Positions 1 through 64,000 of a stretch of 64,000 nt of DNA are shown in pieces. Below the pieces are notes generated by a model. That model saw only the letters and a list, made by a program, of their open reading frames with translations, was not told the origin of the DNA and made no database searches. The stretch is from Octopus vulgaris (Eukaryota). The translations under genes were made by a program, and so were the position numbers. The DNA lies in assembly GCA_951406725.2 (NCBI GenBank), contig OX597832.1, positions 67,394,001 to 67,458,000 of the forward strand, read 5' to 3'. Numbering within the stretch: the stretch's first letter is position 1; each line of letters starts with the position of its first letter.

Positions 1-725
<725 letters not shown>

Positions 726-1281
726 GAATGAGAGAGCATTGCATGCCATCAAAGGGACATTGGGGTAAAATTTACGAAGCCCAGTATACCCATCATGACT
801 ACCCGTCTGATAAGGGTACACTAGGCACATGCATCACAACCATATGTGAGCGACATGGTGATCTCATATCAAAATAAACAGCACATGACCGTGCAGGTGG
901 GGCCCAGTTAGAATTTTCTTCAGGTCGAGTAACCCATCCCACTCGAAAGGTCCCTGAATAAGGGTTGTTTAAGGATGTTGAACGAACCACCCATGTTTCC
1001 AGAGGTGAATTATTCAAAACCCAAAGAATTCCTCTCAACACATGGCTATGATGCTCCCCCACTACTTCTGCTCGTGATCAGAGATGCACATATCGTCAGC
1101 CACAAAGGGACATGCTCAACTTGTTAAAGTCAAACAACTGACAAGCAAATCTGTGGTATTGAGCAGAATATTTGCTGTAGCCCATCTTTTATACCAAGAC
1201 AAAACAATGTACATGTTAACACTTCCAATCAGTTAAGATCAGAAGCTATGAGAGCCACTGCCTGGTACTGCATCAGGGCAT
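726..1281 (-). mobile_element. 555-bp non-coding interspersed element flanked by (AAT)n, copy 1
   Basis: Reverse complement aligns end to end with 62712-63266 with the same boundaries (tgccctgatgcagtaccagg...ctctctcantc). Both copies have (AAT)n on both sides. Confidence 0.85.
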
Positions 1282-1318
1282 TTATTATTATTATTGTTAT
1301 TAATATTATTATTATTAA

Positions 1319-1384
<66 letters not shown>

Positions 1385-1605
1385 CATCATCATCATCATA
1401 TGTTTGACTTTTGTTTGTATTTGTAAAAGTTGGTTGCAAGCCTCAACCATAGACCTAAAGAGACAAGTTAGAATTGCATGTTGGCGTTACGCCTAGGGTG
1501 TCATATATTTGTCTTTGTACATAGCATTGTTCTAGAGAATGTATAAGACAACATAAGAAAATTATGAGTTTCAGTTCTATATTTAAGAGATTAAGTATTA
1601 TTTAA

Positions 1606-1725
1606 ATTATTTACATTATTTGCATTTGACGGATATTTGTCCTCATATGGCGTAATGGTTAAGAGCACGGGCTACTAACCCCAAAATTCTGAGTTCGATT
1701 CCAGACAGTGACCTGAATAATAATG

Positions 1726-1788
<63 letters not shown>

Positions 1789-1934
1789 TCGAAAAATACC
1801 TTAAGAATAAGAGAATGAAAGCCCAGGTTCGAAATTTCACCAAGACACCTGATGAAGGCTGGAGGGTATATCAGCCGGAACGTTGTGTTAACAACAAACA
1901 AGAAGAGGACAAATATCCTTCAAATGTAAATAAT
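1606..1934 (+). mobile_element. Composite SINE-like element: inverted copy of 3' end, tRNA-derived head, (AAT)n, hammerhead-bearing tail (copy 1)
   Basis: Head 1646-1715 has an A box (TGGCGTAATGG) and B box (GAGTTCGATTC). Tail is 1788-1934. 1617-1644 is the reverse complement of 1905-1932 with 2 mismatches. Second copy at 20633-22080. Confidence 0.8.
1844..1889 (+). ncRNA. Minimal type-I hammerhead ribozyme motif (GAA mutated to GGA in this copy)
   Basis: gacac-CTGATGA-a-ggctg[gagggtatat]cagcc-GGA-ACGT-T-gtgtt: stem I gacac/gtgtt, stem II ggctg/cagcc, palindromic minimal stem III ACGT. Confidence 0.72.
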
Positions 1935-2294
1935 TACGAGTATATTTTAAAATTTGAGATTACATAGACAGTATTTTCAGTAGGATATGAGCAGTTCCTA
2001 TGAGCACTATCTTTTGAATTTGGGGGGTCTCCTAGTATCTGGGCTAGGTAGCATTCAGGCCCTTTCGCTATCATTCGTAGGATACCTATAACAAATGGTA
2101 TTATTTTAGTCTTGATGTTCCAGATTTTGCTAATTTCTATTTCAAGATCTTTATACTTGCTCAGTTTTTGGTAGGTCTTGACAGATACATGTCGATTGAG
2201 ACAGTCATATCAATGAGGAAGCATTATTTTTGTCTGAAGTCTTTCGGTATATCTATTAGGCATGCTTTTGTCTAAAGCCTTTCAATATAATGCC

Positions 2295-2348
<54 letters not shown>

Positions 2349-2359
2349 GTTGTTATTGT

Positions 2360-2390
<31 letters not shown>

Positions 2391-2400
2391 TTTGTTGTTA

Positions 2401-2431
<31 letters not shown>

Positions 2432-4504
2432 CATTATTATTGTTGTTGTTGTTGTTGTTGTTATTATCATTATTATTAAGGTGGCGAGCTGGAAGAAACA
2501 TTAGCACGCCGGTCAAAATAGATGTAGTGTTGGTGGTGATGATGATTTTGATCATTGTGGTGATGATAGCGATGGGGTTGATGGCGACAGTTTTAGTACA
2601 ACCGTGAAATTTGTTAGTAGTGGTGGTGGGTTTTCTTGTGCCAACATTTATAACCATTATTACTACTATTCCTATTCTGTGATGAATTTTAAACATCTGC
2701 GATGTCATGGTTCGGGTAGAATAGCGGACAGTTTGAGAAAGACTGTGACAAAATAGAAAATAACAAATGGAAAACAGTGGAAGCTAAATGAAAAATTCAA
2801 ATATGAAATAATTAGAAGTGAACAAAATGCAAGAAAATATTGTGAATAGATCCGTCTGAAAATTTCGAAACTCTGATTTTACTGATGTAATGTAAGCAGC
2901 AACTCATGTGTAATGATACCATTTAGAATTGTGTATGGGGGGGATAAGAAAAGGAAGATGTTTTATTATGTACGATGATGTTAATGGTGGATGTGAAAGA
3001 AAAGTTGACAACCAGGAATTAAATGTAGGTCAATGATATTTATCTATATTTTAGTGCATAGGCAACGGAATTTCTTGAAGAAAAGCATGAAAGTGAAAAA
3101 AGAAAGACATAAGAATGTAATCCATAATGCAAAGTTAAGTGGATAAAAGAAGGAAAGGTAGCAGCAGGATGGAAATGAAATCTGAATAGGATGAAATTAT
3201 GTAAGAAAGACGAATGGCACAACAAAAGAAGGAAATAGATTTGCGAGAACGAAAGCAAGCCGAAGAATATAATCAAGAAAATAAACAAAAATAGGGTAAA
3301 TAAGAAAAAAAAGAAGATTAACAAAAAATATGAAAATAAGGGGAAAAGGGAATAATGAAACGGAGGAGGCAAAACGAAATCCTAAAGGAGTGAAATTAAG
3401 CGTTATATTGAGGGACCGTTTCCCTCAAATCAAGAGTAATATTTCGTTCAAGTATCGTAAACTGGAAAAAAAAGATATTCCAGTTCGTTAGTAAGTAATT
3501 TAACGACTCCGAAATGATATAAAGGGAATTCTCGTACAATAAGAGCAGATCTTCGAAGATAGATCTGTTATTTTTACATTTAACTGCATTATACAATTTT
3601 CTTACATTGGGATAAAATTTCAAAATTTGCTACAAACCGACACGAGTATTTTGGTTTATTTCTTAATTTGCTCTCATTTTACTACGATGGAGTGTGAGTA
3701 GCCATTACTATGTTACATGATTTTCGATTCTGATGGTAGAAAAATGAGAAACGGAATCCAACTATTTGAAATGAATGAGATTGTAATTAAGGTGTCAGGT
3801 ATTGATGTTAAATCGGATCGTGGGTTAAGCTAATTAATTACAAATAAAAAATCCTGTGCCCCCCACTAATGAAACGCTACCTTACTGTTTCTATCTCCTT
3901 CACTTTTATTCCGAGACTTGGATAAAAAATGAATTACGGACGTCGTAGTGTTGTGGGATGGAAAGCCGAACCACATTATTGATGAGCCGAAGAAACAAAT
4001 ATGACTTTTTGCAGGACATTACAGTGTAGAAAAATAAACACAATTATTGTTAGATAGGTAATCAGTTCCCGTATATTATGCAAAATCTAACTACGTCATC
4101 GATCACTCATAGTTGTCTAATTGAAATCGTTCTATGTCCTGGAATCAGTAGCCAAATATATCTCAAAATACATCCTGATTATCATTCAAAATGTCAGAGC
4201 ATATGAGATAACAAAGCAGTCCCCATTAAGCCTAAGAAGATCGGACAGTAACGCGTGAAATTATTTCATTATGTATTCTGTCCTTCCAAGTTAGGCCTAC
4301 GGTTAATCAACAACAATAAAAATCGCCTCTTTTTTTATAGTAAGTAATATATGATCAATGACGTGCATCATTGAGTGGTCATGCGTCCTGTTATAAACTG
4401 CAGCCGATCTGCAGTTTATCATATAATACAGCCTTGAATATACGCATGCATACACATATACACACAAATGTCTATGTATGGTATGTGTTTATGTGTATAG
4501 ATAT

Positions 4505-4836
4505 ATAATAACAACAGACAAAAGTATTTTCTGGTACAGTCACAATTGTTTCGTTAGGACACTTTAATTGTGACGTAAACATGGTACAGTGAGGTAAGCA
4601 TTATGCACAACATCCATAAAATTACGTAATGTGTTATTCAGCTCACAGCTCATCGGGATACTCAAACAAATAAACGCGCAATGATGACTTGAACTGAGAG
4701 TAACGTAACATAACACGTTAGCTTATAGACGTTGTTCAAATAGCATTCCACACTTTAATATGCTTACCTCACAATAAAGACAGTAAACGAAACAATTGTA
4801 GTAATACTAGGTTACACATTCGCCTGTTTTTATTAT
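4505..4836. mobile_element. Diverged inverted-repeat (MITE-like) element
   Basis: ataataacaacag...caattgtttcgtt...gtgaggtaagcat pairs with atgcttacctcac...aacgaaacaattg...ctgtttttattat. Confidence 0.5.
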
Positions 4837-5140
4837 GTCTGTAAGCCACGCTTAAGTTTACATTCATCGTTGGACACCTTTCGATACTACTGAATCTGTG
4901 GCTTATCTAGCAAATTGAACTTCTCTTTATCGATGGATTCTCAGCTATTATAATACATTACGTAATTACACGCTTCTCATCATTCTGTCTAGCCAATTTA
5001 TAGTATGTTTCAGCTTGCTATACTTCGTACCCTCATGGAACTTTTATAAATAAAGCTATATATATATACGCGTATATATATATGTACATAAATGCATTGC
5101 TTACATGCATATATACATACACGCACACACACTCACCTAT

Positions 5141-5257
<117 letters not shown>

Positions 5258-6066
5258 AATATTTGCATGTATGTATGTACTTATATATTACTAGGTGAGA
5301 TAGTCGTAAAGGAAATATGCAGTACTCTTGATTGTAATTGGTTTTCACTCGGGTTTATATGATGTTTACCAGCATCAAATAAAAATAAAACATTAAAAAT
5401 GTCGCAAAAGATAAATATTAGCCATTTAAAAAAAATCAACTTCATCGTTAGTGGACTCTGCATTCATAATAACTTGTAATTTTAAAATGGTAGGGTCACA
5501 AAAATGTAATATGTTGAGTTAAATAAGACGCAATGTTTATTCATTCATTCAGTGTATCCAAGCGACTAGTAGATAAAATTTCCCTTTGCTGATGTTTAAA
5601 TTTCGAAATCAACGCCAAAAGAAGATAATTTTAATACGATCAACTGATTAAAATTTGTGGACATTGAAGAGATGACAGACATTCAGCCATATTTTTGAAC
5701 TTCTAATGTTAACTTTCTCAAGTAACAGCTGTGAAAGCTGAAAGATAAAATACTCATATTTGCTGGTGATATTGTTTAATGTAGCGTTGTGAAGATTGAG
5801 CTATAAATTCAGCATTATATACTTTTTATTCTCTTTTTTTCACTCTCTGTTGGCAGCAAGGTCTTTTTGCGTCTGTAGTGTCACACATTTTCTTTCTATT
5901 CCTACAGAAATTTATTTATTCGGCCAATATCTCAGAAAGAAGCCATAAAATAATTAAATTTCTTCAGGTAAACACCATTCCCAGCAAGCTTCGAAAGATG
6001 GCATTCATTTCTACAGAAGAAACATAGACTTACATTTTGCCATTTTGCTTTGTAGCCCATGGATTT

Positions 6067-6098
<32 letters not shown>

Positions 6099-7183
6099 TC
6101 ATTCATTTTTTCTTTCTTTCTTTCTTCCTCCCTCTCTTTCTCCCTCCTATCTCACTCTATTTCTATCTCTATTTCTCTCTCTCTCTCTCTCCCTTCTCTG
6201 TCATTCGCTCTTTTACCTTTCTTTACCTCACCTTTCTATACCTCACTCCACATTCTATATACACCCTGCAATCTTTCTGTCACTTCCCATCTCCCTTTCT
6301 CTCTCTCATTCTCTCGCCCTCTCCCTGTCCTTAAAACGTTTTCACTATATTTGCTTATCGGATTTGTTTCTTTTTTTCGTCTTCTTTTTTTATTTACTCC
6401 TGCAATTCTTTACTATTTATTATTTGCAGTCATAAAGTAAATCTAGCTGTCAAATAAACTGCAATTTTCTTTTATAGAAATGTTCGTAGGATGAACTGTA
6501 ATGAAAATAACTTATGAGGTCTTCCTCTATGCTTCTTCATCTTTTTCTCTTCTCTTTGCTCCATTGTATTTTGTTCGATTCTATATATATTTTCTACTTC
6601 TTTATCCGCTAAGCTGTTGTTGCTCTTACATCTTTGTTCTTGGAGTTGCTAGTAACTCAATGTCTGCTGTAAAAGTAATAAGACCCCATTGCTTCAGATC
6701 TTTGGTAATTTTTGTCAAAATATTGATTTCTGTGACACTAAAGAATGTGAATGCTGCCCTTTTTCTAATCTTTGTTACCGACTTACAGACAGACTCTGTT
6801 TCTGATGAGTTATTGTATGCTGCGTGCTTTGACATTTACTCGGCTTTATTACTTTTGCATATATAGATTTCATTTCAACTGGACAGCAAACACACTCACT
6901 CACAAAACCCCATAATTTACTGCTACATATTTATCAGTCGCTCCCACACTGTTTCACAGACTTACTCTGTGTTATTTTACCTTAACTTTCACGCACGGAC
7001 ATATTTAATATCAAAAGAAAACCACTATATAATCATATAATGTTTGCATATAACTATTGTTTGACACCCTTTATCGCCAGAGAAATGGTCATTCACTTTA
7101 TAAACAACGTGCATGTATGTGTGTGTTTCTGTGCATGCGTTCGTCTATGTATACACACACACACACACGCGCGTATATAAATA

Positions 7184-7269
<86 letters not shown>

Positions 7270-7445
7270 CTTATGAGAGACACACACACACATATATATA
7301 TATATGTATACATATGTACACACACAGATATATATATATACATATACATACATATATATATGTTATATATGTATTGATATATGTATGTACATCTCTGTCT
7401 GTCTGTCTCTCTCTGTCTCTCTCTCTGTCTCTCTCTTTCTATCTG

Positions 7446-7477
<32 letters not shown>

Positions 7478-8669
7478 CGTGTACATACAGACATACACAC
7501 ACATATATATACTTGTAAATATATATATATAGACACACAAAAACATCTACATGTGTATGCGCAAACATCTACACCGTACTCTAATTTTACTGTCTTATAA
7601 GTAGAGTCGGCGACCTACACTGCTTTATCTGTCGTTAAATATTTTATTATTTCACAAATTACAAGCAAAATGACTATATTTTAGGATACTTATTCATAAA
7701 CACGACTTGGAAATCGTGGATACATTTGCTTGCAGCTATATTACACATAGTAATATTCCTGATATCTGGCCCTCTATTCGCTTTTACATTTTCGCTTTCT
7801 TATTCTTATTGATTTACTAGGTATTACCAACCTTCCCTTCCCCACCATGCTATCTCCCACCAGCATTGCTGCCAGTTCTGGCAATATTCCAATGCCTTGG
7901 CCACCACAGAAGAAGCGAAATATTTCCAAGTATTTAAACTATAATTCCGACCTCGCTTACTTGTCTTTAATGCCTCCAGGTTTTATGGAGAAGATAAGGA
8001 TGTTTAGTTGGAAAACTCTATAAATTTGTCAGACTACATTTTCCTGGCATCAGGTTTGTTAGGTCAACCGCATCATATGGTTGTGTTACAAGCAATGATT
8101 GTTTGCCCAAACTCTCTGCTATGTTCCTCAGAGTGAAAAGAATAAAATATAAAACAACGCGGATTATTGTGAAAGTCTCAAGTTAAGGTAAATACACTCT
8201 CAAGTGTATTAGGTTTACATGCCATAGCTGTAACACACTTGACTGATCATTATAATTTCCTAAAAATCGAAACCTTTTTTCGTTTATATTTTTTGGATAT
8301 ATTCGACGTGTCACTAAACGAGCCAGCCGTAGAAGCTTCTATGGCATCCAGTTACCTGCTGAAAATAGCAACCTAAAACTTTATCGTGATTTAAAAACTG
8401 AGAATGATCCATTGGATTAAGTACTTTTCAGTTCGTAAGATAGAAACATTAGTGCCGGATCAAATACTAGCCAGCAATAACAACCAAAAACAAAGAAAAA
8501 GGAATAATATGATATTGTGAATTTAGAAGTCCTTTCATTAAGATAGTATTGTATTTTAATCTACCATATTTCGAATGTAATTTAATCATCTGCATCTCGT
8601 AAAGATCTTTTTTTCACCATTTTGCAGCAAATTGTAAAGACAGGACCGATAACTCGTCAAGGGGTTCTG

Positions 8670-8732
8670 AGACTGATAGAAGTGAGGAAGGTATACCCAA
8701 ACAGACTGATAGAAGTGAGGAAGGTATACCCA
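8670..8732. repeat. Tandem duplication with a 33-bp period
   Basis: agactgatagaagtgaggaaggtataccca occurs twice. Confidence 0.9.
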
Positions 8733-9109
8733 CTAGAACTAGATTGTAGGATTAAACCCGGCGACATTTATGTCTTCCAGTCAGTACACTGGTTGAATTT
8801 GAATTCTGCACAAAGAAAAGATAAATAAAAATAAAATAAAATAAAATAAAAGGAATAGCTGATGAAATGTGGGGCGACATTCTTTCACTACTGCCAATCC
8901 ACGATAGCGAATAGCGCGTTGTTGCCAAGGTTAAGAGTATGAAAAATGAGGTTGTTCTCAAGAGAATTTGAATAGAGAGAACCAGAAAGATATAAATGAA
9001 GCATTCGTTCCGTCGTTCTAAGGACACTGGAAATTCGCTAACCAGAAACAAAAACTGTAAGATATCAAACCACTTTAAATGGAAAATCCTATTTTTTGTT
9101 ATCATATTC

Positions 9110-9505
9110 AATTCTACTCTAGGCACAAAGCCCAAAATTTTGGAGAAGGGTGGGGGGCAGTCAATTAGATCGACTCCAATATGCCACTGGTACTTAATTT
9201 ATCGATCCCGAAAGGACAAAATGCAAAGTCGACTTTGGCGGAATTTGAACTCAGAACATAAAAACAGACGAAATACCCATTTCTTTACTACCCACAAAGG
9301 GTTAAACACAGAGAGGACAAACAAGGACAGACAAACGGATTAAGTCGATTACATTGAGCCCAATGCGTAACTGGTACTTAATTTATCGACCCCGAAAGGA
9401 TGAAGGGCAAAGTCGACCTCGGCGGAATTTGAACTCAGAACGTAACGGCAGACGAATTACTGCTAAGCATTTCACCCGACATGCTAACGTTTCTGCTAGC
9501 TCGTT
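9110..9505 (-). mobile_element. Two nested/tandem tRNA-derived SINEs; the second carries a Tx1-like 3' tail
   Basis: Core ggcggaatttgaactcagaac (reverse B box) at ~9237 and ~9421. Tail ttctttactacccacaaagggttaaacacagagaggac at ~9281-9318. Confidence 0.8.
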
Positions 9506-10409
9506 GTTTCTTGTTATTTTTGCTATCATCTTAAAGCACTGAAAAACAGCGAGGGTGCATAATCAAAATTACGTCGGATCAAATGCTGGGCGGTATTTCT
9601 TTCAGCTTTCTACGTTCGGAGTTCAAATACTTCTACGATTACATTTGCATTTCATATTTCCAAGATCAATAAAATATAATGCAAGTGAAGTATTGCAGCA
9701 GATGTAATAGATTTTCCCCCTTCCCCCACCCTACAAGTGCTCGCCTTGTGCTGAAATTTGAAACCCTCATACTAAAGCATGAAAAATCGGCGAAGTAGCA
9801 AAGATTTTAGAGATTCAGAAAACATTTTTTGCGGTATTTTCAGGCGCTTACCGATCTGAGTTCTAATCTGTCACGAATAACTTTGTCACTATGCTTTAGA
9901 TCACATAATAATACTCCTCAAGAACCAGTGTTGATGGAATAGATTTATACATAAAGCGCAACGGGCCACGATCGTGGCCGTCAGGCACAGGTCGACAGAC
10001 CACGATCGTGGCCCAGATAGATGCATTTAATTTATGGGCGTCTGTTGGGGTCTAATGACACTCAAACACTCCGATACCCCCCAGAATGCAAGAGGACTAA
10101 TAGTTCTACTAATGACTTTTCAGATGAGGTAAAATTTGCCGCCATTATATACCAAGAAGATATTTTAACTATTTTTGTGTTTTTTTTAATGTGTGCATGG
10201 TAATCTCATTTTCATAAAAGTTATCAGCATAAAAGTTATCTATCATAAAAGTTATCAGCAGTGCAAATTACAGCGCTTTATGGGTTAATACACCCCAACT
10301 CACAATTACGGGTACTATACCTAAACAAAGAAACCAGTGTATTAAACAATGAAAGAAAATCTTGCTACGCTGAAATATATTAGTATTTTACGAAGCATAT
10401 AACTTTTTC

Positions 10410-10616
10410 TTAAAGGCACAAGGCCGGAAATTTGAGGGAAGGGGACTAGTTGATTTCATCGACCCCAGTGTTTCACTGGCACTTAATTCATCGACCCCGA
10501 AGGGATGAACGACAAAGTCGACCTCGGCGGATTTTGAACTCATAACTTAAAGACATATGAAAACCTGCTAAGTATTTTGCCTGGCACGCTAACGATTCTG
10601 CCCACTCACCGCCTTT
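10410..10616 (-). mobile_element. tRNA-derived SINE
   Basis: Same core (tcgaccccgaagggatgaacgacaaagtcgacctcggcggattttgaactc) as the copies at 9110-9505 and 25568-26010. Confidence 0.8.
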
Positions 10617-10765
10617 ACGAAGCTTTTCATAATGAAAATGAAAACCAAACTATTATGAATCTTGGATGAAACATATAATGCCGCTAAATTATACTGAATT
10701 CTAAATGGTGACAGTCATTGGCTTGTGTCCATGATGGAGCGTCACTTTCAAGTAAACAAATATAT

Positions 10766-11157
10766 ATTCAGATGGCTAGTACACTTTACGTTGTCGAGCG
10801 GTTACTGTTTACATCTCGTTCGGAGATTTATTAATGCTTTCAGACAGTTTTTCTAAATCAGTGACAGTGGCTGCTGGGAAAAACATTAAATAGATATTCG
10901 CAAACAGGTCTCTCCAATCGAAAATCGGTGATTACCGTACGTTGACGAGAGGCAAATACCTCGAAACTATAGTCCGTATGTATCACTTAGGTTTTCGAAT
11001 ATCCCTTTGCGAATATCAGAAGGGTAACGAAAGTGTGTCTAAAGCCAGCTGGAGATGATGATCTCCTGGGGCTATAAGCTTCAGTAACACCCACTCCCAG
11101 TGGCTAACCACATTCAGATGGCTAGTACACTTTACGTTATTCTCGTTCGGAGATTAA
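10766..11157 (+). mobile_element. Retrozyme-like unit: 346-bp monomer with terminal direct repeat and one hammerhead
   Basis: attcagatggctagtacactttacgtt repeats at 10766 and 11112. Contains the hammerhead at 10936-10980. Homologous to the reverse complement of the 47447-48248 unit. Confidence 0.75.
10936..10980 (+). ncRNA. Minimal type-I hammerhead ribozyme (U3 core variant)
   Basis: cgtacg-TTGACGA-gagg[caaata]cctc-GAA-actatagt-C-cgtatg: stems I and II pair, stem III is palindromic, cleavage triplet GUC at 10972-10974. Confidence 0.8.
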
Positions 11158-11483
11158 TTATATACTGTTTGTTCTTATATTTATGATGGTAGAAAAATTA
11201 TCAATCAGTATTGATCGAAATGTCAGACAAGGAGGAGTTTCCATTTTCAAGAGGAATTCCCAAAGAGAGTTGCTAAGTTGAATATCAGGAAGATGTTCTG
11301 TAAATTGCACATCAAAGCACCTGCCGCATTATTCGATAGATCGGGCACTACACATACAAGAGTTTAAAGTTCCTACACGCATTAACAATAATGTTTGCTT
11401 GAAGCTCTTTATCGGGCGTGGGCGCTCCATGTACTTTTAGATTTTCAATCACGACAGACTAAGGAGAGTGTTATAGCACTAAG

Positions 11484-11516
<33 letters not shown>

Positions 11517-11713
11517 CACACAAACACACACAAACACACACAAACACACACACACACAAACATACATACATACACACACATGCATATATATACACGTATG
11601 CAGAGATAAAGAGATTAGGTAGATTCATACATATTTAGATAGACAGATAAATAGATAGATAGATACTGACGGGATAAACAAGATAGACAGAGAGCGAGAG
11701 TGATAATATATAT

Positions 11714-11764
<51 letters not shown>

Positions 11765-11927
11765 TATATATATATACATATATACATATAAATATTTATA
11801 AAACTGCCATATTAGTATGGCGATAACTATTAATTTCCAGTAACGCTGCCGTAATCTCCTTTAGAGAGTACTTAGTAATTTTAATATTTCTATTATATAT
11901 ATATAGATATATATATATATATATATA

Positions 11928-12076
11928 GGCGCAGGAGTGGCTGTGTGGTAAGTAGCTTGGTTCCGGGTTCAGTCCCACTGCGTGACATCTTGGGCAAGTG
12001 TTTTTGCTATAGCCTCGGGGCGACCAATGCCTTTTGAGTGGATTTGGTAAACGGAAACTGAAAGAAGCCTGTCGTA

Positions 12077-12121
<45 letters not shown>

Positions 12122-12330
12122 ATGTTTGTGTGTCTGTGCTTGTCCCCCTAGCATTGCTTGACAACCGATGCTGGTGTGTTTACGTCCCCGTCACTTAGCG
12201 GTTCGGCAAAGAGACCGATAGAATAAGTACTGGGCTTACAAAGAATAAGTCCCGGGGTCGAGTTGCTCGATTAAAGGCGGTGCTCCAGCATGGCCGCAGT
12301 CAAATGACTGAAACAAGTAAAAGAGTAAAG
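11928..12330 (+). mobile_element. tRNA-derived SINE with internal (TA)/(TG) tract
   Basis: Head ggcgcaggagtggctgtgtggtaag...ggttcagtccc; tail ccagcatggccgcagtc...tgactgaaacaagtaaaag. Relatives at 50011-50160 (+) and 51630-52050 (-). Confidence 0.8.
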
Positions 12331-12351
12331 AGTAAGAGTATATATATATAT

Positions 12352-12420
<69 letters not shown>

Positions 12421-12633
12421 CGTACATATATATGTGTAGTTTGTCGTGTACTCTGTTTTTTTCGTTTAGGTCCGTTTCCACGTTTGTTTTTACGTTTTCG
12501 TGTCTCGTTGAGTTCTACGTCTATTTGTGGTGTCCTGTATTTACGTATATATATTTATATATGCATGTATATATACATGTAGATGTAGGTACGTACATAT
12601 ATGTATGTATGTATGCATATATTTTAGTTATTA

Positions 12634-12816
<183 letters not shown>

Positions 12817-15800
12817 CAATTAGATAGACGAGCAAAGGCAAAAAATAGACGTCGATTTTCTTGGCATGTCTATTTCTTGACAATATAAAATAGAATGATG
12901 GAAGAAATGGAAAATATCTTTAACCTGCAAGCACAAAATTACAAAAAGTGAGAGAATGCATATATTCGATAGAAAAATCAATCTAAAATTATTTTTGAAA
13001 CATGAAGCGAAGCGTCTAAGAAATTGCGGAACGAATCCAAACTATTTAAAGCAAATTATGTGTACCCTGAAGCTTTTGCTAACACCAAAACCTTCACTCC
13101 TTAATAACACTGATTAATTATTTAACAAACCACTTACTTGATTATATTGCAATAACACGTATTTTGCAAGATGATGGAAAGCAATTTCATTTTTCTTGAA
13201 GATCGCAAGTTAGCTCTTCAAGAAAAGGATAAATAACAATTTGAGTTAACCACTACTGAATTCTAAAGCAGATGTGTGGCTTAGCGGTTGATTATTAGAC
13301 TTGTGATCTTATGGTCATAGTTCCAATTTGTAAATAAAATGGCAAGTTTTGTCCTTGAGCAGTGTACTTTAGAGTAACTCTGCCCCAATGAACACAACTA
13401 AATAAAGTGATAGTTGGATCACCTCACGATCTGTTGCTTTCAAATAAGGAACTTGCTGCTAGTTGAAGTGTTAAGGTGTCGAGAAGATGAATATATTGAG
13501 TCACGGCTGCACAAACAGCTAAAAGAAGCAGCAAATTCTTGGTACATCTCACCAAGGCATACCCTCTCCAGCGCCAAGTAATTGCTACCTTCTGTACCTC
13601 ACAGTTCTAATATTCGTTTTGTTGTCCTTCTTGTAGAAGAAATTTTAAGTATCACATTGTAAGCATTTTATGATTATATGCGGTACACTGGAAATAAAAA
13701 CCCTTTACCCACAAGTCAACAACAGTCTCAGGTCGGTCTCTAGAAATAGTAACAGATTTTTTTTCGTTTCCTATCAGTTATATGCGCTCTCTCACCTCAC
13801 TAGAAATATACTTAATCTTCCCTTGTTCTGCGCCAAGTAGAAGACAAATAGTGAATGATTTTGTTGTAGCGGATATAGAATGATTTTGTTTAATATGATA
13901 AATGTTTTGACTCTAAAACATAATAGATTTTACAAATCAAAGATCACACGTTTTACTTTATTATTATTTTCTAACACAGCGAACATTACTTTTTTTTGTA
14001 AAAAAAATTCTGTTTTCTACTAGTGGCAACATCAACTCGATTGGAAGCAGTATAAACAGAATTTTAATATATGGTAGTAAATCACATTTTATTATAATCT
14101 ATGGCAAGACATTAAAGGTTTTATGGCTTAACTTCATTTTCTCGCCATTTTATAGTGTGTTACGTTCAACACTTGTTAACATAACGCCCGCTGTAATTGT
14201 TGTGATTCTCACAGAAGATTATTATAGCATTCAAAGCTAATTTATAAAGAAACAGTGGGCCAGATAAAATGGTGTTAGCCTTGTTGAAATTATAGAATAT
14301 TAATTGTATGAATATAATTATTTTGTAATGCTATGAATAGACAAAGGATGCACAGCGTCAGATAAAATATCATGCCGAGTATATTTCCCAGTCAGATGTG
14401 CTTCAAGTTCAAATCCCATCAAATTAAAGTTGATCGGTTCAGTGACTACAAATGGAGTTCTAACTAAATTTTTGTATTTGTCTCAAAATTGGTTACGGTG
14501 TGCTGTGAGAAGGGACATTTCTCGAAGTTAATTATATAGATACAAAAGAGAGATTAGAATTTTCGGTAGACTAATCTTTCAGATAATGTGTCTGGGAGCA
14601 AACACCACACAGCACTCTTATTTTCAGAAACTGAGAAATGGCTATCAAACTCACCCTGTAGAAAATAATAGCTACTACATCCCTTAAGTTTAAAGAATTT
14701 AAGGACTGAATAACTCATTTTATTACGCCACTTGTCATAGTCTAACTAATAACCTGGTGTTAGAACTCAATACACATATGCTTCAGAATATAGTGTCAAT
14801 TGCATGAAAGGCGTAATTTCAAATTACGTAAATGACACGAAAAAGAGATTCCGTAATCAAATTCCTTCCCTGACAGCCGTTTCTGCTATAGGGTGCAGCG
14901 CTCTCAGTGCTGAGTATTACCTCATAGATTCAACGGGAATACTAAGATAAATATATGTATAAATGTGTGTGTGTGTGTGTGCGTGCGTGTGCGAGTTTTA
15001 TGCGTATCTCTGCTTATTTACTTGGTTAAATGGTTTGCAGTTTGTACTCTTTGAGGTAAAACAGGCACCAGGATATTCGATAAATATAAATTGATAAAAT
15101 ATTTGTTAAAAGGAAATACATACTAGGATCAAAATGTTTGATTCCAATTCCTCTCTGGTAATATTTTATATATGGTTGCAGTCAAACAACCGAATCGTAA
15201 GCCAGCAATATGCATGCTATACTTTGTATGGATTGCATCGGTAATGAATTTCACTGAAAATAAAACTGAAATTGCCACGGAATGATCTCATAACTATAAA
15301 CGTCGATTTGCATACGTTATCTTCGTACATCACTTTGTATCTCTGATTTTTAAAGTACAGCAGCAACACTTGCTATGCTGTCACAACGGAACCACCAAGG
15401 TTCTGTAGTTGTGATGATTTAAGTAATCATAAATCATTCTTGGTGACTTAAAGCTTGGACATAAACCAAATACATTTTGGTGCAACACTGGATACTACTA
15501 CAAATCGTAGTTGTGTTATAACAGTCGGATACTGGAGTGAATCTATCTGTCCAGCGGGAAGTAAATAACCATAATCCATTGGAAAACTAAATAAATCATC
15601 TTAATCCGGTGTGTCTGAAAGGATTCATTTTTGTAGATACTGACTTTATTTACGATAAACATACAAGCTTAAACTAAAGTGAGCATTGCAAGCATTAGGG
15701 GACAAAAAACAATTTCAAATTCCCAGATTTGCACTATTGCATTTGAGTCGGTTTTTTAGGTTTCATAAAATTTAGAGGGTATTTGAATATACTCATGTGT

Positions 15801-16281
15801 TTGCTGTACTACTTTCCGTTAGAAGGGCAGGACTCTTGCTGTGCTCAGAAGGTTTTGACGATGGCGTGAATTGTCATTTTGTTATCATTTTGAATTTCTT
15901 CCCATTCTCAGTGATAAAATAAGTAACTTTTGTGTTGTAGCTGCTTCGGTCATTTCTGTTGGTCATGCTTCTATGTGCAGCAGTAATGTCTTGATTCGTC
16001 TGTTTTTCTGTAGACATAGACATATACACGCGCGCATTCACACATTCACACACACATACACACACACACGTATATATATATGAATATATATAAATATATG
16101 AATATGTATATATATACGTATATTAATATGTGTATATATGTATATACATACATATATATATAGATGTATATGTATATGTACACACATTGATATATGTGTA
16201 TATATGTGTATACATACATATATATATATAAATGTATATGTATATGTACACACATTGATATATGTGTATATATACATATAC

Positions 16282-16350
<69 letters not shown>

Positions 16351-18020
16351 CGTGTATGCATATATGTATATTTGTATGAATGTATGCACAGTTTTTCAGT
16401 TTCATGTTCTTTGTATTCCATTTCTAAATTGCATATATAAGCAATATATTTGTAATTGTGAAATAAATTTTACGTGAGAACAATTTGCATGTGTTTTATT
16501 ATTAATTTGCCATATATGCTGATGTTATTGTAATTAATATTATCATTTCATGAAATTGTAAGCGAATACCAATTAAATGTAACAACGTATTGTGACGTCA
16601 TTCCAATGTGTAAAATATATTTAAACATGGTGGTAAATAGCCAGAATCATGAAACCTTAGGATGACTGTGCTCTGAGCTCGCGCCCCTTCGTGGGGAAAT
16701 TAGTCTCTCATTCTTTTGCAATTGGAATCGTTAAAAGTTTTTGCTTTCGGATTTCAAATCGCGTTATGTTCTACATTGTCGGTGGGACTTATCATCTGCT
16801 AGCAGCATCCACTTTGTCGTAAACATTCATACTACGACGCGAGTAGCACTCGAGGTACGTTTCTATTACAATCCCATCTTCACAACATTTTCCGAAGCGT
16901 TGTACAGCCAGAGGGCAGTTACTCTCCACTGACTAAGATGAAAAGAAATGTGTAATATATTTCTTTCCGTAATAAGTTCCATTTAATGATAGAGTCGTCT
17001 ACAAAAAGAATATTCATTTTCGCAAACATAAGCACTTAGTGATGTACTCTATATGTTTTTTTTTATGTCAGAACGACTCTCTGTCACCCCAAAATAAATA
17101 AATCTGAAATAGCAATTGAATAATCTGAAATAGCGTTAGAATTCAACAAGCCAAAGTTGTCTTTTTGTTAAATGTCAGAGAAGTAAAACGAAAAGCATTT
17201 CATGCCAGGAAATAAATACCTACACACACAGACACACGCACGCACATACACACGCATACAAACAGAATACAAGAAGAAAACAATAAAATAATACGAATAA
17301 ATATTTTTCTGCAAAGAAATGACAATGTCAGTAGTATTCTTTTTAATTTTTATAGGTTTTACCTTTTTTTTTATTTTTCTAATATTTTTTTCTCTCAGGG
17401 GAATTGTTTTATTGCTGTGTTCGTTTTGTTTTTGTGCATTTTTTATTCACTGATTCCAGAACAGCTTTTTAGCAGCTGATTTGGATGCAATTCTAATTTT
17501 CCATATTTTGAAAATATAATCCATGTGTATGAATGCGTGTCTATCTGTGTGTTTTGTGTATCAGCATAATTGTGTGTTTCTCTGTCCCTGTGTTTGTATG
17601 TGTGAATGAGTGTGCACGCGAGCGTTTGCAGTGTACCTCTGTGTCTGTGTAGATAGATTTTAATTTAGCTGAAAGCAAATTTGCTTACGATGGATCTATC
17701 TATCGATTTATCTCACCATCTGGGAATCATCGGAAGAACAAGAAAGTCTTGTGGAAGCATCGCATGTTTAGAAGTTCAGAAGAATGAGTGGGTTAGTTAA
17801 CGAGTGCAATTGCAGCAAAATCTGGAGACAGGCATAAATCATGGAAAATGTTCGAATTGAGACGAAAATTTTCTTTCGAATATCAAGAGATACCGCTCTG
17901 ATCTATAATAAGGATATATGATAATAATATTAACAACATTCAAATTATTCGATCACATATTTATGCTTTTGTGTAAATAAAAGCATATAGACATTCTTCT
18001 ACACAACTGACTTACCTATA

Positions 18021-18080
<60 letters not shown>

Positions 18081-18123
18081 ACTATATATGTATGTATATA
18101 TATACATACATATGCATATGTAA

Positions 18124-18200
<77 letters not shown>

Positions 18201-20690
18201 CATAAATACTTCCATATATATGTAAATGTGTGAATGCGTATGTGCATGTAACCCAAACCTGTTGAATGATTGCTGAAGAAATGGACAACTGCACCAATTT
18301 TGTTCGGTAAGGAATATTTTGAAGAGGAAGCGGAATAAAAATTAAGACCTGTCAAAATGGGAAGAACTGGTTGCATAAAGTTTCTAATGATACGCTGTAA
18401 AATGATATGTTTTAATGAATTATTAATTGGATACATGGTATACTTAGCTCAATGTCGAAGTGATGTCATTATTTCATAAATATCTTCTCAAATGAAATCA
18501 AAGACAGTGTGCAAACGCAGGGCGTCGTCCCCATATAGACACCCACCAGAGACATCAAGGTATTTTTCTTGTAGACCATGAAGCAGGAAATAACCTACGA
18601 GGCCGGTTACCTGGACTGACCAAGCCAACACTATATAACCACAACCCTGTAAGTTGATCTCCTGCACTTTCTAGAATCTTATGCCATTGTAGGGGTTCTA
18701 CCTCTTGTCCCTTAGATAATCGATGCCTGACAAAAAATACATTGTATAGAAACGCATGGCATCAGCTGACAATTCCATTTATGTATACAGCGGTTTGTAC
18801 AGCATCACTTTGAAAGCAAGAGTGGGCAATCATTATTCTAGCTTCAAATCCAAAGCTAGAACTAACAGCACTGCTTTATCACAGCTGATTCACAACCTTA
18901 AAGCAAATTTAATATAATTTGAAATGGTCCATAATCACCCATTCTATAACAATATATGCGATCTATACGTCGCATAAGTCTTCTCTATTATGCAATCCAC
19001 CAATTGTTTAAACGAACGAAATAATCTAATAATTTGTTGCCGACACAAATAATGCAACATTTTCTCAAAGTACAAATAACAGCGCTTACCCCGTCTCGTG
19101 TCATTCCCTAACTATTCCTCTGCCGTTATGTTGCAGCTCTTCTATGCATTTATAACTAACAATTTTTTGACTACTTTTATACTTTTTACATTCTTTTATT
19201 TTATATTTTCTTATTTTTCATATTTCTTATTTTTCATTCTTCCAGGTGTTTATATTTTATATTTTTTCTAACATATAGTTTAAAACTAAGCCATAAACAA
19301 ACAACAAGCATCCTAGAAGTACTATGACCCAGAAACATTACCTTCCACCACCCTCTCCATAACAATTTTTCAATTGACACCACTCCTACACCTTTCTCTT
19401 TGACTCTTTTTAAATGTATTTTCAGGTTGCCAAAATATATCTATTAATTCATTCTATGGGCGACCCGTAAATGACCTCAACCGAAATTCACAAAGACATT
19501 CCTCTAGCTGGCTTCAACAATACAAACTACCACCTTCTCATCCTTCTCTCCTTTTCCTTCTCATATTCTTATTCGTTTCCTTCACAAGTTTAAACCTTTA
19601 CCCACTCCCATGTATTACCCTTTCCTTCTTAATTTCTATGCTTTCCATCGAGCAAATCTTCAGCGAGTCAACATGGGGTCCCTTGACGACAGTGTGAACT
19701 TCTTTTCATTGAGATATCTTTTGCTCGACGTGTAGCTAGCAGATTATCCCCTGCCTGGATAATTACTACTTCCGATGTTCTGCTAGCTATGAAACATATG
19801 CAGTCTGAATTATCTACTTCATGCCCTAATATTGGATTTTTGTTTGCACACACAGCAAAGCCAGCTGGTAACCGAAATCTATAAAACAATTTTTCAGTCT
19901 ATCGATCATCAATACGAGAAGAATTTACAACCATCTACGTCATTAAACCACTTGTGTTCCTGGAAGTTGTTTTCTATACCTTCTACGGACTGTTCGAAGC
20001 TTACTACCTTCCTACACCTTGATCCTTGGATCTTACGTTTGGACGGACATACACAAGCATACACACACGCGCACGCACACGCACACACATATTGTTTACG
20101 ATCTAGTGTTTTGATTAAAACTTTGCACAAAAGCCTCGAAAAATATATCTATTTTTCTACACACTGACGTATTTCAAGAGTATTTACATTTTCTTTTTGA
20201 AGCGCCATTTTCTTTCTTAAAGTCACATCTATGTGTATATCGCTAAACGCATTGCCTTTCTAGCCGATATATATTGCTATAACCCTCTGCTCTTATCGAT
20301 TCTTCTACACATTCCGGCTACCAGAGAAATACAGCTTACCCACTTACTCATGTGAAACTATTGCCACCTTCCTACTATACCCAGTATTGTTTTGTTTTTT
20401 TACCTATTCTTATTAAGTAAATTTATTTACTAAATTCAGTTGTTGCATTAGTACTGAGCTGCAAACCTATGTTCCTGTCAGATTGTCACTGCTGGCATTT
20501 GTATCTCTATATCATCATTGAGTTTATTTGCCTTCCTTGAATATTCAACCATTCCCAGCCTCTTGATTCAAGAGAGAATTGTCCTTGTTCTCCACGAGAT
20601 GCCTTGCAACAAAGCGTAACACTTTTCTATTCTTACATTATTTACGCTATTTACATTTGAGTGATATTCGTCCTCGTCTTGTTTGTTGTC

Positions 20691-20736
20691 AACACAACGT
20701 TTCGGCTGATAAACCCTCTCGCCTTCATCAAGTGTT
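20691..20736 (-). ncRNA. Minimal type-I hammerhead motif (U3 variant, intact GAAAC)
   Basis: Reverse complement: aacac-TTGATGA-a-ggc...gcc-GAA-ACGT-T-gtgtt, with a perfect 5-bp stem I. Confidence 0.72.
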
Positions 20737-20783
20737 GTGGGGAAATATTGAACCTGGGTTCTCATTCCTAAGGTATCTTTCGA

Positions 20784-20832
<49 letters not shown>

Positions 20833-20835
<3 letters not shown>

Positions 20836-21974
20836 CTATGTTTGACTTTTGCTTTATATCTGTACAAGCTGGCTCCAAGTCTCACCCAGAGAGCTCAAGA
20901 GACAACAGGTTGGAAGTTCACGTTGTTGTTATGCTTAAAGTGCCATATATTTGGGTTTCTTTTTTGGTGTTGTACTAGTGAATGTCTAATACATAAATTT
21001 AAAAAAAAGTTTGTTTTAAACTTTGGGATTACATAGAGAGAATTTTGCGTAGGATATGAGCAGTTCCCATGAGCACTATCTTTTGAATTTCTGCCATTTT
21101 GGGGTTTCCTGGTATCTGAGTTAGGTAGCAATCAGCCCCTTTCGCTATCATTCTCAGGGCACCTATGGTATTGTTTTAGTCTTCAGGTTCCACATTTTGC
21201 TGATTTCTGTTTCAAGATCTTTATATTTGCTCAGTTTTTGGTAGGTCTTGGCAGATACGTTCATATCGATTGGGACAGTCATATCAATGAGGAGGCATGT
21301 TCTTTGTCTGAAGTCTTTCAATATGATGTCTGGCCTATTTGCATCTATCTTTCTGTCAGTTTGAATGGTGAAGTTCCAGAGGAGTGAGATGTGGTCATTT
21401 TCAAGCACTAGAGGTGGTTTGAGTTCCCACCAGATTTTTTCATGGGGCAAATCCAGGTTTTTGCAAATTACCCAGTGAATATATTGTGCAGCTCTATCAT
21501 GCCTGTTGAGGTACTCTGTAGGCGCTAGAAGACTGCATTTGGAGACAACATGAACAATGGTTTCATTTTGTTGTCGGCATACACGACATGTTGGGCTACT
21601 GCCGTTCTTTAATATGTTGGCCTGGTAGTTTCTTGTTGGTAGGCATTGATCTTGAGCTGCTATGATAAACCCTTCTGTTTCAGATTTTAAGCCAGAGGCC
21701 ATTAGCCTTTGATGGGTCAGGGCTTTGTCAATATCTGCATTATTCGCTCTCTTTGGGTATTTGCCATAGAGAGGTTTTTCTTGCCATTTATTATTCAGAA
21801 TATCTAAGGCCGCAGTTTTGGCACGGGTTTTCAGGAGCCTAGCTTTTTCTGTGCTTATTTCTTGTATGTCTATCTCTAATTCCCGAAATTTGTTGTATTC
21901 GGAAGTCACTTAGATATTCCTTTGCCTGTTTTGTTGCTGAGTATGATGCTTTCTTGTTTTCATGTTTTGAGACA
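20833..21974 (-). mobile_element. 5'-truncated R4/Dong element (zinc finger + RLE + 3' UTR) inserted in (AAT)n
   Basis: ORF 21163-21909 has WQEKPLYGKY, AAQDQCLPTRNY, CRVCRQQNETIVHVVSKC, RHD, NRPDIILKD, LIDMTVP and KLSKYKDL. (AAT)n on both sides. Confidence 0.9.
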
Positions 21975-23308
21975 ATTATTATTACTATTATTATTATTAT
22001 TATTATTATTCAGGTCACAGCCTGAAATCGAACTCGCAATCTTGGGTTTAGTAGTCCGCGCTCTTAACCACTACACCATAGTTTTTTTATTTCTTCTTTG
22101 TCTTACTCTACCTAAAATCCGTTGATTCATCAAGATACATTGTCCAGTATATCGCCATTGCGGCCATCCCATTAATGACTATCAGTTTTTCACCCTTTTT
22201 TCCCCACTAACTTATCCTTCACCCTTCACTCTTTTCCGTGCATTAAGTTTAAACCAGACGGCATGTCAATTTGCATTACCTATAATACATATTTAGTTCT
22301 CGTGGCTAAATATATTTGACTTCTCACGATGAACTATATCACTTATAGTATGTTGCTACATAAACAGTAAAGTACATCAATCTGTCATATATATGGAGGT
22401 AAAATTCGCAGATTTGCTTCTAAAGTGAATCTACTCCTTACATAACGGCATAGAAATACCCGAAATTTCCTGTCTAGCACTAGCGAAATGTTCATCAATG
22501 ATCCTTTGGATTTCTTTTATTGAGATCAAGTCACCACAGCAGACCTCTCGAATTCGCTTTTCTCTTATAGAAACTATTATTGTATAATTTTCTTCGATTG
22601 CACATCTCTCCGCCAAATTTCTCTTTTTCTTGCAATATCTATATATATTTCTCTTCTCCCCCATGTTATAAATGCTTTATGCCCTGCAACTGCACAACAT
22701 AATTTATTCTCTAATAACAATATCAGATCAGCTCAACCACTACATTGACTATACACAAATTGTATTTCTATGAGTCCAGTAGCCCTGAACTTGATGCTGT
22801 CGGACTTTAGCCACTTGTTTTGGTCTGAACAATTATTGTGTATACATATGTCCGTACTATATTGTATGACATTTCAACATTTTTTTAACAATTAATATAT
22901 ATTTATGCACATATGTACGTATGCATGTAAATATATAATGCTATAAGTATGAGAGCGTACGTATGCCTGTTTATGTTATGTGCGTATGCGTCTTTGTATT
23001 TGCGAGTATGTTCCCACGAGGTATATGTAACTTTACATTCAATTATGTCTGATAAAGCAACAGTAAAAGACAAAAGCGAAATATTTCGCTAAGTTCATCA
23101 TAAAACTCAATTTTCAAATTGTACGAATTTATTTCATTGTATCGTAAATGCCATGAACTGTTACCTACACAAGGATTATTAACAGGAAATTATTATATTC
23201 TTCTTTTTTATCTTTTGAAAATACCATTTTTCATTTTCTATAATTTTATTCAGAAAGAAATATATAGTTTTCACTGAAGTATATATATATATATATATAT
23301 ATACTCAC

Positions 23309-23497
23309 ATTACGTACAGGACATCACGAACGAGTGAAAAATGCGTAAACACAAGAGAGAAAATTTCAGGGCAAAACACAAAAACAAGATAATTTGCTCA
23401 TCAGTTGTCGACTGTTTATTACTACCAATTTCGTAAACGCACTTATCTCTCGTGTGTTTACATAGTTTTCACTCTTTGGTGGTGTCCTGTACTTAAT
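23309..23497. repeat. Inverted repeat with ~50-bp arms (foldback)
   Basis: tacgtacaggacatcacgaacgagtgaaaa...gtaaacacaagagaga pairs with tctctcgtgtgtttac...ttttcactc...ggtgtcctgtactta. Confidence 0.65.
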
Positions 23498-25567
23498 ATG
23501 CATTTATTTATTTATTTATCATTGAATATCACGCAGCCTTGTCCGTAGTAAGTTCTTACGTTTATGTGTGTATGTATGTGTGCGTATGTGCGTGTGTGTG
23601 TATATGTATGTATTTGGACAAGTTTAAGAAATCCATAAACAATTTCCTAATCTTATGAGTTCTTCGAATTTTCTTTGTGTTGTGGTTTAGGGAATTTACA
23701 ATACAATGACGTTAAAGAAGAAAACTAAAGCCTTTTCATTTAAAAACATAGCTATACTGATGCCTACTAGATTATTGTATACTATATTTGTATATTTCCT
23801 TGTATTTTTTAAGGATATTATCTTTATTTTCAATATTTTTAAGTTTTTTTTTATGAATGTGAAATTCTCTTAACTTCTTCTTGTATTGATTTTGCTATGG
23901 CTAATAAAATCTAAATATTTTGTGATCTATTTACATTATATTTTTTTTTACTATTTATGATTATAATTTTCTACATATTTTTCAGATTTATTTTACTCAA
24001 TACTTCGTCATGCGCCAAAGATTATAAACATTTATAAACATTACTGTCTCTTGGAAAGACTCACACGTCGTGTCATAACTATTTCAAGAACGATTTAGTA
24101 ACACTTTATTCACTACGCTCTTAGATGATCATTTTACATAGGAGGAATAACTTATATATTAACGTCATGAGTAAAATATTAAAAAGGTGAAGGTTTCTTA
24201 ACTAAGTTGCTCAATTTATTGGAAATAACAGCAAATTTCTCCTAGATTTGCGCGTTTTTATATTAGGCGTTTGACTTTTGTGCAACGAGAGGGATTTGGA
24301 GAGATAATTCATTAAACGATAAATTTATCCGGCGCCTAAATTGAGACCAGTGTCTATTTTGAGGTCTCAATAATCGGAATTGATACTATGATTAACCAGC
24401 CAAATCACCGATCTCAGAAGAATCTTATCCAGTGTATACGGATGCCCTAAAAGTGGTCTTGGTAAATATTCTTCCACTTATGATAAGGTCTGATCAAAAG
24501 AGAAAAGATGATAGATTTGCAAACAATGTGAGAGTTAAGAACATTTCTCTCCCTTCTCTTTTCCTTACTCTCTCCCTTTCGCTTTTCCCTCTCTCCCTCC
24601 GTCTCTCTCCCTTTCACTTACCCCTCACTCCGTCTTTCCCTTTCTAGTTGTGTTCTTTTCTTTACTTATTAATCAATAGAGTCGTAAAGGTACGTGCCTT
24701 TCTGGTTCCGGTTTTAGACGGAGGATCGTAAAGGCGTGAGGTCGATTTCCGGCGGTGCTTTGTATCATTGAGAGAGACACTTTATTTTACCTTGCACCGG
24801 TCCACTCATCTGGCAAAAATGAGTTGTACGTGCATTTCAAAGAGTTCGCCTTGTAACATTCTGTGTCACGCCGAATCTCCCTAAAAATCTTCGTTAAGGG
24901 CACGCCTGACAGTGGAATGCTCAGCCACTTGCACATACATTCACGAACATTCACTTGCACATACATTCGTTCATCGTATCAAGTGGGACACGCGTCGTTG
25001 TAACAGACGAAGAGACAAGCCAATAAAAATATATCACGGCTAACATTATTCCCTCTGCGACACATGTTTCTGAGGCTCGTTTTGCCTGCTAACGAAAGAG
25101 TAATTTTGATCTTAATCACGTTATTGATAATGACGATGATGAGGAGGATGAAGATGATGATGATGATGATGATGATGGAAAAGGTAGTGGTTGGGAGGAT
25201 GAGAGTGGTATGGAAGTTGACGAAAGTGACTCGCCAGAGATGAATGCAAAATCATAGTTACTTTAAATGCTGGAGTGGTAGACTTGTTAAAGCAATGCGG
25301 TGCTTTGTTCACTATCTTTCCGTTCAGACTTCGAATCCCACCAGACTTATTTCTACATTTCATCTCTCCGGGTTCGATAAATTAAAGATCAGTAAAATAC
25401 TAGTGTCGATATAATCTCCTATGTTTCTTCACGAAATTTAAAGCTTTGAAATTAACATAAAATTATTATTTTATCATTTGCCGTCGAAGAAAATACTCTG
25501 CTGTATATAGGTCCAAATCACGAGGTTCCGAGTTCACATCCCGCCATCCCAATATTGCTTTCATCTT

Positions 25568-26010
25568 AAGGCGGTGAGCTGGCAGAAACGTTAGCACGCC
25601 GGGCGAAATGCTTAGCAGTATTTCGTCTGTTCTGAGTTCAAATTCCGTCGAGATCGACTTTGCCTTTCATCCTTTTAGAGTCGATAAATTAAGTACCAAT
25701 TGCGTACTAAGGTTGACCTAATCAACTGGCTCCCTCCCCAAAAATTTCGGGCCTTGTGCCTAGAGTAGAAAGGCTTATCATTATAACCATAAAGGCAGCG
25801 AGCTGGCAGAGTGGTTAGCGCTCCTGGGAAAACGCTAAGCGGCATTTGGTCCGTCACCACGTTCTTGGTTCAAATTCTGTCCAGATCGACTTTGCCTTTT
25901 ATCCTTTCGGTGTCGCTAAATCAAGTACCAGTGAAACATTGGGTCGTTGAAATCGACTAGTCCCCTCCCCCACAATTTCAGGCCTTGTATCTTTAGTAGA
26001 AAGGATTATT
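25568..26010 (+). mobile_element. Two tandem tRNA-derived SINEs
   Basis: Heads ggcggtgagctggcagaa... and ggcagcgagctggcagag..., B boxes gttcaaattc, tails ggccttgt...agtagaaagg. Confidence 0.82.
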
Positions 26011-29000
26011 ATGATTACCATATTTTTCAGAAAATAGAAACTAAACTTTGATAAGTTACTCGAGTGAATACCTTTCTGATTTCATACGTGTTAATATAAT
26101 CATCGTTTGTAACATATCTTTGAATTTGGAAATGTCTAAGTAGTATCTGTTATTACATTCTGTAGTAGTTTAATACCACAAAGGAATTAATTAAACCTAG
26201 AATGAAATCAATGGAAACCTTCAATTCAAAATTACTTGAAAAAATATTTTACTCCACAGAAATTTATTATGGAATTTTATTCCTTTAACCTAATTCAAAA
26301 TGTGATTCTGAGAATGGAGCTAAAACTGATATTAAGAATTTTCTTTGCAACGCGATATCTGATTCACTAGTTATTTGCATCGTTTAGTTTGTATGCTTGT
26401 TCTTCTACCACCTTCACTTTGATAAGTCGTTAATTTTCATCATGATACTATGTGTTTGGCATTAAAAGAATGTCTCGTGTTCGATACAACTGTGTGTCAT
26501 TTTGGGCGTCTTCTCTTTCTGTAAATACATGTTTTGTGAATGTAATGGAATAGACAGAAACTCTAGAGAAATTTGTCAGGATATTGCTCTTTTACAGATT
26601 TTGTTGTGACTGTGATAAAGTTTTAATTTAAGTAGCTGTTTAGAAGGAGAGTGTGGGAGAAAGAGCAATGCAGCAATTATCTTCGTTTCCGAGCTATTCC
26701 AAGTGACATATTTACATTCATGTTTCAGACTTCGATAAAATAAAGCAGCGAAATACTGTCCTTACTATAGTTGATTGTACTCTCACCAAAATATTTAGCT
26801 CTGTGCTAATATGGAAAACTATTGGATTAATATTTACCTCAATATTCGTTGTTTCTTTTTCAGGGTATCAATAGGATTTTGTTGAACAATGACAGCTAAG
26901 AGGCATACTATATAGCTTTATAATTACTAAAGTTCCCCTCGTGTCAGTAAATATTCGAAATTCCTATCTACTCATGTAGAACGGTAAATAGAGATGTTCA
27001 TTTCGTTATGTTAATGTCCCGTGCTTTTATGATAAAGTTTTTTGTAGAATCTGCGGTTTTATGTAAAGCTTTATTAGTGAATAAATAGGAAATTTTGTTC
27101 TTTATTTCAAAAAAAGACAAAAAATAACAAACGGATGTAATGTTTAATACACAAAATCGGTAAACGCAACAAATAAATTTAGTGACCCTTTAGAAGTTTT
27201 ATGCTAGTTAGATGCATAATTTAAGGGTTTCAAATGAGCTTTAGAAGCTGCAATGCAATCGTAATAATTTTTATAACTTTATCATTCTTTTCTTTGCCAT
27301 TTGTAAAGGATGAAAGAGTCGCATGTATTCGACGCCGTGTATGGTTCTGTAAATGCTGCCGCTTTTATTTATTTCAATGTTTGCATTTCGTGTTCGAAGG
27401 ATTAAAATTTGCCTGTACGGAGCGAGGTGCTATAAGTGAATAATGCTTATACGTCTCCCTTGGATCTTGTTTTAATTGAATTTCCAATGTGAGTAAATGA
27501 AGGTCTCTCAAAGTAAGTTTCTGCTGAACAGTTGTGTGCGCACATTTGTTTATGTTGTTTACATGTTTTCAATTCACTTTGCCGATCGGTTTGCGGGTAC
27601 ATTTCCGGGCTTTTCCCTTTATGTGTATTTGTATGTGATTTCGAAGTGTGTACACTTTTATGTTACTTTTCTGTATGTTGTGTGAAGCACATGGCGTATC
27701 ATTAAATGCATCTCCGTGAATTTTTGTATGTATTAAGTTAAGTTTGCGGCGTTAGCATTTTCTCTCTATGCATGTGTGTGTGTATGTATTTATGTGTGTA
27801 TTTATGCTATCCCTTTATTTATATTTCAGTTTTATGTCAGTCGATATGTATGTATGCTATGTGTGATGCCTTGTAAGCGATGGATGCATATTATTGAATA
27901 TATGCGTATTATTTATTTGTTCGTGTAAATGTGTGCGAATGTAAGCATAAGTGTGTGTATTAGCCAGTTTGTGTATATTTACGTGTGTGTGAATTTGTGT
28001 GCTTTCGTAAATGTGTATTATCACCACCACCACGAAGAAAGATCACTAGGTGTGTGCGTGCGGTTATGTGTATATGCCTGTGAGTGCTCATTTGTTTGAA
28101 GTGGGCTTCTGGAAGTAATTTGCTAAGTTTCCAAGCAATGGTATCCTCTTAATAGCATTTCCGAGTTGAACGTTGTTCAGCTTCACTTGTTTATAACGAT
28201 CCTTCTCCTGAAACCATATCGATGTACACTATGATTAATAAGAGCATGTATTACGCATCTTCAATACATACGATATTTAAAAAAATATCTTACAAAGGAA
28301 TCCGGTTCTTTTCGTGTGTTTTTCACTTCTTATTTACTACATTCACAAGTAAAACATCTATACCACTTCCTCTATATCACGCGCAGTCGAAGACCAAGAC
28401 ATTGAAGCACCAGACGCTGCCACACTTCCTGAAAATGCCGAGCATATATGTGAACTCTTGTACAAACGATTTGATTTAGTTGTATAGCTCTTCATTTTTT
28501 CATAAGAAGAAAATGCTCAGTCGTTGCACCTTTGCAATTTCATTGCGATACTTTGTGCTCTGAGTTCAAATCCAGCAGAGACAACTCGTGACGCTTATCA
28601 TTTACAAGTCTGTGCAGAAAATGTTAATTCAGTTCGCTAGATTGGCAGAACTGTCAGATCGTCAGACAGAATGCCCTACGGTCACCATTTTTGTGTATGA
28701 GTTTGTGTCAATGCTCAACAGTGTAAAACTATGGTTGGAGTTACTCGTTCTTATAAAGTATTGAGAACAAACACCAGTTACGGGCTGCTGTCGATCTAGT
28801 TGACTGATACTTAAGTCTCAAAGGCTTTTGTACCAAGCAAGAAATGTAAACTGAAAATTCCGAAGGTATCTCGTGAGTGCTAACAAAAATTGGGAGTACA
28901 AAAGGCATAAATTGTTAAATATCTACATCGGATAACGTTCATGTTACGTACACTTACACAAAGGTTAAAACTTTGTCAAGGGAAATGGCAACGATATCTT

Positions 29001-29289
29001 TGCTCCTCGCTCAGAACTATATAGGTTTAAATATTATTAATCTAAATCCGTTTTTGGTGATATTGGCATATTGTAACGAAGGCGATAAATAAAGTTTCCA
29101 GTTTAAATCCTAAAAATGATGTTCTAAACAAATCATACAAGACGGCCTCAGAAATCATGATAATGAAAAACGTTTATCGGTTAAGCTTGGAGAACGATAT
29201 ATAAAAAGATAAATGGCTGACAACAGGGAATAGGCTATAGCAGATGACACATGCCTGACACGCAGTGGGACTAGAGTCGGAATCGTGTG

Positions 29290-29322
<33 letters not shown>

Positions 29323-29324
<2 letters not shown>

Positions 29325-29345
29325 TAGCAGTATTGCCCGGCTCGT
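29323..29345 (-). mobile_element. Possible Helitron-type 3' terminus
   Basis: Reverse complement gccgggcaatactgCTAGt next to (TA)n resembles the GC-rich subterminal arm plus CTAG end. Only a short stub is visible. Confidence 0.35.
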
Positions 29346-30046
29346 GCGCTCGTGCGTTCTATGCATGCGCGAATTAAGCTAAACTTGGAGGAATTTCAAT
29401 CAAAATTCAATTATTTTGGTTTTAAAATCAAGCATTTAATGCCATCTATTTTTGCGCTGATGTATTCCATTTCCTCAATAGGAAGTACGTAGAAGCATTT
29501 CATAAATTTTTGTTGATCAAATAATTGCATTGTTGAATTATTCTTTTAGATCAGTATTTCTCAACGGGGATTTCTGTGGAGAGTTTCAGGGAGTCACTGG
29601 CGATGTATCGTATTGATCAAAAATGCGGCCTACTTAAATTTGGTTAAAGTGATTCAAACTGCAGACTCAACGCAAAATGGTCACATTTAATTCAAAGCGT
29701 TAAAAATGTTATGAAAACAATTGGTATGTGTTCACAAAGTCCAAACGATTAATATGAAAAAACCCTCCAAGCCACATCCCGAAAATTCATTTCTTTGCCG
29801 AATTTCAAATTCTTTATTACCCACTAGGGGCTACATAGACAAGAACATGACAATCACGAATGATGATACAATAAGATGCTTTGTGGGATCAATTTAAAAA
29901 TTTGACTGAACAATAAAATCGAATGAAATTACAATTACAATTACAAAGACACATTTACAAATTGACAGAATGCAGTGGGGCGGGTCCGCGGACCCCACGC
30001 TCCCCGCCACGACACTTAGACTTGTGTTTACTTTTTTTTTCCAGGT

Positions 30047-33000
30047 CTATCTCGCATTTGTGAGGGACCTTTTATTCGCCACATTCTTCCACCTTTCATC
30101 GAACACTTTCTTACTCAGGCTCCTCCTCTCCAGTTCTATTTGTCTTTTCAGGTGGAATTTAAAGTATTCCACCAGACTAGAACCGGAGATGAAGTCGCCT
30201 GTTAGCATCCCTTTCACCCGCGTCTTCCATACTGCCTGTTTCGCAATTGAAACCACAGAGAGAAAACAATTCTTACCTTCTTTCGTTAAGAAATCAGGTG
30301 GGCTGATTTTCACAATGGATTCGGCTGATAGCTGTACTCTTCCTCCACTTGACATCAGTTGTTCGGCATAAACCCACATGTCTGTCACCTCCGGGCACCG
30401 CACGATCGCGTGCGAGACGGTTTCCCTGTCTCGCCCACATCTCGCGCAGGTCGGGCAGACTGGGGCACCATGCCTTGCAAGTTTATCCCGAACAGGTAAG
30501 GCTCCTCGGTAACACTGCCAAGCCAAAGACTTCTGGGAATTATCCAGTGCCTTCGGCCCGAATGTACGTTGGAACAGACTGGCCAGCTGATTATCGTCGA
30601 AACCTAGGGTTTCCCCTAGCGTATCATCGTTACCGGCCTCTACAAAACCTCTATAAAACACAGCGGTAGAACCACTGCCGCAGGCATTGCCCGAGCGACG
30701 GAATAGTCGGAGTGCCTTGCGGCACTCCGTGTACCATGTACCCAACTTCGATCTACGATTATACCAGTCTTCCCGTCCACCGAAACTGGTGAACCTGGGA
30801 AACATCTGCTTCGCCAGCGGAGACCACACCCGTTCACCATCCAGATGGAGCCACAGGTGTCTTAGCCTCAGCGCATTTCTGCGCATCATTAGCCACGGCA
30901 TCCCTAGTCCACCCTGTAACGGTTTTTGACAACAAATAGAGCGTTTCACAAGTGGTTTCGAGCCCTTCCACAAAAAGTGAAAGAGCTGTCTCTCCAACTT
31001 GTTCAACCACGAATCCGGGCAAGGCACGACGGCAAGGCGGTAGGTGATCACCGATGCGATAAACACATTGGCTACCTCCGCCCTACCTTTCAGGGATAAC
31101 CACCGCCAAGACCAGGTCTTGACTACTGCGGTCACCCTGCTCGATACCTCGCTCCAGTTCTTCTCTATTTGGAGGCCTGGTCCAAACCAGACCCCGAGCA
31201 ACTTAATCGGGCCCTCCGTCCAACGTCCCACGACGCTGTCTGGAGGCATCGACTTGCCTCTCCAGGTGCCGAGTTGCAAGCCGACTGACTTTTCACGATT
31301 AACCTTTGCTCCTGTCACCGTCTCGTAAACCTCTATGGCCTTGCCTACTTTACGTAGGAGGTCCATTTCGGTCACGATGATAGTGATGTCATCCGCGTAC
31401 GCCGAAACCGACATTCCACGACCTGGCTGCCTCGGGATGCCACTCAGTTTTCGCAGCAGCGGCTCGAGAGCCACTACATACAAAAGCGGGGAGAGCGGAC
31501 ATCCCTGACGGAACAAGCGTTTGACCTTGAACGGCTTAGAAATAAAGCCGTTCACCCGAACTACCGAGTCGACGTTGTCATACAATTCTATGATCCACCT
31601 GAGGAAGCCAAGACCCAGGCCGAACTGAGCCAGGACGGACACCAGGTAACGATGGTCGACCCTATCGAAAGTTTTTGACTGGTCTAAATGGACCACTGCC
31701 TCTCCCTTGCCGGCATCGTTATCCATTCCCTCTATCGTGTATCTAATTAGATGGAGATTATCCTGAATGGTTCTGCCCGGTACGGCGCACGTTTGCGCTT
31801 TCCCGATCAGTCCATTCGCGACAGGCGCCAATCTGATCGATAACACTTTGGCCAAAATCTTCAACTCTGCGTTAAGCAGAGTGATGGGCCTGAAATTATC
31901 AATGACGTCCCCCTTGCTCTGGTCCTTCCTGACTAGTGTCACCACTCCCCGGTTCACAGATCTGGGTATGAACCCATTCTGCTGCCAGTTCGCGTAGACG
32001 TTCGCCAGTAAGTCCCCGAACAAGTCCGGCATACTTTTAAAGAGCTCGTAGGGCAGACCATCCAGCCCCGGCGCCTTACCCGCACCGCAGTCTGCCATGG
32101 CCTCTATTACCTCCTCAGGCGTGATCGGCTTCTCACTACACTCCGCGTCCTGCCCCGAGAGCCGCGGCAGTCCGTCAAGGAGGTCCGTAAGGTCCCTCCT
32201 CTCATCCGGCCCGCCGCCACCCCCAAAGAGCTGGGCGAAGTGGTCCTGAAAAGCTTGACACATCTCCTCGGGCTCGTCTGTCAACTTACCTTGTTGGTTC
32301 GTCAGAGATCGAATTGTGGCATCGTTGCCACGTTGGGCTTCCACCACTCGGGCCCATCTCGCGGCATTAATTCCTTCGCTCCCCATTGTACGTTGTCTAG
32401 CTCTGACAATGCAACCCATGTGTTTGGCTTCGAGGTGCTGGTTTAAAACCAGTCTCTTGGCCTTCACCTGAGCCGCGTTGCCAGTTCGCATTGCTTCCTC
32501 TAGGTCCTTAACTAGAGTAGTTTCTTTTCTAGCCTCTCTAGCTACGAGATCTATACTATATCTAATGGACTCATATCTTATGGCTCGCTTGAGGGCATAC
32601 CACCATTTGTTATTGATAATGGAGCCGGTCATGGCCCTCTGGATCATTAACCTAATCCTGTCACTGTACTCCTTAATCGCCAAAAGGGACGTATTAAGTT
32701 TCCAGTAACCAGGACCTCTATTTATCTTATCTACGTCTAGCTTACAGGTGACCATCTTGTGGTCACTGTAGCTGACTATGTGGAGCTGTGGACTCTTAAC
32801 TAGGTTTCTATCTACCTTCCTAATTAAAATCCTGTCTATGTATGACCTTGACGATCCGTCGCTGTTTGTCCATGTCCACAATGGAGCGTCCGGATGTTCC
32901 AGTCTATATGGATCTACCAGCTCAAAACGTCTTAGTAGATCCAGGAAGCAAGCATTTCCTTTCCTGTCTGTTTGCGAGCCTACACAGTCTACCCGCACAT

Positions 33001-33439
33001 TGCAGATTGTGTTGTAGTCTCCTAACATTACTAAAGGGCACGATGTACTGAGAAACTTCTCCAGGTTCCGAAAATACTCACTATTCCCTTTATTATTGGG
33101 GGCGTAAACCGCAACCAGTCTGATTGTCTTACGACTGCTGAACGTCAAATCAACGACGACCAGCCTACCTTCTGGATTTGCAAAAATCAACTTTTTCCCA
33201 GAAACCCGGTTCTTTTTCACCAGGACAAACACCCCACTTCCGCCGACCGACGGGTTCGGAGAGATAATTCTCTCGTAACCGTCGAACAGCGGGAGCAGAT
33301 CTCTTGGCCCTTTTAACCGGGTTTCTGTGGCAACATCAACATCTAAATCCCGTGACCTGATGTCATTTAGGAAGCGCCCTTGCTTCCGGCTCGCCATCAG
33401 GCCACGCACATTTACGCATCCTACACAAATACGAGACAT
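30047..33439 (-). CDS. ORF2 polyprotein: APE endonuclease + reverse transcriptase + C-terminal zinc finger (1130 aa)
   Basis: APE motifs NVRGL, ATETRL, VYAPN, LGDYN, IDRIL, SDH. L1/Tx1 linker GPGYWKLNTSLL. RT motifs APGLDGL, RPITLLN, DQSKTFDRVDH, RQGCPLSP, YADD. Zinc finger CARC...ETVSHAIVRC. No stops. Confidence 0.96.
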   Translation of the reverse strand: MSRICVGCVNVRGLMASRKQGRFLNDIRSRDLDVDVATETRLKGPRDLLPLFDGYERIISPNPSVGGSGVFVLVKKNRVSGKKLIFANPEGRLVVVDLTFSSRKTIRLVAVYAPNNKGNSEYFRNLEKFLSTSCPLVMLGDYNTICNVRVDCVGSQTDRKGNACFLDLLRRFELVDPYRLEHPDAPLWTWTNSDGSSRSYIDRILIRKVDRNLVKSPQLHIVSYSDHKMVTCKLDVDKINRGPGYWKLNTSLLAIKEYSDRIRLMIQRAMTGSIINNKWWYALKRAIRYESIRYSIDLVAREARKETTLVKDLEEAMRTGNAAQVKAKRLVLNQHLEAKHMGCIVRARQRTMGSEGINAARWARVVEAQRGNDATIRSLTNQQGKLTDEPEEMCQAFQDHFAQLFGGGGGPDERRDLTDLLDGLPRLSGQDAECSEKPITPEEVIEAMADCGAGKAPGLDGLPYELFKSMPDLFGDLLANVYANWQQNGFIPRSVNRGVVTLVRKDQSKGDVIDNFRPITLLNAELKILAKVLSIRLAPVANGLIGKAQTCAVPGRTIQDNLHLIRYTIEGMDNDAGKGEAVVHLDQSKTFDRVDHRYLVSVLAQFGLGLGFLRWIIELYDNVDSVVRVNGFISKPFKVKRLFRQGCPLSPLLYVVALEPLLRKLSGIPRQPGRGMSVSAYADDITIIVTEMDLLRKVGKAIEVYETVTGAKVNREKSVGLQLGTWRGKSMPPDSVVGRWTEGPIKLLGVWFGPGLQIEKNWSEVSSRVTAVVKTWSWRWLSLKGRAEVANVFIASVITYRLAVVPCPDSWLNKLERQLFHFLWKGSKPLVKRSICCQKPLQGGLGMPWLMMRRNALRLRHLWLHLDGERVWSPLAKQMFPRFTSFGGREDWYNRRSKLGTWYTECRKALRLFRRSGNACGSGSTAVFYRGFVEAGNDDTLGETLGFDDNQLASLFQRTFGPKALDNSQKSLAWQCYRGALPVRDKLARHGAPVCPTCARCGRDRETVSHAIVRCPEVTDMWVYAEQLMSSGGRVQLSAESIVKISPPDFLTKEGKNCFLSVVSIAKQAVWKTRVKGMLTGDFISGSSLVEYFKFHLKRQIELERRSLSKKVFDERWKNVANKRSLTNAR

Positions 33440-33600
33440 TTACTTACCTTTATGTCGGTGTCCCTGTTGGTCGGGGGGGTGAAGTCCGCTTTAATAAGTG
33501 ACTCGTGTACATCGAGCCGCGGACCCCTTATGTCCCCTGAATACTGCGCATTTAAAATATTAAAGTTTAGCAAATCCATTTTGTATATTTCTACATTTTT

Positions 33601-34992
33601 TTAAAATTTTCTGTGCGTTTGTATTTTTTCAGCGGTTGGGATGTTTCCCATCCCGCTGCTTAAACTGTCGTTGTCTTTGTTGATGGCTGCATAAACTACT
33701 TGGAACTCCGTGATTTTCTTTTGGGGGCTTTGTGGGGGTGATGGGGAGAAGGGGGAGGAGGAGTTTGGGGAGGAGCACGGGGAGGTCATTTGGAGGGGAG
33801 GGTAATGTATGGTACTGTGGGGTGGGGGTGATTCGTGTTGGTCTGGGGGGGTCTTATCTTTTTTTTCCTTTTGTGGAGAACCGTGTTTGGGTGGGGTGGG
33901 TTTCCCCCCCTGGGTGTTACTCTTTTTTGTATTATGGTTGGGTATATTTACGTCCGTACTTTTTCTTTTTTTCATTTTTCTGGGTTTCACGAAATCGTCA
34001 TCCCCCTCTTGTTTCTTTCCTTCTTCTGTTTCCGTCGTTTTCTTCCTCCTCTCCTCTTCTTCAGCTTTTTTCCTTGCTTCTTCTTCTTCTTTCTTGCGGG
34101 TGGGGCATTCTGCTCGGATGTGGCCCTTTTCTCCACACCCGTAGCATCTGGGCTTACGCCCTTCGACCACCACCCGCAAGTTTATTTCGTCGTCGAAATT
34201 AATGAATTCAGGCACCTCCTCTAACGTTTCCGGCGCCGCTTGCACTATTATTTGTAGTGCTTGTCCCTTCCAATTCTCCTTCTGGGTTCTGACGATGTCT
34301 ATAATGTTGATTTTTTCTTTCAGTCCCATAAATAGGGCTGGAATGAGGCTTTCTACCTCAATTTCTGGTAGTATGTCGTCTATTTTGATTTTTATTGTTC
34401 TTCTTCCCATATACGAGGGGAGAAGAATTATATCTGTTGATTTTAGAGGGTTGATCGAGTGTTTCCTCGCCTGTTCCTCCTCTTTAAAGTAAACCATTAT
34501 GGTTGCATACTTCTTACCCCATGTAACGAAATCAATGTCTGTCCATATTGGTTTGAGACACTTTTCAGCCTGCTCCTTTGTTATTTTTTCTATTTTTCTT
34601 TCCTTAATTACAAAAGATTTAAAAATTACCGCTTTCTTCATGGTGCTGGTTTTTATTTCTTGTGGGAGGGTGGCTTTTATGTTGTTCCCCTCCCTTTTGT
34701 ACCTGTCCTTGTATTTGTCGTAATCAATGTCCTCTGGTAAAATATGTTCGGTTTTTCTGCCGGCTGCGGCTGCGAAGTTAACCGTTTTTTTCACGTTTTC
34801 AACTGCTGGTACACTTGTTTTCGAATTTTCTGCTTTCATCATATTTTTTTCCTGTGTAGGTGAACCTACAATATTTTTTTCCTCCTTTGTAGGTGAACCT
34901 ACAATATTTTTTTCCTTTGTAGGTGAACCTACAATATTTTCTTTTTTTGAAGGTGAACCTTCATTGGCAAAATGTTCAACTGTTTTTTCCAT
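33601..34992 (-). CDS. ORF1 Gag-like nucleic-acid-binding protein with CCHC zinc knuckle
   Basis: CYGCGEKGHIRAEC knuckle; lies directly upstream of ORF2; ATG at 34992. The frame stays open past the TAA to 33421. Confidence 0.88.
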   Translation of the reverse strand: MEKTVEHFANEGSPSKKENIVGSPTKEKNIVGSPTKEEKNIVGSPTQEKNMMKAENSKTSVPAVENVKKTVNFAAAAGRKTEHILPEDIDYDKYKDRYKREGNNIKATLPQEIKTSTMKKAVIFKSFVIKERKIEKITKEQAEKCLKPIWTDIDFVTWGKKYATIMVYFKEEEQARKHSINPLKSTDIILLPSYMGRRTIKIKIDDILPEIEVESLIPALFMGLKEKINIIDIVRTQKENWKGQALQIIVQAAPETLEEVPEFINFDDEINLRVVVEGRKPRCYGCGEKGHIRAECPTRKKEEEEARKKAEEEERRKKTTETEEGKKQEGDDDFVKPRKMKKRKSTDVNIPNHNTKKSNTQGGKPTPPKHGSPQKEKKDKTPPDQHESPPPHSTIHYPPLQMTSPCSSPNSSSPFSPSPPQSPQKKITEFQVVYAAINKDNDSLSSGMGNIPTAEKIQTHRKF

Positions 34993-35217
34993 TTTCACAC
35001 AAATGGATTTTTTTTTTGTTAGATTGTGTCAAAACACACAATATATTTCACACTATTTCCCCTCCTTAAAGGAGGGGAATAACAAAATTTTCCTGGTTCA
35101 AAAACCAGTTAAAGTTCAGTATAACAATTTAACAAACAATTTTTAAACAAACAATTTCAACACAATTTTAACAATATTTTAGCTCACGTGAAAAAACACC
35201 ACCGACTCCTTCAAAAA

Positions 35218-36977
35218 TTCTTTGCCGAATTTCTGATTTTTTATTACCCACTAAGGGGCGACACAGAGGGGGACAGCAAAAGACATGGGGACATAGAACA
35301 TTATAATTAAACTTTATGAACATGAATTGTTAAACGAAAAAAATGATAAAATGAAAGCGATACCAACGGCCCCGTCCGTCAGCATCACTTACTTGTCCTT
35401 TGTTTTTCATAGTCACTTGAATGTTCTTTGCCAATACGAATAAATTCCATATCCATTCTTACTCCGAAATACTCATCCATATTTTCCACGAATTCATCGC
35501 TCATTCTTATATCTTTCACCTCCCAATTCTCCCTTTCACACCTCCCCATAAACTCACCTATGTTCTTCTTTTCAATCACAGCATACCTAGTCTCTCCAAC
35601 ATCATACCATTTATACTCTTCCATTAGACTTTTAACTTCTTTCTGTTCAGTCATAGTACAAATGTACGGCCTGGGTTCGCTTTCAATCTCTTGTGTGTGT
35701 GTATTCTTTTTTTCTTTTGTTTTCTTGTTGGGGGGAGCGGGTGGGCTCAATGTCTGCATGGATAGGGTGGGACTCAGAGGGTGTGGGTGGTTTTGGGGTA
35801 GATTGGAGTTCCATATTATTTTCTTTTCCACGTATTCTTCTCCTCCTCTTACTTCCAGCTTCCTTCCATTTCTGTGTATTCTCTTCCTCTGTTTCCTTCT
35901 CCTCTGGTTTCTGCTTCTCTCTCTCTGGTTCGGAATCCATTTCTTTCCCTGGGGGAGGGCAGAAGGCTCTTATGTGACCCCTCAGGCCACACTTGTAACA
36001 ACGTGGAGCCCTGCCCTCCACCCACACTCTCATGATCACGTCTCCCAGTCTGATGCTTTCCGTCAGGTCCACCAGTACCTCGGTCTCTGCCTGTACGTTC
36101 AGCTCCACTGTTACGCCTCTCCAGCCCTCGGACTTAACCGAGGCATGGAGAATATCCACCTCGTCCTCGTGGCCGCTGATCACAGCCGCCACAATCCATT
36201 CTGCCTCCACGTTTGGTGGCACTCCCTCCACCCTTATTCGTGTAATCCTCCTGTTTAAATACGTAGGTAATAGGGTTACCTTTTCTGACTTCACCGCCTT
36301 CGCCGCCATCTTCCTCGCTGCAGACTCAGTTTTGAAATGCACAACTACGGTACCGTACTTGGATCCTCGAGTCAGAAAATTTATTTCCTCCTCAGTTCTT
36401 CGCAGGGCTTCCTCTATCCATTCCATGGTTACAACTTCTACCCTCTTCCTTTCGTTTGCGAACACCCTGTAAATAATCGTCCTCTTATCATACCATTCTT
36501 TTCTCCTGGGTGTCGGTGATAGTTCCACCTCACCGCTTTCCTTTTTCATGTATTTCTGGTAACTTGCCAACTTGGCCATGTCGACCCTTTTCTCTTCCGC
36601 CTTCTTGGTTACACCGGCATAGGTATAACCCAGCTCATCTTCCAAATTCCTTGCTGCCATTTCTAGCTCCTTCTCAGACGTAGGCAGGTCTGATAAAGAC
36701 TCGAAAACTCCAGCCCTTTCTTCCATCAGCTCCATTGCAATTGCCCGTTCCAGTTCCTCATCTGTCGTGGACAAGTCTGTTAGAGACTCATAGTCCATTT
36801 CCTTTCTGTCTGACAGACCGAAAACGGCCGCCAAAACAGAAAAAGTGTAACGCGCTGAACGAGCGATACGCGAAACCGCGTCAACGCCGTTCAGAATTTC
36901 CACAACAACAACAACGCTTTTTGTTCTTTTTTACCGAATTTTACGAGCGTAAAAAAACACGACCGACTCCTTCAAAA
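35218..36977 (-). mobile_element. Non-autonomous ORF1-only Tx1-related element (HAL1-like), unit 1, 1760 bp
   Basis: Near-identical to 36978-38745. Encodes an ORF1 homologue, has no EN/RT, and shares terminal sequences with the autonomous element. Confidence 0.85.
35385..36798 (-). CDS. ORF1-like CCHC protein of unit 1 (main frame 36798-35683; C-terminal part in a second frame to 35385)
   Basis: CYKCGLRGHIRAFC knuckle. RGSKYGTVVVHF / LLPTYLNRR / VWVEGRAPRC align with WGKKYATIMVYF / LLPSYMGRR / VVVEGRKPRC of the autonomous ORF1. Confidence 0.8.
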
Positions 36978-38745
36978 TTCTTTGCCGAATTTCTGATTTG
37001 ATTTTTTATTACCCACTAAGGGGCGACACAGAGGGGGACAACAAAAGACATGGGGACATAGAACATTATAATTAAACTTTATGAACATGTATTGTTAAAC
37101 GAAAAAAAATGATAAAATAAAAGCGATACCAACGGCCCCGTCCGTCAGCATCACTTACCTGTCCTTTGTTTTTCATAGTCACTTGAATGTTCTTTGCCAA
37201 TACGAATAAATTCCATATCCATTCTTACTCCGAAATACTCATTCATATTTTCCACGAATTCATCGCTCATTCTTATATCTTTCACCTCCCAATTCTCCCT
37301 TTCACACCTCCCCATAAACTCACCTATGTTCTTCTTTTCAATCACAGCATACCTAGTCTCTCCAACATCATACCATTTATACTCTTCCATTAGACTTTTA
37401 ACTTGCCTCTGTTCAGTCATAGTACAAATGTACGGCCTGGGTTCGATTTCAATCTCTTGTGTGTGTGTATTCTTTTTTTTTCTTTTGTTTTCTTGTTGGG
37501 GGGGAGCGGGTGGGTTCAATGTCTGCATGGATAGGGTGGGACTCAGAGGGTGTGGGTGGTTTTGGGGTAGATTGGAGTTCCATATTATTTTCTTTTCCAC
37601 GAATTCTTCTCTTCCTCTTACTTCCAGCTTCCTTCCATTTCTGTGTATTCTCTTCCTCTGTTTCCTTCTCCTCTGGTTTCTGCTTCTCTCTCTCTGGTTC
37701 GGAATCCGTTTCTTTCCCTGGGGGAGGACAGAAGGCTCTTATGTGACCCCTCAGGCCACACTTGTAACAACGTGGAGCCCTGCCCTCCACCCACACTCTC
37801 ATGATCACGTCTCCCAGTCTGATGCTTTCCGTCAGGTCCACCAGTACCTCGGTCTCTGCCTGTACGTTCAGCTCCACTGTTACGCCTCTCCAGCCCTCGG
37901 ACTTAACCGAGGCATGGAGAATATCCACCTCGTCCTCGTGGCCGCTGATCACAGCCGCCACAATCCATTCTGCCTCCACGTTTGGTGGCACTCCCTCCAC
38001 CCTTATTCGTGTAATCCTCCTGTTTAAATACGTAGGTAATAGGGTTACCTTTTCTGACTTCACCGCCTTCGCCGCCATCTTCCTCGCTGCAGACTCAGTT
38101 TTGAAATGCACAACTACGGTACCGTACTTGGATCCTCGAGTCAGAAAATTTATTTCCTCCTCAGTTCTTCGCAGGGCTTCCTCTATCCATTCCATGGTTA
38201 CAACTTCTACCCTCTTCCTTTCGTTTGCGAACACCCTGTAAATAATCGTCCTCTTATCATACCATTCTTTTCTCCTGGGTGTCGGTGATAGTTCCACCTC
38301 ACCGCTTTCCTTTTTCATGTATTTCTGGTAACTTGCCAACTTGGCCATGTCGACCCCTTTCTCTTCCGCCTTCTTGGTTACACCGGCATAGGTATAACCC
38401 AGCTTCTCTTCCAAATTCCTTGCTGCCATTTCTAGCTCCTTCTCAGACGTAGGCAGGTCTGATAAAGACTCGAAAACTCCAGCCTTTTCTTCCATCAGCT
38501 TCATTGCAATTGCCTGTTCCAGTTCCTCATCTGTCGTGGACAAGTCTGTTAGAGACTCATAGTCCATTTCCTTCTGTCTGACAGACCGTAAACGGCCGCC
38601 AAAACAGAAAAAGTGTAACGCGCTGAACGAGCGAAACGCGAAACCGCGTCAACGCCGTTCAGAATTTCCACAACAACAACAACGCTTTTTGTTCTTTTTT
38701 ACCGAATTTTACGAGCGTAAAAAAACACGACCGACTCCTTCAAAA
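36978..38745 (-). mobile_element. Non-autonomous ORF1-only Tx1-related element, unit 2, 1768 bp
   Basis: Tandem duplicate of unit 1 with scattered substitutions and homopolymer indels. Confidence 0.85.
37151..38567 (-). CDS. ORF1-like CCHC protein of unit 2 (main frame 38567-37449; C-terminal part in a second frame to 37151)
   Basis: 372-aa ORF nearly identical to unit 1, overlapped by a 149-aa downstream frame. Confidence 0.8.
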
Positions 38746-38829
38746 TTCTTTGCCGAATTTCTGATTTTTTATTACCCACTAAGGGGCGACACAGAGGGGG
38801 ACAACAAAAGACATGGGGACATAGAACAT
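38746..38829 (-). mobile_element. 3' fragment of a third ORF1-only unit
   Basis: Junction motif plus attacccactaaggggcgacacagagggggacaacaaaagacatggggacatagaacat, then an abrupt switch to mariner-like sequence. Confidence 0.85.
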
Positions 38830-39474
38830 GTCATCTTTGGTGCTAGAAGGAAATGTTTTGGTCTCTCGCTCAACTGCGCCCTACGCATAATAATCAGTTG
38901 TGTTGCAGTCTGGTGAGTTGGTGGCCAGATGTTAGGGGTGATGTGGTTGCAGAAATTGTTTGATATCCATGAAAGGGTCATCCTGCTTGTATGGCATGGT
39001 GCAGAGTCCTGTTGCCAGACTTAGGGTCTTCCAGAAGCCACCCTCTTGACGCATGGCAGCACTACCTCCTCAAGGCATTTCATGTAAGTACCCCCGTGTT
39101 TTGAGTGAAGTTGTGTGGAAAGATGAATGGAGGTATAACGTCGCTGTCACTAGTGATCACTCCAAACACCATAGTTTTGACTGAATGTTTTACCTTTATT
39201 ACTCTCGATACATGTGCTCGGATTGCAATGTCCACCGATTGACACCCAAACACTCTGAAATCATCCTATTGGAGATTCCGGTGCGAATGCCAATCACTAT
39301 AGCATGCGGTTCCTCATTTCTGGCTGAGTGAATTGCGATATGGTGCTCTTTTAATTACTGACGGTGCCCTGCTGACCCTATTATACTGTGTAGCCGTCAA
39401 AATCAAATACAAACAATGCACATGCGCGATATGAAATATATAACATGGTGACAATTTACCCATTGTACACTGTA
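38830..39474 (-). mobile_element. Degenerate Tc1/mariner-superfamily transposon fragment with one probable terminus
   Basis: Minus-strand translation WQQDSAPCHTSR...NFCNHITPNIWPP followed, after a frameshift, by an SPDCN-like motif. Candidate TIR (ta)cagtgtacaatgggtaaattgtcaccat at ~39445-39474. Confidence 0.7.
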
Positions 39475-39668
39475 TGTGATATATATGTATATATATAAAG
39501 TGATGACTTTTTACCAGCATAATGTAGCAATCCCAGGATGGGATAAATATTATTGTTACTTAACGCCAAGAAAAATGGTTTCTAGCTGGGTATAGGACAC
39601 AAAAGCTCTGTGTCCATTATGTTTTCGAACAGGGGAGACTAGCACCTCCACCCAGCACAACCTACCAT

Positions 39669-39709
39669 CCACGGACTAGTTTTAGGGTTATTGCACATTA
39701 TCAGCGGGG
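39669..39709 (-). ncRNA. Degenerate type-I hammerhead-like motif
   Basis: Reverse complement: ccccg-CTGATAA-tgtgcaataaccct-AAA-actagt-C-cgtgg. Palindromic stem III and GUC are kept; core and stem II are mutated. Confidence 0.4.
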
Positions 39710-40207
39710 AGTAGTTTGGCTTTCTAGATGTCGCAGCAAATTTGCTGTCTAATATATATAGAATTCAGAGTGACAAACTATATACGTACATATTTACATG
39801 CACACCTTTGCATAAACTGACGTCCACAAATACTTGCATGTGTGTGTATCATGAGTGTTTGTGTGTGCATATGTTTCTAGACTGTGTGTGCAGTATCTCA
39901 TTTATATTCGATATGTATTTATTCATTTCTGTGAAACTCGCTGAGCTCCGTCCAATTGTAAGTTATACGGACTGATACTACTATGTACTACAATGTACAG
40001 CCGATGCACACACAGATTTACACATTCTCACACAAAGCCTCACTTACAAATTCATACACGTATGTATATACATATAAGAAATTCGAAAAAACCGAGACAA
40101 TGACGTGTTGAAAATTGACTGAAGTGAAAAGTAGAACTCGAGAAAAAAATTACATAAAAATATAACTGACACACGATTAAACAGATATATAAATATATGC
40201 GTGTATG

Positions 40208-40305
<98 letters not shown>

Positions 40306-40396
40306 TGAATATAAATACATAAATATATATATAAATATAAATATAAACATATATATATATATATGCATACATATATAATGCATACCTATATATATG

Positions 40397-40453
<57 letters not shown>

Positions 40454-40653
40454 ATATATATATATATGTATGTATACATATATATATGTATGTATACATA
40501 TACATATACGTATATATATATATATGTGTGTGTGTGCGTGTGTGTGTGTCTATCTGTATATATATATATATATATGTATATGTATGTATAAATACATATA
40601 TAAATATTATTTACACATGTATATTCATACATAAAGAATTACTTGCATATGTG

Positions 40654-40717
<64 letters not shown>

Positions 40718-41021
40718 TGTGTGTGTATGTGTGTGTGTGCAGGTGAGTGCGTGTGTGTTAAATGCTCTTGTATGAATTTTTTAAAGAAAGCGAGGCTCTG
40801 CACAGTAATTTAAAGAATAAATATAGCACCTGAGCTTAAAAATCAATTTTGACTTTTGGTAATCTTGTGTCTGGTTAGTATATGTTTCTTGAGGAACATT
40901 CAATTTCTCTTTCTTATTAGATGATTTTCTGCATTTATTAAGTACTGCACTTTTTCTTCTATACTTAGCACCAGCATTTAACAGAATTTCCGTACTTTCG
41001 AAATTGTTCTTTCTCTTAGGG

Positions 41022-41062
<41 letters not shown>

Positions 41063-41346
41063 CATGTATGTATCGGTATACATTTAGATGATCGATTTGT
41101 TTCTTTCTATCATTTTCAAATCTCTTCTCGAGTTAATTTCGCTTAAAGCTTTTGTCTTTTCACGTCTCTTTTTCTCTATCTCATGACCCCCCCCCCACAC
41201 ACACACACATTCAAACACGCACACACAATACATGCGCACGCTCGCACACATACAAAAAGACATATATGCTTTTGTATATATCCATATAAGTACATACATA
41301 ACTTTAACTTGTTCCAGTTTTAAAGCCGTGGTCATGCTGGGGAACG

Positions 41347-41448
<102 letters not shown>

Positions 41449-42111
41449 GGGGGGTGTCTCTGTGTGTGTGTGTATACCTGTATGTCTATAGATGCATTCG
41501 TATATATGTGTATATACCTGTATGTGTATACATATATATATATACGTATATATATATATTTATATGTGCCCGTACCTATATACATACATGCGTATACACA
41601 CGCACACACACACACACACACACATATATAAATATATATATATCCATCTATAAGTATGGATATAAGTATACATGTAGTATGTAGATAGGTATGTATATAT
41701 GAACGTATATATAACCTTTGAGTTAATAACATATTCAATTCTTTTTAGAGTGAGAAATAATTGTGAATTCTACAGATGCATAAAGGCTATTTAACTATTT
41801 CGATTGGCTACTTATTCGAACAAGAATCAGATTAAGAATTCACATTCCGTGTATTTTTAGCCTTTTCTACTTTCTGTTTGATTATTGCATTTTTTCAGTC
41901 CTTCCCAAATAAAATAATGTTTGAAATGAGGAGAAAAATAAATAATTGCCATGCCGCTCTGAATATATATCAGTGCCTACATATATGCCTGCGTGCACAT
42001 GTGTTTGCATGTTGGCTTGCGTGGCCCTGTATATGAACACACGCACACGCACACTCACATACTCACGCACACGCGCTCATATATATGTATACAAGTACAT
42101 TTCTGCTTCTA

Positions 42112-42157
<46 letters not shown>

Positions 42158-42205
42158 TATATATGTATATATATATACACTCACATATATATATATATGT
42201 AAATG

Positions 42206-42239
<34 letters not shown>

Positions 42240-42277
42240 AATATATATATTCATATACACACTCACACACACACACA

Positions 42278-42337
<60 letters not shown>

Positions 42338-44022
42338 TTCCTAAATGTATTCACTAAATTTCTTTTATTTCTGTCGTTGGCTTCTCTGGTTGATATTCTC
42401 TATATTTGACTGTATTCAATTATCTCCGAGCAGAAAACGTAAAATTCGCTGAAAGGTATTTCTTTGTGTTCTGTCTATGCCAGGCATAAACAAAGGCATT
42501 CTGTCGAATCACATTTCCCAACATTTTCTATATACTGCCAATGTAAGCGCACACATGTTTTATGTCGCAGAATATGCTTGTATAAATTCTACTCCGCCAG
42601 AACTCTTCAATTACATTTTCATGGCCTTTGTGATGAAAAAAATACCTATAATTATGATTAATATTTCTAAAAATAATGAGAACTTAGACATTAAAGACAT
42701 TTCCAGTGTTCTTTAATGTTCACCAAGCAGAATCTTGAACTTTAAGTGAGAACGTCGGACATGTTTCATGCTTATTCATATCATCTCCAATTTTAATCGT
42801 ATGATGAGAGAAAAATACCAGTTTTTGAGACCCTGCCTCACGTACATATATCAATTACTCAGTCAATGCTTCGAAATGAATATTTCGTGGCAAACTGTAC
42901 ATACTCGCTTATGACAATGTTGGAAATATTGAGAATACATGTGCTACACGACATTGTACGAGATTTGGAGGTAAATACATTTACAGATTATAGGTGATAA
43001 TTTGTAAGGAAAACCTAGACTTGTAAGGACTTGCATTTACTATGAACTGATTAAGCTGATTTGAGTTAAGAGTTGCGCTTGCTATCAACTCATTCATTCC
43101 TTAATCATTTCGAATAACAACGTTCGTACACGTTCAACCGTATGAATATAAAGTACACACGTATGTGCACATGCGCACTCATTCAAAATAAGCATACACT
43201 ATAGCATTAGAATTTAGATATCTGCTCATAACTTGGCGCTAAAATTATGGTGAATAATTTATTTCGGTGATTATATATGAATTGAATATATAGACACCAT
43301 ATCGCATATTTACCTGTTTCTAAACACGTTATATGGCGGTCAAATTATACAAATTATATATTTGTTACATAGGAACGAAAAAAAAATTTGTAAAGAACAC
43401 TACTTAATATTAGTATTTGATTAACTCGTCTTTTTTCTCGGCAGCGATATGACAAGAAGCTATGTTAACCTCAGCTGTATTTGAACGCAAAACGTATAGA
43501 ATAGGAGCAAATAACACAACGAACTTTGTCTGACGATAACACTAAATATCACACCTTCCACTAGTTTTGAAAATAGTGCATAATTATTTTATCTAACACA
43601 TTACAAGTTTTACACTTGAAAAAAATCTTAATTTTCTAAAACAACATTAACATTTATCAAATGTATGTTTATCTGTTGTTTTTAAATATAATTAAATGTC
43701 TTGTATCACTTCCACATCCAATTACAGTGCATAATATACACAAATATGACACCGGTTTCATTGATCTATAATATTTGACGCTTTCATTGGAAAATGTTTT
43801 TTTTTAAATATATATTTAAGGCCGTCACTAGCACGGTTAAGAACATTTCCTTTGCAATGTGTATCTCCGTGTTCATACTTACGGCAAAACACTTTGTGCA
43901 AGACTTTTTAATATTGCTTTGGCTTGAGCAATAGTTTATGAAAATTGCGAGGAAGCACACCGCTGGCACACACGCGCGCGCGCAATTATGAATGTGTGTA
44001 TGCATTATGTATATATGTATGC

Positions 44023-44060
<38 letters not shown>

Positions 44061-45433
44061 TTATACATACACACACACCCACACACACATATATATATAT
44101 ATAGAAAAACTTAGATATAAATGTATTTACTCACATACACCTATCCACCATCGCATACACACATATTGACAACGTTGACCAAGGGATTTCGGTGTGTATT
44201 TCCAGTATTTCCAGGATGTGCTGAGGTTCAGTTCTCCCAGAATAACACAGACACCACTGATACCCCTGGCCTCATAGGGTCTGAAAATCTAATGCAAAAA
44301 CTTCCTTAATCTAGGATCAGAATGTAAAACAAAACCCGTTTTACACTCCGCAAGAAGCACGCAGATATTTGAATCATATACACGGAATTAGTTCTTGAAT
44401 CTAAGCTGTGACTACGTACATACATGCATACACAGAGTCACACACACACACAGAGTCGAGCAAACACACACATATACACACATATGTACATATACATAAA
44501 CAAAAATTTCTTTGACGCGGTCATAAATTGATGACGGAATAGAGGAAACGTGGATATATTTGTGATTGAAAATTTAAATAAATATTTACTCTTCAGAGTT
44601 ACCATTACTTGAAATACAGAGAGCGGATTTGATGTTAATGAATTAGTTTCACAGACAACAGTAAAATTTGTCTGAGATGGACGACAAGTGACATGATATT
44701 TAGAAACTCGTTTTATGAACAATAGGCCGAATACGCAAATTGAAATTTCAAAGGGAAAAATACCATTGTCCATTGTAATACCAAATATCATCTCAGTGAA
44801 TAGAAAAGAGTTTCGCAAACTAAGTATACATATGACTTGAGACAATGCATTATAGTGAACATAGATTAGGCAAGGAATGCGGTATTTTTACTTGTGAATT
44901 TCAATATATACAAAAATTAAAACGTTTTATTGTTTTCAAGTCTAACAGAAATAAAGCAACGCACGAAACTCTAAATACAGAAGTTATCTATATATATTTG
45001 AACAATATTTTCGATGTTGTGGGTTTCAACCACTTGACTTTAAATTATTGAACATACTGGTTGAGCAACAGCATCCAGGCAGTTAAGAACAAACATAGAC
45101 GCAAGTACCGTCACACACCGACACATATAAATTGTATAAAGTCATCTACTCACAAAGTGAAGGCCTCTGGCAAGACTTTTTATGTGCTAGAAAAGGCATC
45201 TAAACAAAACCAAGAAAAAATATTGGCACGCCAATAAAGAACTAGAATGAAAGGAGTAATTATTTTCAGTTAATCTCATACTCGAGTTATCCTGTTAATG
45301 ACCAAATAGATTAATTTGTCATCTGTAGTTCGTCAGCGAGATGGGCAAAATAATGCATAATTATGTGGTAATAATTCACACCGAAAGAACACGTGCGAGC
45401 TACATTCTTATAACATTTAGGATTCAAATCATA

Positions 45434-45631
45434 TGCGCAGGCGCATTTACATTGCCAGCAGCGAATAATTAAAGTTTAAAAACTGCGTATGCATGCGAAC
45501 CACTGGTGATAAATTATTCCAATTCTGTACCCTTATGATTTACTCGGTAAAACCTGTTAATTCTAACGCTTTTAGCTCGCAGTTTTTAAAAATTAATTAT
45601 TTGCTGCTGGCTATGTGAATGCGCCTGCGCA
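45434..45631. mobile_element. MITE-like element with ~55-bp terminal inverted repeats
   Basis: tgcgcaggcgcatttacattgccagcagcgaataattaa...aaaactgcg pairs with cgcagttttt...ttaattatttgctgctggctatgtgaatgcgcctgcgca. Confidence 0.75.
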
Positions 45632-45635
45632 CTTT

Positions 45636-45691
<56 letters not shown>

Positions 45692-45698
<7 letters not shown>

Positions 45699-45994
45699 CA
45701 AAAATTCGGGATTTTACCAATAGAACCGCAACTCCTATTTCAGGATAATTTTATTGTATGAAATACATAGAAAGCTGTATCTTCTAAAATAATATAAAAT
45801 ATATAGCCTACTATAAAATATAATAAAATTATTTGAAAAGTATTTCAAAAAATATACATAATTTACCTGTAATTAGTCTGTGGGGAAAGAAGATATAAAA
45901 TATCTTCTTTCCCCACAGGTAAGTTTATATATATATATTTTCAAATAATTTTATTGTATTTTATAGTAGGTTTTTAAATGCTTATATCATTTCA

Positions 45995-46057
<63 letters not shown>

Positions 46058-46158
46058 GTTTATTGGATATAACTTTCTATGTGTAATCCATAAAATAATT
46101 TTATCCTGAAATAGGAGTTGAAGCTCTATGGGTAAAATCTCAAATTTATAACAATATA
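45692..46158. mobile_element. Long foldback element centred near 45898, with an (ATT)n tract in the right arm
   Basis: Paired segments: aactcctatttcaggataa/ttatcctgaaataggagtt; cctactataaaata/tattttatagtagg; ctgtggggaaagaagatat/atatcttctttccccacag. Confidence 0.8.
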
Positions 46159-46489
46159 AAAGATACTGTTTACGTTGCATTAGTAAAGTTAAAATAGTTA
46201 ATGTCCTGATTACCTGAAATACTTATTATTGATTACTATATATACATATATATGTGCATGTGTGTGTGTGTGTATGTATATTAATATATTAATAGTAATG
46301 GTTAGACAACAAAAAAATGAAGGAGACTTCGATAAAGACATCCTTGTCAATGATATACATATATATATATATATATACATACCTATCAGAGTAAGCATAT
46401 AAAGGCGAAACAAGGTGAAAAACTAGTACTTGCATACCAGTGGTAGCGTAATATGCTTAATTAGAAAAGCGGCAAAAATATCACAAAAA

Positions 46490-46527
46490 CTGTTGCTCAG
46501 AGTTTCACGTCCCCGTTCGTCGGACAG
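46490..46527 (-). ncRNA. Degenerate type-I hammerhead motif of a further family
   Basis: Reverse complement: ctgt-CCGACGA-acg[ggga]cgt-GAA-actctgagc-A-acag. All three stems are recognisable; two core positions deviate (U4C, U16.1C). Confidence 0.55.
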
Positions 46528-46616
46528 TTTAAATATATATATATAATAGAGAAAGTTGGCTTATTAGCAATGAGAACGGAAAGGCAAATTTAATAGAAGT
46601 CGCAAAATTAATAGAC

Positions 46617-46835
46617 GTCACAAAAATTGAGAGAGGGTACTGACTAGCACTGCTTTTCCTTACGATAAGAGTTAAACTAACTCAAATGCCACAAATGAAC
46701 TGTCTTATTGACTGACAAAGGGAGGTAAGTCCCTTTGTCAGTCATTAACAAAGTGCGTTTGTGGCTTTTGACTTAGTTGAACTCTTATTGTAAGCAAACG
46801 CGGAGCTAGTCAGTACCATCTGTCACTTTTGTGAC
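46617..46835. repeat. Imperfect ~220-bp palindrome (hairpin with ~105-bp arms)
   Basis: Centre tgactgacaaaggga-ggtaag-tccctttgtcagtca. Outer pairs ggtactgactagc/gctagtcagtacc and gtcacaaaa/ttttgtgac. Confidence 0.85.
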
Positions 46836-47661
46836 CTCCCTCTCTCTCTCACTCTGAGTCTCCCTATATATATTACATATATATATATATATGAGGTAAC
46901 TTCTTTCCATTGTTCAGGTGGCTTGCACACCTCAATGTCAACTGTAATTTAACCTTGAACATCTCGAACTCAATTAACTGTTCATTAATATTTCAATCAC
47001 TTTCTGGAGAAAGCAAACACAAAACATCTCAAATTAAATCAATCGTACGTAAATAGACACACACGCTCACAGCCACACGCGCATGCGTGAATGCATTCTC
47101 ACATACACACATAGACGCATATTAGATATTTTGGTTTCTCCCAGTCAATCATCTGAATTCATTTCTGAAATACATTCATAGTCTTTCATTGGTAATGCAT
47201 TTCTTTGCATATATAAATGTGAAATATTTCCGGTCAACTTCATTTTGGAGCTCGAAGTAAGGTATAGGATAATGCTGAAGCATTCAACTTCAAGTCCATC
47301 GTGCCTTATAGGAGAAACAACTGTAAACTAATGCAGCTCATATTACGTTTGTTTTGCTATTGTAATTGTTTGTAAACACGCCCACACATACATGCATTAC
47401 ATGCAAAAACACACGCACACTCATATATATATATGTGTTTATATATAGCAATAATAATTCTCTAAATGAGATATAGACAGTGACTGCTCCATAATATAAG
47501 GGATATTAGCCAACTGAATATGGCTAGGGACAGGGCAGGGTGGTGGGGGTGTCACTGTTGCATTTAGCCCCAGGCGAACATCAACGTCACCAGATAGGCC
47601 GACGCCATCACGGCGTCCTCTATCTTGCAAAGGGAGATCATTCACCAACAAGCGGATACAA

Positions 47662-47707
47662 CACACGGACCTAGGTTTCAAGGTGTATTGCCTATTATCA
47701 ACGTGTG
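47662..47707 (-). ncRNA. Minimal type-I hammerhead, U3-A8 core variant (unit 1)
   Basis: Reverse complement: cacacg-TTGATAA-t-agg[caataca]cct-t-GAA-acctaggt-C-cgtgtg. Confidence 0.72.
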
Positions 47708-48017
47708 GTAGGCATCGCTTCTCGATGAACGACCAACAGTGCAAGATATATATAAGGATTTTCAAGTAAATACATTTACTGATTTCGAAAATCCGTTCGA
47801 CAGCAATAATAATTCTCTAAATGAGATATAGACAGTGACTGCTCCATAATATAAGGGATATTAGCCAACTGAATATGGCTAGGGACAGGGCAGGGTGGTG
47901 GGGGGTGTCACTGTTGCATTTAGCCCCAGGCGAACATCAACGTCACCAGATAGGCCGACGCCATCACGGCGTCCTCTATCTTGCAAAGGGAGATCATTCA
48001 CCAACAAGCGGATACCA

Positions 48018-48063
48018 CACACGGACCTAGGTTTCAAGGTGTATTGCCTATTATCAACGTGTG
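48018..48063 (-). ncRNA. Minimal type-I hammerhead, U3-A8 core variant (unit 2)
   Basis: Identical motif to 47662-47707; stem I can be extended (tacca/tggta). Confidence 0.72.
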
Positions 48064-48290
48064 GTAGGCATCGCTTCTCGATGAACGACCAACAGTGCAA
48101 GATATATATAAGGATTTTCAAGTAAATACAATTACTGATTTCAAAAATCCGTTCGACAGCAATAATAATTTTCTAAATGAGATATAGACAGTGACTGCTC
48201 CATAATATAAGGGATATTAGCCAACTGAAAATGGCTAGGGACAGGGCATATATTTATAAATACACACACACTCATATATATATATATATA

Positions 48291-48509
48291 TTTCTTTACT
48301 ACCCACAAGGGGCTAAACACAGAGGGGACAAACAAGGACACACAAGGGGATTAAGTCGATTACATCGACCCCAGTACTTAATTAACGACCCCGAAAGGAT
48401 GAAATGCAAAGTCGACCTCGGCGGAATTTGAAACCAGAACGTAACGGCAGACGAAATACCTCTAGGCATTTCGCCCGGTTTGCTACCGATTCTGCTAGCT
48501 CACCGCCTT
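48291..48509 (-). mobile_element. tRNA-derived SINE with Tx1-like 3' tail
   Basis: tttctttactacccacaaggggctaaacacagaggggacaaacaaggac, then the SINE core, then the head end gctagctcaccgcctt. Confidence 0.82.
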
Positions 48510-48512
48510 ACA

Positions 48513-48603
<91 letters not shown>

Positions 48604-50740
48604 TATCTATGGGTGGAGCTTAGTAACTTACGAGAATGTGATACACTTTTACGAAATTCCGGTAACCACCCGCTAGAATGTAAATCAGACCTTTTATTAC
48701 CGCGGTCAGTATAGGTCTAGTTTAGCGCAGTTACTCACTACACTTCGGATAATTACCACTTGTGCTTCTGTAAAGAAATTATTCCCTATTATGCATCGGT
48801 GAAAAACAAAATATCTTGAGCGTCATACGTTTACGAATGTCTTTATACAAGTTGAGATATAATGAATTGGCTTCTACTGGGAATAAATGAAAGCTGTAAC
48901 GGATTCCATCACAGAAAAGTGTATCTATTGGTACTACTGAAAATTTTATTAGAACGATATTAAATTATTTAATGTTCTTGAAGGAGTTCGCGTCTCAAAA
49001 TTACCATGTAATTTACTAATGCAATTACAGAAATAGTAAAACTCGAAGCAATGCTACAGTTAGGTGTTTGGCACGAAGAACAACAACATCAGTAAGATGA
49101 TAATGATGCTGATTGGTGCAACGAAAGAATTTTTATTCTGTCGGACACTATCCCTCAAAAAACACCTGTAAAAACACATTGGTTAATGCGTTCTTCGTTG
49201 CATCGTATCTAGATGTAAGGACGTAACCCTCACAACTGGCACAACTACCCCATAACTCTATACTCTTAGCGTAAAGATATATAACCTTCTTGCAAGTTAC
49301 ATTATTTTGTTGTTGATAATATATGAAAATATCGAAACGACTCTTACGTTTCTACATAAAAATATGACCTGCTAGAAATGGTAACCGAATCTCCAATATC
49401 ATTTTCTTCGATCATAATAAAGGGCGGGTTGGATAGATACTGCCCATGGTTACATGCATAGCGGTCCGAGATTAGAGGGATAGAGTCGAAATGACCTCTT
49501 TAACGTATATATGCAGAATTAGACTTAAGGGGTTAAACACCAATAACAGAAGGAAAAGTAAGAAGAACAACAACATCAATATTAAGAACAACAACAACAG
49601 CAGCAGCAACCGATTATCAACGCCTAAGCTGTGATCATTCTTAATGATCCTGACGATGTGAAACAAATGATACTAATTTCTATTGACAGAAGTGTTAGAT
49701 TAAGTGTCATTTACTTGACATAATAATATATTTCATTTCAAATATTCTATTAGAAATGTTGACAGAAAATTTAATTTTGTTTTGTCATTTCACTCGACTC
49801 CATTTGATTACATACCGCAGTTTTGCTTTAATGTGAGTTTAATGAGAAATCACTGTGTCGTTAAGTCACAGGGTTGCTACCACAAGCCATACAGCTAAAC
49901 AACGTGCCTCATTATAATCCCGAAACCAACCCTGGAGAACAGATAATCTTCCTCAAATAATATATTCACTTCGTAAACAACAAACAAAATGAGATGTTAT
50001 TGTCTCTATAGGCGCGGGCGTCGCTGCGTTGTAAGAAGTTTGCTTCCCAGCGGGATCAATTCCATTTCGTGACACCTTGAGCAAATGTTCTCTACAATAG
50101 AGTCGGGCCGAGCAAAGCCGTTTGAGTGGATGTTATAGACGGAAACTGAAAACTCGTCGTAAATATTTATATATGTATATGTGTGTGTGTGTGTGTGCGT
50201 GTGTGTGTGTGTATCACATCTTCACGTGACCGACTATGCTATCAGATGTTACTACGCATTGTTTTAGCCTTCAAATGACGCCACCCCGCTGGCTAAGCGA
50301 GCAGGCCACTGTGACGTCCTGTTTTTGTTGTTATTATTATTATCATTATTGTTTTTACGCATTTTTGTATTCTTATTCGTGTCGTCATTATTGTTTTTAC
50401 GTATTTTTGTATGTTTATTCGTGTAACATCGTCCGGTTTTCCGTCCTTTTTTGTATACATTCGAGGCCTTCTTCCAAGGAATCTAATGCGCTTGGCTTAG
50501 ATTTTCCTTTGGGGCTTGGCCAGATCAGAGCAATCTCAAGATTAATCAGCCGAAATTGCGATGATCCGGTTCGTGAAGATTGAAGGCTTCGAATGTCCCG
50601 TCCGCGTTTTTTGTGTCGTCTTCTAAATGTTTCACGTTCTTGTCCCAGTTTGTATTTTTTTACATTTACATATATATGTATATATATATAGTTTAGTAGC
50701 TGACCTTCTACCTCATATGTTCCTAAGAATTTAATGATCT

Positions 50741-51205
50741 TTCTACACTGTCCTAAATCTTTTGTCACCACATAAATTATTTGACCCTTTGTTCTTGAAT
50801 TCTTGACCTGCCCTTACCCCCATCTTACAATTATTGAAATGTTCTTACAGCAGTCAGTAGTGAACAAAGTTTTGGTCAGTTTGCATTCAAACTACACTAC
50901 CTCATGTTCCTAAGATTCATATCTACATCTTTATCTGTATATTTACCTTCCCTAAGATGTTATTAATTGATCTGAGAACTTTATATTATTGGAAAACCTA
51001 TATAAAATTAGCTGAAGATTACTCGGCGTCTTAAATCTGCTGTAATATTTACAGCTTATAATAAAATGTTGTAGTATAAAACAATTGTACTTTCTACACT
51101 GACCTAAATCTTTTGTCACCACATAAATAATTTGACCCTTTGTTCTTGAATTCTTGACCTGCCCTTACCCCCATCTTTACAATTATTGAAATTTTCTTAC
51201 AGCAG
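50741..51205. repeat. ~110-bp direct repeats 351 bp apart
   Basis: ttctacactg...ctaaatcttttgtcaccacataa...cccttacccccatc...ttcttacagcagt at 50741 and 51092. Confidence 0.85.
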
Positions 51206-51345
51206 TTCAAATTCCGCCGAGGTAGGCTTTGCTATTCGTCCTTTCGATGCCGATAAATTCAGTACCAGTTGCACACCGGGGTCGATCTAATCGACTGCTC
51301 CCCTACCCCAAAGTTTCGGGCCTTGTGTCTAGAGTAGAAAAGAAT
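51204..51345 (+). mobile_element. 5'-truncated tRNA-derived SINE
   Basis: gttcaaattccgccgagg...ggggtcgatctaatcgact...gggccttgtgtctagagtagaaaag. Confidence 0.75.
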
Positions 51346-51629
51346 ATAATTCTGTAGAAATCAGAGTTGAAGCCTGTACGTGATTGATATTAATATATGT
51401 CCTCTTCTTTTCTTTTAGCACTAAACATGATCGACTTCGAGTAGACGACGTGCAAAAGCGCTGCAACTGTGATCATGTCATATACTGTATTACATAATCT
51501 AATTTTATAGCAACTTGTAAAATAATCTATGTAAGGATTTATCAATAAAATCAATATTGTAACGGTGACTGGACCCAACAGGATGGTGACTGTTGGTCTT
51601 GTTTATTTAGCTTTTAGCTTTTACTTATT

Positions 51630-52050
51630 TCAGTCATTAGACTGCGGCCATACTGGAGCACCGCCTTGAATGAGTTTTAGAGGAATAAATCAGCCCCTGT
51701 AGATTTTTAAAGACGGGCACTTCTCCCATCAACCACTTGTACTGAACCGCTATGTTACGGGGACGCAAACACACCTCCGCCAATTGTGAAGTGGTGGCGA
51801 GGGACGTGCAGAGACACAAAGCAACATGCACACTCATACACACACACACACACACACAAACACACACAAGCACCCACAAAAAAAAAAGCAAACACACACA
51901 TACACATGCAACGAGATTAGTTTCCGTCTGCCAAATCCACATAGAACGCCTTGGCCGGCCCGCAATTATAGTAGATGATTCTTGCCAGGAAGAAGGATTC
52001 GATCTAGAAGTATGTGGTTGGGAAACAAATTTGTCACCGCACAGCCATGC
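51630..52050 (-). mobile_element. Diverged SINE of the 11928-12330 family
   Basis: gactgcggccatactggagcaccgcctt, gggacgcaaacac, gtttccgtctgccaaatccac and cacagcca match the reverse complement of 11928-12330. Confidence 0.7.
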
Positions 52051-53047
52051 CTTTCCGAAATATATCCTAAAATATAGGCTTTCGAAATTTGGATGATAGG
52101 CAAAAAGAAAAATAAACGGAAGGAAGAAATAACAGGCACACAGATTTGGTGATTTTTGAATATTTTCAGATTTCATCTGCAGTATTTAGTATCATTTTGC
52201 ATGGTGGCCGGTGGAAGATCTATATTTATTTATTTGACGCCTAATCGACAAGTTTGTCGTAGGTAGGAAATACTTGGATTTGGTAGTTGTTCTTCTTGTT
52301 ATACGCATGTGCACAGAAACACACACACGAACACACGCACACACATACACGCACACAAATACTCGCACACACATACACGCGAACACACACGCATACACAC
52401 ACACATACACAGACACATGCACATACATATAGTTTTTATATATCTATATATATAGAGACACATGCAGTTTATACGTGTGTAGGTGTATATATTATATAAC
52501 TATATTATGCATGTATGTTTGAATCTACGTGTGTATGTACATATGGGTATGTCCGTGTCTTTGTGTGTATGTACTTGTGTGTGTGTGTCGGTATATTTTG
52601 TTTATGTATGCGTGTGCGGTGCCTCTGTGATTTTGTGTGTGTCTGTGTAATTGTGTGTGTGTGTTTGTGTGCAGTGTGTTTAGGGAAATTTTATTTACAT
52701 TTCCATCTAGCAAATACATAAAGAAGACCTTCAAGCAAAACAACCGTATGTAATTCTCCCTTCCTGCAATAACATTTGAGTGTAATGTTGTACAATTGTT
52801 GAGTTCAAATGTTGCTGTCAAGAAGTGAGACACTTTTTAATAGTATGAAGCCCCCTTAACACCTAGCAATTCCTAACTCGCAAAAAGTGGCCCTTTTGTC
52901 TAGCTGCCAAGAAAGCTTGCTAACATAAACACGAGGAAGATAGACCTGAGAAAGACTGTACTATAATATGTTTGTCGGTATGTATATATGTATGTATGTA
53001 TACATGCATATATGTATGTATCTATCTATGCACACGTACACACACAC

Positions 53048-53134
<87 letters not shown>

Positions 53135-53189
53135 CATACATACATACATACATACATACATACATACATACATACATACACACACACAT

Positions 53190-53231
<42 letters not shown>

Positions 53232-55351
53232 TATATATTCAACCACGTGCTTTCACACACCAACTTTCTCACCTATATATAAAACACGTGAGACCGAAAA
53301 TGCCGCAGAAGACTAATACCTCGGATAAAACTACAAATGAAGACATACTTAAAGAACTTAAAAGTATTAATGCACAACTCATTACCTTAAATAACAAAAT
53401 CGAGGACTCAAATCTACTCGCCCGGGAAAGGAAAAACAGTGAAGACACAACTCGCTACACTGACTAGGTTAGTAATGATTTACAACTGTTATACACAACA
53501 CTAAATTCAATTTTCATTAACAAATCCGACAATAAACAACACACACCAAATGAAACACACCAGGACATACGCACTCAAATCAACCCAACAAAAAGAAAAA
53601 TAGGAAACATTTGGAATACAAACCTGCACAATAGAAAACTCGCCTTCTGGAACATGATAAAAGATTCCAACAAAGCAGATATATACGAGGGATGGATGAA
53701 CGCAACTTCAATTATCCTCCCACGCAAATTCCAGATAAAAATAATACCCAACGAACCTGACGGACAGAGAACTATTAGGGAATGGTCAGCTCTATCCAAT
53801 TTAAAATCAGAAATAGAACTACTAAAACTTAGGGCCTCCACAAATGAGAAAAAATATAAAAGCATCGACGAGGAGATGCACAATGAAATACAAAAACAAA
53901 CAGAGGGACAACCCCTCGAAAATACACTAAATCGTTGGAAGGAAACCTAGGAAAAAAGCAACGATTTCTTCCAAAGATATGCGTCAATTTTCAAAAATGA
54001 ATTGGGTACAGATAATCCCTTTCTTAAGAAAATTACAAAAAATAAAAAATAAAACCGAACAACCCACAAACCACCCCCAACTATCCTCCATACACTAGAA
54101 ACAGAATTCACCCACAACCAACATTTTCGAACCACGCAAGACTTAACAGGAAACAAGCTGACAGACAATGCGTCTATGAAATAGATTACACCAAAAACAG
54201 AACACACCAACAATATCCTAATACCAGACCCAACCACCACATAACAGCACAAAGCAACACCAGAATAAGAAATACACCACACACAAGTCGCTACTACCCC
54301 ATGAACCAAAATTACTGGTCCCCACCGAACACAAGACAAACGCAAAAAAACACTAAGTCAAGCAACATCCCACATACAAGCAATTCGAAACAAAAATATT
54401 TCACATACAGACATTTTACACACACCACAAACGAAAACAACCATAGATTCCCACACACACACAACAATCGGAGGCAACAATACCACCGTTCCCCCGATCC
54501 AATATCACACAACCTCACAGACAACTCATACAAACAAAATTACACCCAACATTTTTTAGCCCGGGACCAGAGACACCAGGACACAGGCTGGAACCTAGTA
54601 ATAAGGAAAAACCGAAGATAATCAACCTTTCAACCAAACCTCACTCTAACATAAAAATTGACATCCTCTCAAAAGGGCTCAAATTTACGCCAACTCCACG
54701 CAGAGCCAACCTAAATGAAATCAAGGATAATATAACAGAATTCTGCTGAAAATTAAGACTAGCAGAAGCATCAACCAGTTTCAATACTGAAGATGAATTA
54801 CTAGTCAAGAACAAAAGTGAACACATCCCCCACAAAGGAAGAAATAAAGATCTTGACGAATTCTGCAGCCACATTGAGAACTTTCCCTACCATGCTATAC
54901 ATAAACAGACAGTTAACTCATATTTTAACACTACACAGTGGAAGGAACTGATATAAGTTCAAAATGAAGATATAACCATTAAGGAAGCAGACAAAGGAAG
55001 TGCAGTTGTAATAATGGATACATCATACTATAGAAATCTTGTAATTTCCTTGCTTGATGACAATCAACATTATGAAAAAATCACCAACTACACTCCGCAA
55101 AAAATAATGAAAACTATCTTCACTAATTAAAACCCATGAAAAGGAACTAACAACCAAAGAGATTGACTTTCTAACAAACTTTAAAGGCAAGCCTCTTCTA
55201 TGGACTGCCAAAAATACATAAAAGCCAAATTATAAATGAAACCATTAAAAAATCACCAAAGACATACATACACACACCTAACTCGGGGGACCTAAAACTA
55301 CGACCCATTGTAGCTGGCCCAACCTGTGAAACACACATATTAAGTCTATTT

Positions 55352-55957
55352 ATGGACATCCTCCTGAAACCCTTCCTTAAACATATCGATAGCCATATCA
55401 CAGATGACTTGGATATGTTAAACCGCCTTCCAAAAAAAGTCAAGGAAGAAATAATCATGGTTTCATTTGATGTAGTTAATTTATATACCAGTATAGCTCA
55501 TAATTATGGATTAGAGGCAATACAGTTCTGGCTGGACCAATTTCCGGCAGAAATACCAAAAATGATCAGTAAAGAATTCATTACTAAATCGGTTGAATTC
55601 ATCCTACATAATAACCACTTCATGTTTGACAATACATTTTACTGTCAACAATCCGGAATTGCTATGAGTACAAGGGCAGCACCAGTCATTGCGAACCTAA
55701 CAATGGGCTACCTGGAAATAATTGTTTACCAGGAATCTTCATCAACCTTTGGAAACCCCCTCTCTCAATACATAAAAGAGAATTGGAAACGATTCCTGGA
55801 CGATTGTTTTATACTCTGGAATGAAAACACAGATAAACTCCTAAAATTCAAAAACCTATTGAACGGCATCAACCCAAATATACAGTTCACAACGGAATAC
55901 AACCAAAAGGAGCTTCCATTCTTAAATATACTAATTAAAAAATTAACCTTAAAATAG
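55352..55957 (+). pseudogene. PLE reverse-transcriptase core fragment
   Basis: SFDVVNLYT, SGIAMSTRAAPVIANL, WKRFLDDCF. Confidence 0.88.
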
Positions 55958-56394
55958 AAACATACATTTTTTTACAACGCCACAGACTCCAAACAATACC
56001 TACTATTTGATTCATGCCACCCAAGACACACTAAAACAGACATCCCTTTCAACCTTGCAAGAAGGATATGCACAATAGTGTCAGAACTAAATACCAGAAA
56101 CTTTAGACTACAAGAACTCAAAAACACCCTAATTGACAGACACTACCCAGCTCAACTCATAGAGGATGGGATCAGACGTGCAACAGAATTCAACACAACA
56201 ACACACCTTCCCCGAAAATACTGCCTTACATATCCACATACAACCCCATAAACAAAGAAGCCTTCACCATCATCACCCACAATTTACCAATACTTCATAA
56301 GGACCCCAAATTAAAGGAATTTCTAAACATACATAAAATCATTAAAAGCTACAAACAACCTAAATCACTTAAAAAGATTCTCACAAAGGCAAAA

Positions 56395-56856
56395 TTGCTT
56401 TCTGAAATTACGGTTGCAAAAGTAAAAAAATGTGGTAGACCAAATTGCGCAACATGCCCAAAACTTCTAGCAGGATCAGAATTCTTCTTCAAAGAGGGAC
56501 AAAAATTCAAGAGCAAATCTAATTTTACTTGTGCTTCTGAAAACATAATTTATGTCATAAGATGCTCGGGCTGCCACCAAAACTACGTGGGGTTCACGGG
56601 ACTATCACTCAGATGTAGATGCACACTGCATCGACAACAGATTGCATTCCTAGAATATAGAATGATACCCTTTAGTGAGCATATTGAGAAATGCGCAAAG
56701 CAACTACTACCACAATTTTTAATCTTTCCATTTTATCAATGTGCTATTGGAACACCAACACAAATTAGACTAAACAAGGAAACATTCTTCATTGAAAAAT
56801 ATAAGCCCAAACTTAACCACTCTAACATTCTTACACAGAGAAACTCACCCCATTAA
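56395..56856 (+). pseudogene. PLE GIY-YIG endonuclease fragment
   Basis: CGRPNCATC...FTCASENIIYVIRCSGCHQNYVGFTG...RCTLH...KETFFIEKYKPKLN. Confidence 0.88.
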
Positions 56857-57132
56857 GTAAAAGAGGCAACAAATATAAAGCGATTATCTCCCTTACACCG
56901 GAAGAAATCACTTATTACCTCCCCTTACCTGGAACACTTCTTTACACTTCATAACGAAATCATAACACGATGTTTTGAGAAATTTGAAAAGTTAACATGA
57001 AGCCGGTAATTTCTTCAAAAACTATGTCACTGTATGAAATAAATTTTATAATATTCTTCAGACATAATGGCTCAAATATATTTTTTAACCTTTTAAAACA
57101 AGCCATCTGTAGTTTTTTCACTTTTTACTATT

Positions 57133-57187
<55 letters not shown>

Positions 57188-57737
57188 AATACATACATAC
57201 ATACATACATACATAAATACATACATATATATGCTATCGGCATGTATTATTGCAAATGACGATCCAAAATATTCAGTTTAACAATATCACAACCTGAAAA
57301 GTAAATCGATTTGTATTACTACTGTCTGATTAAGTATGATATATGAATGTAATCCACGTGCGTGTTCCTGCTCCGCTTAGTCTATTCTTTTCGAACACAA
57401 ATGTAATATTTAATTAGAAATATTTTATACTATAAAGTTTGCAAGGCTACTGAGATGCGAAGTACTCTATGTTATAACGATGAAATTCTTGCTGTAACTT
57501 ACGGTATATATCTTATAATGATATACGTTTATAATCTAATACTTAATGCTTGTCAGTGTTTGCCTTTATGTACATTCATAAATTTCTAATTGTTTCATTA
57601 AGAATAAACAAATAATCAAGACAAATATATTTTTAAATTCATGACTCCAAAGCAAAAACAAAAAATAAGGATATACAAACATACCGTATGACTTCGTCTT
57701 TTACAACACGTAATGTTACAATAATAATAGTTATAAA

Positions 57738-57793
<56 letters not shown>

Positions 57794-57845
57794 TAATAAT
57801 GATAATAATAATAATAACAATAATAATAAGAAGAATAAGAATAAT

Positions 57846-57935
57846 ACACCGGGGAACGTTTAAAGGATACACCGGGGGACGTTTAAGAGGATACACCGGG
57901 GGACGTTTAAGGATACACCGGGGGACGTTTAAGAT
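57846..57935 (+). repeat. Four tandem copies of a 22-24-bp unit
   Basis: acaccggggg acgtttaa(g/a)ggat x4, immediately after (AAT)n. Confidence 0.9.
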
Positions 57936-60900
57936 TTAAGAACGATAAAACAGAGCTCCGAAGTCTAGCCACAAACATCGAAAACAAGGACATCGTATGG
58001 AGCCAAAGATTTACTAACAAAGGATTGGACTGTATCCGAGTAAGTAATACTCATTGAAATTTATTACTATTTTCGAAACGAAATGATGTATTTTGACTCG
58101 ATATCATCTCCACCTCTAACAAAACACATGTAAACATGCTTGATACATTACGATCCATCAACACCAGATCATCCCCGACCCCAAACACCATGTACAAAGG
58201 AACTACGAAGAAATTATATACCACCGATGTTATTCAACCCAAGAATAACAATCGGGAGGTACGGACTTTAAACTTACAGCACGAAATGTACGAAAAACTA
58301 CACGTGCAAAAAATGTGACAACAGAAATGAACGGACCGGTACCCTACGAAAATGACGACCGTCAAAATAATGGGCCGGACATTGTTCCTCATGTCCCGCA
58401 AATAAAACCCAAAAGACATAAATAGACACGTGAGGAATACATTTCTATCCTACACGCATACTTCACAGCAGTGCTCTACCCCAAAAAATGAAAACACAAC
58501 ACATACATATAAAATATGGAAGGAAAATAGCATAAATATAGACTTGGATACAGCAATGAACCCTAATAAACTAGCTAACGTACGAAGAAACATTCTCAAC
58601 GCAAAACAAATAGAAATAGAAATAAAACATCTAAAAGAAAAATTACAGCAGGAAAATGTAGATAGAAGCCACACAACAATGCCCAATAATATACACACTG
58701 AAACAGTAAATCACGAAGACAAACGTAACATTCCCAGCAAACACGATGTAAACAAAAACACCAAACCTAGCCAGTAAGGATGCATAATAATACACGACAA
58801 ACAGCAAGCCAAAACACGGCAAACAAACATATAAATAAGAAAGAAAGCGACACAAACCTAAGACCTGGAAACAACGAAGGGGAGCCTAATGATTATGATA
58901 ATATAAAAAGTAAAATAATCAAAGAACTGAAAACCACAGAGCTCAAAATGGACCACCGACCATACCTCCCAAAAATCAAAATAGACGAAACAACACCAAT
59001 TATAAACAGCATAAACCTAGCCGTCACGGAACTAATAGCCACTGAAACAAAAAGCGATATCACTGAGCTAAATAACTTAGTGCCACTGCAGCCACAAAAG
59101 AAGCTGGATACTCACTCAAACCCATCCAAACAGGAGTACCACCACCCAAACAAACCCTGTGGATAAATAACATCCAAAACGAAATACAAAAAATGAGAAA
59201 AGATCTGTCGATTCTTAATGAAATCAGTAGACAATCAACGCTACTGAGCAACAAAAAGAAAACAAAAATACTCCGCAAATATAACATCACAGAAAAAGAT
59301 TTACCCGAGATAAAATAAAAGCTGAAGCAAGATGTCCTTGCCAAAGCACAAAGGACCCGCCGGTACGAGAAACGCCAGCGCTTCTTTGAACAAAACAAAA
59401 GTTCAACTCCAACCCCAAAAAGTTCTATCAAGAACTTGGCAAAAATAAGATAGAAATTACTGCAGCACCAACGGCAGAAGAAGTGGAAGAATTCTGGATA
59501 GAAATATGGTCAGCGAATGAACAACCAAAAAAAAGGAGTATTAAAACAACAAACTCAGCATCTGAGCAACTTTGGACCCCCATAACGACTGAAGAGGTCA
59601 CCCAGGCACTGAAAAGACTAAGCAACTGGAAGGCACCTGGGCATGACAAGATCCCCAACTTCTGGTTGAAATATCTAACAGGAATGCATAAAAAGCTGGC
59701 TGAAAACTTTAACAACATACTAGCAGAGCAAAAGACAATAGCTGAATGGCTCACGAAGGGGAAAAACCATCTTAATTCCCAAATCAAATGAGACAGCAAA
59801 ACCAGAAAACTACAGACCAATAACCTGTCTCCCAACAATGTACAAGGCATTTACTGCAGTGATATCGCAAAGGTTGAACAAGCACCTGGACGAAAACAAC
59901 TTGTTTCCAGAAGAGCAGAAAGGATGCCGCAAAGGCTAATATAGTTGTAAAGATCAACTAATGATTAATAAAGCCATAACTGAAGACAGCCACAGAAAGA
60001 AGAAAGGCCTCAGTATTGCCTGGATCGACTACAGAAAGGCGTTTGATAGCATCCCCCACACATGGATCCTCGAAACACTAGCCATTAACAAAGTAGCACC
60101 AACAATTATAAAATTCATAGAGCACTCTATGAATAAATGGCAAACAGTGATACAGCTCCAAATAAAAGAGAGACTCGTGAAAACCAAAGCCATCCCCATT
60201 AGAAGAGGAATATTCCAGGGAGACACGCTCTCTCCATTCCTTTTCTGCTTGGCACTGTCACCTCTATCTGATATGCTAAATAGAACTGGATGCGGATATA
60301 AATGTTACGGCAAAACGATCAGCCACCTTTTATATATGGATGACCTAAAACTATACGCTGCAAATGACAAACAGCTGGAAACACTATTAAAGGCAGTTCA
60401 TGGATTTACCAAAGAAAGAGATATGAAATTTGGATTTAAAAAGTGCGCCAAAGTAACCCTGAAAAGAGGAAAACTAGTTAAGAGTAGCAACATCACAGTA
60501 GATAAAACCAATGAAATAAAAGAACTAGACCAAAGCCAAACTTACAAATACTTAGGAATCCATGAACTAGATAAGACACAACACACACAAATGAAAGAGA
60601 AAATAAAAAAGAATATTATAGACGAGTTAGATCAATACTAAAAACAGAGCTCAATGCTAAAAACAAGATAATAGTTATTAACACTTTAGCTGTCCCAGTT
60701 ATAAGTTACAGCTACAATATCCTTAACTGGACACTGAATGAACTGACCAAAATAGATAGGAAAACAAGAAAAATAATGACAGGATCTAGGTTGCATCACC
60801 CAAAATCTGACATAGAAAGGCTATATATACAATGTATAGATGGTGGTAGAGGCCTTATACAGCTGGAAAACTACTATAAAATAACCACCATAGGACTGCA

Positions 60901-61997
60901 AAAATATCTACTTCAGAAGGAAGGAAAACTGATACAAATAGCGGCAAAACACGAGCAAAACAAAAAACTGTTCTCAGTATTTAAGGAAGCTGACAAATAC
61001 AAACAAGAAATCATACCACCTAATAAATATGAAGAAGAAGAAGAAGAAGAAGAAGAAGAAGAAGAAACAACAAAAGCTATAAAACAACTGAAATCCAAAC
61101 AAAAAATAAAACAGCGACGAACCATGATAAAACGATGGCAAGAAAAGCCCGTGCGTGGTAAATACTGGACTAAACTTAACGCAAAATAAATAGACAAAGA
61201 AAAATCCCAGCAATGGTTGAGAAGCTCAGGACTCAAAGCAGAGACAGAGGGATTTTTAATTGCAGCACAAGACCAAAGCCTCCCTACCAGAAATTACAAA
61301 AAAAATATGTAATGAAAAGAAATATAACAAGTAACTGCAGAATATGTGGAGATGGACAAGAAACAATAAATCATATTATCTCTGGCTGCCCAGTCCTGGC
61401 TAAGAAGGAATATATTCACAGACATGACAGAGTTGGAACCTACATACACTGGAAGCTATGCCAACATTATGGAATAACAACAGAAAAAAGATGGTATAGG
61501 CGCACACCAGAAAAGGTCACAGAAAACGAGAAAGCAACCATACTCTGGGATATGCCGATACACACAGATAGAGAAATTAAGGCCAACAGACCAGATATAG
61601 TTGTCAGAGATCATGAAGAAAAAAAATGGTTTCTAATTGATGTATCAATACCGGCAGATGACAAAGTGTCTCTGAAAGGAATGGAGAAACTTTCAAAATA
61701 CAATGACCTGGAAATAGAGGTAACCAGAATGCGGAATCTAAAAAGAGAAACAATTCCTATCATAGTAGGTGCATTAGGCATGATAAAAAATATTCAGACA
61801 AATACATAACAAAAACACCAGGACTTACAAACACATATAACATACAGAAAATTGCACTACTAGGCACTGCACACATCCTACGCAGAACACCTTCCATACA
61901 ATAACCATCAGAGCATCACAACAAATCACAGCACATACCTAAGGCACACAGAGCTGCGCTCGGTTGTGAAGTGAAAGCACGCTATAAAATAAAACTA

Positions 61998-62000
<3 letters not shown>
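57846..62000 (+). mobile_element. Near full-length, decayed R4/Dong retrotransposon (RT + CCHC + RLE) between (AAT)n tracts
   Basis: N-terminal TREEYISILHAYF...KIWKE...KLANVRRNI; NWKAPGHD; RPITCLP; EEQKGC; AWIDYRKAFDSIPH; RGIFQGDTLSP; YMDDLKLY; YKYLG; CRICGDGQETINHIISGC; RHD; NRPDIVVRD. Ends at (AAT)n at 62001. The 5' boundary is inferred. Confidence 0.9.
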
Positions 62001-62073
<73 letters not shown>

Positions 62074-62074
<1 letters not shown>

Positions 62075-62220
62075 GCTACATTCTATTGTCAAGGAAGCTT
62101 ATAAGTTCGAAAGGAACTACATTAACCTTGAATCAGATGAAGAGCCGAAACCACTGCTACAAGCAAGCAAAGCGAATCAAACAGACTGCAAAAAGAACGG
62201 GCAGAATCAAATTGAGAGGC

Positions 62221-62275
<55 letters not shown>

Positions 62276-62611
62276 GCAATAATAATAATAATAATAATAA
62301 TACATTGGAAGATATAATAATAATGAACAAAAACTGTTCCTGTTATTGTAGGTGCCCCAGGTATGATAAAAAATGGATGTCAGAAACACCTAGACAATAT
62401 CCCTGGAAAACCATGTCTCAAGGAAATCCAAAAGATTGTGCTAACAAGTGCTGCCCACATCCTTAGAAAAACCCTATCAATGTAAATGTTTGTGTTTGCA
62501 TTACATGGAGATATATCTCCCCAAGCTTTCAGCTATATTTCAACAACTCTTAACCTTCACTTGCCCTAGGGCGCTGGGTGTGCCCCGGCAGTGAATCAAA
62601 CATGCAATTAA
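62074..62611 (+). mobile_element. Short R4/Dong fragments interleaved with (AAT)n
   Basis: KLHSIVKEAYKF (from 62074). KTVPVIVGAPGMIK...EIQKIVLTSAAHILRKTLSM* (~62330-62485) plus 3' UTR to (AAT)n. Confidence 0.75.
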
Positions 62612-62613
62612 TA

Positions 62614-62711
<98 letters not shown>

Positions 62712-62712
<1 letters not shown>

Positions 62713-63266
62713 GCCCTGATGCAGTACCAGGCAATGGCTCTCATGGCTTCTGATCTTAACTGATTGGAAGTGTTATCATGTACATTGTTTTGTCTTGGTA
62801 TAAAAGATGGGCTACAGTAAATATTCTGCTCAATACCACAGATTTGCTTGTCAGTTATTTGACCTTAAGCAGTTGAGCATGTCCCTTAGTGGCTGACGAT
62901 ATGTGCATCTCTGATCACGAGCAGAAGTAGTGGGGGAGAATCATAGCCATGTGTTGAGAGGGATTCTTTGGGGTTTGAATAATTCACCTCTGGAAACATG
63001 GGTGGTTCTTTCAACATCCTTAAACAACCCTTATTCAGGGACCTTTTGAGCGGGATGGGCTACTCAACCTGAAGAAAATTCTAACTGGGCCCCACCTGCA
63101 AGGTCATGTGCTGTTTATCTTGATATGAGTTCACCTTGTCGCGCACATATGGTTGTGATGCATGTGCCTGGTGTGTCCTTATCAGACGCGTAGTCATGAT
63201 GGGTATATTGGGCTTCGTATACTTTACCCCAGTGTCACTTTGATGGCATGAACTGCTCTCTCACTC
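62712..63266 (+). mobile_element. 555-bp non-coding element flanked by (AAT)n, copy 2
   Basis: Homologous end to end with 726-1281 (reverse complement). Confidence 0.85.
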
Positions 63267-63336
<70 letters not shown>

Positions 63337-63399
63337 TTAATGAACAATGTAATAGTACATGTGAATGGCTCTGCAGCCTGAAGCAAGCAGCTTCTTATC

Positions 63400-64000
63400 T
63401 CCAGCAAAGGACTATCCACTTCACTGAAAACAAAATCAGAAATATGAGTAAAAAGATAAGCAATTGGGAAACATCAGGACCTGATGGTCATCGTTCCCAT
63501 ATCTAGCCTTACGGGATTGACACTGACTCGAGTTTCTTGGTGTTTACCCGTCCACAGCGTGTGTTAATCACCAGTTAGTGATGATAACTCACTTCACTCA
63601 CAAAATACTATATGCTTTTTCCAGCGACGTACCGTCGCTGATCTCGAAAAAGGAGAAATAAGCTATATTAAATCTCTGATCGTGATATAAACAGTAGCAC
63701 TACGGAACCGTAACATATATTTTCCAATCAAGTGTAGCGTCCTATACAGGACAGTGCTACTGACGTTTATAACCCCATGAGGACATCTCTTAACGGCTAA
63801 CATTCTGTGTCCTTTTTCTAGATAAAGACCAATGCCTCAGAGAAATCGAGGGAAATGACAAGATTAGCACTTGGAGATGGCTAAAAAATAGGGATCTGAA
63901 AGGATTCACTGGGGCATTGATAGGCAACACCCAGGAACAAGTTCTGAGAACTAATTACACCAAGTTCCAAATAGATAAGTGTAGAATGAGTGGCAGTAGA
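63400..64000 (+). mobile_element. Degenerate R4/Dong-like fragments
   Basis: SNWETSGPDG (cf. NWKAPGPDG) near 63460; TWRWLKNRDLKGFTGALIGNTQEQVLRTNY near 63870-63960. Confidence 0.6.

Follow-up and report, generated by a model that had tools for sequence, protein, structure and literature searches.

The insertion at 10766–11160 and its hammerhead

The window, a 64,000-nt stretch of the Octopus vulgaris genome, carries at positions 10766–11160 on the plus strand a single-armed retrozyme insertion of what we term family A. This copy comprises about 1.1 units of a dispersed, non-coding repeat of about 350 bp: a full unit (10766–11111), then unit positions 1–27, and then a remnant of unit positions 49–68 (unit positions, u, are counted from window position 10766). 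The first 27 bp (10766–10792), which mark the point of 5′ truncation, recur exactly at 11112–11138 with a spacing of 346, and the longest comparable repeat in 200 shuffles of the region was 11 bp. The 3′ copy of this redundancy stops exactly at the first of two fixed 3′ ends of the repeat (fixed end 1), which we infer to be reverse-transcription (RT) start site 1. Between the two fixed ends (u27 and about u73) lies a ‘tail’ of about 46 nt (10793–10838, plus strand), which contains one arm of a covarying helix (10801–10807) and a conserved hairpin (10813–10827); the GTTACTG of the tail pairs with CAGTAAC at 11082–11088 on the same strand, a pairing with double changes in the rows of families B and C described below. 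Downstream of 11138, about 20 nt of the unit are absent, the gap beginning at end 1, and a 20-bp tail remnant (11141–11160, plus strand) that reaches fixed end 2 is 95% identical, with one mismatch, to 10814–10833 (u49–68). The 11138/11141 junction occurs only once in the genome, and the remnant may have arisen when synthesis jumped from site 2 to site 1, or through a deletion afterwards. Short TA runs flank the copy; no target duplication is resolvable and a second arm is absent.

Compared with the commonest letters of nine other family A rows, the copy has a private 9-nt deletion near u233 and 19 substitutions. The 346-bp period of the original prediction is exact for this copy and is not the family length, which was 352–357 bp in all 11 other units measured; 346 reflects the private deletion. 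Likewise, the direct repeat proposed for both ends is exact over 27 bp, but its 3′ side is not simple, with about 20 nt missing before the 20-bp piece at 11141–11160. The 10766 copy is an ordinary old insertion; its family is new, the kind of element known.

At 10928–10986 on the plus strand, the unit contains a type I hammerhead with a UUGACGA core (U3·G8), a palindromic stem III (ACUAUAGU) and a predicted cut after 10974. Stem I pairs CGTACG (10936–10941) with CGTATG (10975–10980) over 6 bp and is extended by a distal 5-bp stem (10928–10932/10982–10986); the core, TTGACGA at 10942–10948, has U in place of C3; and stem II (GAGG/CCTC, with G10.1–C11.1) is followed by GAA, the palindrome ACTATAGT (10966–10973) and the GUC site. 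Every part on which the original prediction relied (the stems, G10.1–C11.1, palindromic stem III, the GUC site and the C3-to-U change) is where it had been placed. The description ‘well-formed’ applies to the presence of these parts, but U3·G8 is a wobble in a core tertiary pair and activity is predicted only. The whole unit folds at −107 kcal/mol (z −4.4), and none of 100 shuffles folded as well. In predicted folds, the hammerhead of a monomer lies 5.8 kcal/mol above the monomer minimum, and the double hammerhead is the predicted cofold minimum (−38.6 versus 2 × −17.4 kcal/mol); the dimeric (double) form is that expected of metazoan type I hammerheads in the account of PMC4209133. The longest stop-free frame of a doubled unit is 54 codons, which indicates that the repeat is non-coding. 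An Rfam scan of the 64-kb window, hammerhead unit included, gave no match at the gathering threshold.

Related families and covariation of the hammerhead

We searched the genome (2.8 Gb in 227 contigs) with each family, counting first-look candidates, scoring 40 of them and taking the best-scoring 30 loci. Genome-wide, there were 2971 first-look candidates for family A, 1286 for family B and 1672 for family C, and copies are short dispersed insertions on nearly all large contigs. Two of the relatives lie in the window, both on the minus strand: a young family B insertion of 2.26 units (356-bp unit) at 47447–48248, with a U3–A8 core, U·U at the base of stem II and its 3′ end at fixed end 2, and an older, decayed family C copy at 63427–63791, with a hammerhead at 63509–63575 (family core C3–G8, stem III ACUCGAGU). 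A fourth relative, family E, is very young (95–100% identity). Units are 346–357 bp long and arranged head to tail, inside the 150–450-bp range of metazoan non-LTR retrozymes, and tandem passes extend up to about three units in the arms sampled. Passes of one insertion differ from each other at 286 of 6253 columns in family A and at 130 of 9709 in family B, and family C copies are about 85% alike, from which we derive the age order C, A, then B and E. Although family E (L224, L231, L235, L238, L245) is among the youngest lineages, its stem III is 7 nt long and non-palindromic (ACCUGGU).

The 47447 array is, as had been proposed, a diverged homologue of the 10766 unit, matching it at 70% over 220 bp (E 5e-18) and, with whole units aligned, at 219 of 340 columns. 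Besides U3, its hammerhead has a G8-to-A change and U·U in place of G10.1–C11.1. The ‘different circular permutation’ attributed to it did not hold up: read on its own minus strand, the array starts only about 19 nt upstream of the start of the 10766 copy in unit phase and ends at u73, the same fixed-end region as the tail piece of the 10766 copy (u68).

Further elements were noted in the window. A decayed hammerhead at 39658–39720 (minus strand; model hit E 9e-5) belongs to another dispersed family with 850 candidates, the relatives of which combine C3 with A8 in the core (CUGAUAA or CCGAUAA) and have a stem III palindrome of 6 nt. At 30047–38648 on the minus strand, an open frame of 1130 aa shows endonuclease and RT motifs (L1/Tx1-like by eye); three ORF1-like frames with zinc knuckles come before it, and two of these form a tandem duplication. 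Fragments of a non-LTR element with RT and restriction-like endonuclease motifs (by eye) lie at 21163–21909 (minus strand) and 59940–61809 (plus strand).

Selection on structure had been suggested from stems that differ in sequence between loci but keep their pairing, and covariation across copies agrees with this. In an alignment of 27 hand-picked hammerhead rows (11 A, 6 B and 10 C), 93.6% of cells are paired and 9 of 15 pairs have double changes, a level reached by none of 500 shuffles in a control that ignores relatedness; the double changes represent few lineage events. The 3–8 pair covaries as well, being CG in 10 rows, UA in 9 and UG in 8. Pair 10.1–11.1 is non-standard in 14 of the 27 rows (family B has U·U and family C mostly C·A). 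Over whole units, double changes affect 20 of 54 predicted pairs, and a covarying 7-bp helix (u36–42/u317–323) encloses the C/A-rich stretch that contains site 1.

An exact pattern search for the family A core gave 169 matches; among the 100 matches listed, in which states were counted by eye, C3 was absent, 49 had G8 (48 of them with ACUAUAGU) and 51 had A8 (46 with ACUGCAGU). The palindromic stem III is kept in 97 of these 100 cores, in two alternative spellings. Because 49 of the 100 listed cores have G8, the U·G pair is a lineage trait and not a product of decay in the 10766 copy. The U3·G8 lineage and its U3–A8 sister are about 90% alike. In a tree of 24 units for which family C serves as the outgroup, the G8 rows lie at the base as an open fork, from which two A8 groups branch off; this is compatible with, and falls short of proving, the direction C3–G8 to U3·G8 to U3–A8. 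What is new is a whole mobile lineage with a U3·G8 wobble that stands between C3–G8 and U3–A8 lineages.

Insertion footprint, template RNA and mobilisation

Statistics on ends come from 47 distinct family A and 37 distinct family B insertions at top-scoring loci; the B queries ended at site 2, which favours arms reaching that site. Outer 3′ ends fall at u19–31 or u64–84 in 132 of 139 cases (A 68/74, B 64/65), with peaks mostly at u27 or u29 and at u73–74, two points about 45 nt apart, and 5′ ends are scattered along the unit. In 27 A and 28 B insertions, two arms are joined 5′ to 5′; one arm ends at each site in 48 of these 55 (A 21/27, B 27/28), the other 7 have one odd end, and the same site was never used twice. 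Loci found with short queries follow the one-end-of-each rule in 10 of 13 and 7 of 8 cases, the remainder having one odd end, and families C and E have the same two 3′ ends. Clear target duplications of 12–13 bp were present at 9 of 85 insertions inspected, most others lying in TA runs, and by eye a TA run adjoins at least one side of 24 of 26 family B insertions. A separate cluster of 5′ ends in family B (10 of 69 arms) coincides with a conserved hairpin at u243–255, possibly an RT pause site.

The ends of the repeat are thus tail-type and not LTR-type. Insertions of Penelope-like elements (PLEs), as described in PMC8557442, have 5′ truncation, an inverted 5′ copy, a 30–40-bp tail at one end and microsatellite targets, and work on a PLE protein in PMC11167929 defines the tail as the interval between two internal RT start sites, with both strands extended. 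Two fixed 3′ ends, varying 5′ ends and inverted arms therefore correspond to the PLE footprint of tail and 5′ truncation set out in these two sources. The permuted ends that the original prediction read as fitting a circular or multimeric RNA are rejected: 3′ ends are fixed at two sites (in 132 of 139), and only 5′ ends vary.

The predicted cut site lies at u209/210, and arms run through it. Only 0 of 76 family A and 3 of 69 family B 5′ ends lie within 5 nt of the cut, and queries wholly downstream of it gave 0 of 21 and 2 of 21. Since the cut site shows no accumulation of 5′ ends, we reject a linear self-cleaved monomer as the main template. Rare variants common to all passes of one insertion were found at 17 of 6253 (A) and 16 of 9709 (B) multiply covered columns, and 8 (A) and 12 (B) span opposite arms; because all passes share them, opposite arms included, both arms come from one source. 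A-to-I editing as the origin of template variants is not specifically supported: A>G (10) and T>C (8) changes are symmetric, and together they make up 18 of 39 rare shared variants, versus 61 of 374 single-pass variants. The template RNA was likely continuous across the cleavage site, for which a circle or a homogeneous uncleaved multimer fits, with the balance tilted slightly towards a circle. Reverse transcription of a circular or multimeric RNA, as originally proposed, stands in so far as the template was longer than a linear monomer, but a length greater than one unit fits a circle and an uncleaved tandem equally. The family B repeat is absent from runs recorded as RNA and is covered in pieces by contigs of four runs guessed to be RNA.

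Coding PLEs with RT and GIY-YIG domains are abundant in the genome (20971 endonuclease candidates). The window holds one near-full-length, broken element at 53236–57135 on the plus strand, with RT, a CxxC-type linker and, at its C terminus, a GIY-YIG domain, which appears Neptune- or Nematis-like by the domain criteria given in PMC8557442. It carries a minimal U3–A8 hammerhead-like motif (UUGAAAA ... GAAG CCGG UA) at about 56982; its family has two 3′ ends 42–46 nt apart (used by 14 and 11 of 27 loci listed, with 2 other), and open frames of more than 800 aa occur among its relatives. This element (53.2–57.1 kb) was discarded as the parent of the unit, with which it has no common sequence, and is a candidate helper only by its tail length (42–46 nt), TA targets and minimal U3–A8 hammerhead. 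A second coding family (L093–L111), found beside locus L048, has its own minimal U3–A8 hammerhead-like motif with U·U at the stem II base and a tail of about 25 nt; it too was dismissed as parent, having no homology to the unit and a shorter tail. Comparison of the unit with the 3′ ends of these two sampled families (49 loci) detected no common sequence, and the parent PLE may be among families outside the two. Lünse et al. are said to have reported dimeric PLE hammerhead variants.

We consider it probable that the 10766 copy is an old, 5′-truncated metazoan non-LTR retrozyme, likely pasted in by a PLE RT and endonuclease that copied from one of two fixed points of an RNA likely continuous across the predicted cleavage site. 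This reading builds on observed features: copies are dispersed, with fixed 3′ but scattered 5′ ends; arms lie back to back; TA targets and target duplications occur; and the hammerhead covaries. Under the mechanism that we propose, tandem loci would be transcribed, and pairs of hammerheads would fold through the palindromic stem III into double hammerheads and release monomers by cleavage; circles of about 355 nt would form when a host ligase joins the ends of these monomers. A PLE protein dimer would nick both strands of an A/T-rich target, 12–13 bp apart, and one cDNA would be primed at each nick, one starting at site 1 and the other at site 2 of the same RNA source. The cDNAs would end at random, and the 10766 copy would have kept one arm of about 1.1–1.2 units.

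PLE-driven spread could also do without a circle: a tandem transcript would serve as template without being cleaved, and the U3·G8 hammerhead would be weak, or transposition would not need it. We take this seriously as a minority possibility, since in vitro the Anolis PLE protein inserted without hammerhead cleavage and had uncleaved RNA as its main substrate (PMC11167929), the arms sampled reach at most about three units, shared rare variants are explained by a homogeneous array no less well than by a circle, and the wobble-core lineage made about half of the listed exact A cores (49/100). It sits less easily with the preservation of the stems, the stem III palindrome and the 3–8 pair through double changes, which points to selection on the ribozyme fold, and with the accumulation of coral, mussel and axolotl retrozymes as circles described in PMC7229834; its source arrays would, moreover, need near-identical internal units. 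The original prediction had itself allowed that the unit might be only a detached pseudo-LTR (pLTR) of a coding PLE. Such an origin, with the unit left as 5′-truncated and tandem fragments, was tested in part and seems to us improbable, even though every hallmark of PLE insertion is present, Xenopus retrozymes are homologous to pLTRs (bioRxiv 10.64898/2026.07.22.740005) and the 49 coding loci sampled are among tens of thousands. The unit closes on itself head to tail over up to about three units, and of 29 free 5′ flanks of retrozyme arms none matches a 655-aa PLE protein or, close to the junction, any other flank; neither of the two sampled PLE families adjoins a retrozyme locus, and hammerheads are minimal in coding PLEs but canonical in the repeat. 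A single locus among the 40 scored (L187:2250–2485; G000:C11, about 51.231 Mb) fuses a PLE 3′ UTR to a very young family E arm. We rejected its reading as a template-switch chimera, because the fusion has no counterpart and still contains the 32 innermost nucleotides of an inverted arm; two neighbouring insertions later joined by a deletion explain it more simply. Spread at the DNA level as a satellite or minisatellite by recombination, with the hammerhead as a relic, is very improbable: tandem units do exist, and bioRxiv 10.64898/2026.07.22.740005 discusses how satellites may grow from them, but dispersed short insertions, fixed 3′ ends, inverted arms and target duplications are not made by unequal crossing over.

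Within the preferred reading of PLE-mobilised retrozymes, a bolder version is speculative and, in our view, doubtful. Successive mobile lineages may preserve a full compensatory walk of the catalytic tertiary 3–8 pair (C3–G8 to U3·G8 to U3–A8), with the U3–A8 step taken at least twice and the 10766 copy in the wobble state, and each two-armed insertion may be the trace of a PLE RT dimer that copied one small RNA circle from two set starts. If so, the wobble lineage would be a natural experiment on whether retrozyme spread needs cleavage and circles.

Relation to known systems

Judged at the level of DNA, the repeat falls within the definition of metazoan non-LTR retrozymes, known members of which include elements of 350–390 bp in mussel and 330/350 bp in axolotl (Cervera and de la Pena 2020, PMC7229834). 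As described there, they are non-coding repeats of 150–450 bp with one canonical type I hammerhead per unit, and the octopus repeat also shares with them a stem III that is weak, palindromic and suited to dimers, along with large target duplications and co-existing PLEs, which PMC7229834 names as the likely mobiliser. The 12–13-bp duplications found here fit the more than 4 bp expected of metazoan retrozymes when duplications are present, and the U·U at the stem II base of family B is as in the axolotl HHR_Amex2 of PMC7229834. The octopus elements differ in their U3·G8 (10766 lineage) or U3–A8 core and, in the loci sampled, in occurring mostly as short dispersed one- or two-armed insertions and not as the long arrays of that account. 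Fixed ends and inverted arms of the kind seen here are not described for retrozymes in the accessible portion of PMC7229834; circles are known for its retrozymes and are a prediction for the octopus repeat. Plant LTR retrozymes differ in having type III hammerheads in LTRs and 4-bp duplications, as opposed to the type I topology and 12–13-bp duplications here. A literature search that covered few subscription papers and no supplements found no paper on cephalopod retrozymes; families from molluscs or cephalopods may be listed in the supplements to PMC7229834 and the 2026 preprint.

Both the mobilising enzyme of animal retrozymes and the circle as transposition intermediate have the status of proposals in PMC7229834 and in the 2026 preprint of Li, Clavereau and Pollet (bioRxiv 10.64898/2026.07.22.740005), which argues for PLE mobilisation from co-occurrence and pLTR homology in vertebrates. 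Dispersed monomers and proposed PLE mobilisation are common to the elements of that preprint, the non-autonomous Chlamys elements of PMC8557442 and the octopus repeat. Here, by comparison, support comes from the insertion footprint, and no homologous pLTR was found among the two PLE families sampled. In the same preprint, eight of nine predicted Xenopus retrozyme dimers showed no cleavage in vitro and one cleaved.

Of the core variants, the U3–A8 covariation and U10.1–U11.1 are known natural variants, active or tolerated (Perreault et al. 2011, PMC3088659; Cervera and de la Pena 2014, PMC4209133), and a UUGACGA core is cited in PMC7151607 for one saltern hammerhead that also carries a 2-nt insertion. 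Compared with these reported cases, U3·G8 here characterises an entire lineage that has expanded and has sisters in both Watson–Crick states. The search, with its few subscription papers, found no paper on the activity of a plain U3·G8 core. By comparing the U3·G8 lineage with its U3–A8 sister, one could test directly how active the ribozyme of a spreading retrozyme must be.

A mechanistic parallel is offered by PAc, a Poseidon element from Anolis (Frangieh et al. 2024, PMC11167929). As reported for PAc, two internal RT starts define a tail, targets are A/T-rich, both strands are extended, and a start lies in an A/C-rich stem–loop downstream of the hammerhead, of which the covarying helix around site 1 is reminiscent. 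PAc differs in coding for its protein and in having a tail of 30–40 nt inside the ORF, whereas the octopus tail spans 44–47 nt in a non-coding unit, its two ends lying 164 and 210 nt after the cut site. The value of the octopus elements is in the family, with its insertion rule and wobble lineage, and not in the single copy: the rule of one site per arm gives exact start coordinates, which makes PLE mobilisation testable in the existing in vitro PLE system.

What the first reader, a model, noticed from the sequence alone, without database searches (positions are those of the whole stretch)
29809..29850. 3' tail shared by the Tx1 LINE, the ORF1-only units and an abundant tRNA-SINE
Seen on the plus strand: LINE ttctttattacccactaggggctacatagac; ORF1-only unit ttttttattacccactaaggggcgacacagagggggacaacaaaagaca; SINE (48291, 9281) ttctttactacccacaaggggctaaacacagaggggacaaacaaggaca. 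Known: SINEs borrow the 3' tail of the LINE whose RT mobilises them. Inference: one Tx1-type enzyme serves three tiers (autonomous, Gag-only, SINE). The SINE tail is closer to the ORF1-only unit.
Basis: partly seen in the sequence, partly recalled or inferred. Interest (0 to 1): 0.7.

Follow-up and report, generated by a model that had tools for sequence, protein, structure and literature searches.

The report
Shared LINE tail hairpin, three tiers
A full-length retrotransposon, two cut-down relatives without reverse transcriptase and two copies of a short parasitic element all end in the same short sequence, predicted to fold into a small RNA hairpin that likely lets them use reverse transcriptases of one retrotransposon lineage, a partnership seldom reported for this group.

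Summary
The shared tail is real. All elements lie on the minus strand, so the quoted strings are reverse complements of true 3' ends. One SINE copy matches the LINE end at 22 of 24 nt and the ORF1-only units over about 48 columns (0 of 5,000 shuffles each); the other matches the LINE only weakly. The core is a predicted 4-bp stem with a 5-nt loop before an AATAAA-like signal. Sister LINEs fetched from public contigs (ORF2 37-39% identical) end in a hairpin with the same loop and two stem pairs flipped. The SINE has two interchangeable tails: 2 of 7 copies carry the tail in question, 5 of 7 carry one matching those sister LINEs. The LINE, both ORF1-only units and a tail fragment form a head-to-tail array separated by an identical 16-bp spacer, probably a target-site duplication. 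No SINE sits at that 16-mer. So the tail likely is the recognition element of an L1/Tx1-type lineage, but 'one enzyme serves three tiers' is too strong: the SINE is more likely moved by sister enzymes. Tx1 membership and tRNA origin were not shown. New variant of a known kind.

The parts
29807..35217 (-). Full-length L1/Tx1-type LINE
   Evidence: ORF1 and ORF2; bounded by the 16-mer on both sides
30047..33439 (-). ORF2, 1130 aa, open: APE endonuclease, reverse transcriptase, C-terminal zinc motif
   Evidence: Pfam PF03372, PF00078, PF13966; best solved relative LINE-1 ORF2p E 3e-64, R2 6e-21
33601..34992 (-). LINE ORF1, 463 aa with CCHC knuckle; the frame goes on past the stop to about 33424, so the stop may be premature
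   Evidence: zf-CCHC E 5.5e-4, just under the curated cut-off; in-frame continuation; the stretch spanning the stop matched 1 of 16 homologue C-termini, 0 of 500 shuffles
29810..29837 (-). LINE 3' tail; predicted hairpin at 29819-29831, then AATAAA
29791..29806 (-). 16-bp spacer, copy 1, running into the host flank (likely target / target-site duplication)
   Evidence: 4 exact copies in the window, all at array junctions
35218..35233 (-). 16-bp spacer, copy 2 (unit 1 / LINE)
35234..36977 (-). ORF1-only unit 1 (1,744 bp): ORF1 35683-36798 (371 aa), second frame 35385-35654 (89 aa), tail with hairpin at 35246-35259; no reverse transcriptase
36978..36993 (-). 16-bp spacer, copy 3
36994..38745 (-). 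ORF1-only unit 2 (1,752 bp): ORF1 37449-38567, second frame 37151-37420, hairpin at 37011-37024; 22 substitutions from unit 1
38746..38761 (-). 16-bp spacer, copy 4
38762..38829 (-). Last ~68 nt of a third ORF1-only unit (hairpin 38774-38787); no spacer on its 5' side
35166..35217 (-). 5' end of the LINE, shared with the first ~50 nt of both units (36929-36977, 38697-38745)
   Evidence: score 53, 0 of 3,000 shuffles
48289..48510 (-). SINE with tail A (hairpin 48301-48313), in AT/GT microsatellite
9279..9504 (-). SINE with tail A (hairpin 9290-9302), followed directly by a 5'-truncated tail-B copy
9101..9278 (-). 5'-truncated SINE with tail B
10406..10617 (-). SINE with tail B
25567..25775 (+). 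SINE with tail B (hairpin 25749-25761)
25792..26005 (+). SINE with tail B, in tandem behind the previous copy; flanking direct repeat 16 of 20 nt
   Evidence: 0 of 300 random sites as good
51204..51342 (+). 5'-truncated SINE with tail B (hairpin 51318-51330)

Best explanation
The shared tail is likely the RNA signal that reverse transcriptases of one L1/Tx1-type LINE lineage recognise: a predicted 4-bp stem with a 5-nt loop just before an AATAAA-like signal, present in the LINE, the ORF1-only units and the SINE. Shown: the sequence sharing, the head-to-tail array with an identical 16-bp spacer, two SINE tails on one body, and a same-loop hairpin with flipped stem pairs in sister LINEs. Inferred: ORF2p binds the hairpin and starts target-primed reverse transcription at a preferred site, duplicating 16 bp, which regenerates the site so that LINE and ORF1-only RNAs insert repeatedly; the ORF1-only family is an old non-autonomous branch (HAL1/HeT-A-like) served by this LINE or a sister with the same target; the SINE took its tails by template switching from at least two families of this lineage and is probably moved by sister enzymes with looser or different target choice, not by this copy's enzyme alone.
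For: Tail statistics and window ranking. Hairpin register kept in 39 of 40 cells over 10 sequences, two pairs G-C in 7 and C-G in 3, slid registers 25-62% paired. A post-hoc hairpin-plus-signal descriptor finds 9 sites in the window, all 9 in these tails, against a mean of 0.21 in 100 shuffles. Window ORF2 groups with the fetched families at SH-aLRT 100 in a quick tree. All 5 tail-B copies match tails of those families (0, 0, 0, 0 and 2 of 400 null trials, best of 9 tails) and none matches the window LINE tail. 16-mer at 4 of 4 junctions. In the fetched arrays a short spacer precedes both 5'-truncated units among 19 complete units, as it does full-length ones. Spacer-separated tandems are the published sign of repeated insertion. 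LINE and units also share ~50 nt at the 5' end.
Against: The hairpin is short and not more stable than shuffles (z -0.2 to -1.4 for most tails; the units' minimum-energy folds use another register and their loop has 6 nt). The pair flips are one evolutionary event counted three times, and 8 of the 9 fetched family tails belong to one close group (ORF2 91-94% identical to L012). The SINE-LINE match is only 24 nt and includes the poly(A)-signal-like part; for the 9281 copy it is marginal. Tail A does not align significantly to the fetched tails by plain alignment (71 and 122 of 400), so A-B homology rests on structure and position. Clear flanking duplications were found for 1 of 6 SINE copies tested, two more borderline. 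No genome-wide copies, ages or activity data. No ORF1-only unit among the 19 fetched units, though the search was seeded with ORF2.
Confidence: 0.68

Rival explanations
1. One reading: this one LINE family's enzyme moves the LINE, the ORF1-only units and the SINE.
For: Shared tail and shared 16-bp spacer for LINE and units. Crocodilian SINEU copies lie at the Tx1-Mar target in only 13-90% of cases (PMC4494074), so two off-target SINE copies do not exclude it.
Against: 0 of 2 tail-A SINEs at the 16-mer; SINE tail matches the units over 48 columns but the LINE over 24, which points to an unsampled partner; 5 of 7 SINE copies carry a tail this LINE lacks.
Confidence: 0.13
2. Reverse flow: the LINE and the ORF1-only family took their 3' end and poly(A) signal from an abundant SINE, so the match says nothing about who moves the SINE.
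For: The SINE is common (7 recognisable copies); the unit tail is closer to the SINE than to the LINE.
Against: Sister LINEs in contigs where the SINE was not detected (nhmmer, 45 loci) carry the same-loop hairpin at the same place, so the motif belongs to the LINE lineage.
Confidence: 0.09
3. Convergence: a pyrimidine-rich stretch, a small hairpin and AATAAA arose independently as a transcription-end signal.
For: The core is 13 nt plus a signal; fold energies are unremarkable.
Against: Shuffle and window-wide ranks; two different SINE tails each match a branch of the same LINE clade.
Confidence: 0.05
4. For the array only: units 1, 2 and the fragment arose by local tandem duplication of one inserted unit, so they count as a single insertion.
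For: Units differ by 22 substitutions in 1.74 kb with no sign of selection (pN 0.0096, pS 0.0127, p 0.45); both have the same break between ORF1 and the second frame.
Against: Unit 2 has an extra 5-nt repeat at its 3' end, as expected of slippage at insertion; weak. This rival does not touch the shared-tail conclusion.
Confidence: 0.4

Closest known systems
Plant and algal L1-clade SINE/LINE pairs: LINE1-1_ZM with ZmSINE2/3, L1-1_CR with SINEX-3_CR (PMC3472496, first third of text read; PMC3747384, passages and Table 1)
   Same: L1-group LINE with a conserved 3' hairpin, compensatory changes and a SINE sharing the tail
   Different: Here an animal-type lineage with a CCHC ORF1 and target-site arrays; other loop sequence; the 58-pair table has three L1-clade pairs and no Tx1 pair
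Crocodilian Tx1-Mar and SINEU (PMC4494074, passages and part 3 of 5 read)
   Same: Tx1-type enzyme moving a SINE; preference for sites inside other repeats; tandem insertions sandwiching a TSD
   Different: That partnership was inferred from shared target and shared snRNA heads; SINEU ends in poly(A). Here the link is a shared 3' hairpin and the SINE does not share the target
ORF1-only non-autonomous LINEs HAL1, HeT-A, Ag-Sponge (PMC5786205, parts 1-3 of 5 read)
   Same: 5' end, ORF1 and 3' end kept, ORF2 absent
   Different: Those derive from L1, Jockey and CR1; the passage lists none from Tx1. Here the unit shares a spacer-separated array with its autonomous relative
SINE tail exchange in molluscs (PMC4824008 passages; PMC11481361 passages and section 13; PMC5786205)
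   Same: One SINE body with alternative LINE-derived tails of 35-61 bp
   Different: Reported partners are CR1, CR1-Zenon, L2, Nimb and RTE; 'Tx1' occurs 0 times in the main text of either mollusc paper. Here both tails trace to one L1/Tx1-type lineage
R1 tandem arrays of Drosophila (10.1101/158386, passages)
   Same: Head-to-tail non-LTR elements separated by identical target duplications
   Different: R1 targets rDNA and belongs to another clade; no rRNA or snRNA target was seen here (150 of 160 rows shown)
Octopus SINEs OR1/OR2 (named as CORE-SINEs in PMC4758252 and PMC4824008; resemblance to the window SINE is recalled, not tested)
   Same: Possibly the same SINE families
   Different: Sequences could not be compared; whether their partner LINE is already recorded in Repbase or Dfam is unchecked

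Membership tests
L1 group of non-LTR retrotransposons | ORF2 with APE endonuclease, RT and C-terminal zinc motif, closest to L1 ORF2p | tested here: met
Tx1 clade | RT phylogeny with named Tx1 references | not testable with these tools
   The tree holds no named Tx1 or L1 reference; hits carried no useful names
Tx1 clade | Target-sequence preference with long TSDs | tested here: inconclusive
   Identical 16-mer at 4 junctions of one locus; spacers in sister arrays; one locus cannot show specificity
Tx1 clade | ORF1 with CCHC knuckle rather than the vertebrate L1 ORF1 type (criterion recalled) | tested here: met
   zf-CCHC, weak, in LINE ORF1 and no Pfam match of vertebrate L1 ORF1 type; CCHC motif in all three ORF1s
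Stringent SINE/LINE pair | SINE 3' end homologous to LINE 3' UTR end | tested here: met
   short for tail A (24 nt)
Stringent SINE/LINE pair | Conserved 3' stem-loop with compensatory changes | tested here: inconclusive
   39 of 40 cells paired, two pairs flipped, but one event; stability not above shuffles
Stringent SINE/LINE pair | Matching insertion signature and age | tested here: inconclusive
   0 of 2 tail-A copies at the 16-mer; TSD clear in 1 of 6 copies tested; ages need the genome
Stringent SINE/LINE pair | Tail needed for trans-mobilisation | not testable with these tools
   needs a retrotransposition assay
tRNA-derived SINE (SINE2) | tRNA-like head with A and B boxes | tested here: inconclusive
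   A-box-like motif in 5 of 5 copies with a head; B-box-like motif visible in the alignment but my strict pattern matched 0 of 5; ARAGORN 0 genes; no tRNA in Rfam scans
ORF1-only non-autonomous LINE (HAL1-like) | ORF1 homologous to a LINE ORF1, no ORF2, LINE-like 5' and 3' ends | tested here: met
   38% over 179 aa, E 2e-44; ends shared; no RT in the unit
ORF1-only non-autonomous LINE (HAL1-like) | Dispersed family that moves on its own, ORF1 under selection | tested here: inconclusive
   Only 2 near-identical adjacent copies plus a fragment; no selection signal

The most novel reading that the evidence does not exclude
An animal L1/Tx1-type lineage uses strict 3' stem-loop recognition instead of poly(A), builds self-renewing tandem arrays through its own target duplications, supports a Gag-only tier, and drives a major SINE family that has swapped tails between sister branches of this lineage to track the active enzyme. 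It would be a tail-based Tx1-SINE partnership, which I did not find in the papers searched, and would name the engine behind much of an octopus-type SINE expansion.
Probability: 0.4. Interest if true: 0.72.

Novelty: new variant of a known kind. Interest (0 to 1): 0.56.

Why it matters
[quoted passage not shown] That paper leaves open whether strict 3' recognition was ancestral in the L1 group. A hairpin conserved across an animal lineage with ORF2s 37-48% identical, with natural stem variants (G-C or C-G) and natural passengers, gives a direct test. If the host is an octopus (inferred, not shown), SINEs make up 11.6% of the O. vulgaris assembly and most recently active SINE families are unclassified (PMC13282606), so a partner lineage would be useful to know.

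Tried and rejected
Word-index protein search with the unit ORF1: no hit; the profile search found 882 proteins at E up to 0.001, best 150 listed, unnamed. Names for the ORF2 hits could not be looked up, so their sources are unknown. Exact-pattern scan of GTDB for the SINE tail: 0 matches, so no further SINE copies were available. Idea that the unit's second frame (89 aa) is the ORF1 C-terminal domain behind a frameshift: no support from a profile or from 16 pairwise tests (best 25 of 500). Idea that element 5' ends copy the host flank beyond the 16-mer: not supported (344 and 1,269 of 3,000). Tail A versus tail B by plain alignment: not significant (398 of 3,000). Dong/R4-like and Penelope-like elements of the window as tail donors: no match above background. 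Pfam on the array flanks with stops read as X: 0 families in 6 frames, so the mariner-like and hAT-like labels rest on recalled motifs. Rfam: no RNA gene at the target; listed hits are almost all microsatellite artefacts. The careful tree did not finish; the quick tree is reported. The O. bimaculoides genome paper is not held; a search for octopus + OR1 + OR2 + SINE gave 0 papers. Literature searches for a Tx1-tailed SINE gave none in the listings and passages seen; Repbase, Dfam, SINEBase and subscription papers were not searchable. No structure or complex prediction was run. Viral and metagenome contig collections stayed unchecked.

Full report
Layout. All elements are on the minus strand. 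In element orientation the locus reads: transposase-like remnant, a 68-nt tail fragment (38762-38829), spacer, ORF1-only unit 2 (36994-38745), spacer, ORF1-only unit 1 (35234-36977), spacer, a full-length LINE (29807-35217), spacer, host flank. The spacer is one 16-mer that occurs exactly four times in 64 kb, each time directly after a tail. ORF2 is open for 1,130 aa with endonuclease, RT and zinc motifs and is closest to LINE-1 ORF2p among solved structures. The unit ORF1 is 38% identical to the LINE ORF1 over 179 aa, so the units are an old relative, not a deletion of this LINE. They nevertheless share about 50 nt at the 5' end and 28 columns at the 3' end with it. The organism is not given; the repeat mix resembles that reported for octopus, which is an inference.

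The observation. The three-way match exists and exceeds chance: 0 of 5,000 shuffles for SINE48292/LINE, SINE48292/unit and unit/LINE. The 9281 copy matches the unit (1 of 5,000) but the LINE only marginally (7 of 5,000; 5 of 12,686 window segments as good). Across the window, the SINE tail's best non-SINE matches are the three unit tails, then the LINE, then background. No other LINE-like element of the window competes.

The SINE has one head and body and two tails that diverge at one point. Tail A, the one in the finding, is in 2 of 7 recognisable copies; tail B is in 5 of 7 and does not match the window LINE. Three fainter hits were not typed. An ORF2 alignment searched against GTDB returned 45 loci; 41 lie in contigs of CAXXMW01 that consist of head-to-tail arrays of related LINEs, presumably eukaryotic DNA in a bacterial bin. 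Their ORF2s are 37-39% identical to the window's and form its sister group with support 100 in a quick tree of 33 rows without named references. I found 53 distinct 3' ends there, all on one strand. All five tail-B copies match those ends (0, 0, 0, 0 and 2 of 400 null trials). The SINE itself was not detected in the 45 loci.

The hairpin. Every tail examined, A or B, carries a 4-nt arm, a 5-nt loop of the same pattern (6 nt in the units) and a complementary arm, shortly before an AATAAA-like signal (3 of 4 pairs in L001 and in two decayed B copies). In a gap-free alignment of 7 of the 9 fetched family tails, the window LINE and both tail-A SINEs, 39 of 40 cells pair; two pairs are G-C in the fetched families and C-G in the tail-A group. 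The units and tail-B copies were left out of that count. This is one event, not three, and most fetched families are close kin, so it is suggestive and not proof. The hairpin is the minimum-energy fold in the LINE, both tail-A SINEs and 3 of 3 fetched tails folded, but not in the units or in the one tail-B copy folded, and it is mostly not more stable than shuffles. A descriptor written after seeing the data finds 9 sites in the window, all in these tails, against 0.21 expected.

The spacer. In the fetched arrays a family-specific spacer of similar length follows each tail, and it also precedes both 5'-truncated units among 19 complete units, as expected of a target-site duplication. Published cases of TSD-separated tandems are SINEU-3 with Tx1-Mar and Drosophila R1. 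The window array therefore most likely records repeated use of one site by at least two families. Whether units 1 and 2 are separate insertions or a later duplication is open: they differ by 22 substitutions without sign of selection. The left end lacks the spacer and abuts a transposase-like remnant, probably after a deletion. Neither tail-A SINE lies at the 16-mer; one sits in microsatellite, the other abuts a tail-B copy. A clear flanking repeat was found for 1 of 6 SINE copies tested, borderline for two (2 and 14 of 300).

Mechanism. Most likely ORF2p of this lineage binds the 3' hairpin and primes reverse transcription at a nick in its target, duplicating about 16 bp. The ORF1-only RNA supplies its own ORF1p and borrows ORF2p from a family with the same target. 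The SINE borrowed tails from two branches of the lineage and is probably moved by sister enzymes. Sequence sharing, array structure and hairpin conservation are shown; binding, direction of borrowing and the identity of the SINE's enzyme are inferred.

Comparison. Each ingredient is known: tail sharing, tail exchange, ORF1-only LINEs, Tx1 target preference and tandem arrays. The combination is less usual. The 58-pair table has three L1-clade pairs and no Tx1 pair; the Tx1-SINEU link rests on target sharing; mollusc SINE partners reported are CR1, CR1-Zenon, L2, Nimb and RTE. Six searches showed no Tx1-tailed SINE in what I saw, but Repbase, Dfam and subscription papers were out of reach, and the elements may be annotated there. 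For PMC13282606 I read part 1 of 3 and searched its one supplement; for PMC4758252, PMC10294476 and PMC8967140 passages only.

Verdict. Observation confirmed; interpretation partly supported. It works like a stringent SINE/LINE partnership with an extra Gag-only tier; membership of Tx1 and of tRNA-derived SINEs is probable but untested or inconclusive. New variant of a known kind, interest 0.56.

Noticed in passing
L001-L039, L042, L044 (contigs of CAXXMW01): A bacterial MAG holds contigs made of head-to-tail arrays of intact 6.4-6.9 kb LINEs of several families, all in one orientation, with short spacers; ORF2 is 91-94% identical within the main group while ORF1 falls to about 50%. Probably eukaryotic DNA in the bin; the arrays recall telomeric or satellite-like retrotransposon arrays.
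   Followed up: partly
L012:10110-10150 and equivalents: The fetched LINE tails have a second hairpin between the conserved one and AATAAA, with family-specific but complementary arms; it is absent from the window's tails.
   Followed up: partly
L041:3036-3199 and 9961-10137: A distant relative (27% ORF2) lies between an intact U1 snRNA gene and a second U1 whose 5' part is replaced by an A-rich end, suggesting a U1-targeting element.
   Followed up: partly
window 35385-35729 and 37151-37500, minus: Both ORF1-only units carry a second open frame (89 aa from ATG) overlapping the end of ORF1; the frame change lies near C and A runs whose lengths differ between copies by a net 3 nt. No homologue found.
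   Followed up: partly
window 38830-39460, minus: Decayed transposase-like remnant with motifs recalled as Tc1/mariner, cut off at the array; Pfam negative.
   Followed up: partly
window 29324-29790: Host flank: an end recalled as hAT-like at about 29553 and one recalled as Helitron-like at about 29324 beside an AT repeat; the target may lie about 250 bp inside a DNA transposon. Untested beyond a negative Pfam scan.
   Followed up: partly
window 9101-9504 and 25567-26005: SINE copies in tandem: tail A followed by a truncated tail-B copy, and two tail-B copies head to tail.
   Followed up: partly
window 53400-56856, plus: Broken Penelope-like element (RT fragment and a GIY-YIG-like motif by eye).
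   Followed up: no
window 59940-62074 plus; 20784-21909 minus: Dong/R4-like RT fragments ending in AAT repeats.
   Followed up: partly
window 635-1383 and 62609-63357: 750-bp inverted repeat pair, 94% identical, between AAT microsatellites.
   Followed up: no
window 47447-48248: 356-bp tandem repeat, 2.3 copies, 98% identical.
   Followed up: no
window 10936-10980, plus: Weak type I hammerhead ribozyme match (28.3 bits, gathering 34, E 0.008).
   Followed up: no

Follow-up and report, generated by a model that had tools for sequence, protein, structure and literature searches.

The mixed array described here is probably the product of a long-lived ORF1-only retroposon, termed S. Its RNA is likely copied by the endonucleases (EN) and reverse transcriptases (RT) of several Tx1-type elements, and its copies likely insert one by one, at the 5' end of an already resident element or immediately next to it, so that chains grow in the 5' direction. 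The array was found in a 64,000-bp stretch of Octopus vulgaris DNA (the window). On the minus strand it runs from a 62-bp 3' fragment through S unit 1 and S unit 2 to an autonomous element, and contains the following features.

38768..38829, minus strand: 5'-truncated 3' tail fragment of an S unit, 62 bp (blastn, 98% to S positions 1673-1734)
38746..38761, minus strand: target-site duplication copy 1, 16 bp, GAAATTCGGCAAAGAA, derived from repeat X
37005..38745, minus strand: S unit 1, ORF1-only, tail CCCC..GTGGGTAATAAA
S unit 1 ORF1, minus strand: ATG at 38567, homopolymer frameshift within 37467-37512, end of C-terminal domain at 37151
36978..36993, minus strand: target-site duplication copy 2, 16 bp, just after a doubled AAATC tail end
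35240..36977, minus strand: S unit 2, ORF1-only
S unit 2 ORF1, minus strand: ATG at 36798, homopolymer frameshift within 35701-35743, end of C-terminal domain at 35385
35686..36798, minus strand: main frame of S unit 2 ORF1, with N-terminal helices, two RRM-like domains and a CCHC knuckle (model, Foldseek, alignment)
35218..35233, minus strand: target-site duplication copy 3, 16 bp, at the S/autonomous junction
29807..35217, minus strand: autonomous L1-group (Tx1-type) element, family A
33601..34992, minus strand: autonomous ORF1 (CCHC), in-frame stop at 33601-33603, frame running on to 33421
30047..33439, minus strand: autonomous ORF2, 1130 aa, with APE endonuclease, RT and zf-RVT (Pfam and PDB match)
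29791..29806, minus strand: target-site duplication copy 4, 16 bp, downstream
29323..29806, minus strand: downstream part of Helitron-like target repeat X, ending at 29323 (CTAG before T), 92% to X positions 331-810
38830..39300, minus strand: decayed transposase remnant (translation), at the place expected for the upstream part of X

Copies of GAAATTCGGCAAAGAA started at 38761, 36993, 35233 and 29806 (minus strand), and these positions reproduced the unit order and the periods of 1768, 1760 and 5427 bp given in the preliminary description. That account had noticed neither the repeat that serves as target, nor the duplications of its site, nor the direction of growth; its statement that no host DNA intervenes was inexact, a 16-bp duplication of the target repeat being present in every junction. 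The upstream 330 bp of X were missing from the window, and the transposase remnant is presumably Tc1/mariner-like, a label given from remembered motifs. S units 1 and 2 aligned with 1711 identities, 22 mismatches and 5 gap positions. At the DNA level the match between S and the autonomous element was limited to 26 bases at the start and 28 at the end, and at the protein level the ORF1 cores were 36% identical across 207 aa (E 1e-43), in agreement with the claim that their homology is recognisable as protein only. The ORF2 domains (EN, RT and zf-RVT) were absent from both short units, as had been reported.

It is scarcely credible that the tandem is an assembly artefact. The frequent homopolymer indels of S copies do make base-level errors possible, and of the contigs from public sequencing runs, which covered S and family A in four studies, none spanned this stretch to confirm its junctions. 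Against this, 22 positions distinguish the two units and each has a nearer relative elsewhere, both being closer to C10 copies (0.67% and 1.14%) than to each other (1.28%). Tail-to-head joints were also present in contigs from public DNA sequencing data (one run) labelled as another organism, and the array form, with unlike units, recurred at dozens of loci.

The ORF2 of the autonomous element contained the Pfam domains Exo_endo_phos, RVT_1 and zf-RVT, and its top PDB match was human L1 ORF2p (E 3e-64), with R2 reaching only 6e-21. The zf-CCHC match of its ORF1 (E 5.5e-4) fell just under the Pfam cut-off, and the reading frame is interrupted 60 codons early by an in-frame stop that the C5 copy shares. 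RRM-type domains with a CCHC knuckle are a hallmark of Tx1-type ORF1. The element would appear to be Tx1-type by its ORF2 architecture, the CCHC motif of ORF1 (whose S homologue is modelled with tandem RRM folds) and its repeat targeting with duplication; the label rests on architecture because the matches to ORF2 included no informative names and none of the named Tx1 references. Family A comprised 6 loci at an identity of at least 92%, all 6 with the X 16-mer at a 3' junction; the duplication is 16 bp long.

Repeat X starts with TCTCTATATATAAAA and ends with CTAG before T, with a degenerate hairpin; the end of a second target repeat, Y, has a GACCCG/CGGGTC hairpin and then CTAG before T. Non-autonomous Helitrons are dispersed and are recognised by a 5' TC start, a 3' CTAG before T and a subterminal hairpin, and X and Y, from the ends just described, may be of this kind. 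A 21-mer of X had 578 exact matches in the genome; of the 20 that were fetched, none carried an element at this position and 19 had the same X upstream sequence. Solo family-A elements on C5 and C2 were flanked by the 16-mer and both X halves, with one mismatch in each upstream 16-mer copy. For Y, 312 empty sites were found, and solo S copies occupied its nick point. It was Y, not X, that hosted 27 of the 31 readable S arrays, and Y is used by another autonomous lineage (A83); the main partner of S is not the adjacent family A. Of the helper/satellite system proposed earlier, the shared 3' tail and the mixed arrays are supported, and a one-to-one pairing is not: S units were present at 1 of the 6 family-A loci, and most S arrays lie in Y. 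An Rfam search of 12 loci around arrays and targets gave no match, and an snRNA or rRNA target is therefore unsupported.

The S motif had 201 matches in the genome. The ORF1 sample consisted of 143 S copies from fetched loci, with 106 exact motif sites, mostly on contigs C1-C17. The tail lay within 1.3 kb of ORF1 in 138 of the 143 and was common to S, the autonomous element and at least four further ORF1-only families, which sustains the shared 3' end first described. The shared 5' start, carried by only 6 of the 143 S copies, proved to be a junction scar and not a conserved cis end. Folding of the S tail gave no single conserved hairpin or common structure. A complete S ORF (465-472 aa) was present in 21 of the 143 copies; both ORF1s in the window were frameshifted in a C/A homopolymer, as most S copies were frameshifted in the assembly. 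Solo S copies with 16-20-bp duplications were found on C3, C5 and C15, two of them 5'-truncated, and bear the marks of target-primed reverse transcription and of movement as a unit. S is a real retroposon family.

The predicted structure of S ORF1 had a pLDDT of 80-90 over residues 71-280, and the top Foldseek matches of the model were tandem-RRM proteins (E 5e-5); the CCHC motif was visible in the alignment. A word-index protein search with S ORF1 returned nothing at E 1e-5. A profile search returned 2235 relatives (protein matches, without genomic context), and among named proteins the closest came from Argonauta and from species of Octopus. Matches in the ESM Atlas were arthropod CCHC clusters and, as a lead only, a ZCCHC3 RNA-binding-domain cluster at 0.90.

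In the ORF1 tree, from which A64 was left out as distant and too short, S, S2 and an S2-like solo element formed their own branch (support 94/98), separate from all nine autonomous ORF1s and with dS near-saturated. For the origin of the ORF1-only families the tree needs two changes, one sufficing in 8% of bootstrap trees; the AU test on this origin gave p 0.38 without two U rows. It is very unlikely that S is a recent internal deletion of an unsampled autonomous family with the same ORF1. The copies read (143 S ORF1s and 106 exact motif sites of the 201 matches, mostly on C1-C17) leave some room for such a family, but EN was found downstream of ORF1 in none of the 143 S copies, nor in any of 44 S2 copies, from the fetched loci, so that a family joining an S-type ORF1 to an ORF2 was not encountered there; the separate branch and its dS also speak against a recent deletion.

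The S ORF1 is under purifying selection, with singleton variants near neutrality: core dN/dS was 0.17 for S variants in at least 5 copies and 0.72 for singletons, and between the S and S2 families it was 0.07-0.08. With the phylogeny, these values bear out a separately evolving ORF1-only family. Purifying selection could also be expected if S ORF1 were retained as a host-beneficial restrictor of autonomous elements, and S is commoner than family A (201 motif matches against 6 loci at 92% identity or more). That reading is nevertheless most improbable, since the copies are young (median 2.4% apart), mobile and mostly frameshifted in the assembly, and the singletons are near neutrality, all of which points to selection on a mobile element and not on a host gene.

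The arrays were interstitial on many contigs (on C8, for example, at 56.8 of 118.9 Mb), with chains of up to 13 units. Units usually originate elsewhere in the genome: of 85 units, 24 had their nearest relative within their own array and 61 in another. These counts bear on the proposal that most array formation took place at the DNA level, by tandem duplication or unequal exchange following single insertions. Runs of near-identical neighbours on C4 (0.0-0.07%) and a divergence lower within arrays (1.5%) than between them (2.4%) indicate that local duplication contributes too. As the main route, however, duplication is largely refuted, and we regard it as quite unlikely, because arrays mix families with just 34-61% protein identity, most junctions lie at a tail end and most units have their closest relative in a different array.

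Growth in the 5' direction was examined against the possibility that arrays spread or lengthen as read-through transcripts, or by new copies inserting after the preceding tail (3' growth), the RNA including upstream flank. The order S..S, S2, T, autonomous, seen on several contigs, would fit such a process, as would a contig, from a run guessed to be RNA, that links Y-upstream sequence with the head of S. When ten long junction spacers were compared with the local 5' flank, one matched exactly; by eye, two of the remainder matched with one difference, four matched no flank, and three matched the Y flanks of other loci instead of the local one, which again favours read-through; the comparison as a whole counts against stepwise 5' growth. 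Other observations make this possibility unlikely. A 23-mer of the C14 flank occurs four times in the genome, each time before one of four C14 S units that are 1.5-5.0% divergent and belong to two subfamilies 5% apart; repetition of this unique flank points to growth at the 5' end. In addition, 84 of 139 junctions share a start point just inside the leader (by a few bases), as would be expected of a nick site more than of random truncation, and unit numbers and subfamilies differ among arrays. The autonomous element was last in 16 of 17 cases among S-containing arrays. However, of 16 stretches picked by autonomous matches, none contained an ORF1-only unit in the roughly 4 kb upstream, and in 3 an S-type ORF1 or leader followed directly, so the families do not keep a strict polarity. 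Also weighing against stepwise 5' growth, no age gradient was detected from the first S unit of an array to the last (p 0.70-0.75 in 22 arrays).

In the proposed mechanism of stepwise 5' growth, family A enters one X site with a 16-bp duplication while its sister lineage A83 uses Y, and S is a unit without ORF2 that has the common 3' tail, its own selected ORF1 and the marks of target-primed reverse transcription; both steps are visible in the copies themselves. The ORF2 of a helper would then act in trans, recognising the common tail and nicking the upstream duplication or a site near the head of the resident. Such trans-mobilisation of S by an autonomous ORF2 is suggested by the common tail and common nick sites. 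The new 5' end would be joined by pairing with the resident's head, copying local flank and leader onto the newcomer, which would account for the shared 5' start in the window. The S ORF1 protein may package its own RNA in cis, and this would be the property kept by selection.

One-way A-to-G clusters were found in 7 of 129 S copies and 2 of 38 S2 copies, and clusters of T-to-C or G-to-A changes in none; S unit 2 (35240..36977) carried 6 rare A-to-G changes and no T-to-C. By their direction they may be a sign of passage through RNA. A broader scheme, which we consider doubtful, is an old octopus guild of ORF1-only retroposons that switch between Tx1-type helpers, in which ORF1 steers the RNA to the resident 5' end, the newcomer takes the promoter of the Helitron-like flank and silences the units behind it, and ADAR edits enter germ-line copies.

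LINE derivatives of the HAL1/Ag-Sponge class are reportedly treated by Bao and Jurka (2010). In the available text of two accounts (PMC5753468, PMC5786205), HAL1 and Ag-Sponge are termed 'ORF1-present bipartite' LINE derivatives; like them, S is non-autonomous, codes for ORF1p only and has kept LINE ends. In that text, which contains no mention of target specificity, stacking, use of several helpers or a Tx1 case, HAL1 derives from mammalian L1 and Ag-Sponge from CR1, whereas S ORF1 is of CCHC/RRM type with its nearest proteins in Octopus and Argonauta. S as HAL1 proper was ruled out, its CCHC/RRM ORF1 not being mammalian L1-derived. HeT-A and other Drosophila telomeric Jockey elements are described as ORF1-only and arranged in mixed head-to-tail arrays with ORF2-bearing elements (PMC13534243, PMC5786205). 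The octopus arrays are similarly mixed, HeT-A depends on the ORF2 of another family, and in both groups ORF1-only lineages appear to spawn further ORF1-only lineages. Unlike HeT-A/TART/TAHRE, the octopus elements belong to the L1 group and not to Jockey, and their arrays lie in a repeat target with target-site duplications; identity with that telomeric system was rejected on the L1-group ORF2 and the interstitial loci on many contigs.

According to Kojima (2015, PMC4494074), crocodilian Tx1-Mar, with its partner SINEU-3, and Xenopus Tx1 in Tx1D are Tx1 elements whose target is a non-autonomous DNA transposon, and transcription from the flank has been proposed. As in octopus, a non-autonomous partner uses the same site, and tandems sandwiching the duplication were read as sequential insertion. 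In those systems the partner is a SINE without coding capacity, the target is Mariner, piggyBac or Harbinger and the tandems described are pairs; in octopus each partner encodes an ORF1 of its own under selection, the targets look Helitron-like and chains run to as many as 13 units. The Dictyostelium element TRE5-A likewise inserts region-specifically upstream of a landmark, and its ORF1 protein is proposed to guide site choice (PMC5006619). There a tRNA gene with bound TFIIIB serves as the landmark; no such tether was seen in octopus. By analogy, the S system may work like HeT-A, HAL1 and SINEU-3 with Tx1-Mar. No earlier description of the octopus system was found by title or opening abstract, and a Repbase entry is possible.

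Since every single part has precedent, the system extends known biology without overturning it. The half-LINE array arrangement is best known from fly chromosome ends, and in octopus it is scattered through the genome. Why ORF1-only LINEs retain ORF1 is still an open question; according to Kojima (PMC5786205) their proteins 'likely' multimerise with those of helpers. Several ORF1-only families, several helpers and defined targets coexist here in one genome, away from telomeres, and a direct test of ORF1 action in cis, site guidance or helper competition is therefore feasible. If the A-to-G clusters are real, they would be RNA edits fixed in the octopus genome, and polar arrays would record the order of insertion.

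The window forms part of contig C19 of the Octopus vulgaris assembly G000 (genome 2.8 Gb). On its minus strand a 62-bp tail fragment is followed by two units of the short ORF1-only family S and by a 5.4-kb autonomous element, A. The 16-mer GAAATTCGGCAAAGAA was located at 38761, 36993, 35233 and 29806, and this spacing bears out the unit lengths (1768, 1760 and 5427 bp) of the preliminary description. The array order stands as described there; the junctions, which were said to lack host DNA, hold a target-site duplication of the dispersed repeat X. DNA likeness of S to A is confined to 26 bases at the start and 28 at the end and, as had been claimed, homology of their ORF1s is seen at the protein level only (36% identity over 207 aa). 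The mixed array is real. Duplication during assembly, as a source of the tandem, is argued against by both S units of the window being closer to copies on contig C10 than to each other. For 24 of 85 units the closest relative lay in the unit's own array, so units mostly arrive singly from elsewhere, which likewise speaks against assembly duplication. S and A are covered by contigs from four public studies, which bear three organism labels. One DNA run labelled as a different organism contains tail-to-head joints with spacers from the flank of Y, a second Helitron-like repeat; no contig extends over the whole stretch, and none confirmed the junction in the window itself.

ORF2 of A (1130 aa) contains endonuclease (EN), reverse transcriptase (RT) and zf-RVT domains, and its nearest solved structure is L1 ORF2p; by architecture and target preference A appears to be of Tx1 type. 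Its ORF1 in the window has an in-frame stop at 33601-33603, 60 codons before the end, which is present in the C5 copy and missing from the related C2 copy. A 21-mer across the 16-mer had 578 exact matches in the genome. All 20 fetched loci were uninterrupted at the site, and 19 shared one upstream sequence, the ~800-bp repeat X, whose ends we take to be Helitron-like from the signature of such elements. Solo copies of A on C5 and C2 are arranged as X upstream half, 16-mer (one mismatch each), element, 16-mer and X downstream half. Since X sites were found both empty and split in this way, A is target-specific, and its nick site is occupied by the S units of the window. Of X itself the window has positions 331-810 only, with a mariner-like remnant in the expected place of the upstream half.

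A 26-mer of the S C-terminal domain had 201 genome matches at up to one mismatch. Sixty-three regions (1.26 Mb) were read, taken mainly from the best S matches, the first 100 motif matches listed (C1-C17) and A matches. No S-type ORF1 with an ORF2 downstream was found there: EN followed none of 143 S ORF1s and none of 44 ORF1s of the related family S2. The tail lay within 1.3 kb of 138 S ORF1s; four copies were rearranged or had variant tails, and one lay at an edge. An unbroken frame of 465-472 aa was present in 21 of the 143 copies. Both copies in the window are among the many that shift frame within one C/A homopolymer, which may partly be assembly error. The predicted structure of S ORF1 has two RRM-like domains, then a CCHC knuckle. 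Among named proteins, the nearest ORF1 relatives come from Octopus species and from Argonauta; one of them, from O. vulgaris, matches an ORF1 core of this genome at 100% identity. Among 101 aligned copies, core dN/dS was 0.17 for variants in at least five copies, 0.30 for those in 2-4 and 0.72 for singletons; no purifying signal was seen in the C-terminal domain (0.82 and 2.04, few sites). Comparisons between families gave dN/dS of 0.09 for T3 and T4 and of 0.07-0.12 among S, S2 and a solo element resembling S2. Three solo S copies bear the marks of target-primed reverse transcription: those on C3 and C5 are truncated at the 5' end and have duplications of 20 and 16 bp, respectively, and the C15 copy has one of 18 bp. 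S is thus a family in its own right, evolving separately as had been proposed.

The proposed one-to-one pairing of helper and satellite was not upheld. S was present at one of six family-A loci, that of the window. The 5' flank could be read in 31 arrays, which placed 27 of them in Y, one in X and three elsewhere. Y has 312 empty sites, and its nick point, before ACATGGAGG, is common to S, T and the autonomous lineage A83. Arrays combine S with S2 (~61% core identity), S3 (42%) and T3 and T4 (34-38%), and with autonomous lineages whose RT is 83-97% identical to that of A. The tail CCCC..GTGGGTAATAA ends all of these alike, so the claim of common ends holds for the 3' end. It fails for the 5' start: the A-type leader is confined to six of the 143 S copies, which lie at two X loci or on C7. 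The window's S units have their closest relatives among Y-located copies without this leader, and so probably acquired it from the resident A when they arrived. Support values in the ORF1 tree are 94/98 for the S group and 95/94 for S3+T, each of them separate from nine autonomous ORF1s, which is compatible with either one or several losses of ORF2.

Two further autonomous lineages, A83Z and A85 (L183, L193, L182, L184, L079-L080), use other targets with 12-20-bp duplications; their heads contain pieces of targets belonging to other families, and some copies lie directly upstream of S-type units. Tail swapping is suggested by the several tail types that one ORF1 family bears, some common across families (S/S2 3' ends, many loci), and by the presence in S2 of two C-terminal domains unrelated to each other. 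After the S array of locus L041 (324-1502 and 4882-6120, minus strand) lie three frames that resemble ORF1 distantly (25% to S), with no EN and an unmatched tail; dN/dS between two of them was 0.18. In several places, L032 behind the C7 array among them, a SINE-like repeat of ~220 bp, presumably of tRNA or Meta-type origin, has the same terminal CCCC..GTGGG(C/T)AATAAA; it also forms tandems of its own. The strict tail pattern had no match in its window copies:
about 9280-9495, SINE-like repeat
about 10430-10600, SINE-like repeat
about 25322-25930, SINE-like repeat
about 48280-48495, SINE-like repeat

Other repeats of the window were a 712-bp inverted pair (635-1346 and 62646-63357; 94% complementary, partly microsatellite), a tandem repeat (47447-48248; period 356 bp, 2.3 copies, 98% matches) and retroelement fragments with RT-like and nuclease-like frames (21163-21909, 55175-56856, 59940-61809), labelled Penelope-like and R4/RTE-like by eye only.

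As to array growth, four units on C14 are each preceded by a 23-mer that occurs only four times in the genome; the units are cut short at one common point, with differences of 1.5, 5.0 and 1.6% between them. On the simplest reading, a newcomer would insert upstream of the resident, duplicate 35-62 bp of flank and pair with the resident's head. Among 139 junctions, the start lay just inside the leader, by a few bases, in 84 and deeper in 27, whereas 28 included upstream target or flank. The autonomous element stood last in the array in 16 of 17 cases, a figure that stretch edges may inflate. Several results count against 5' growth. Long spacers were identical to local flank in one of ten cases (exact matching), and no age gradient was found along arrays. 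In 16 stretches chosen by autonomous matches no ORF1-only unit lay upstream of the autonomous element, and in three of them an S-type ORF1 or leader lay downstream. Neighbours in some arrays are near-identical, as local duplication would have it, and this is regarded as a minor route. Given the contrary results, growth at the 5' end by sequential insertion is held to be fairly probable. A 5.3-kb autonomous element forms unmixed head-to-tail arrays on C27 (32.96-32.99 Mb, at least five full units) and C30 (10.43-10.45 Mb, at least four).

Rare changes were scored against the commonest letter of each column, a cluster being six or more changes of one kind that account for at least 70% of a copy's rare changes. 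A-to-G clusters were found in seven of 129 S copies and two of 38 S2 copies; by the same criterion no copy had T-to-C or G-to-A clusters, and 24 stretches of A83 ORF2 had no A-to-G cluster. The second S unit of the window (35240-36977) has six rare A-to-G changes, and the densest clusters, in ORF1-only copies, reach 34 of 35 rare changes. Examples of S/S2 cluster copies are:
C3 near 113.97 Mb
C15 near 0.80 Mb
C8 near 64.98 Mb
C5 near 100.98 Mb

The changes were seen on either strand of the assembly. A G at the 5' side is avoided (0.08 vs 0.30-0.36 with A or T there), and a G or C at the 3' side is favoured. This pattern matches the neighbour preference of ADAR, so that the clusters are candidate marks of RNA editing; a sequencing error mode in purine-rich tracts may also lie behind the clusters.

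No prior description of this array system was found in the literature searched, Repbase being outside its scope; the available text of a cephalopod repeat survey mentions an L1-Tx1 expansion and neither ORF1 nor tandems (PMC8967140). As far as the accessible accounts go, the system resembles HeT-A in its mixed arrays (PMC13534243), although it is no member of that telomeric system; like SINEU-3 with Tx1-Mar, it stacks within a DNA-transposon target (PMC4494074); and S belongs to the same ORF1-present bipartite class as HAL1 and Ag-Sponge (PMC5786205, PMC5753468), without being a HAL1. In the octopus, S, its relatives and the autonomous lineages are a guild rather than a pair.

Follow-up and report, generated by a model that had tools for sequence, protein, structure and literature searches.

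A tandem octopus repeat with U3-A8 hammerhead motifs and the sequence features of a metazoan non-LTR retrozyme

Introduction

Metazoan non-LTR retrozymes consist of tandemly repeated, non-coding units of 150-450 bp, with a GC content below 50% and one type I hammerhead per unit (PMC7229834). Their units measure 350-390 bp in mussel and 330-350 bp in axolotl, and target duplications, when present, are long (>4 bp). One axolotl element, Rtz_353, carries a hammerhead (HHR_Amex2) with a U·U mismatch at the base of helix II and a short helix III, and yields a circle of about 350 nt; this hammerhead cleaves poorly as a monomer (22% in 1 h) and far more efficiently as a dimer (PMC7229834). Plant LTR retrozymes have type III hammerheads within LTRs, a unique centre and a 4-bp target-site duplication.

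Hammerheads are also found in Penelope-like elements (PLEs). These elements are biased towards microsatellites, and their insertions form 5′-truncated partial tandems with hammerheads in the terminal pLTRs (10.1101/2021.04.23.441226). The pLTR motifs are minimal, mostly single, and lie at the ends of coding elements; in the Cercyon PLEs of Schistosoma they combine a U3-A8 pair with a palindromic helix III and dimer-dependent cleavage (PMC4209133). Two type I motifs joined into a double hammerhead are a known arrangement in animals (PMC4209133). PLEs have been proposed as the helpers of retrozymes, and Li, Clavereau and Pollet describe retrozymes as non-autonomous PLE derivatives, arranged as dimer arrays with a hammerhead in each full unit, in genomes that also contain a PLE; their 2026 survey, of 31 vertebrates, 3 insects and 1 coral, includes no mollusc (bioRxiv 10.64898/2026.07.22.740005). 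The literature consulted yielded no cephalopod retrozyme, but the supplement of PMC7229834 or Lunse et al. 2017 may list an octopus family. The word ribozyme is absent from the main text of a 2026 octopus repeat annotation (PMC13282606).

Results

A head-to-tail array of a non-coding unit

The DNA analysed here (the window) is a 64,000-nucleotide stretch of Octopus vulgaris contig OX597832.1, from an animal genome rich in microsatellites. Tandem Repeats Finder (TRF) identified an array at 47447..48248, minus strand, with a period of 356, 2.3 copies and 98% matches (Table 1). The two full units differ by three substitutions and one indel (98.7% alike; 98-99% across the array), the GC content is 44%, and no unique central region separates the repeats, which form a pure head-to-tail tandem. 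A search for ORFs in the array gave an ATG frame of at most 51 codons and a stop-free stretch of at most 123 codons. The array is a genuine head-to-tail repeat of a 356-base non-coding unit. These results bear out the initial annotation, which had described about 2.25 near-identical tandem units here and seen no credible ORF.

The array lies among other repeats. Some 600 bp to its left is a 225-bp imperfect palindrome (46614-46838), MITE-like, 82% self-complementary, with a fold z of -16.7 and a single copy in the window. To its right, at 48300-48512, lies a SINE-like repeat with six more matches in the window, which we take to be an octopus SINE.

Table 1. Coordinates of the array, its hammerhead motifs, related loci and neighbouring features in the window.
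Feature	Position	Strand	Details
Array, order on ribozyme strand	47447..48248	-	91-bp terminal piece, then full units of 356 and 355 bp
Unit 1	47447-47801		355 bp
Unit 2	47802-48157		356 bp
Partial unit	48158-48248		91 bp
Upstream type I hammerhead	48018..48063	-	U3 48057, A8 48052; helix I 6 bp, U10.1·U11.1, helix II 3 bp; predicted cut after C17 (C48024)
Helix III palindrome of upstream hammerhead	48032-48025	-	
Downstream type I hammerhead	47662..47707	-	Core as upstream; U3 47701, A8 47696; predicted cut after C17 (C47668)
Predicted monomer, possible circle	47668..48023	-	356 nt, prediction only
High-depth segment	47507..47596	.	Depth exceeds that of the remaining unit about 10-fold or more in X16 and X17; several-fold in X1 and X2
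Direct repeat, left copy (candidate target-site duplication)	47416..47434	+	19 bp, CA/TA microsatellite, 12 bp off the array
Direct repeat, right copy	48267..48285	+	19 bp, 18 bp off the array
Relative (10.9-kb relative)	10760..11161	+	About 1.15 units of 346 bp; 274/395 aligned bases identical to the array (69%)
Hammerhead of 10.9-kb relative	10936-10980	+	U3-G8, G10.1-C11.1, palindrome ACUAUAGU
Decayed relative	63519..63787	-	Core C3..G8, A6 lost, palindrome ACUCGAGU; profile E 4e-18 and 0.03
Decayed relative (39.7-kb relic)	39495..39763	-	Core C3..U7 A8, U10.1·U11.1, G12 lost, palindrome ACUAGU; profile E 5e-6
Broken Penelope-like element	53236-57135	+	Between (TA)n tracts, 5 kb from the array; several stops or frameshifts
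RT piece of Penelope-like element	55175-55957	+	Weak Pfam RVT_1 match, E 5e-4, below cut-off
Cys-rich linker and GIY-YIG piece of Penelope-like element	56137-56856	+	GIY-YIG neighbours in the Atlas

A variant type I hammerhead motif in each full unit

On the minus strand, each full unit carries the motif CACACG-UUGAUAA-U-AGG(CAAUACA)CCU-U-GAA-ACCUAGGU-C-CGUGUG, with a helix II loop of 7 nt. All core positions other than U3-A8, among them G12-A13-A14, A15.1-U16.1 and H17, are intact in both units, and the 3-8 pair stays Watson-Crick. Positions 10.1-11.1 are U·U in both copies, in place of the usual G-C pair. In the upstream hammerhead, helix I extends past a UAC bulge into a longer stem; in the downstream one this extension is weakened by a change at 47660, which has zero depth in all four public runs described below and looks private to that copy. 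The predicted cuts, after 48024 and 47668, are spaced by 356 nt.

A relaxed type I descriptor run on both strands of the window gave three matches, the two array motifs (48057 and 47701, minus) and one at 10942 (plus). The same descriptor gave three matches in total in 200 block-shuffled windows; none of these three combined a helix I of at least 6 pairs with a fully palindromic helix III, as all three real matches do. The hammerhead motif is far above chance. The motif as first annotated, with UUGAUAA and GAA between cacacg and cgtgtg flanks, is thus found in both full units, together with the U-U first pair of stem II, the spacing of the predicted cuts at 47668 and 48024 and the UUGACGA at 10942 that it had been compared with.

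The array motifs share the 45-position layout of the Rfam family RF00163 (Hammerhead_1), from which they depart by U3, A8, the U·U and the 7-nt loop 2. Two narrow Rfam scans of them gave no match at E up to 10, the gathering score for RF00163 being 34. The 10.9-kb relative, which matches all positions and the consensus loop 2, scores 28.3 bits (E 6.5e-5), below the gathering score.

Set beside the systems outlined above, the array shares with metazoan non-LTR retrozymes the tandem non-coding structure, a GC content below 50%, a monomer predicted to pair with itself and type I hammerheads in two or more consecutive units, and its unit length matches those of mussel and axolotl. In every sequence-level feature that could be compared the array agrees with that class, which is expressed as unit-length linear and circular RNA; for the array such RNAs are a prediction. 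It differs in the U3-A8 and U10.1·U11.1 of its core, a pairing of changes that we did not find in the description of metazoan non-LTR retrozymes in PMC7229834. The axolotl motif HHR_Amex2 is alike in its U·U, short helix III and (predicted, here) circle size; U3-A8 is not mentioned in the account given of it and the host is unrelated, the likeness being one of described features. The Cercyon hammerheads resemble the array in their U3-A8 and palindromic helix III, dimer-dependent cleavage being a prediction only for the array. Unlike pLTR motifs, the array has a canonical layout within a self-contained non-coding tandem. Like the elements of Li, Clavereau and Pollet it has a hammerhead in each full unit of a dimer array and a PLE in the same genome; a parent pLTR, in contrast, was not found within the window. 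Being type I and purely tandem, the array falls outside the plant LTR class.

Related loci and helix covariation

The window holds four loci of this family (Table 1). The two decayed relatives were recovered with a profile built from the array and the 10.9-kb relative and run on the window only. Helix I carries a UAC bulge at three of the four loci and UAA at the fourth, and loop 2 stays near the Rfam consensus; these elements would be the candidates for the loop 1/loop 2 tertiary contact of type I hammerheads. Elsewhere in the window, the stretch 9850-10205 folds far better than its shuffles (z -6.7) and contains a repeated palindromic word near 9965-10015.

When the five hammerheads of the window were aligned, 86.6% of 97 cells were paired and 11 of 20 pairs were changed on both sides, in a set of five rows of which two are nearly identical and with a structure drawn from the same sequences. 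Neither value was reached in any of 500 shuffles, and slid partners gave 26-46%. Helix III is a perfect palindrome in five distinct sequences: ACCUAGGU, ACUAUAGU, ACUCGAGU, ACUAGU and ACCAUGGU. The last of these is a double change at 47672/47673 with 813/1020 of the depth in run X1 and 361/3332 in X17, and none in X16 or X2 among the variants listed. Since the two central bases of helix III cannot pair in a monomer hairpin, pairing between two copies most readily accounts for the covariation, and we read the five palindromes as the mark of selection for double-hammerhead cleavage. The covariation of the helices and the palindromy kept across relatives support the original description, in which the locus is a retrozyme-like array of the metazoan non-LTR kind whose type I hammerhead is of the dimer type.

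Copies of the unit in public sequencing runs

Four of 24 public runs (X16, X17, X1 and X2) were matched to 47447-47892 at 80% likeness, with 807, 207, 51 and 8 contigs fitting the unit, respectively. X16 and X17 are of unrecorded kind and X1 and X2 are RNA by guess, none of the runs listed being on record as RNA. The data are contigs, without strand, ends or level, in which circles cannot show; depths are sums over contigs and do not stand for copy number, and the variants and pieces considered are 40 of 82 and 32 of 1083, respectively. In X16, 468 of the 807 contigs are at least 95% identical to the unit, and the subfamily of the array is, by this measure of likeness, young and numerous.

Depth is markedly uneven along the unit (high-depth segment in Table 1). 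The depth of this segment and its loose ends resembling the 10.9-kb relative indicate that it is common to larger, more abundant sister families. A hairpin within or overlapping the segment, with a loop kept in the 10.9-kb relative, lies near the 5′ boundary of both intact insertions. The segment is a candidate promoter or reverse-transcription signal. Metagenome contigs scanned for the hammerhead pattern and for the shared segment gave no match to either.

At position 8 of the core, G has 5621/28173 of the depth in X16 and 497/2137 in X17, counts biased towards the reference, and A8 makes up about 80% and 77% of summed contig depth, respectively; C at position 3 has 532/23121 and 17/1851. Judged by these depths, U3-A8 is the majority state among copies near the array in the two largest runs. 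The deepest contig of X1 (one contig, 813/926 of the depth) has G8 with C3 and C4, and the deepest of X2 (one contig, 15.2/22.1) also has G8. The X1 contig (record 2, 47554-47831) reads C3-C4-G5-A6-U7-G8-A9 together with the palindrome ACCAUGGU; its U4C subfamily turns up at low depth in X16 and X17 too. A 303-nt X2 contig across the unit (record 27) retains U3 and A8. From the weighting of X1 and X2 towards G8, the A8 subfamily may be the less expressed one.

The proposal that A8 arose by CpG decay of the UUGACGA seen at 10942 does not stand up well: two substitutions separate CG from UA, A8 predominates in X16 and X17, and it recurs in the distant 39.7-kb relic, which also has U7-A8 and U10.1·U11.1, though it carries C3 and has lost G12. 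Decay in one step was rejected as the source of A8, position 7 being U at both A8 loci.

Neither core change is new by itself. U3-A8 is reported as a natural hammerhead variant, active in vitro (PMC3088659), and is present in about 1,300 Schistosoma PLE motifs (PMC4209133); U10.1·U11.1 is reported as the best tolerated mismatch at its position (PMC3088659) and occurs in HHR_Amex2 (PMC7229834). The two in combination were not found in the literature consulted, though Lunse et al. 2017 or the supplement of PMC7229834 may list such a core.

Among the variants listed, T>C changes outnumber A>G on the plus strand by 12:5, 11:6, 11:9 and 20:6 (p 0.027, 0.086, 0.37 and 0.0005) in runs that are not independent. 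The corresponding A>G excess on the ribozyme strand would be equally well explained by G>A decay of the array copy itself.

Predicted folding of monomer and dimer

Folded as a circle, the predicted monomer is more stable than its shuffles (z -4.6 on the ribozyme strand, -1.8 on the opposite strand), and so is the relative (-4.6). Fold z-scores were discarded as specific evidence, two of seven control stretches folding better still. The start and end of the monomer are predicted to pair into a long rod, which would bring neighbouring hammerheads together.

In cofolding without constraints, a pair of 70-nt copies of the upstream hammerhead forms a double hammerhead (-42.2 versus 2 x -19.6 kcal/mol), and two fragments of the 10.9-kb relative do likewise; cofolds with the downstream copy, bearing the private 47660 change, did not give the double hammerhead. 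For the full 802-nt transcript the predicted ensemble has both cores misfolded, UAGG being paired to CCUA, with probabilities of 0.001 for helix II and 0.0 for dimer helix III. Relative to the best fold, a forced double hammerhead is less stable by 7.6 kcal/mol and two single forms by 12.4, so that the double form is the better of the two by 4.8 kcal/mol in the whole transcript. Neither Mg2+ nor tertiary contacts enter into these models. Any cleavage would probably be slow and dimer-dependent. Because only one in nine predicted retrozyme dimers cleaved in a 2026 preprint (bioRxiv 10.64898/2026.07.22.740005), we put the predicted self-cleavage activity of the array copy at about even chances. 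Reads across the ligated junction were rejected as proof of circles, since in a head-to-tail array the ligated junction is identical to the tandem DNA.

Insertion ends and a Penelope-like neighbour

The array and its 69%-identical relative share their limits on the unit, the starts agreeing to about 20 nt and the ends to about 10 nt, and neither limit falls at the cut site (n=2 loci). On the ribozyme strand the 10.9-kb relative is built like the array, with a terminal piece followed by one unit. The 3′ end of the insertion lies about 220 nt beyond the cut site; this excludes a cut linear monomer as the template and is compatible with a circle, with a multimer left uncut or with subsequent duplication on the spot. 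Position 47447 is the exact start of contigs in X1 and X17, and contigs of X16 start no more than one base from it, which hints weakly at a recurrent boundary.

The array is flanked by two copies of a 19-bp word, a candidate target-site duplication; the word is of low complexity and offset by 12 and 18 bp, and these two occurrences are the only ones in the window. No target duplication was found at the 10.9-kb copy. The ends and the candidate duplication fit retrotransposition, probably carried out by a Penelope-like element, from an RNA that was circular or multimeric.

The window does contain a broken Penelope-like element (Table 1). Its RT gave no match to solved structures and its endonuclease piece none in Pfam. 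The unit shows no similarity to the ends of this element (in each of eight comparisons at least 11 of 100 shuffles score as high), and no convincing hammerhead was seen at these ends, one stretch near 57000 having a decayed look. With ends unlike the unit, this element does not identify the mobilising helper. At both intact loci the unit is not joined to an RT and GIY-YIG ORF. No tRNA genes were found in the window, and thus no promoter was identified.

Other retroelements are present as well. A LINE-like element on the minus strand (30047-38648) has an endonuclease/RT-like ORF, open over 1130 codons, with a 475-codon ORF upstream of it, and is preceded by two tandem repeats of about 1.77 kb, each with an ORF1-like frame of about 400 codons and a CCHC knuckle. 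Between an (AAT)n tract, which they follow directly, and a further LINE-like region lie four copies of a GC-richer repeat of 22-23 bp, at 57844-57934.

Discussion

The array is probably a 2.25-unit copy of a multi-copy non-coding family, namely a non-LTR retrozyme whose dimer would cut itself, yield a 356-nt circle and be copied by PLEs into microsatellites. In such a cycle, the minus strand would be transcribed as a multimer, in which two ACCUAGGU palindromes would pair into one 8-bp helix III, aided by the rod of monomer ends. Cleavage after GUC would follow, probably slowly in view of the U·U and the competing fold, and the 356-nt monomer would be ligated by a host RtcB-type ligase, as in published retrozymes. 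Target-primed reverse transcription would then start at a constant position inside the unit, some 220 nt beyond the cut, and proceed through 1.2 or 2.25 rounds of template, the copying into microsatellites being probably the work of a Penelope-like reverse transcriptase.

A less favourable reading of the same core is that the U3-A8/U·U subfamily is catalytically crippled and spread as uncut multimeric RNA or by DNA duplication, the working ribozymes being held by the G8 subfamilies. Two weakening changes fall within one core, misfolding of this core is predicted with high probability, and the runs guessed to be RNA are weighted to G8 contigs; eight of nine predicted Xenopus dimers remained uncleaved (bioRxiv 10.64898/2026.07.22.740005), and insertion ends that lie off the cut site do not need cleavage to explain them. 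However, the copies are young and numerous (98.7% likeness between units; 468 of 807 X16 contigs at 95% or better), the Watson-Crick 3-8 pair, the palindrome and helix I are all intact, the U·U-bearing HHR_Amex2 cleaves well as a dimer (PMC7229834), and U3 and A8 stand in the 303-nt contig of X2, one of the guessed RNA runs. We consider it unlikely, if still a serious contender, that the subfamily is crippled. The unit could instead be the pLTR, or 3′ end, of an autonomous Penelope-like element, left behind as 5′-truncated tandem copies: such tandems, pLTR hammerheads and the microsatellite bias are all PLE traits (10.1101/2021.04.23.441226), the first animal U3-A8 in the literature examined is that of PLE pLTRs (PMC4209133), 24 of 57 Xenopus retrozyme families match repeats that are nearly all PLE ends (bioRxiv 10.64898/2026.07.22.740005), and in X2 two contigs, 601 and 649 nt long, match just 50-60 nt of the unit. 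Against it, the unit closes on itself head-to-tail and is free of ORFs at both intact loci, its likeness to the ends of the window's PLE does not rise above that of shuffles in any of eight comparisons, and its layout is canonical (6-bp helix I, bulge and extension, 4-position helix II) where a PLE motif is minimal. All this makes the pLTR reading rather improbable; descent of the unit from a pLTR would be compatible with the retrozyme explanation.

The absence of an Rfam match on the array and the mere 2.25 copies might instead suggest ordinary local duplication of a minisatellite in which the hammerhead is a chance pattern. This has almost no probability left, in that 200 shuffled windows contain no strict match, five palindromes are found, and the 10.9-kb relative matches RF00163 at E 6.5e-5; it is the covariation of the helices that refutes it. 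A more far-reaching idea is that of a cephalopod superfamily in which the weakened core and the UAGG/CCUA off-fold would make cutting strictly dependent on dimers, and in which A-to-I editing of the rod RNA (A8 to G) would be copied back into the genome, the A>G excess on the ribozyme strand serving as the hint. We regard this as a long shot, and unless the editing idea is true what is known of hammerheads and retrozymes stays unchanged.

With the retrozyme explanation, animal retrozymes are probably extended to a cephalopod genome, where four loci within 64 kb make them look abundant and where Rfam misses them. This suggests that standard C3-G8 descriptors undercount such elements. The copies form a natural allelic series (U3-A8, U3-G8 and C3-G8 with C4; U·U or G-C; five palindromes) that could be used to test how weak a hammerhead still supports spread, and the matching ends some 220 nt off the cut site would offer a handle on where reverse transcription starts and on whether its template is circular or of another kind.
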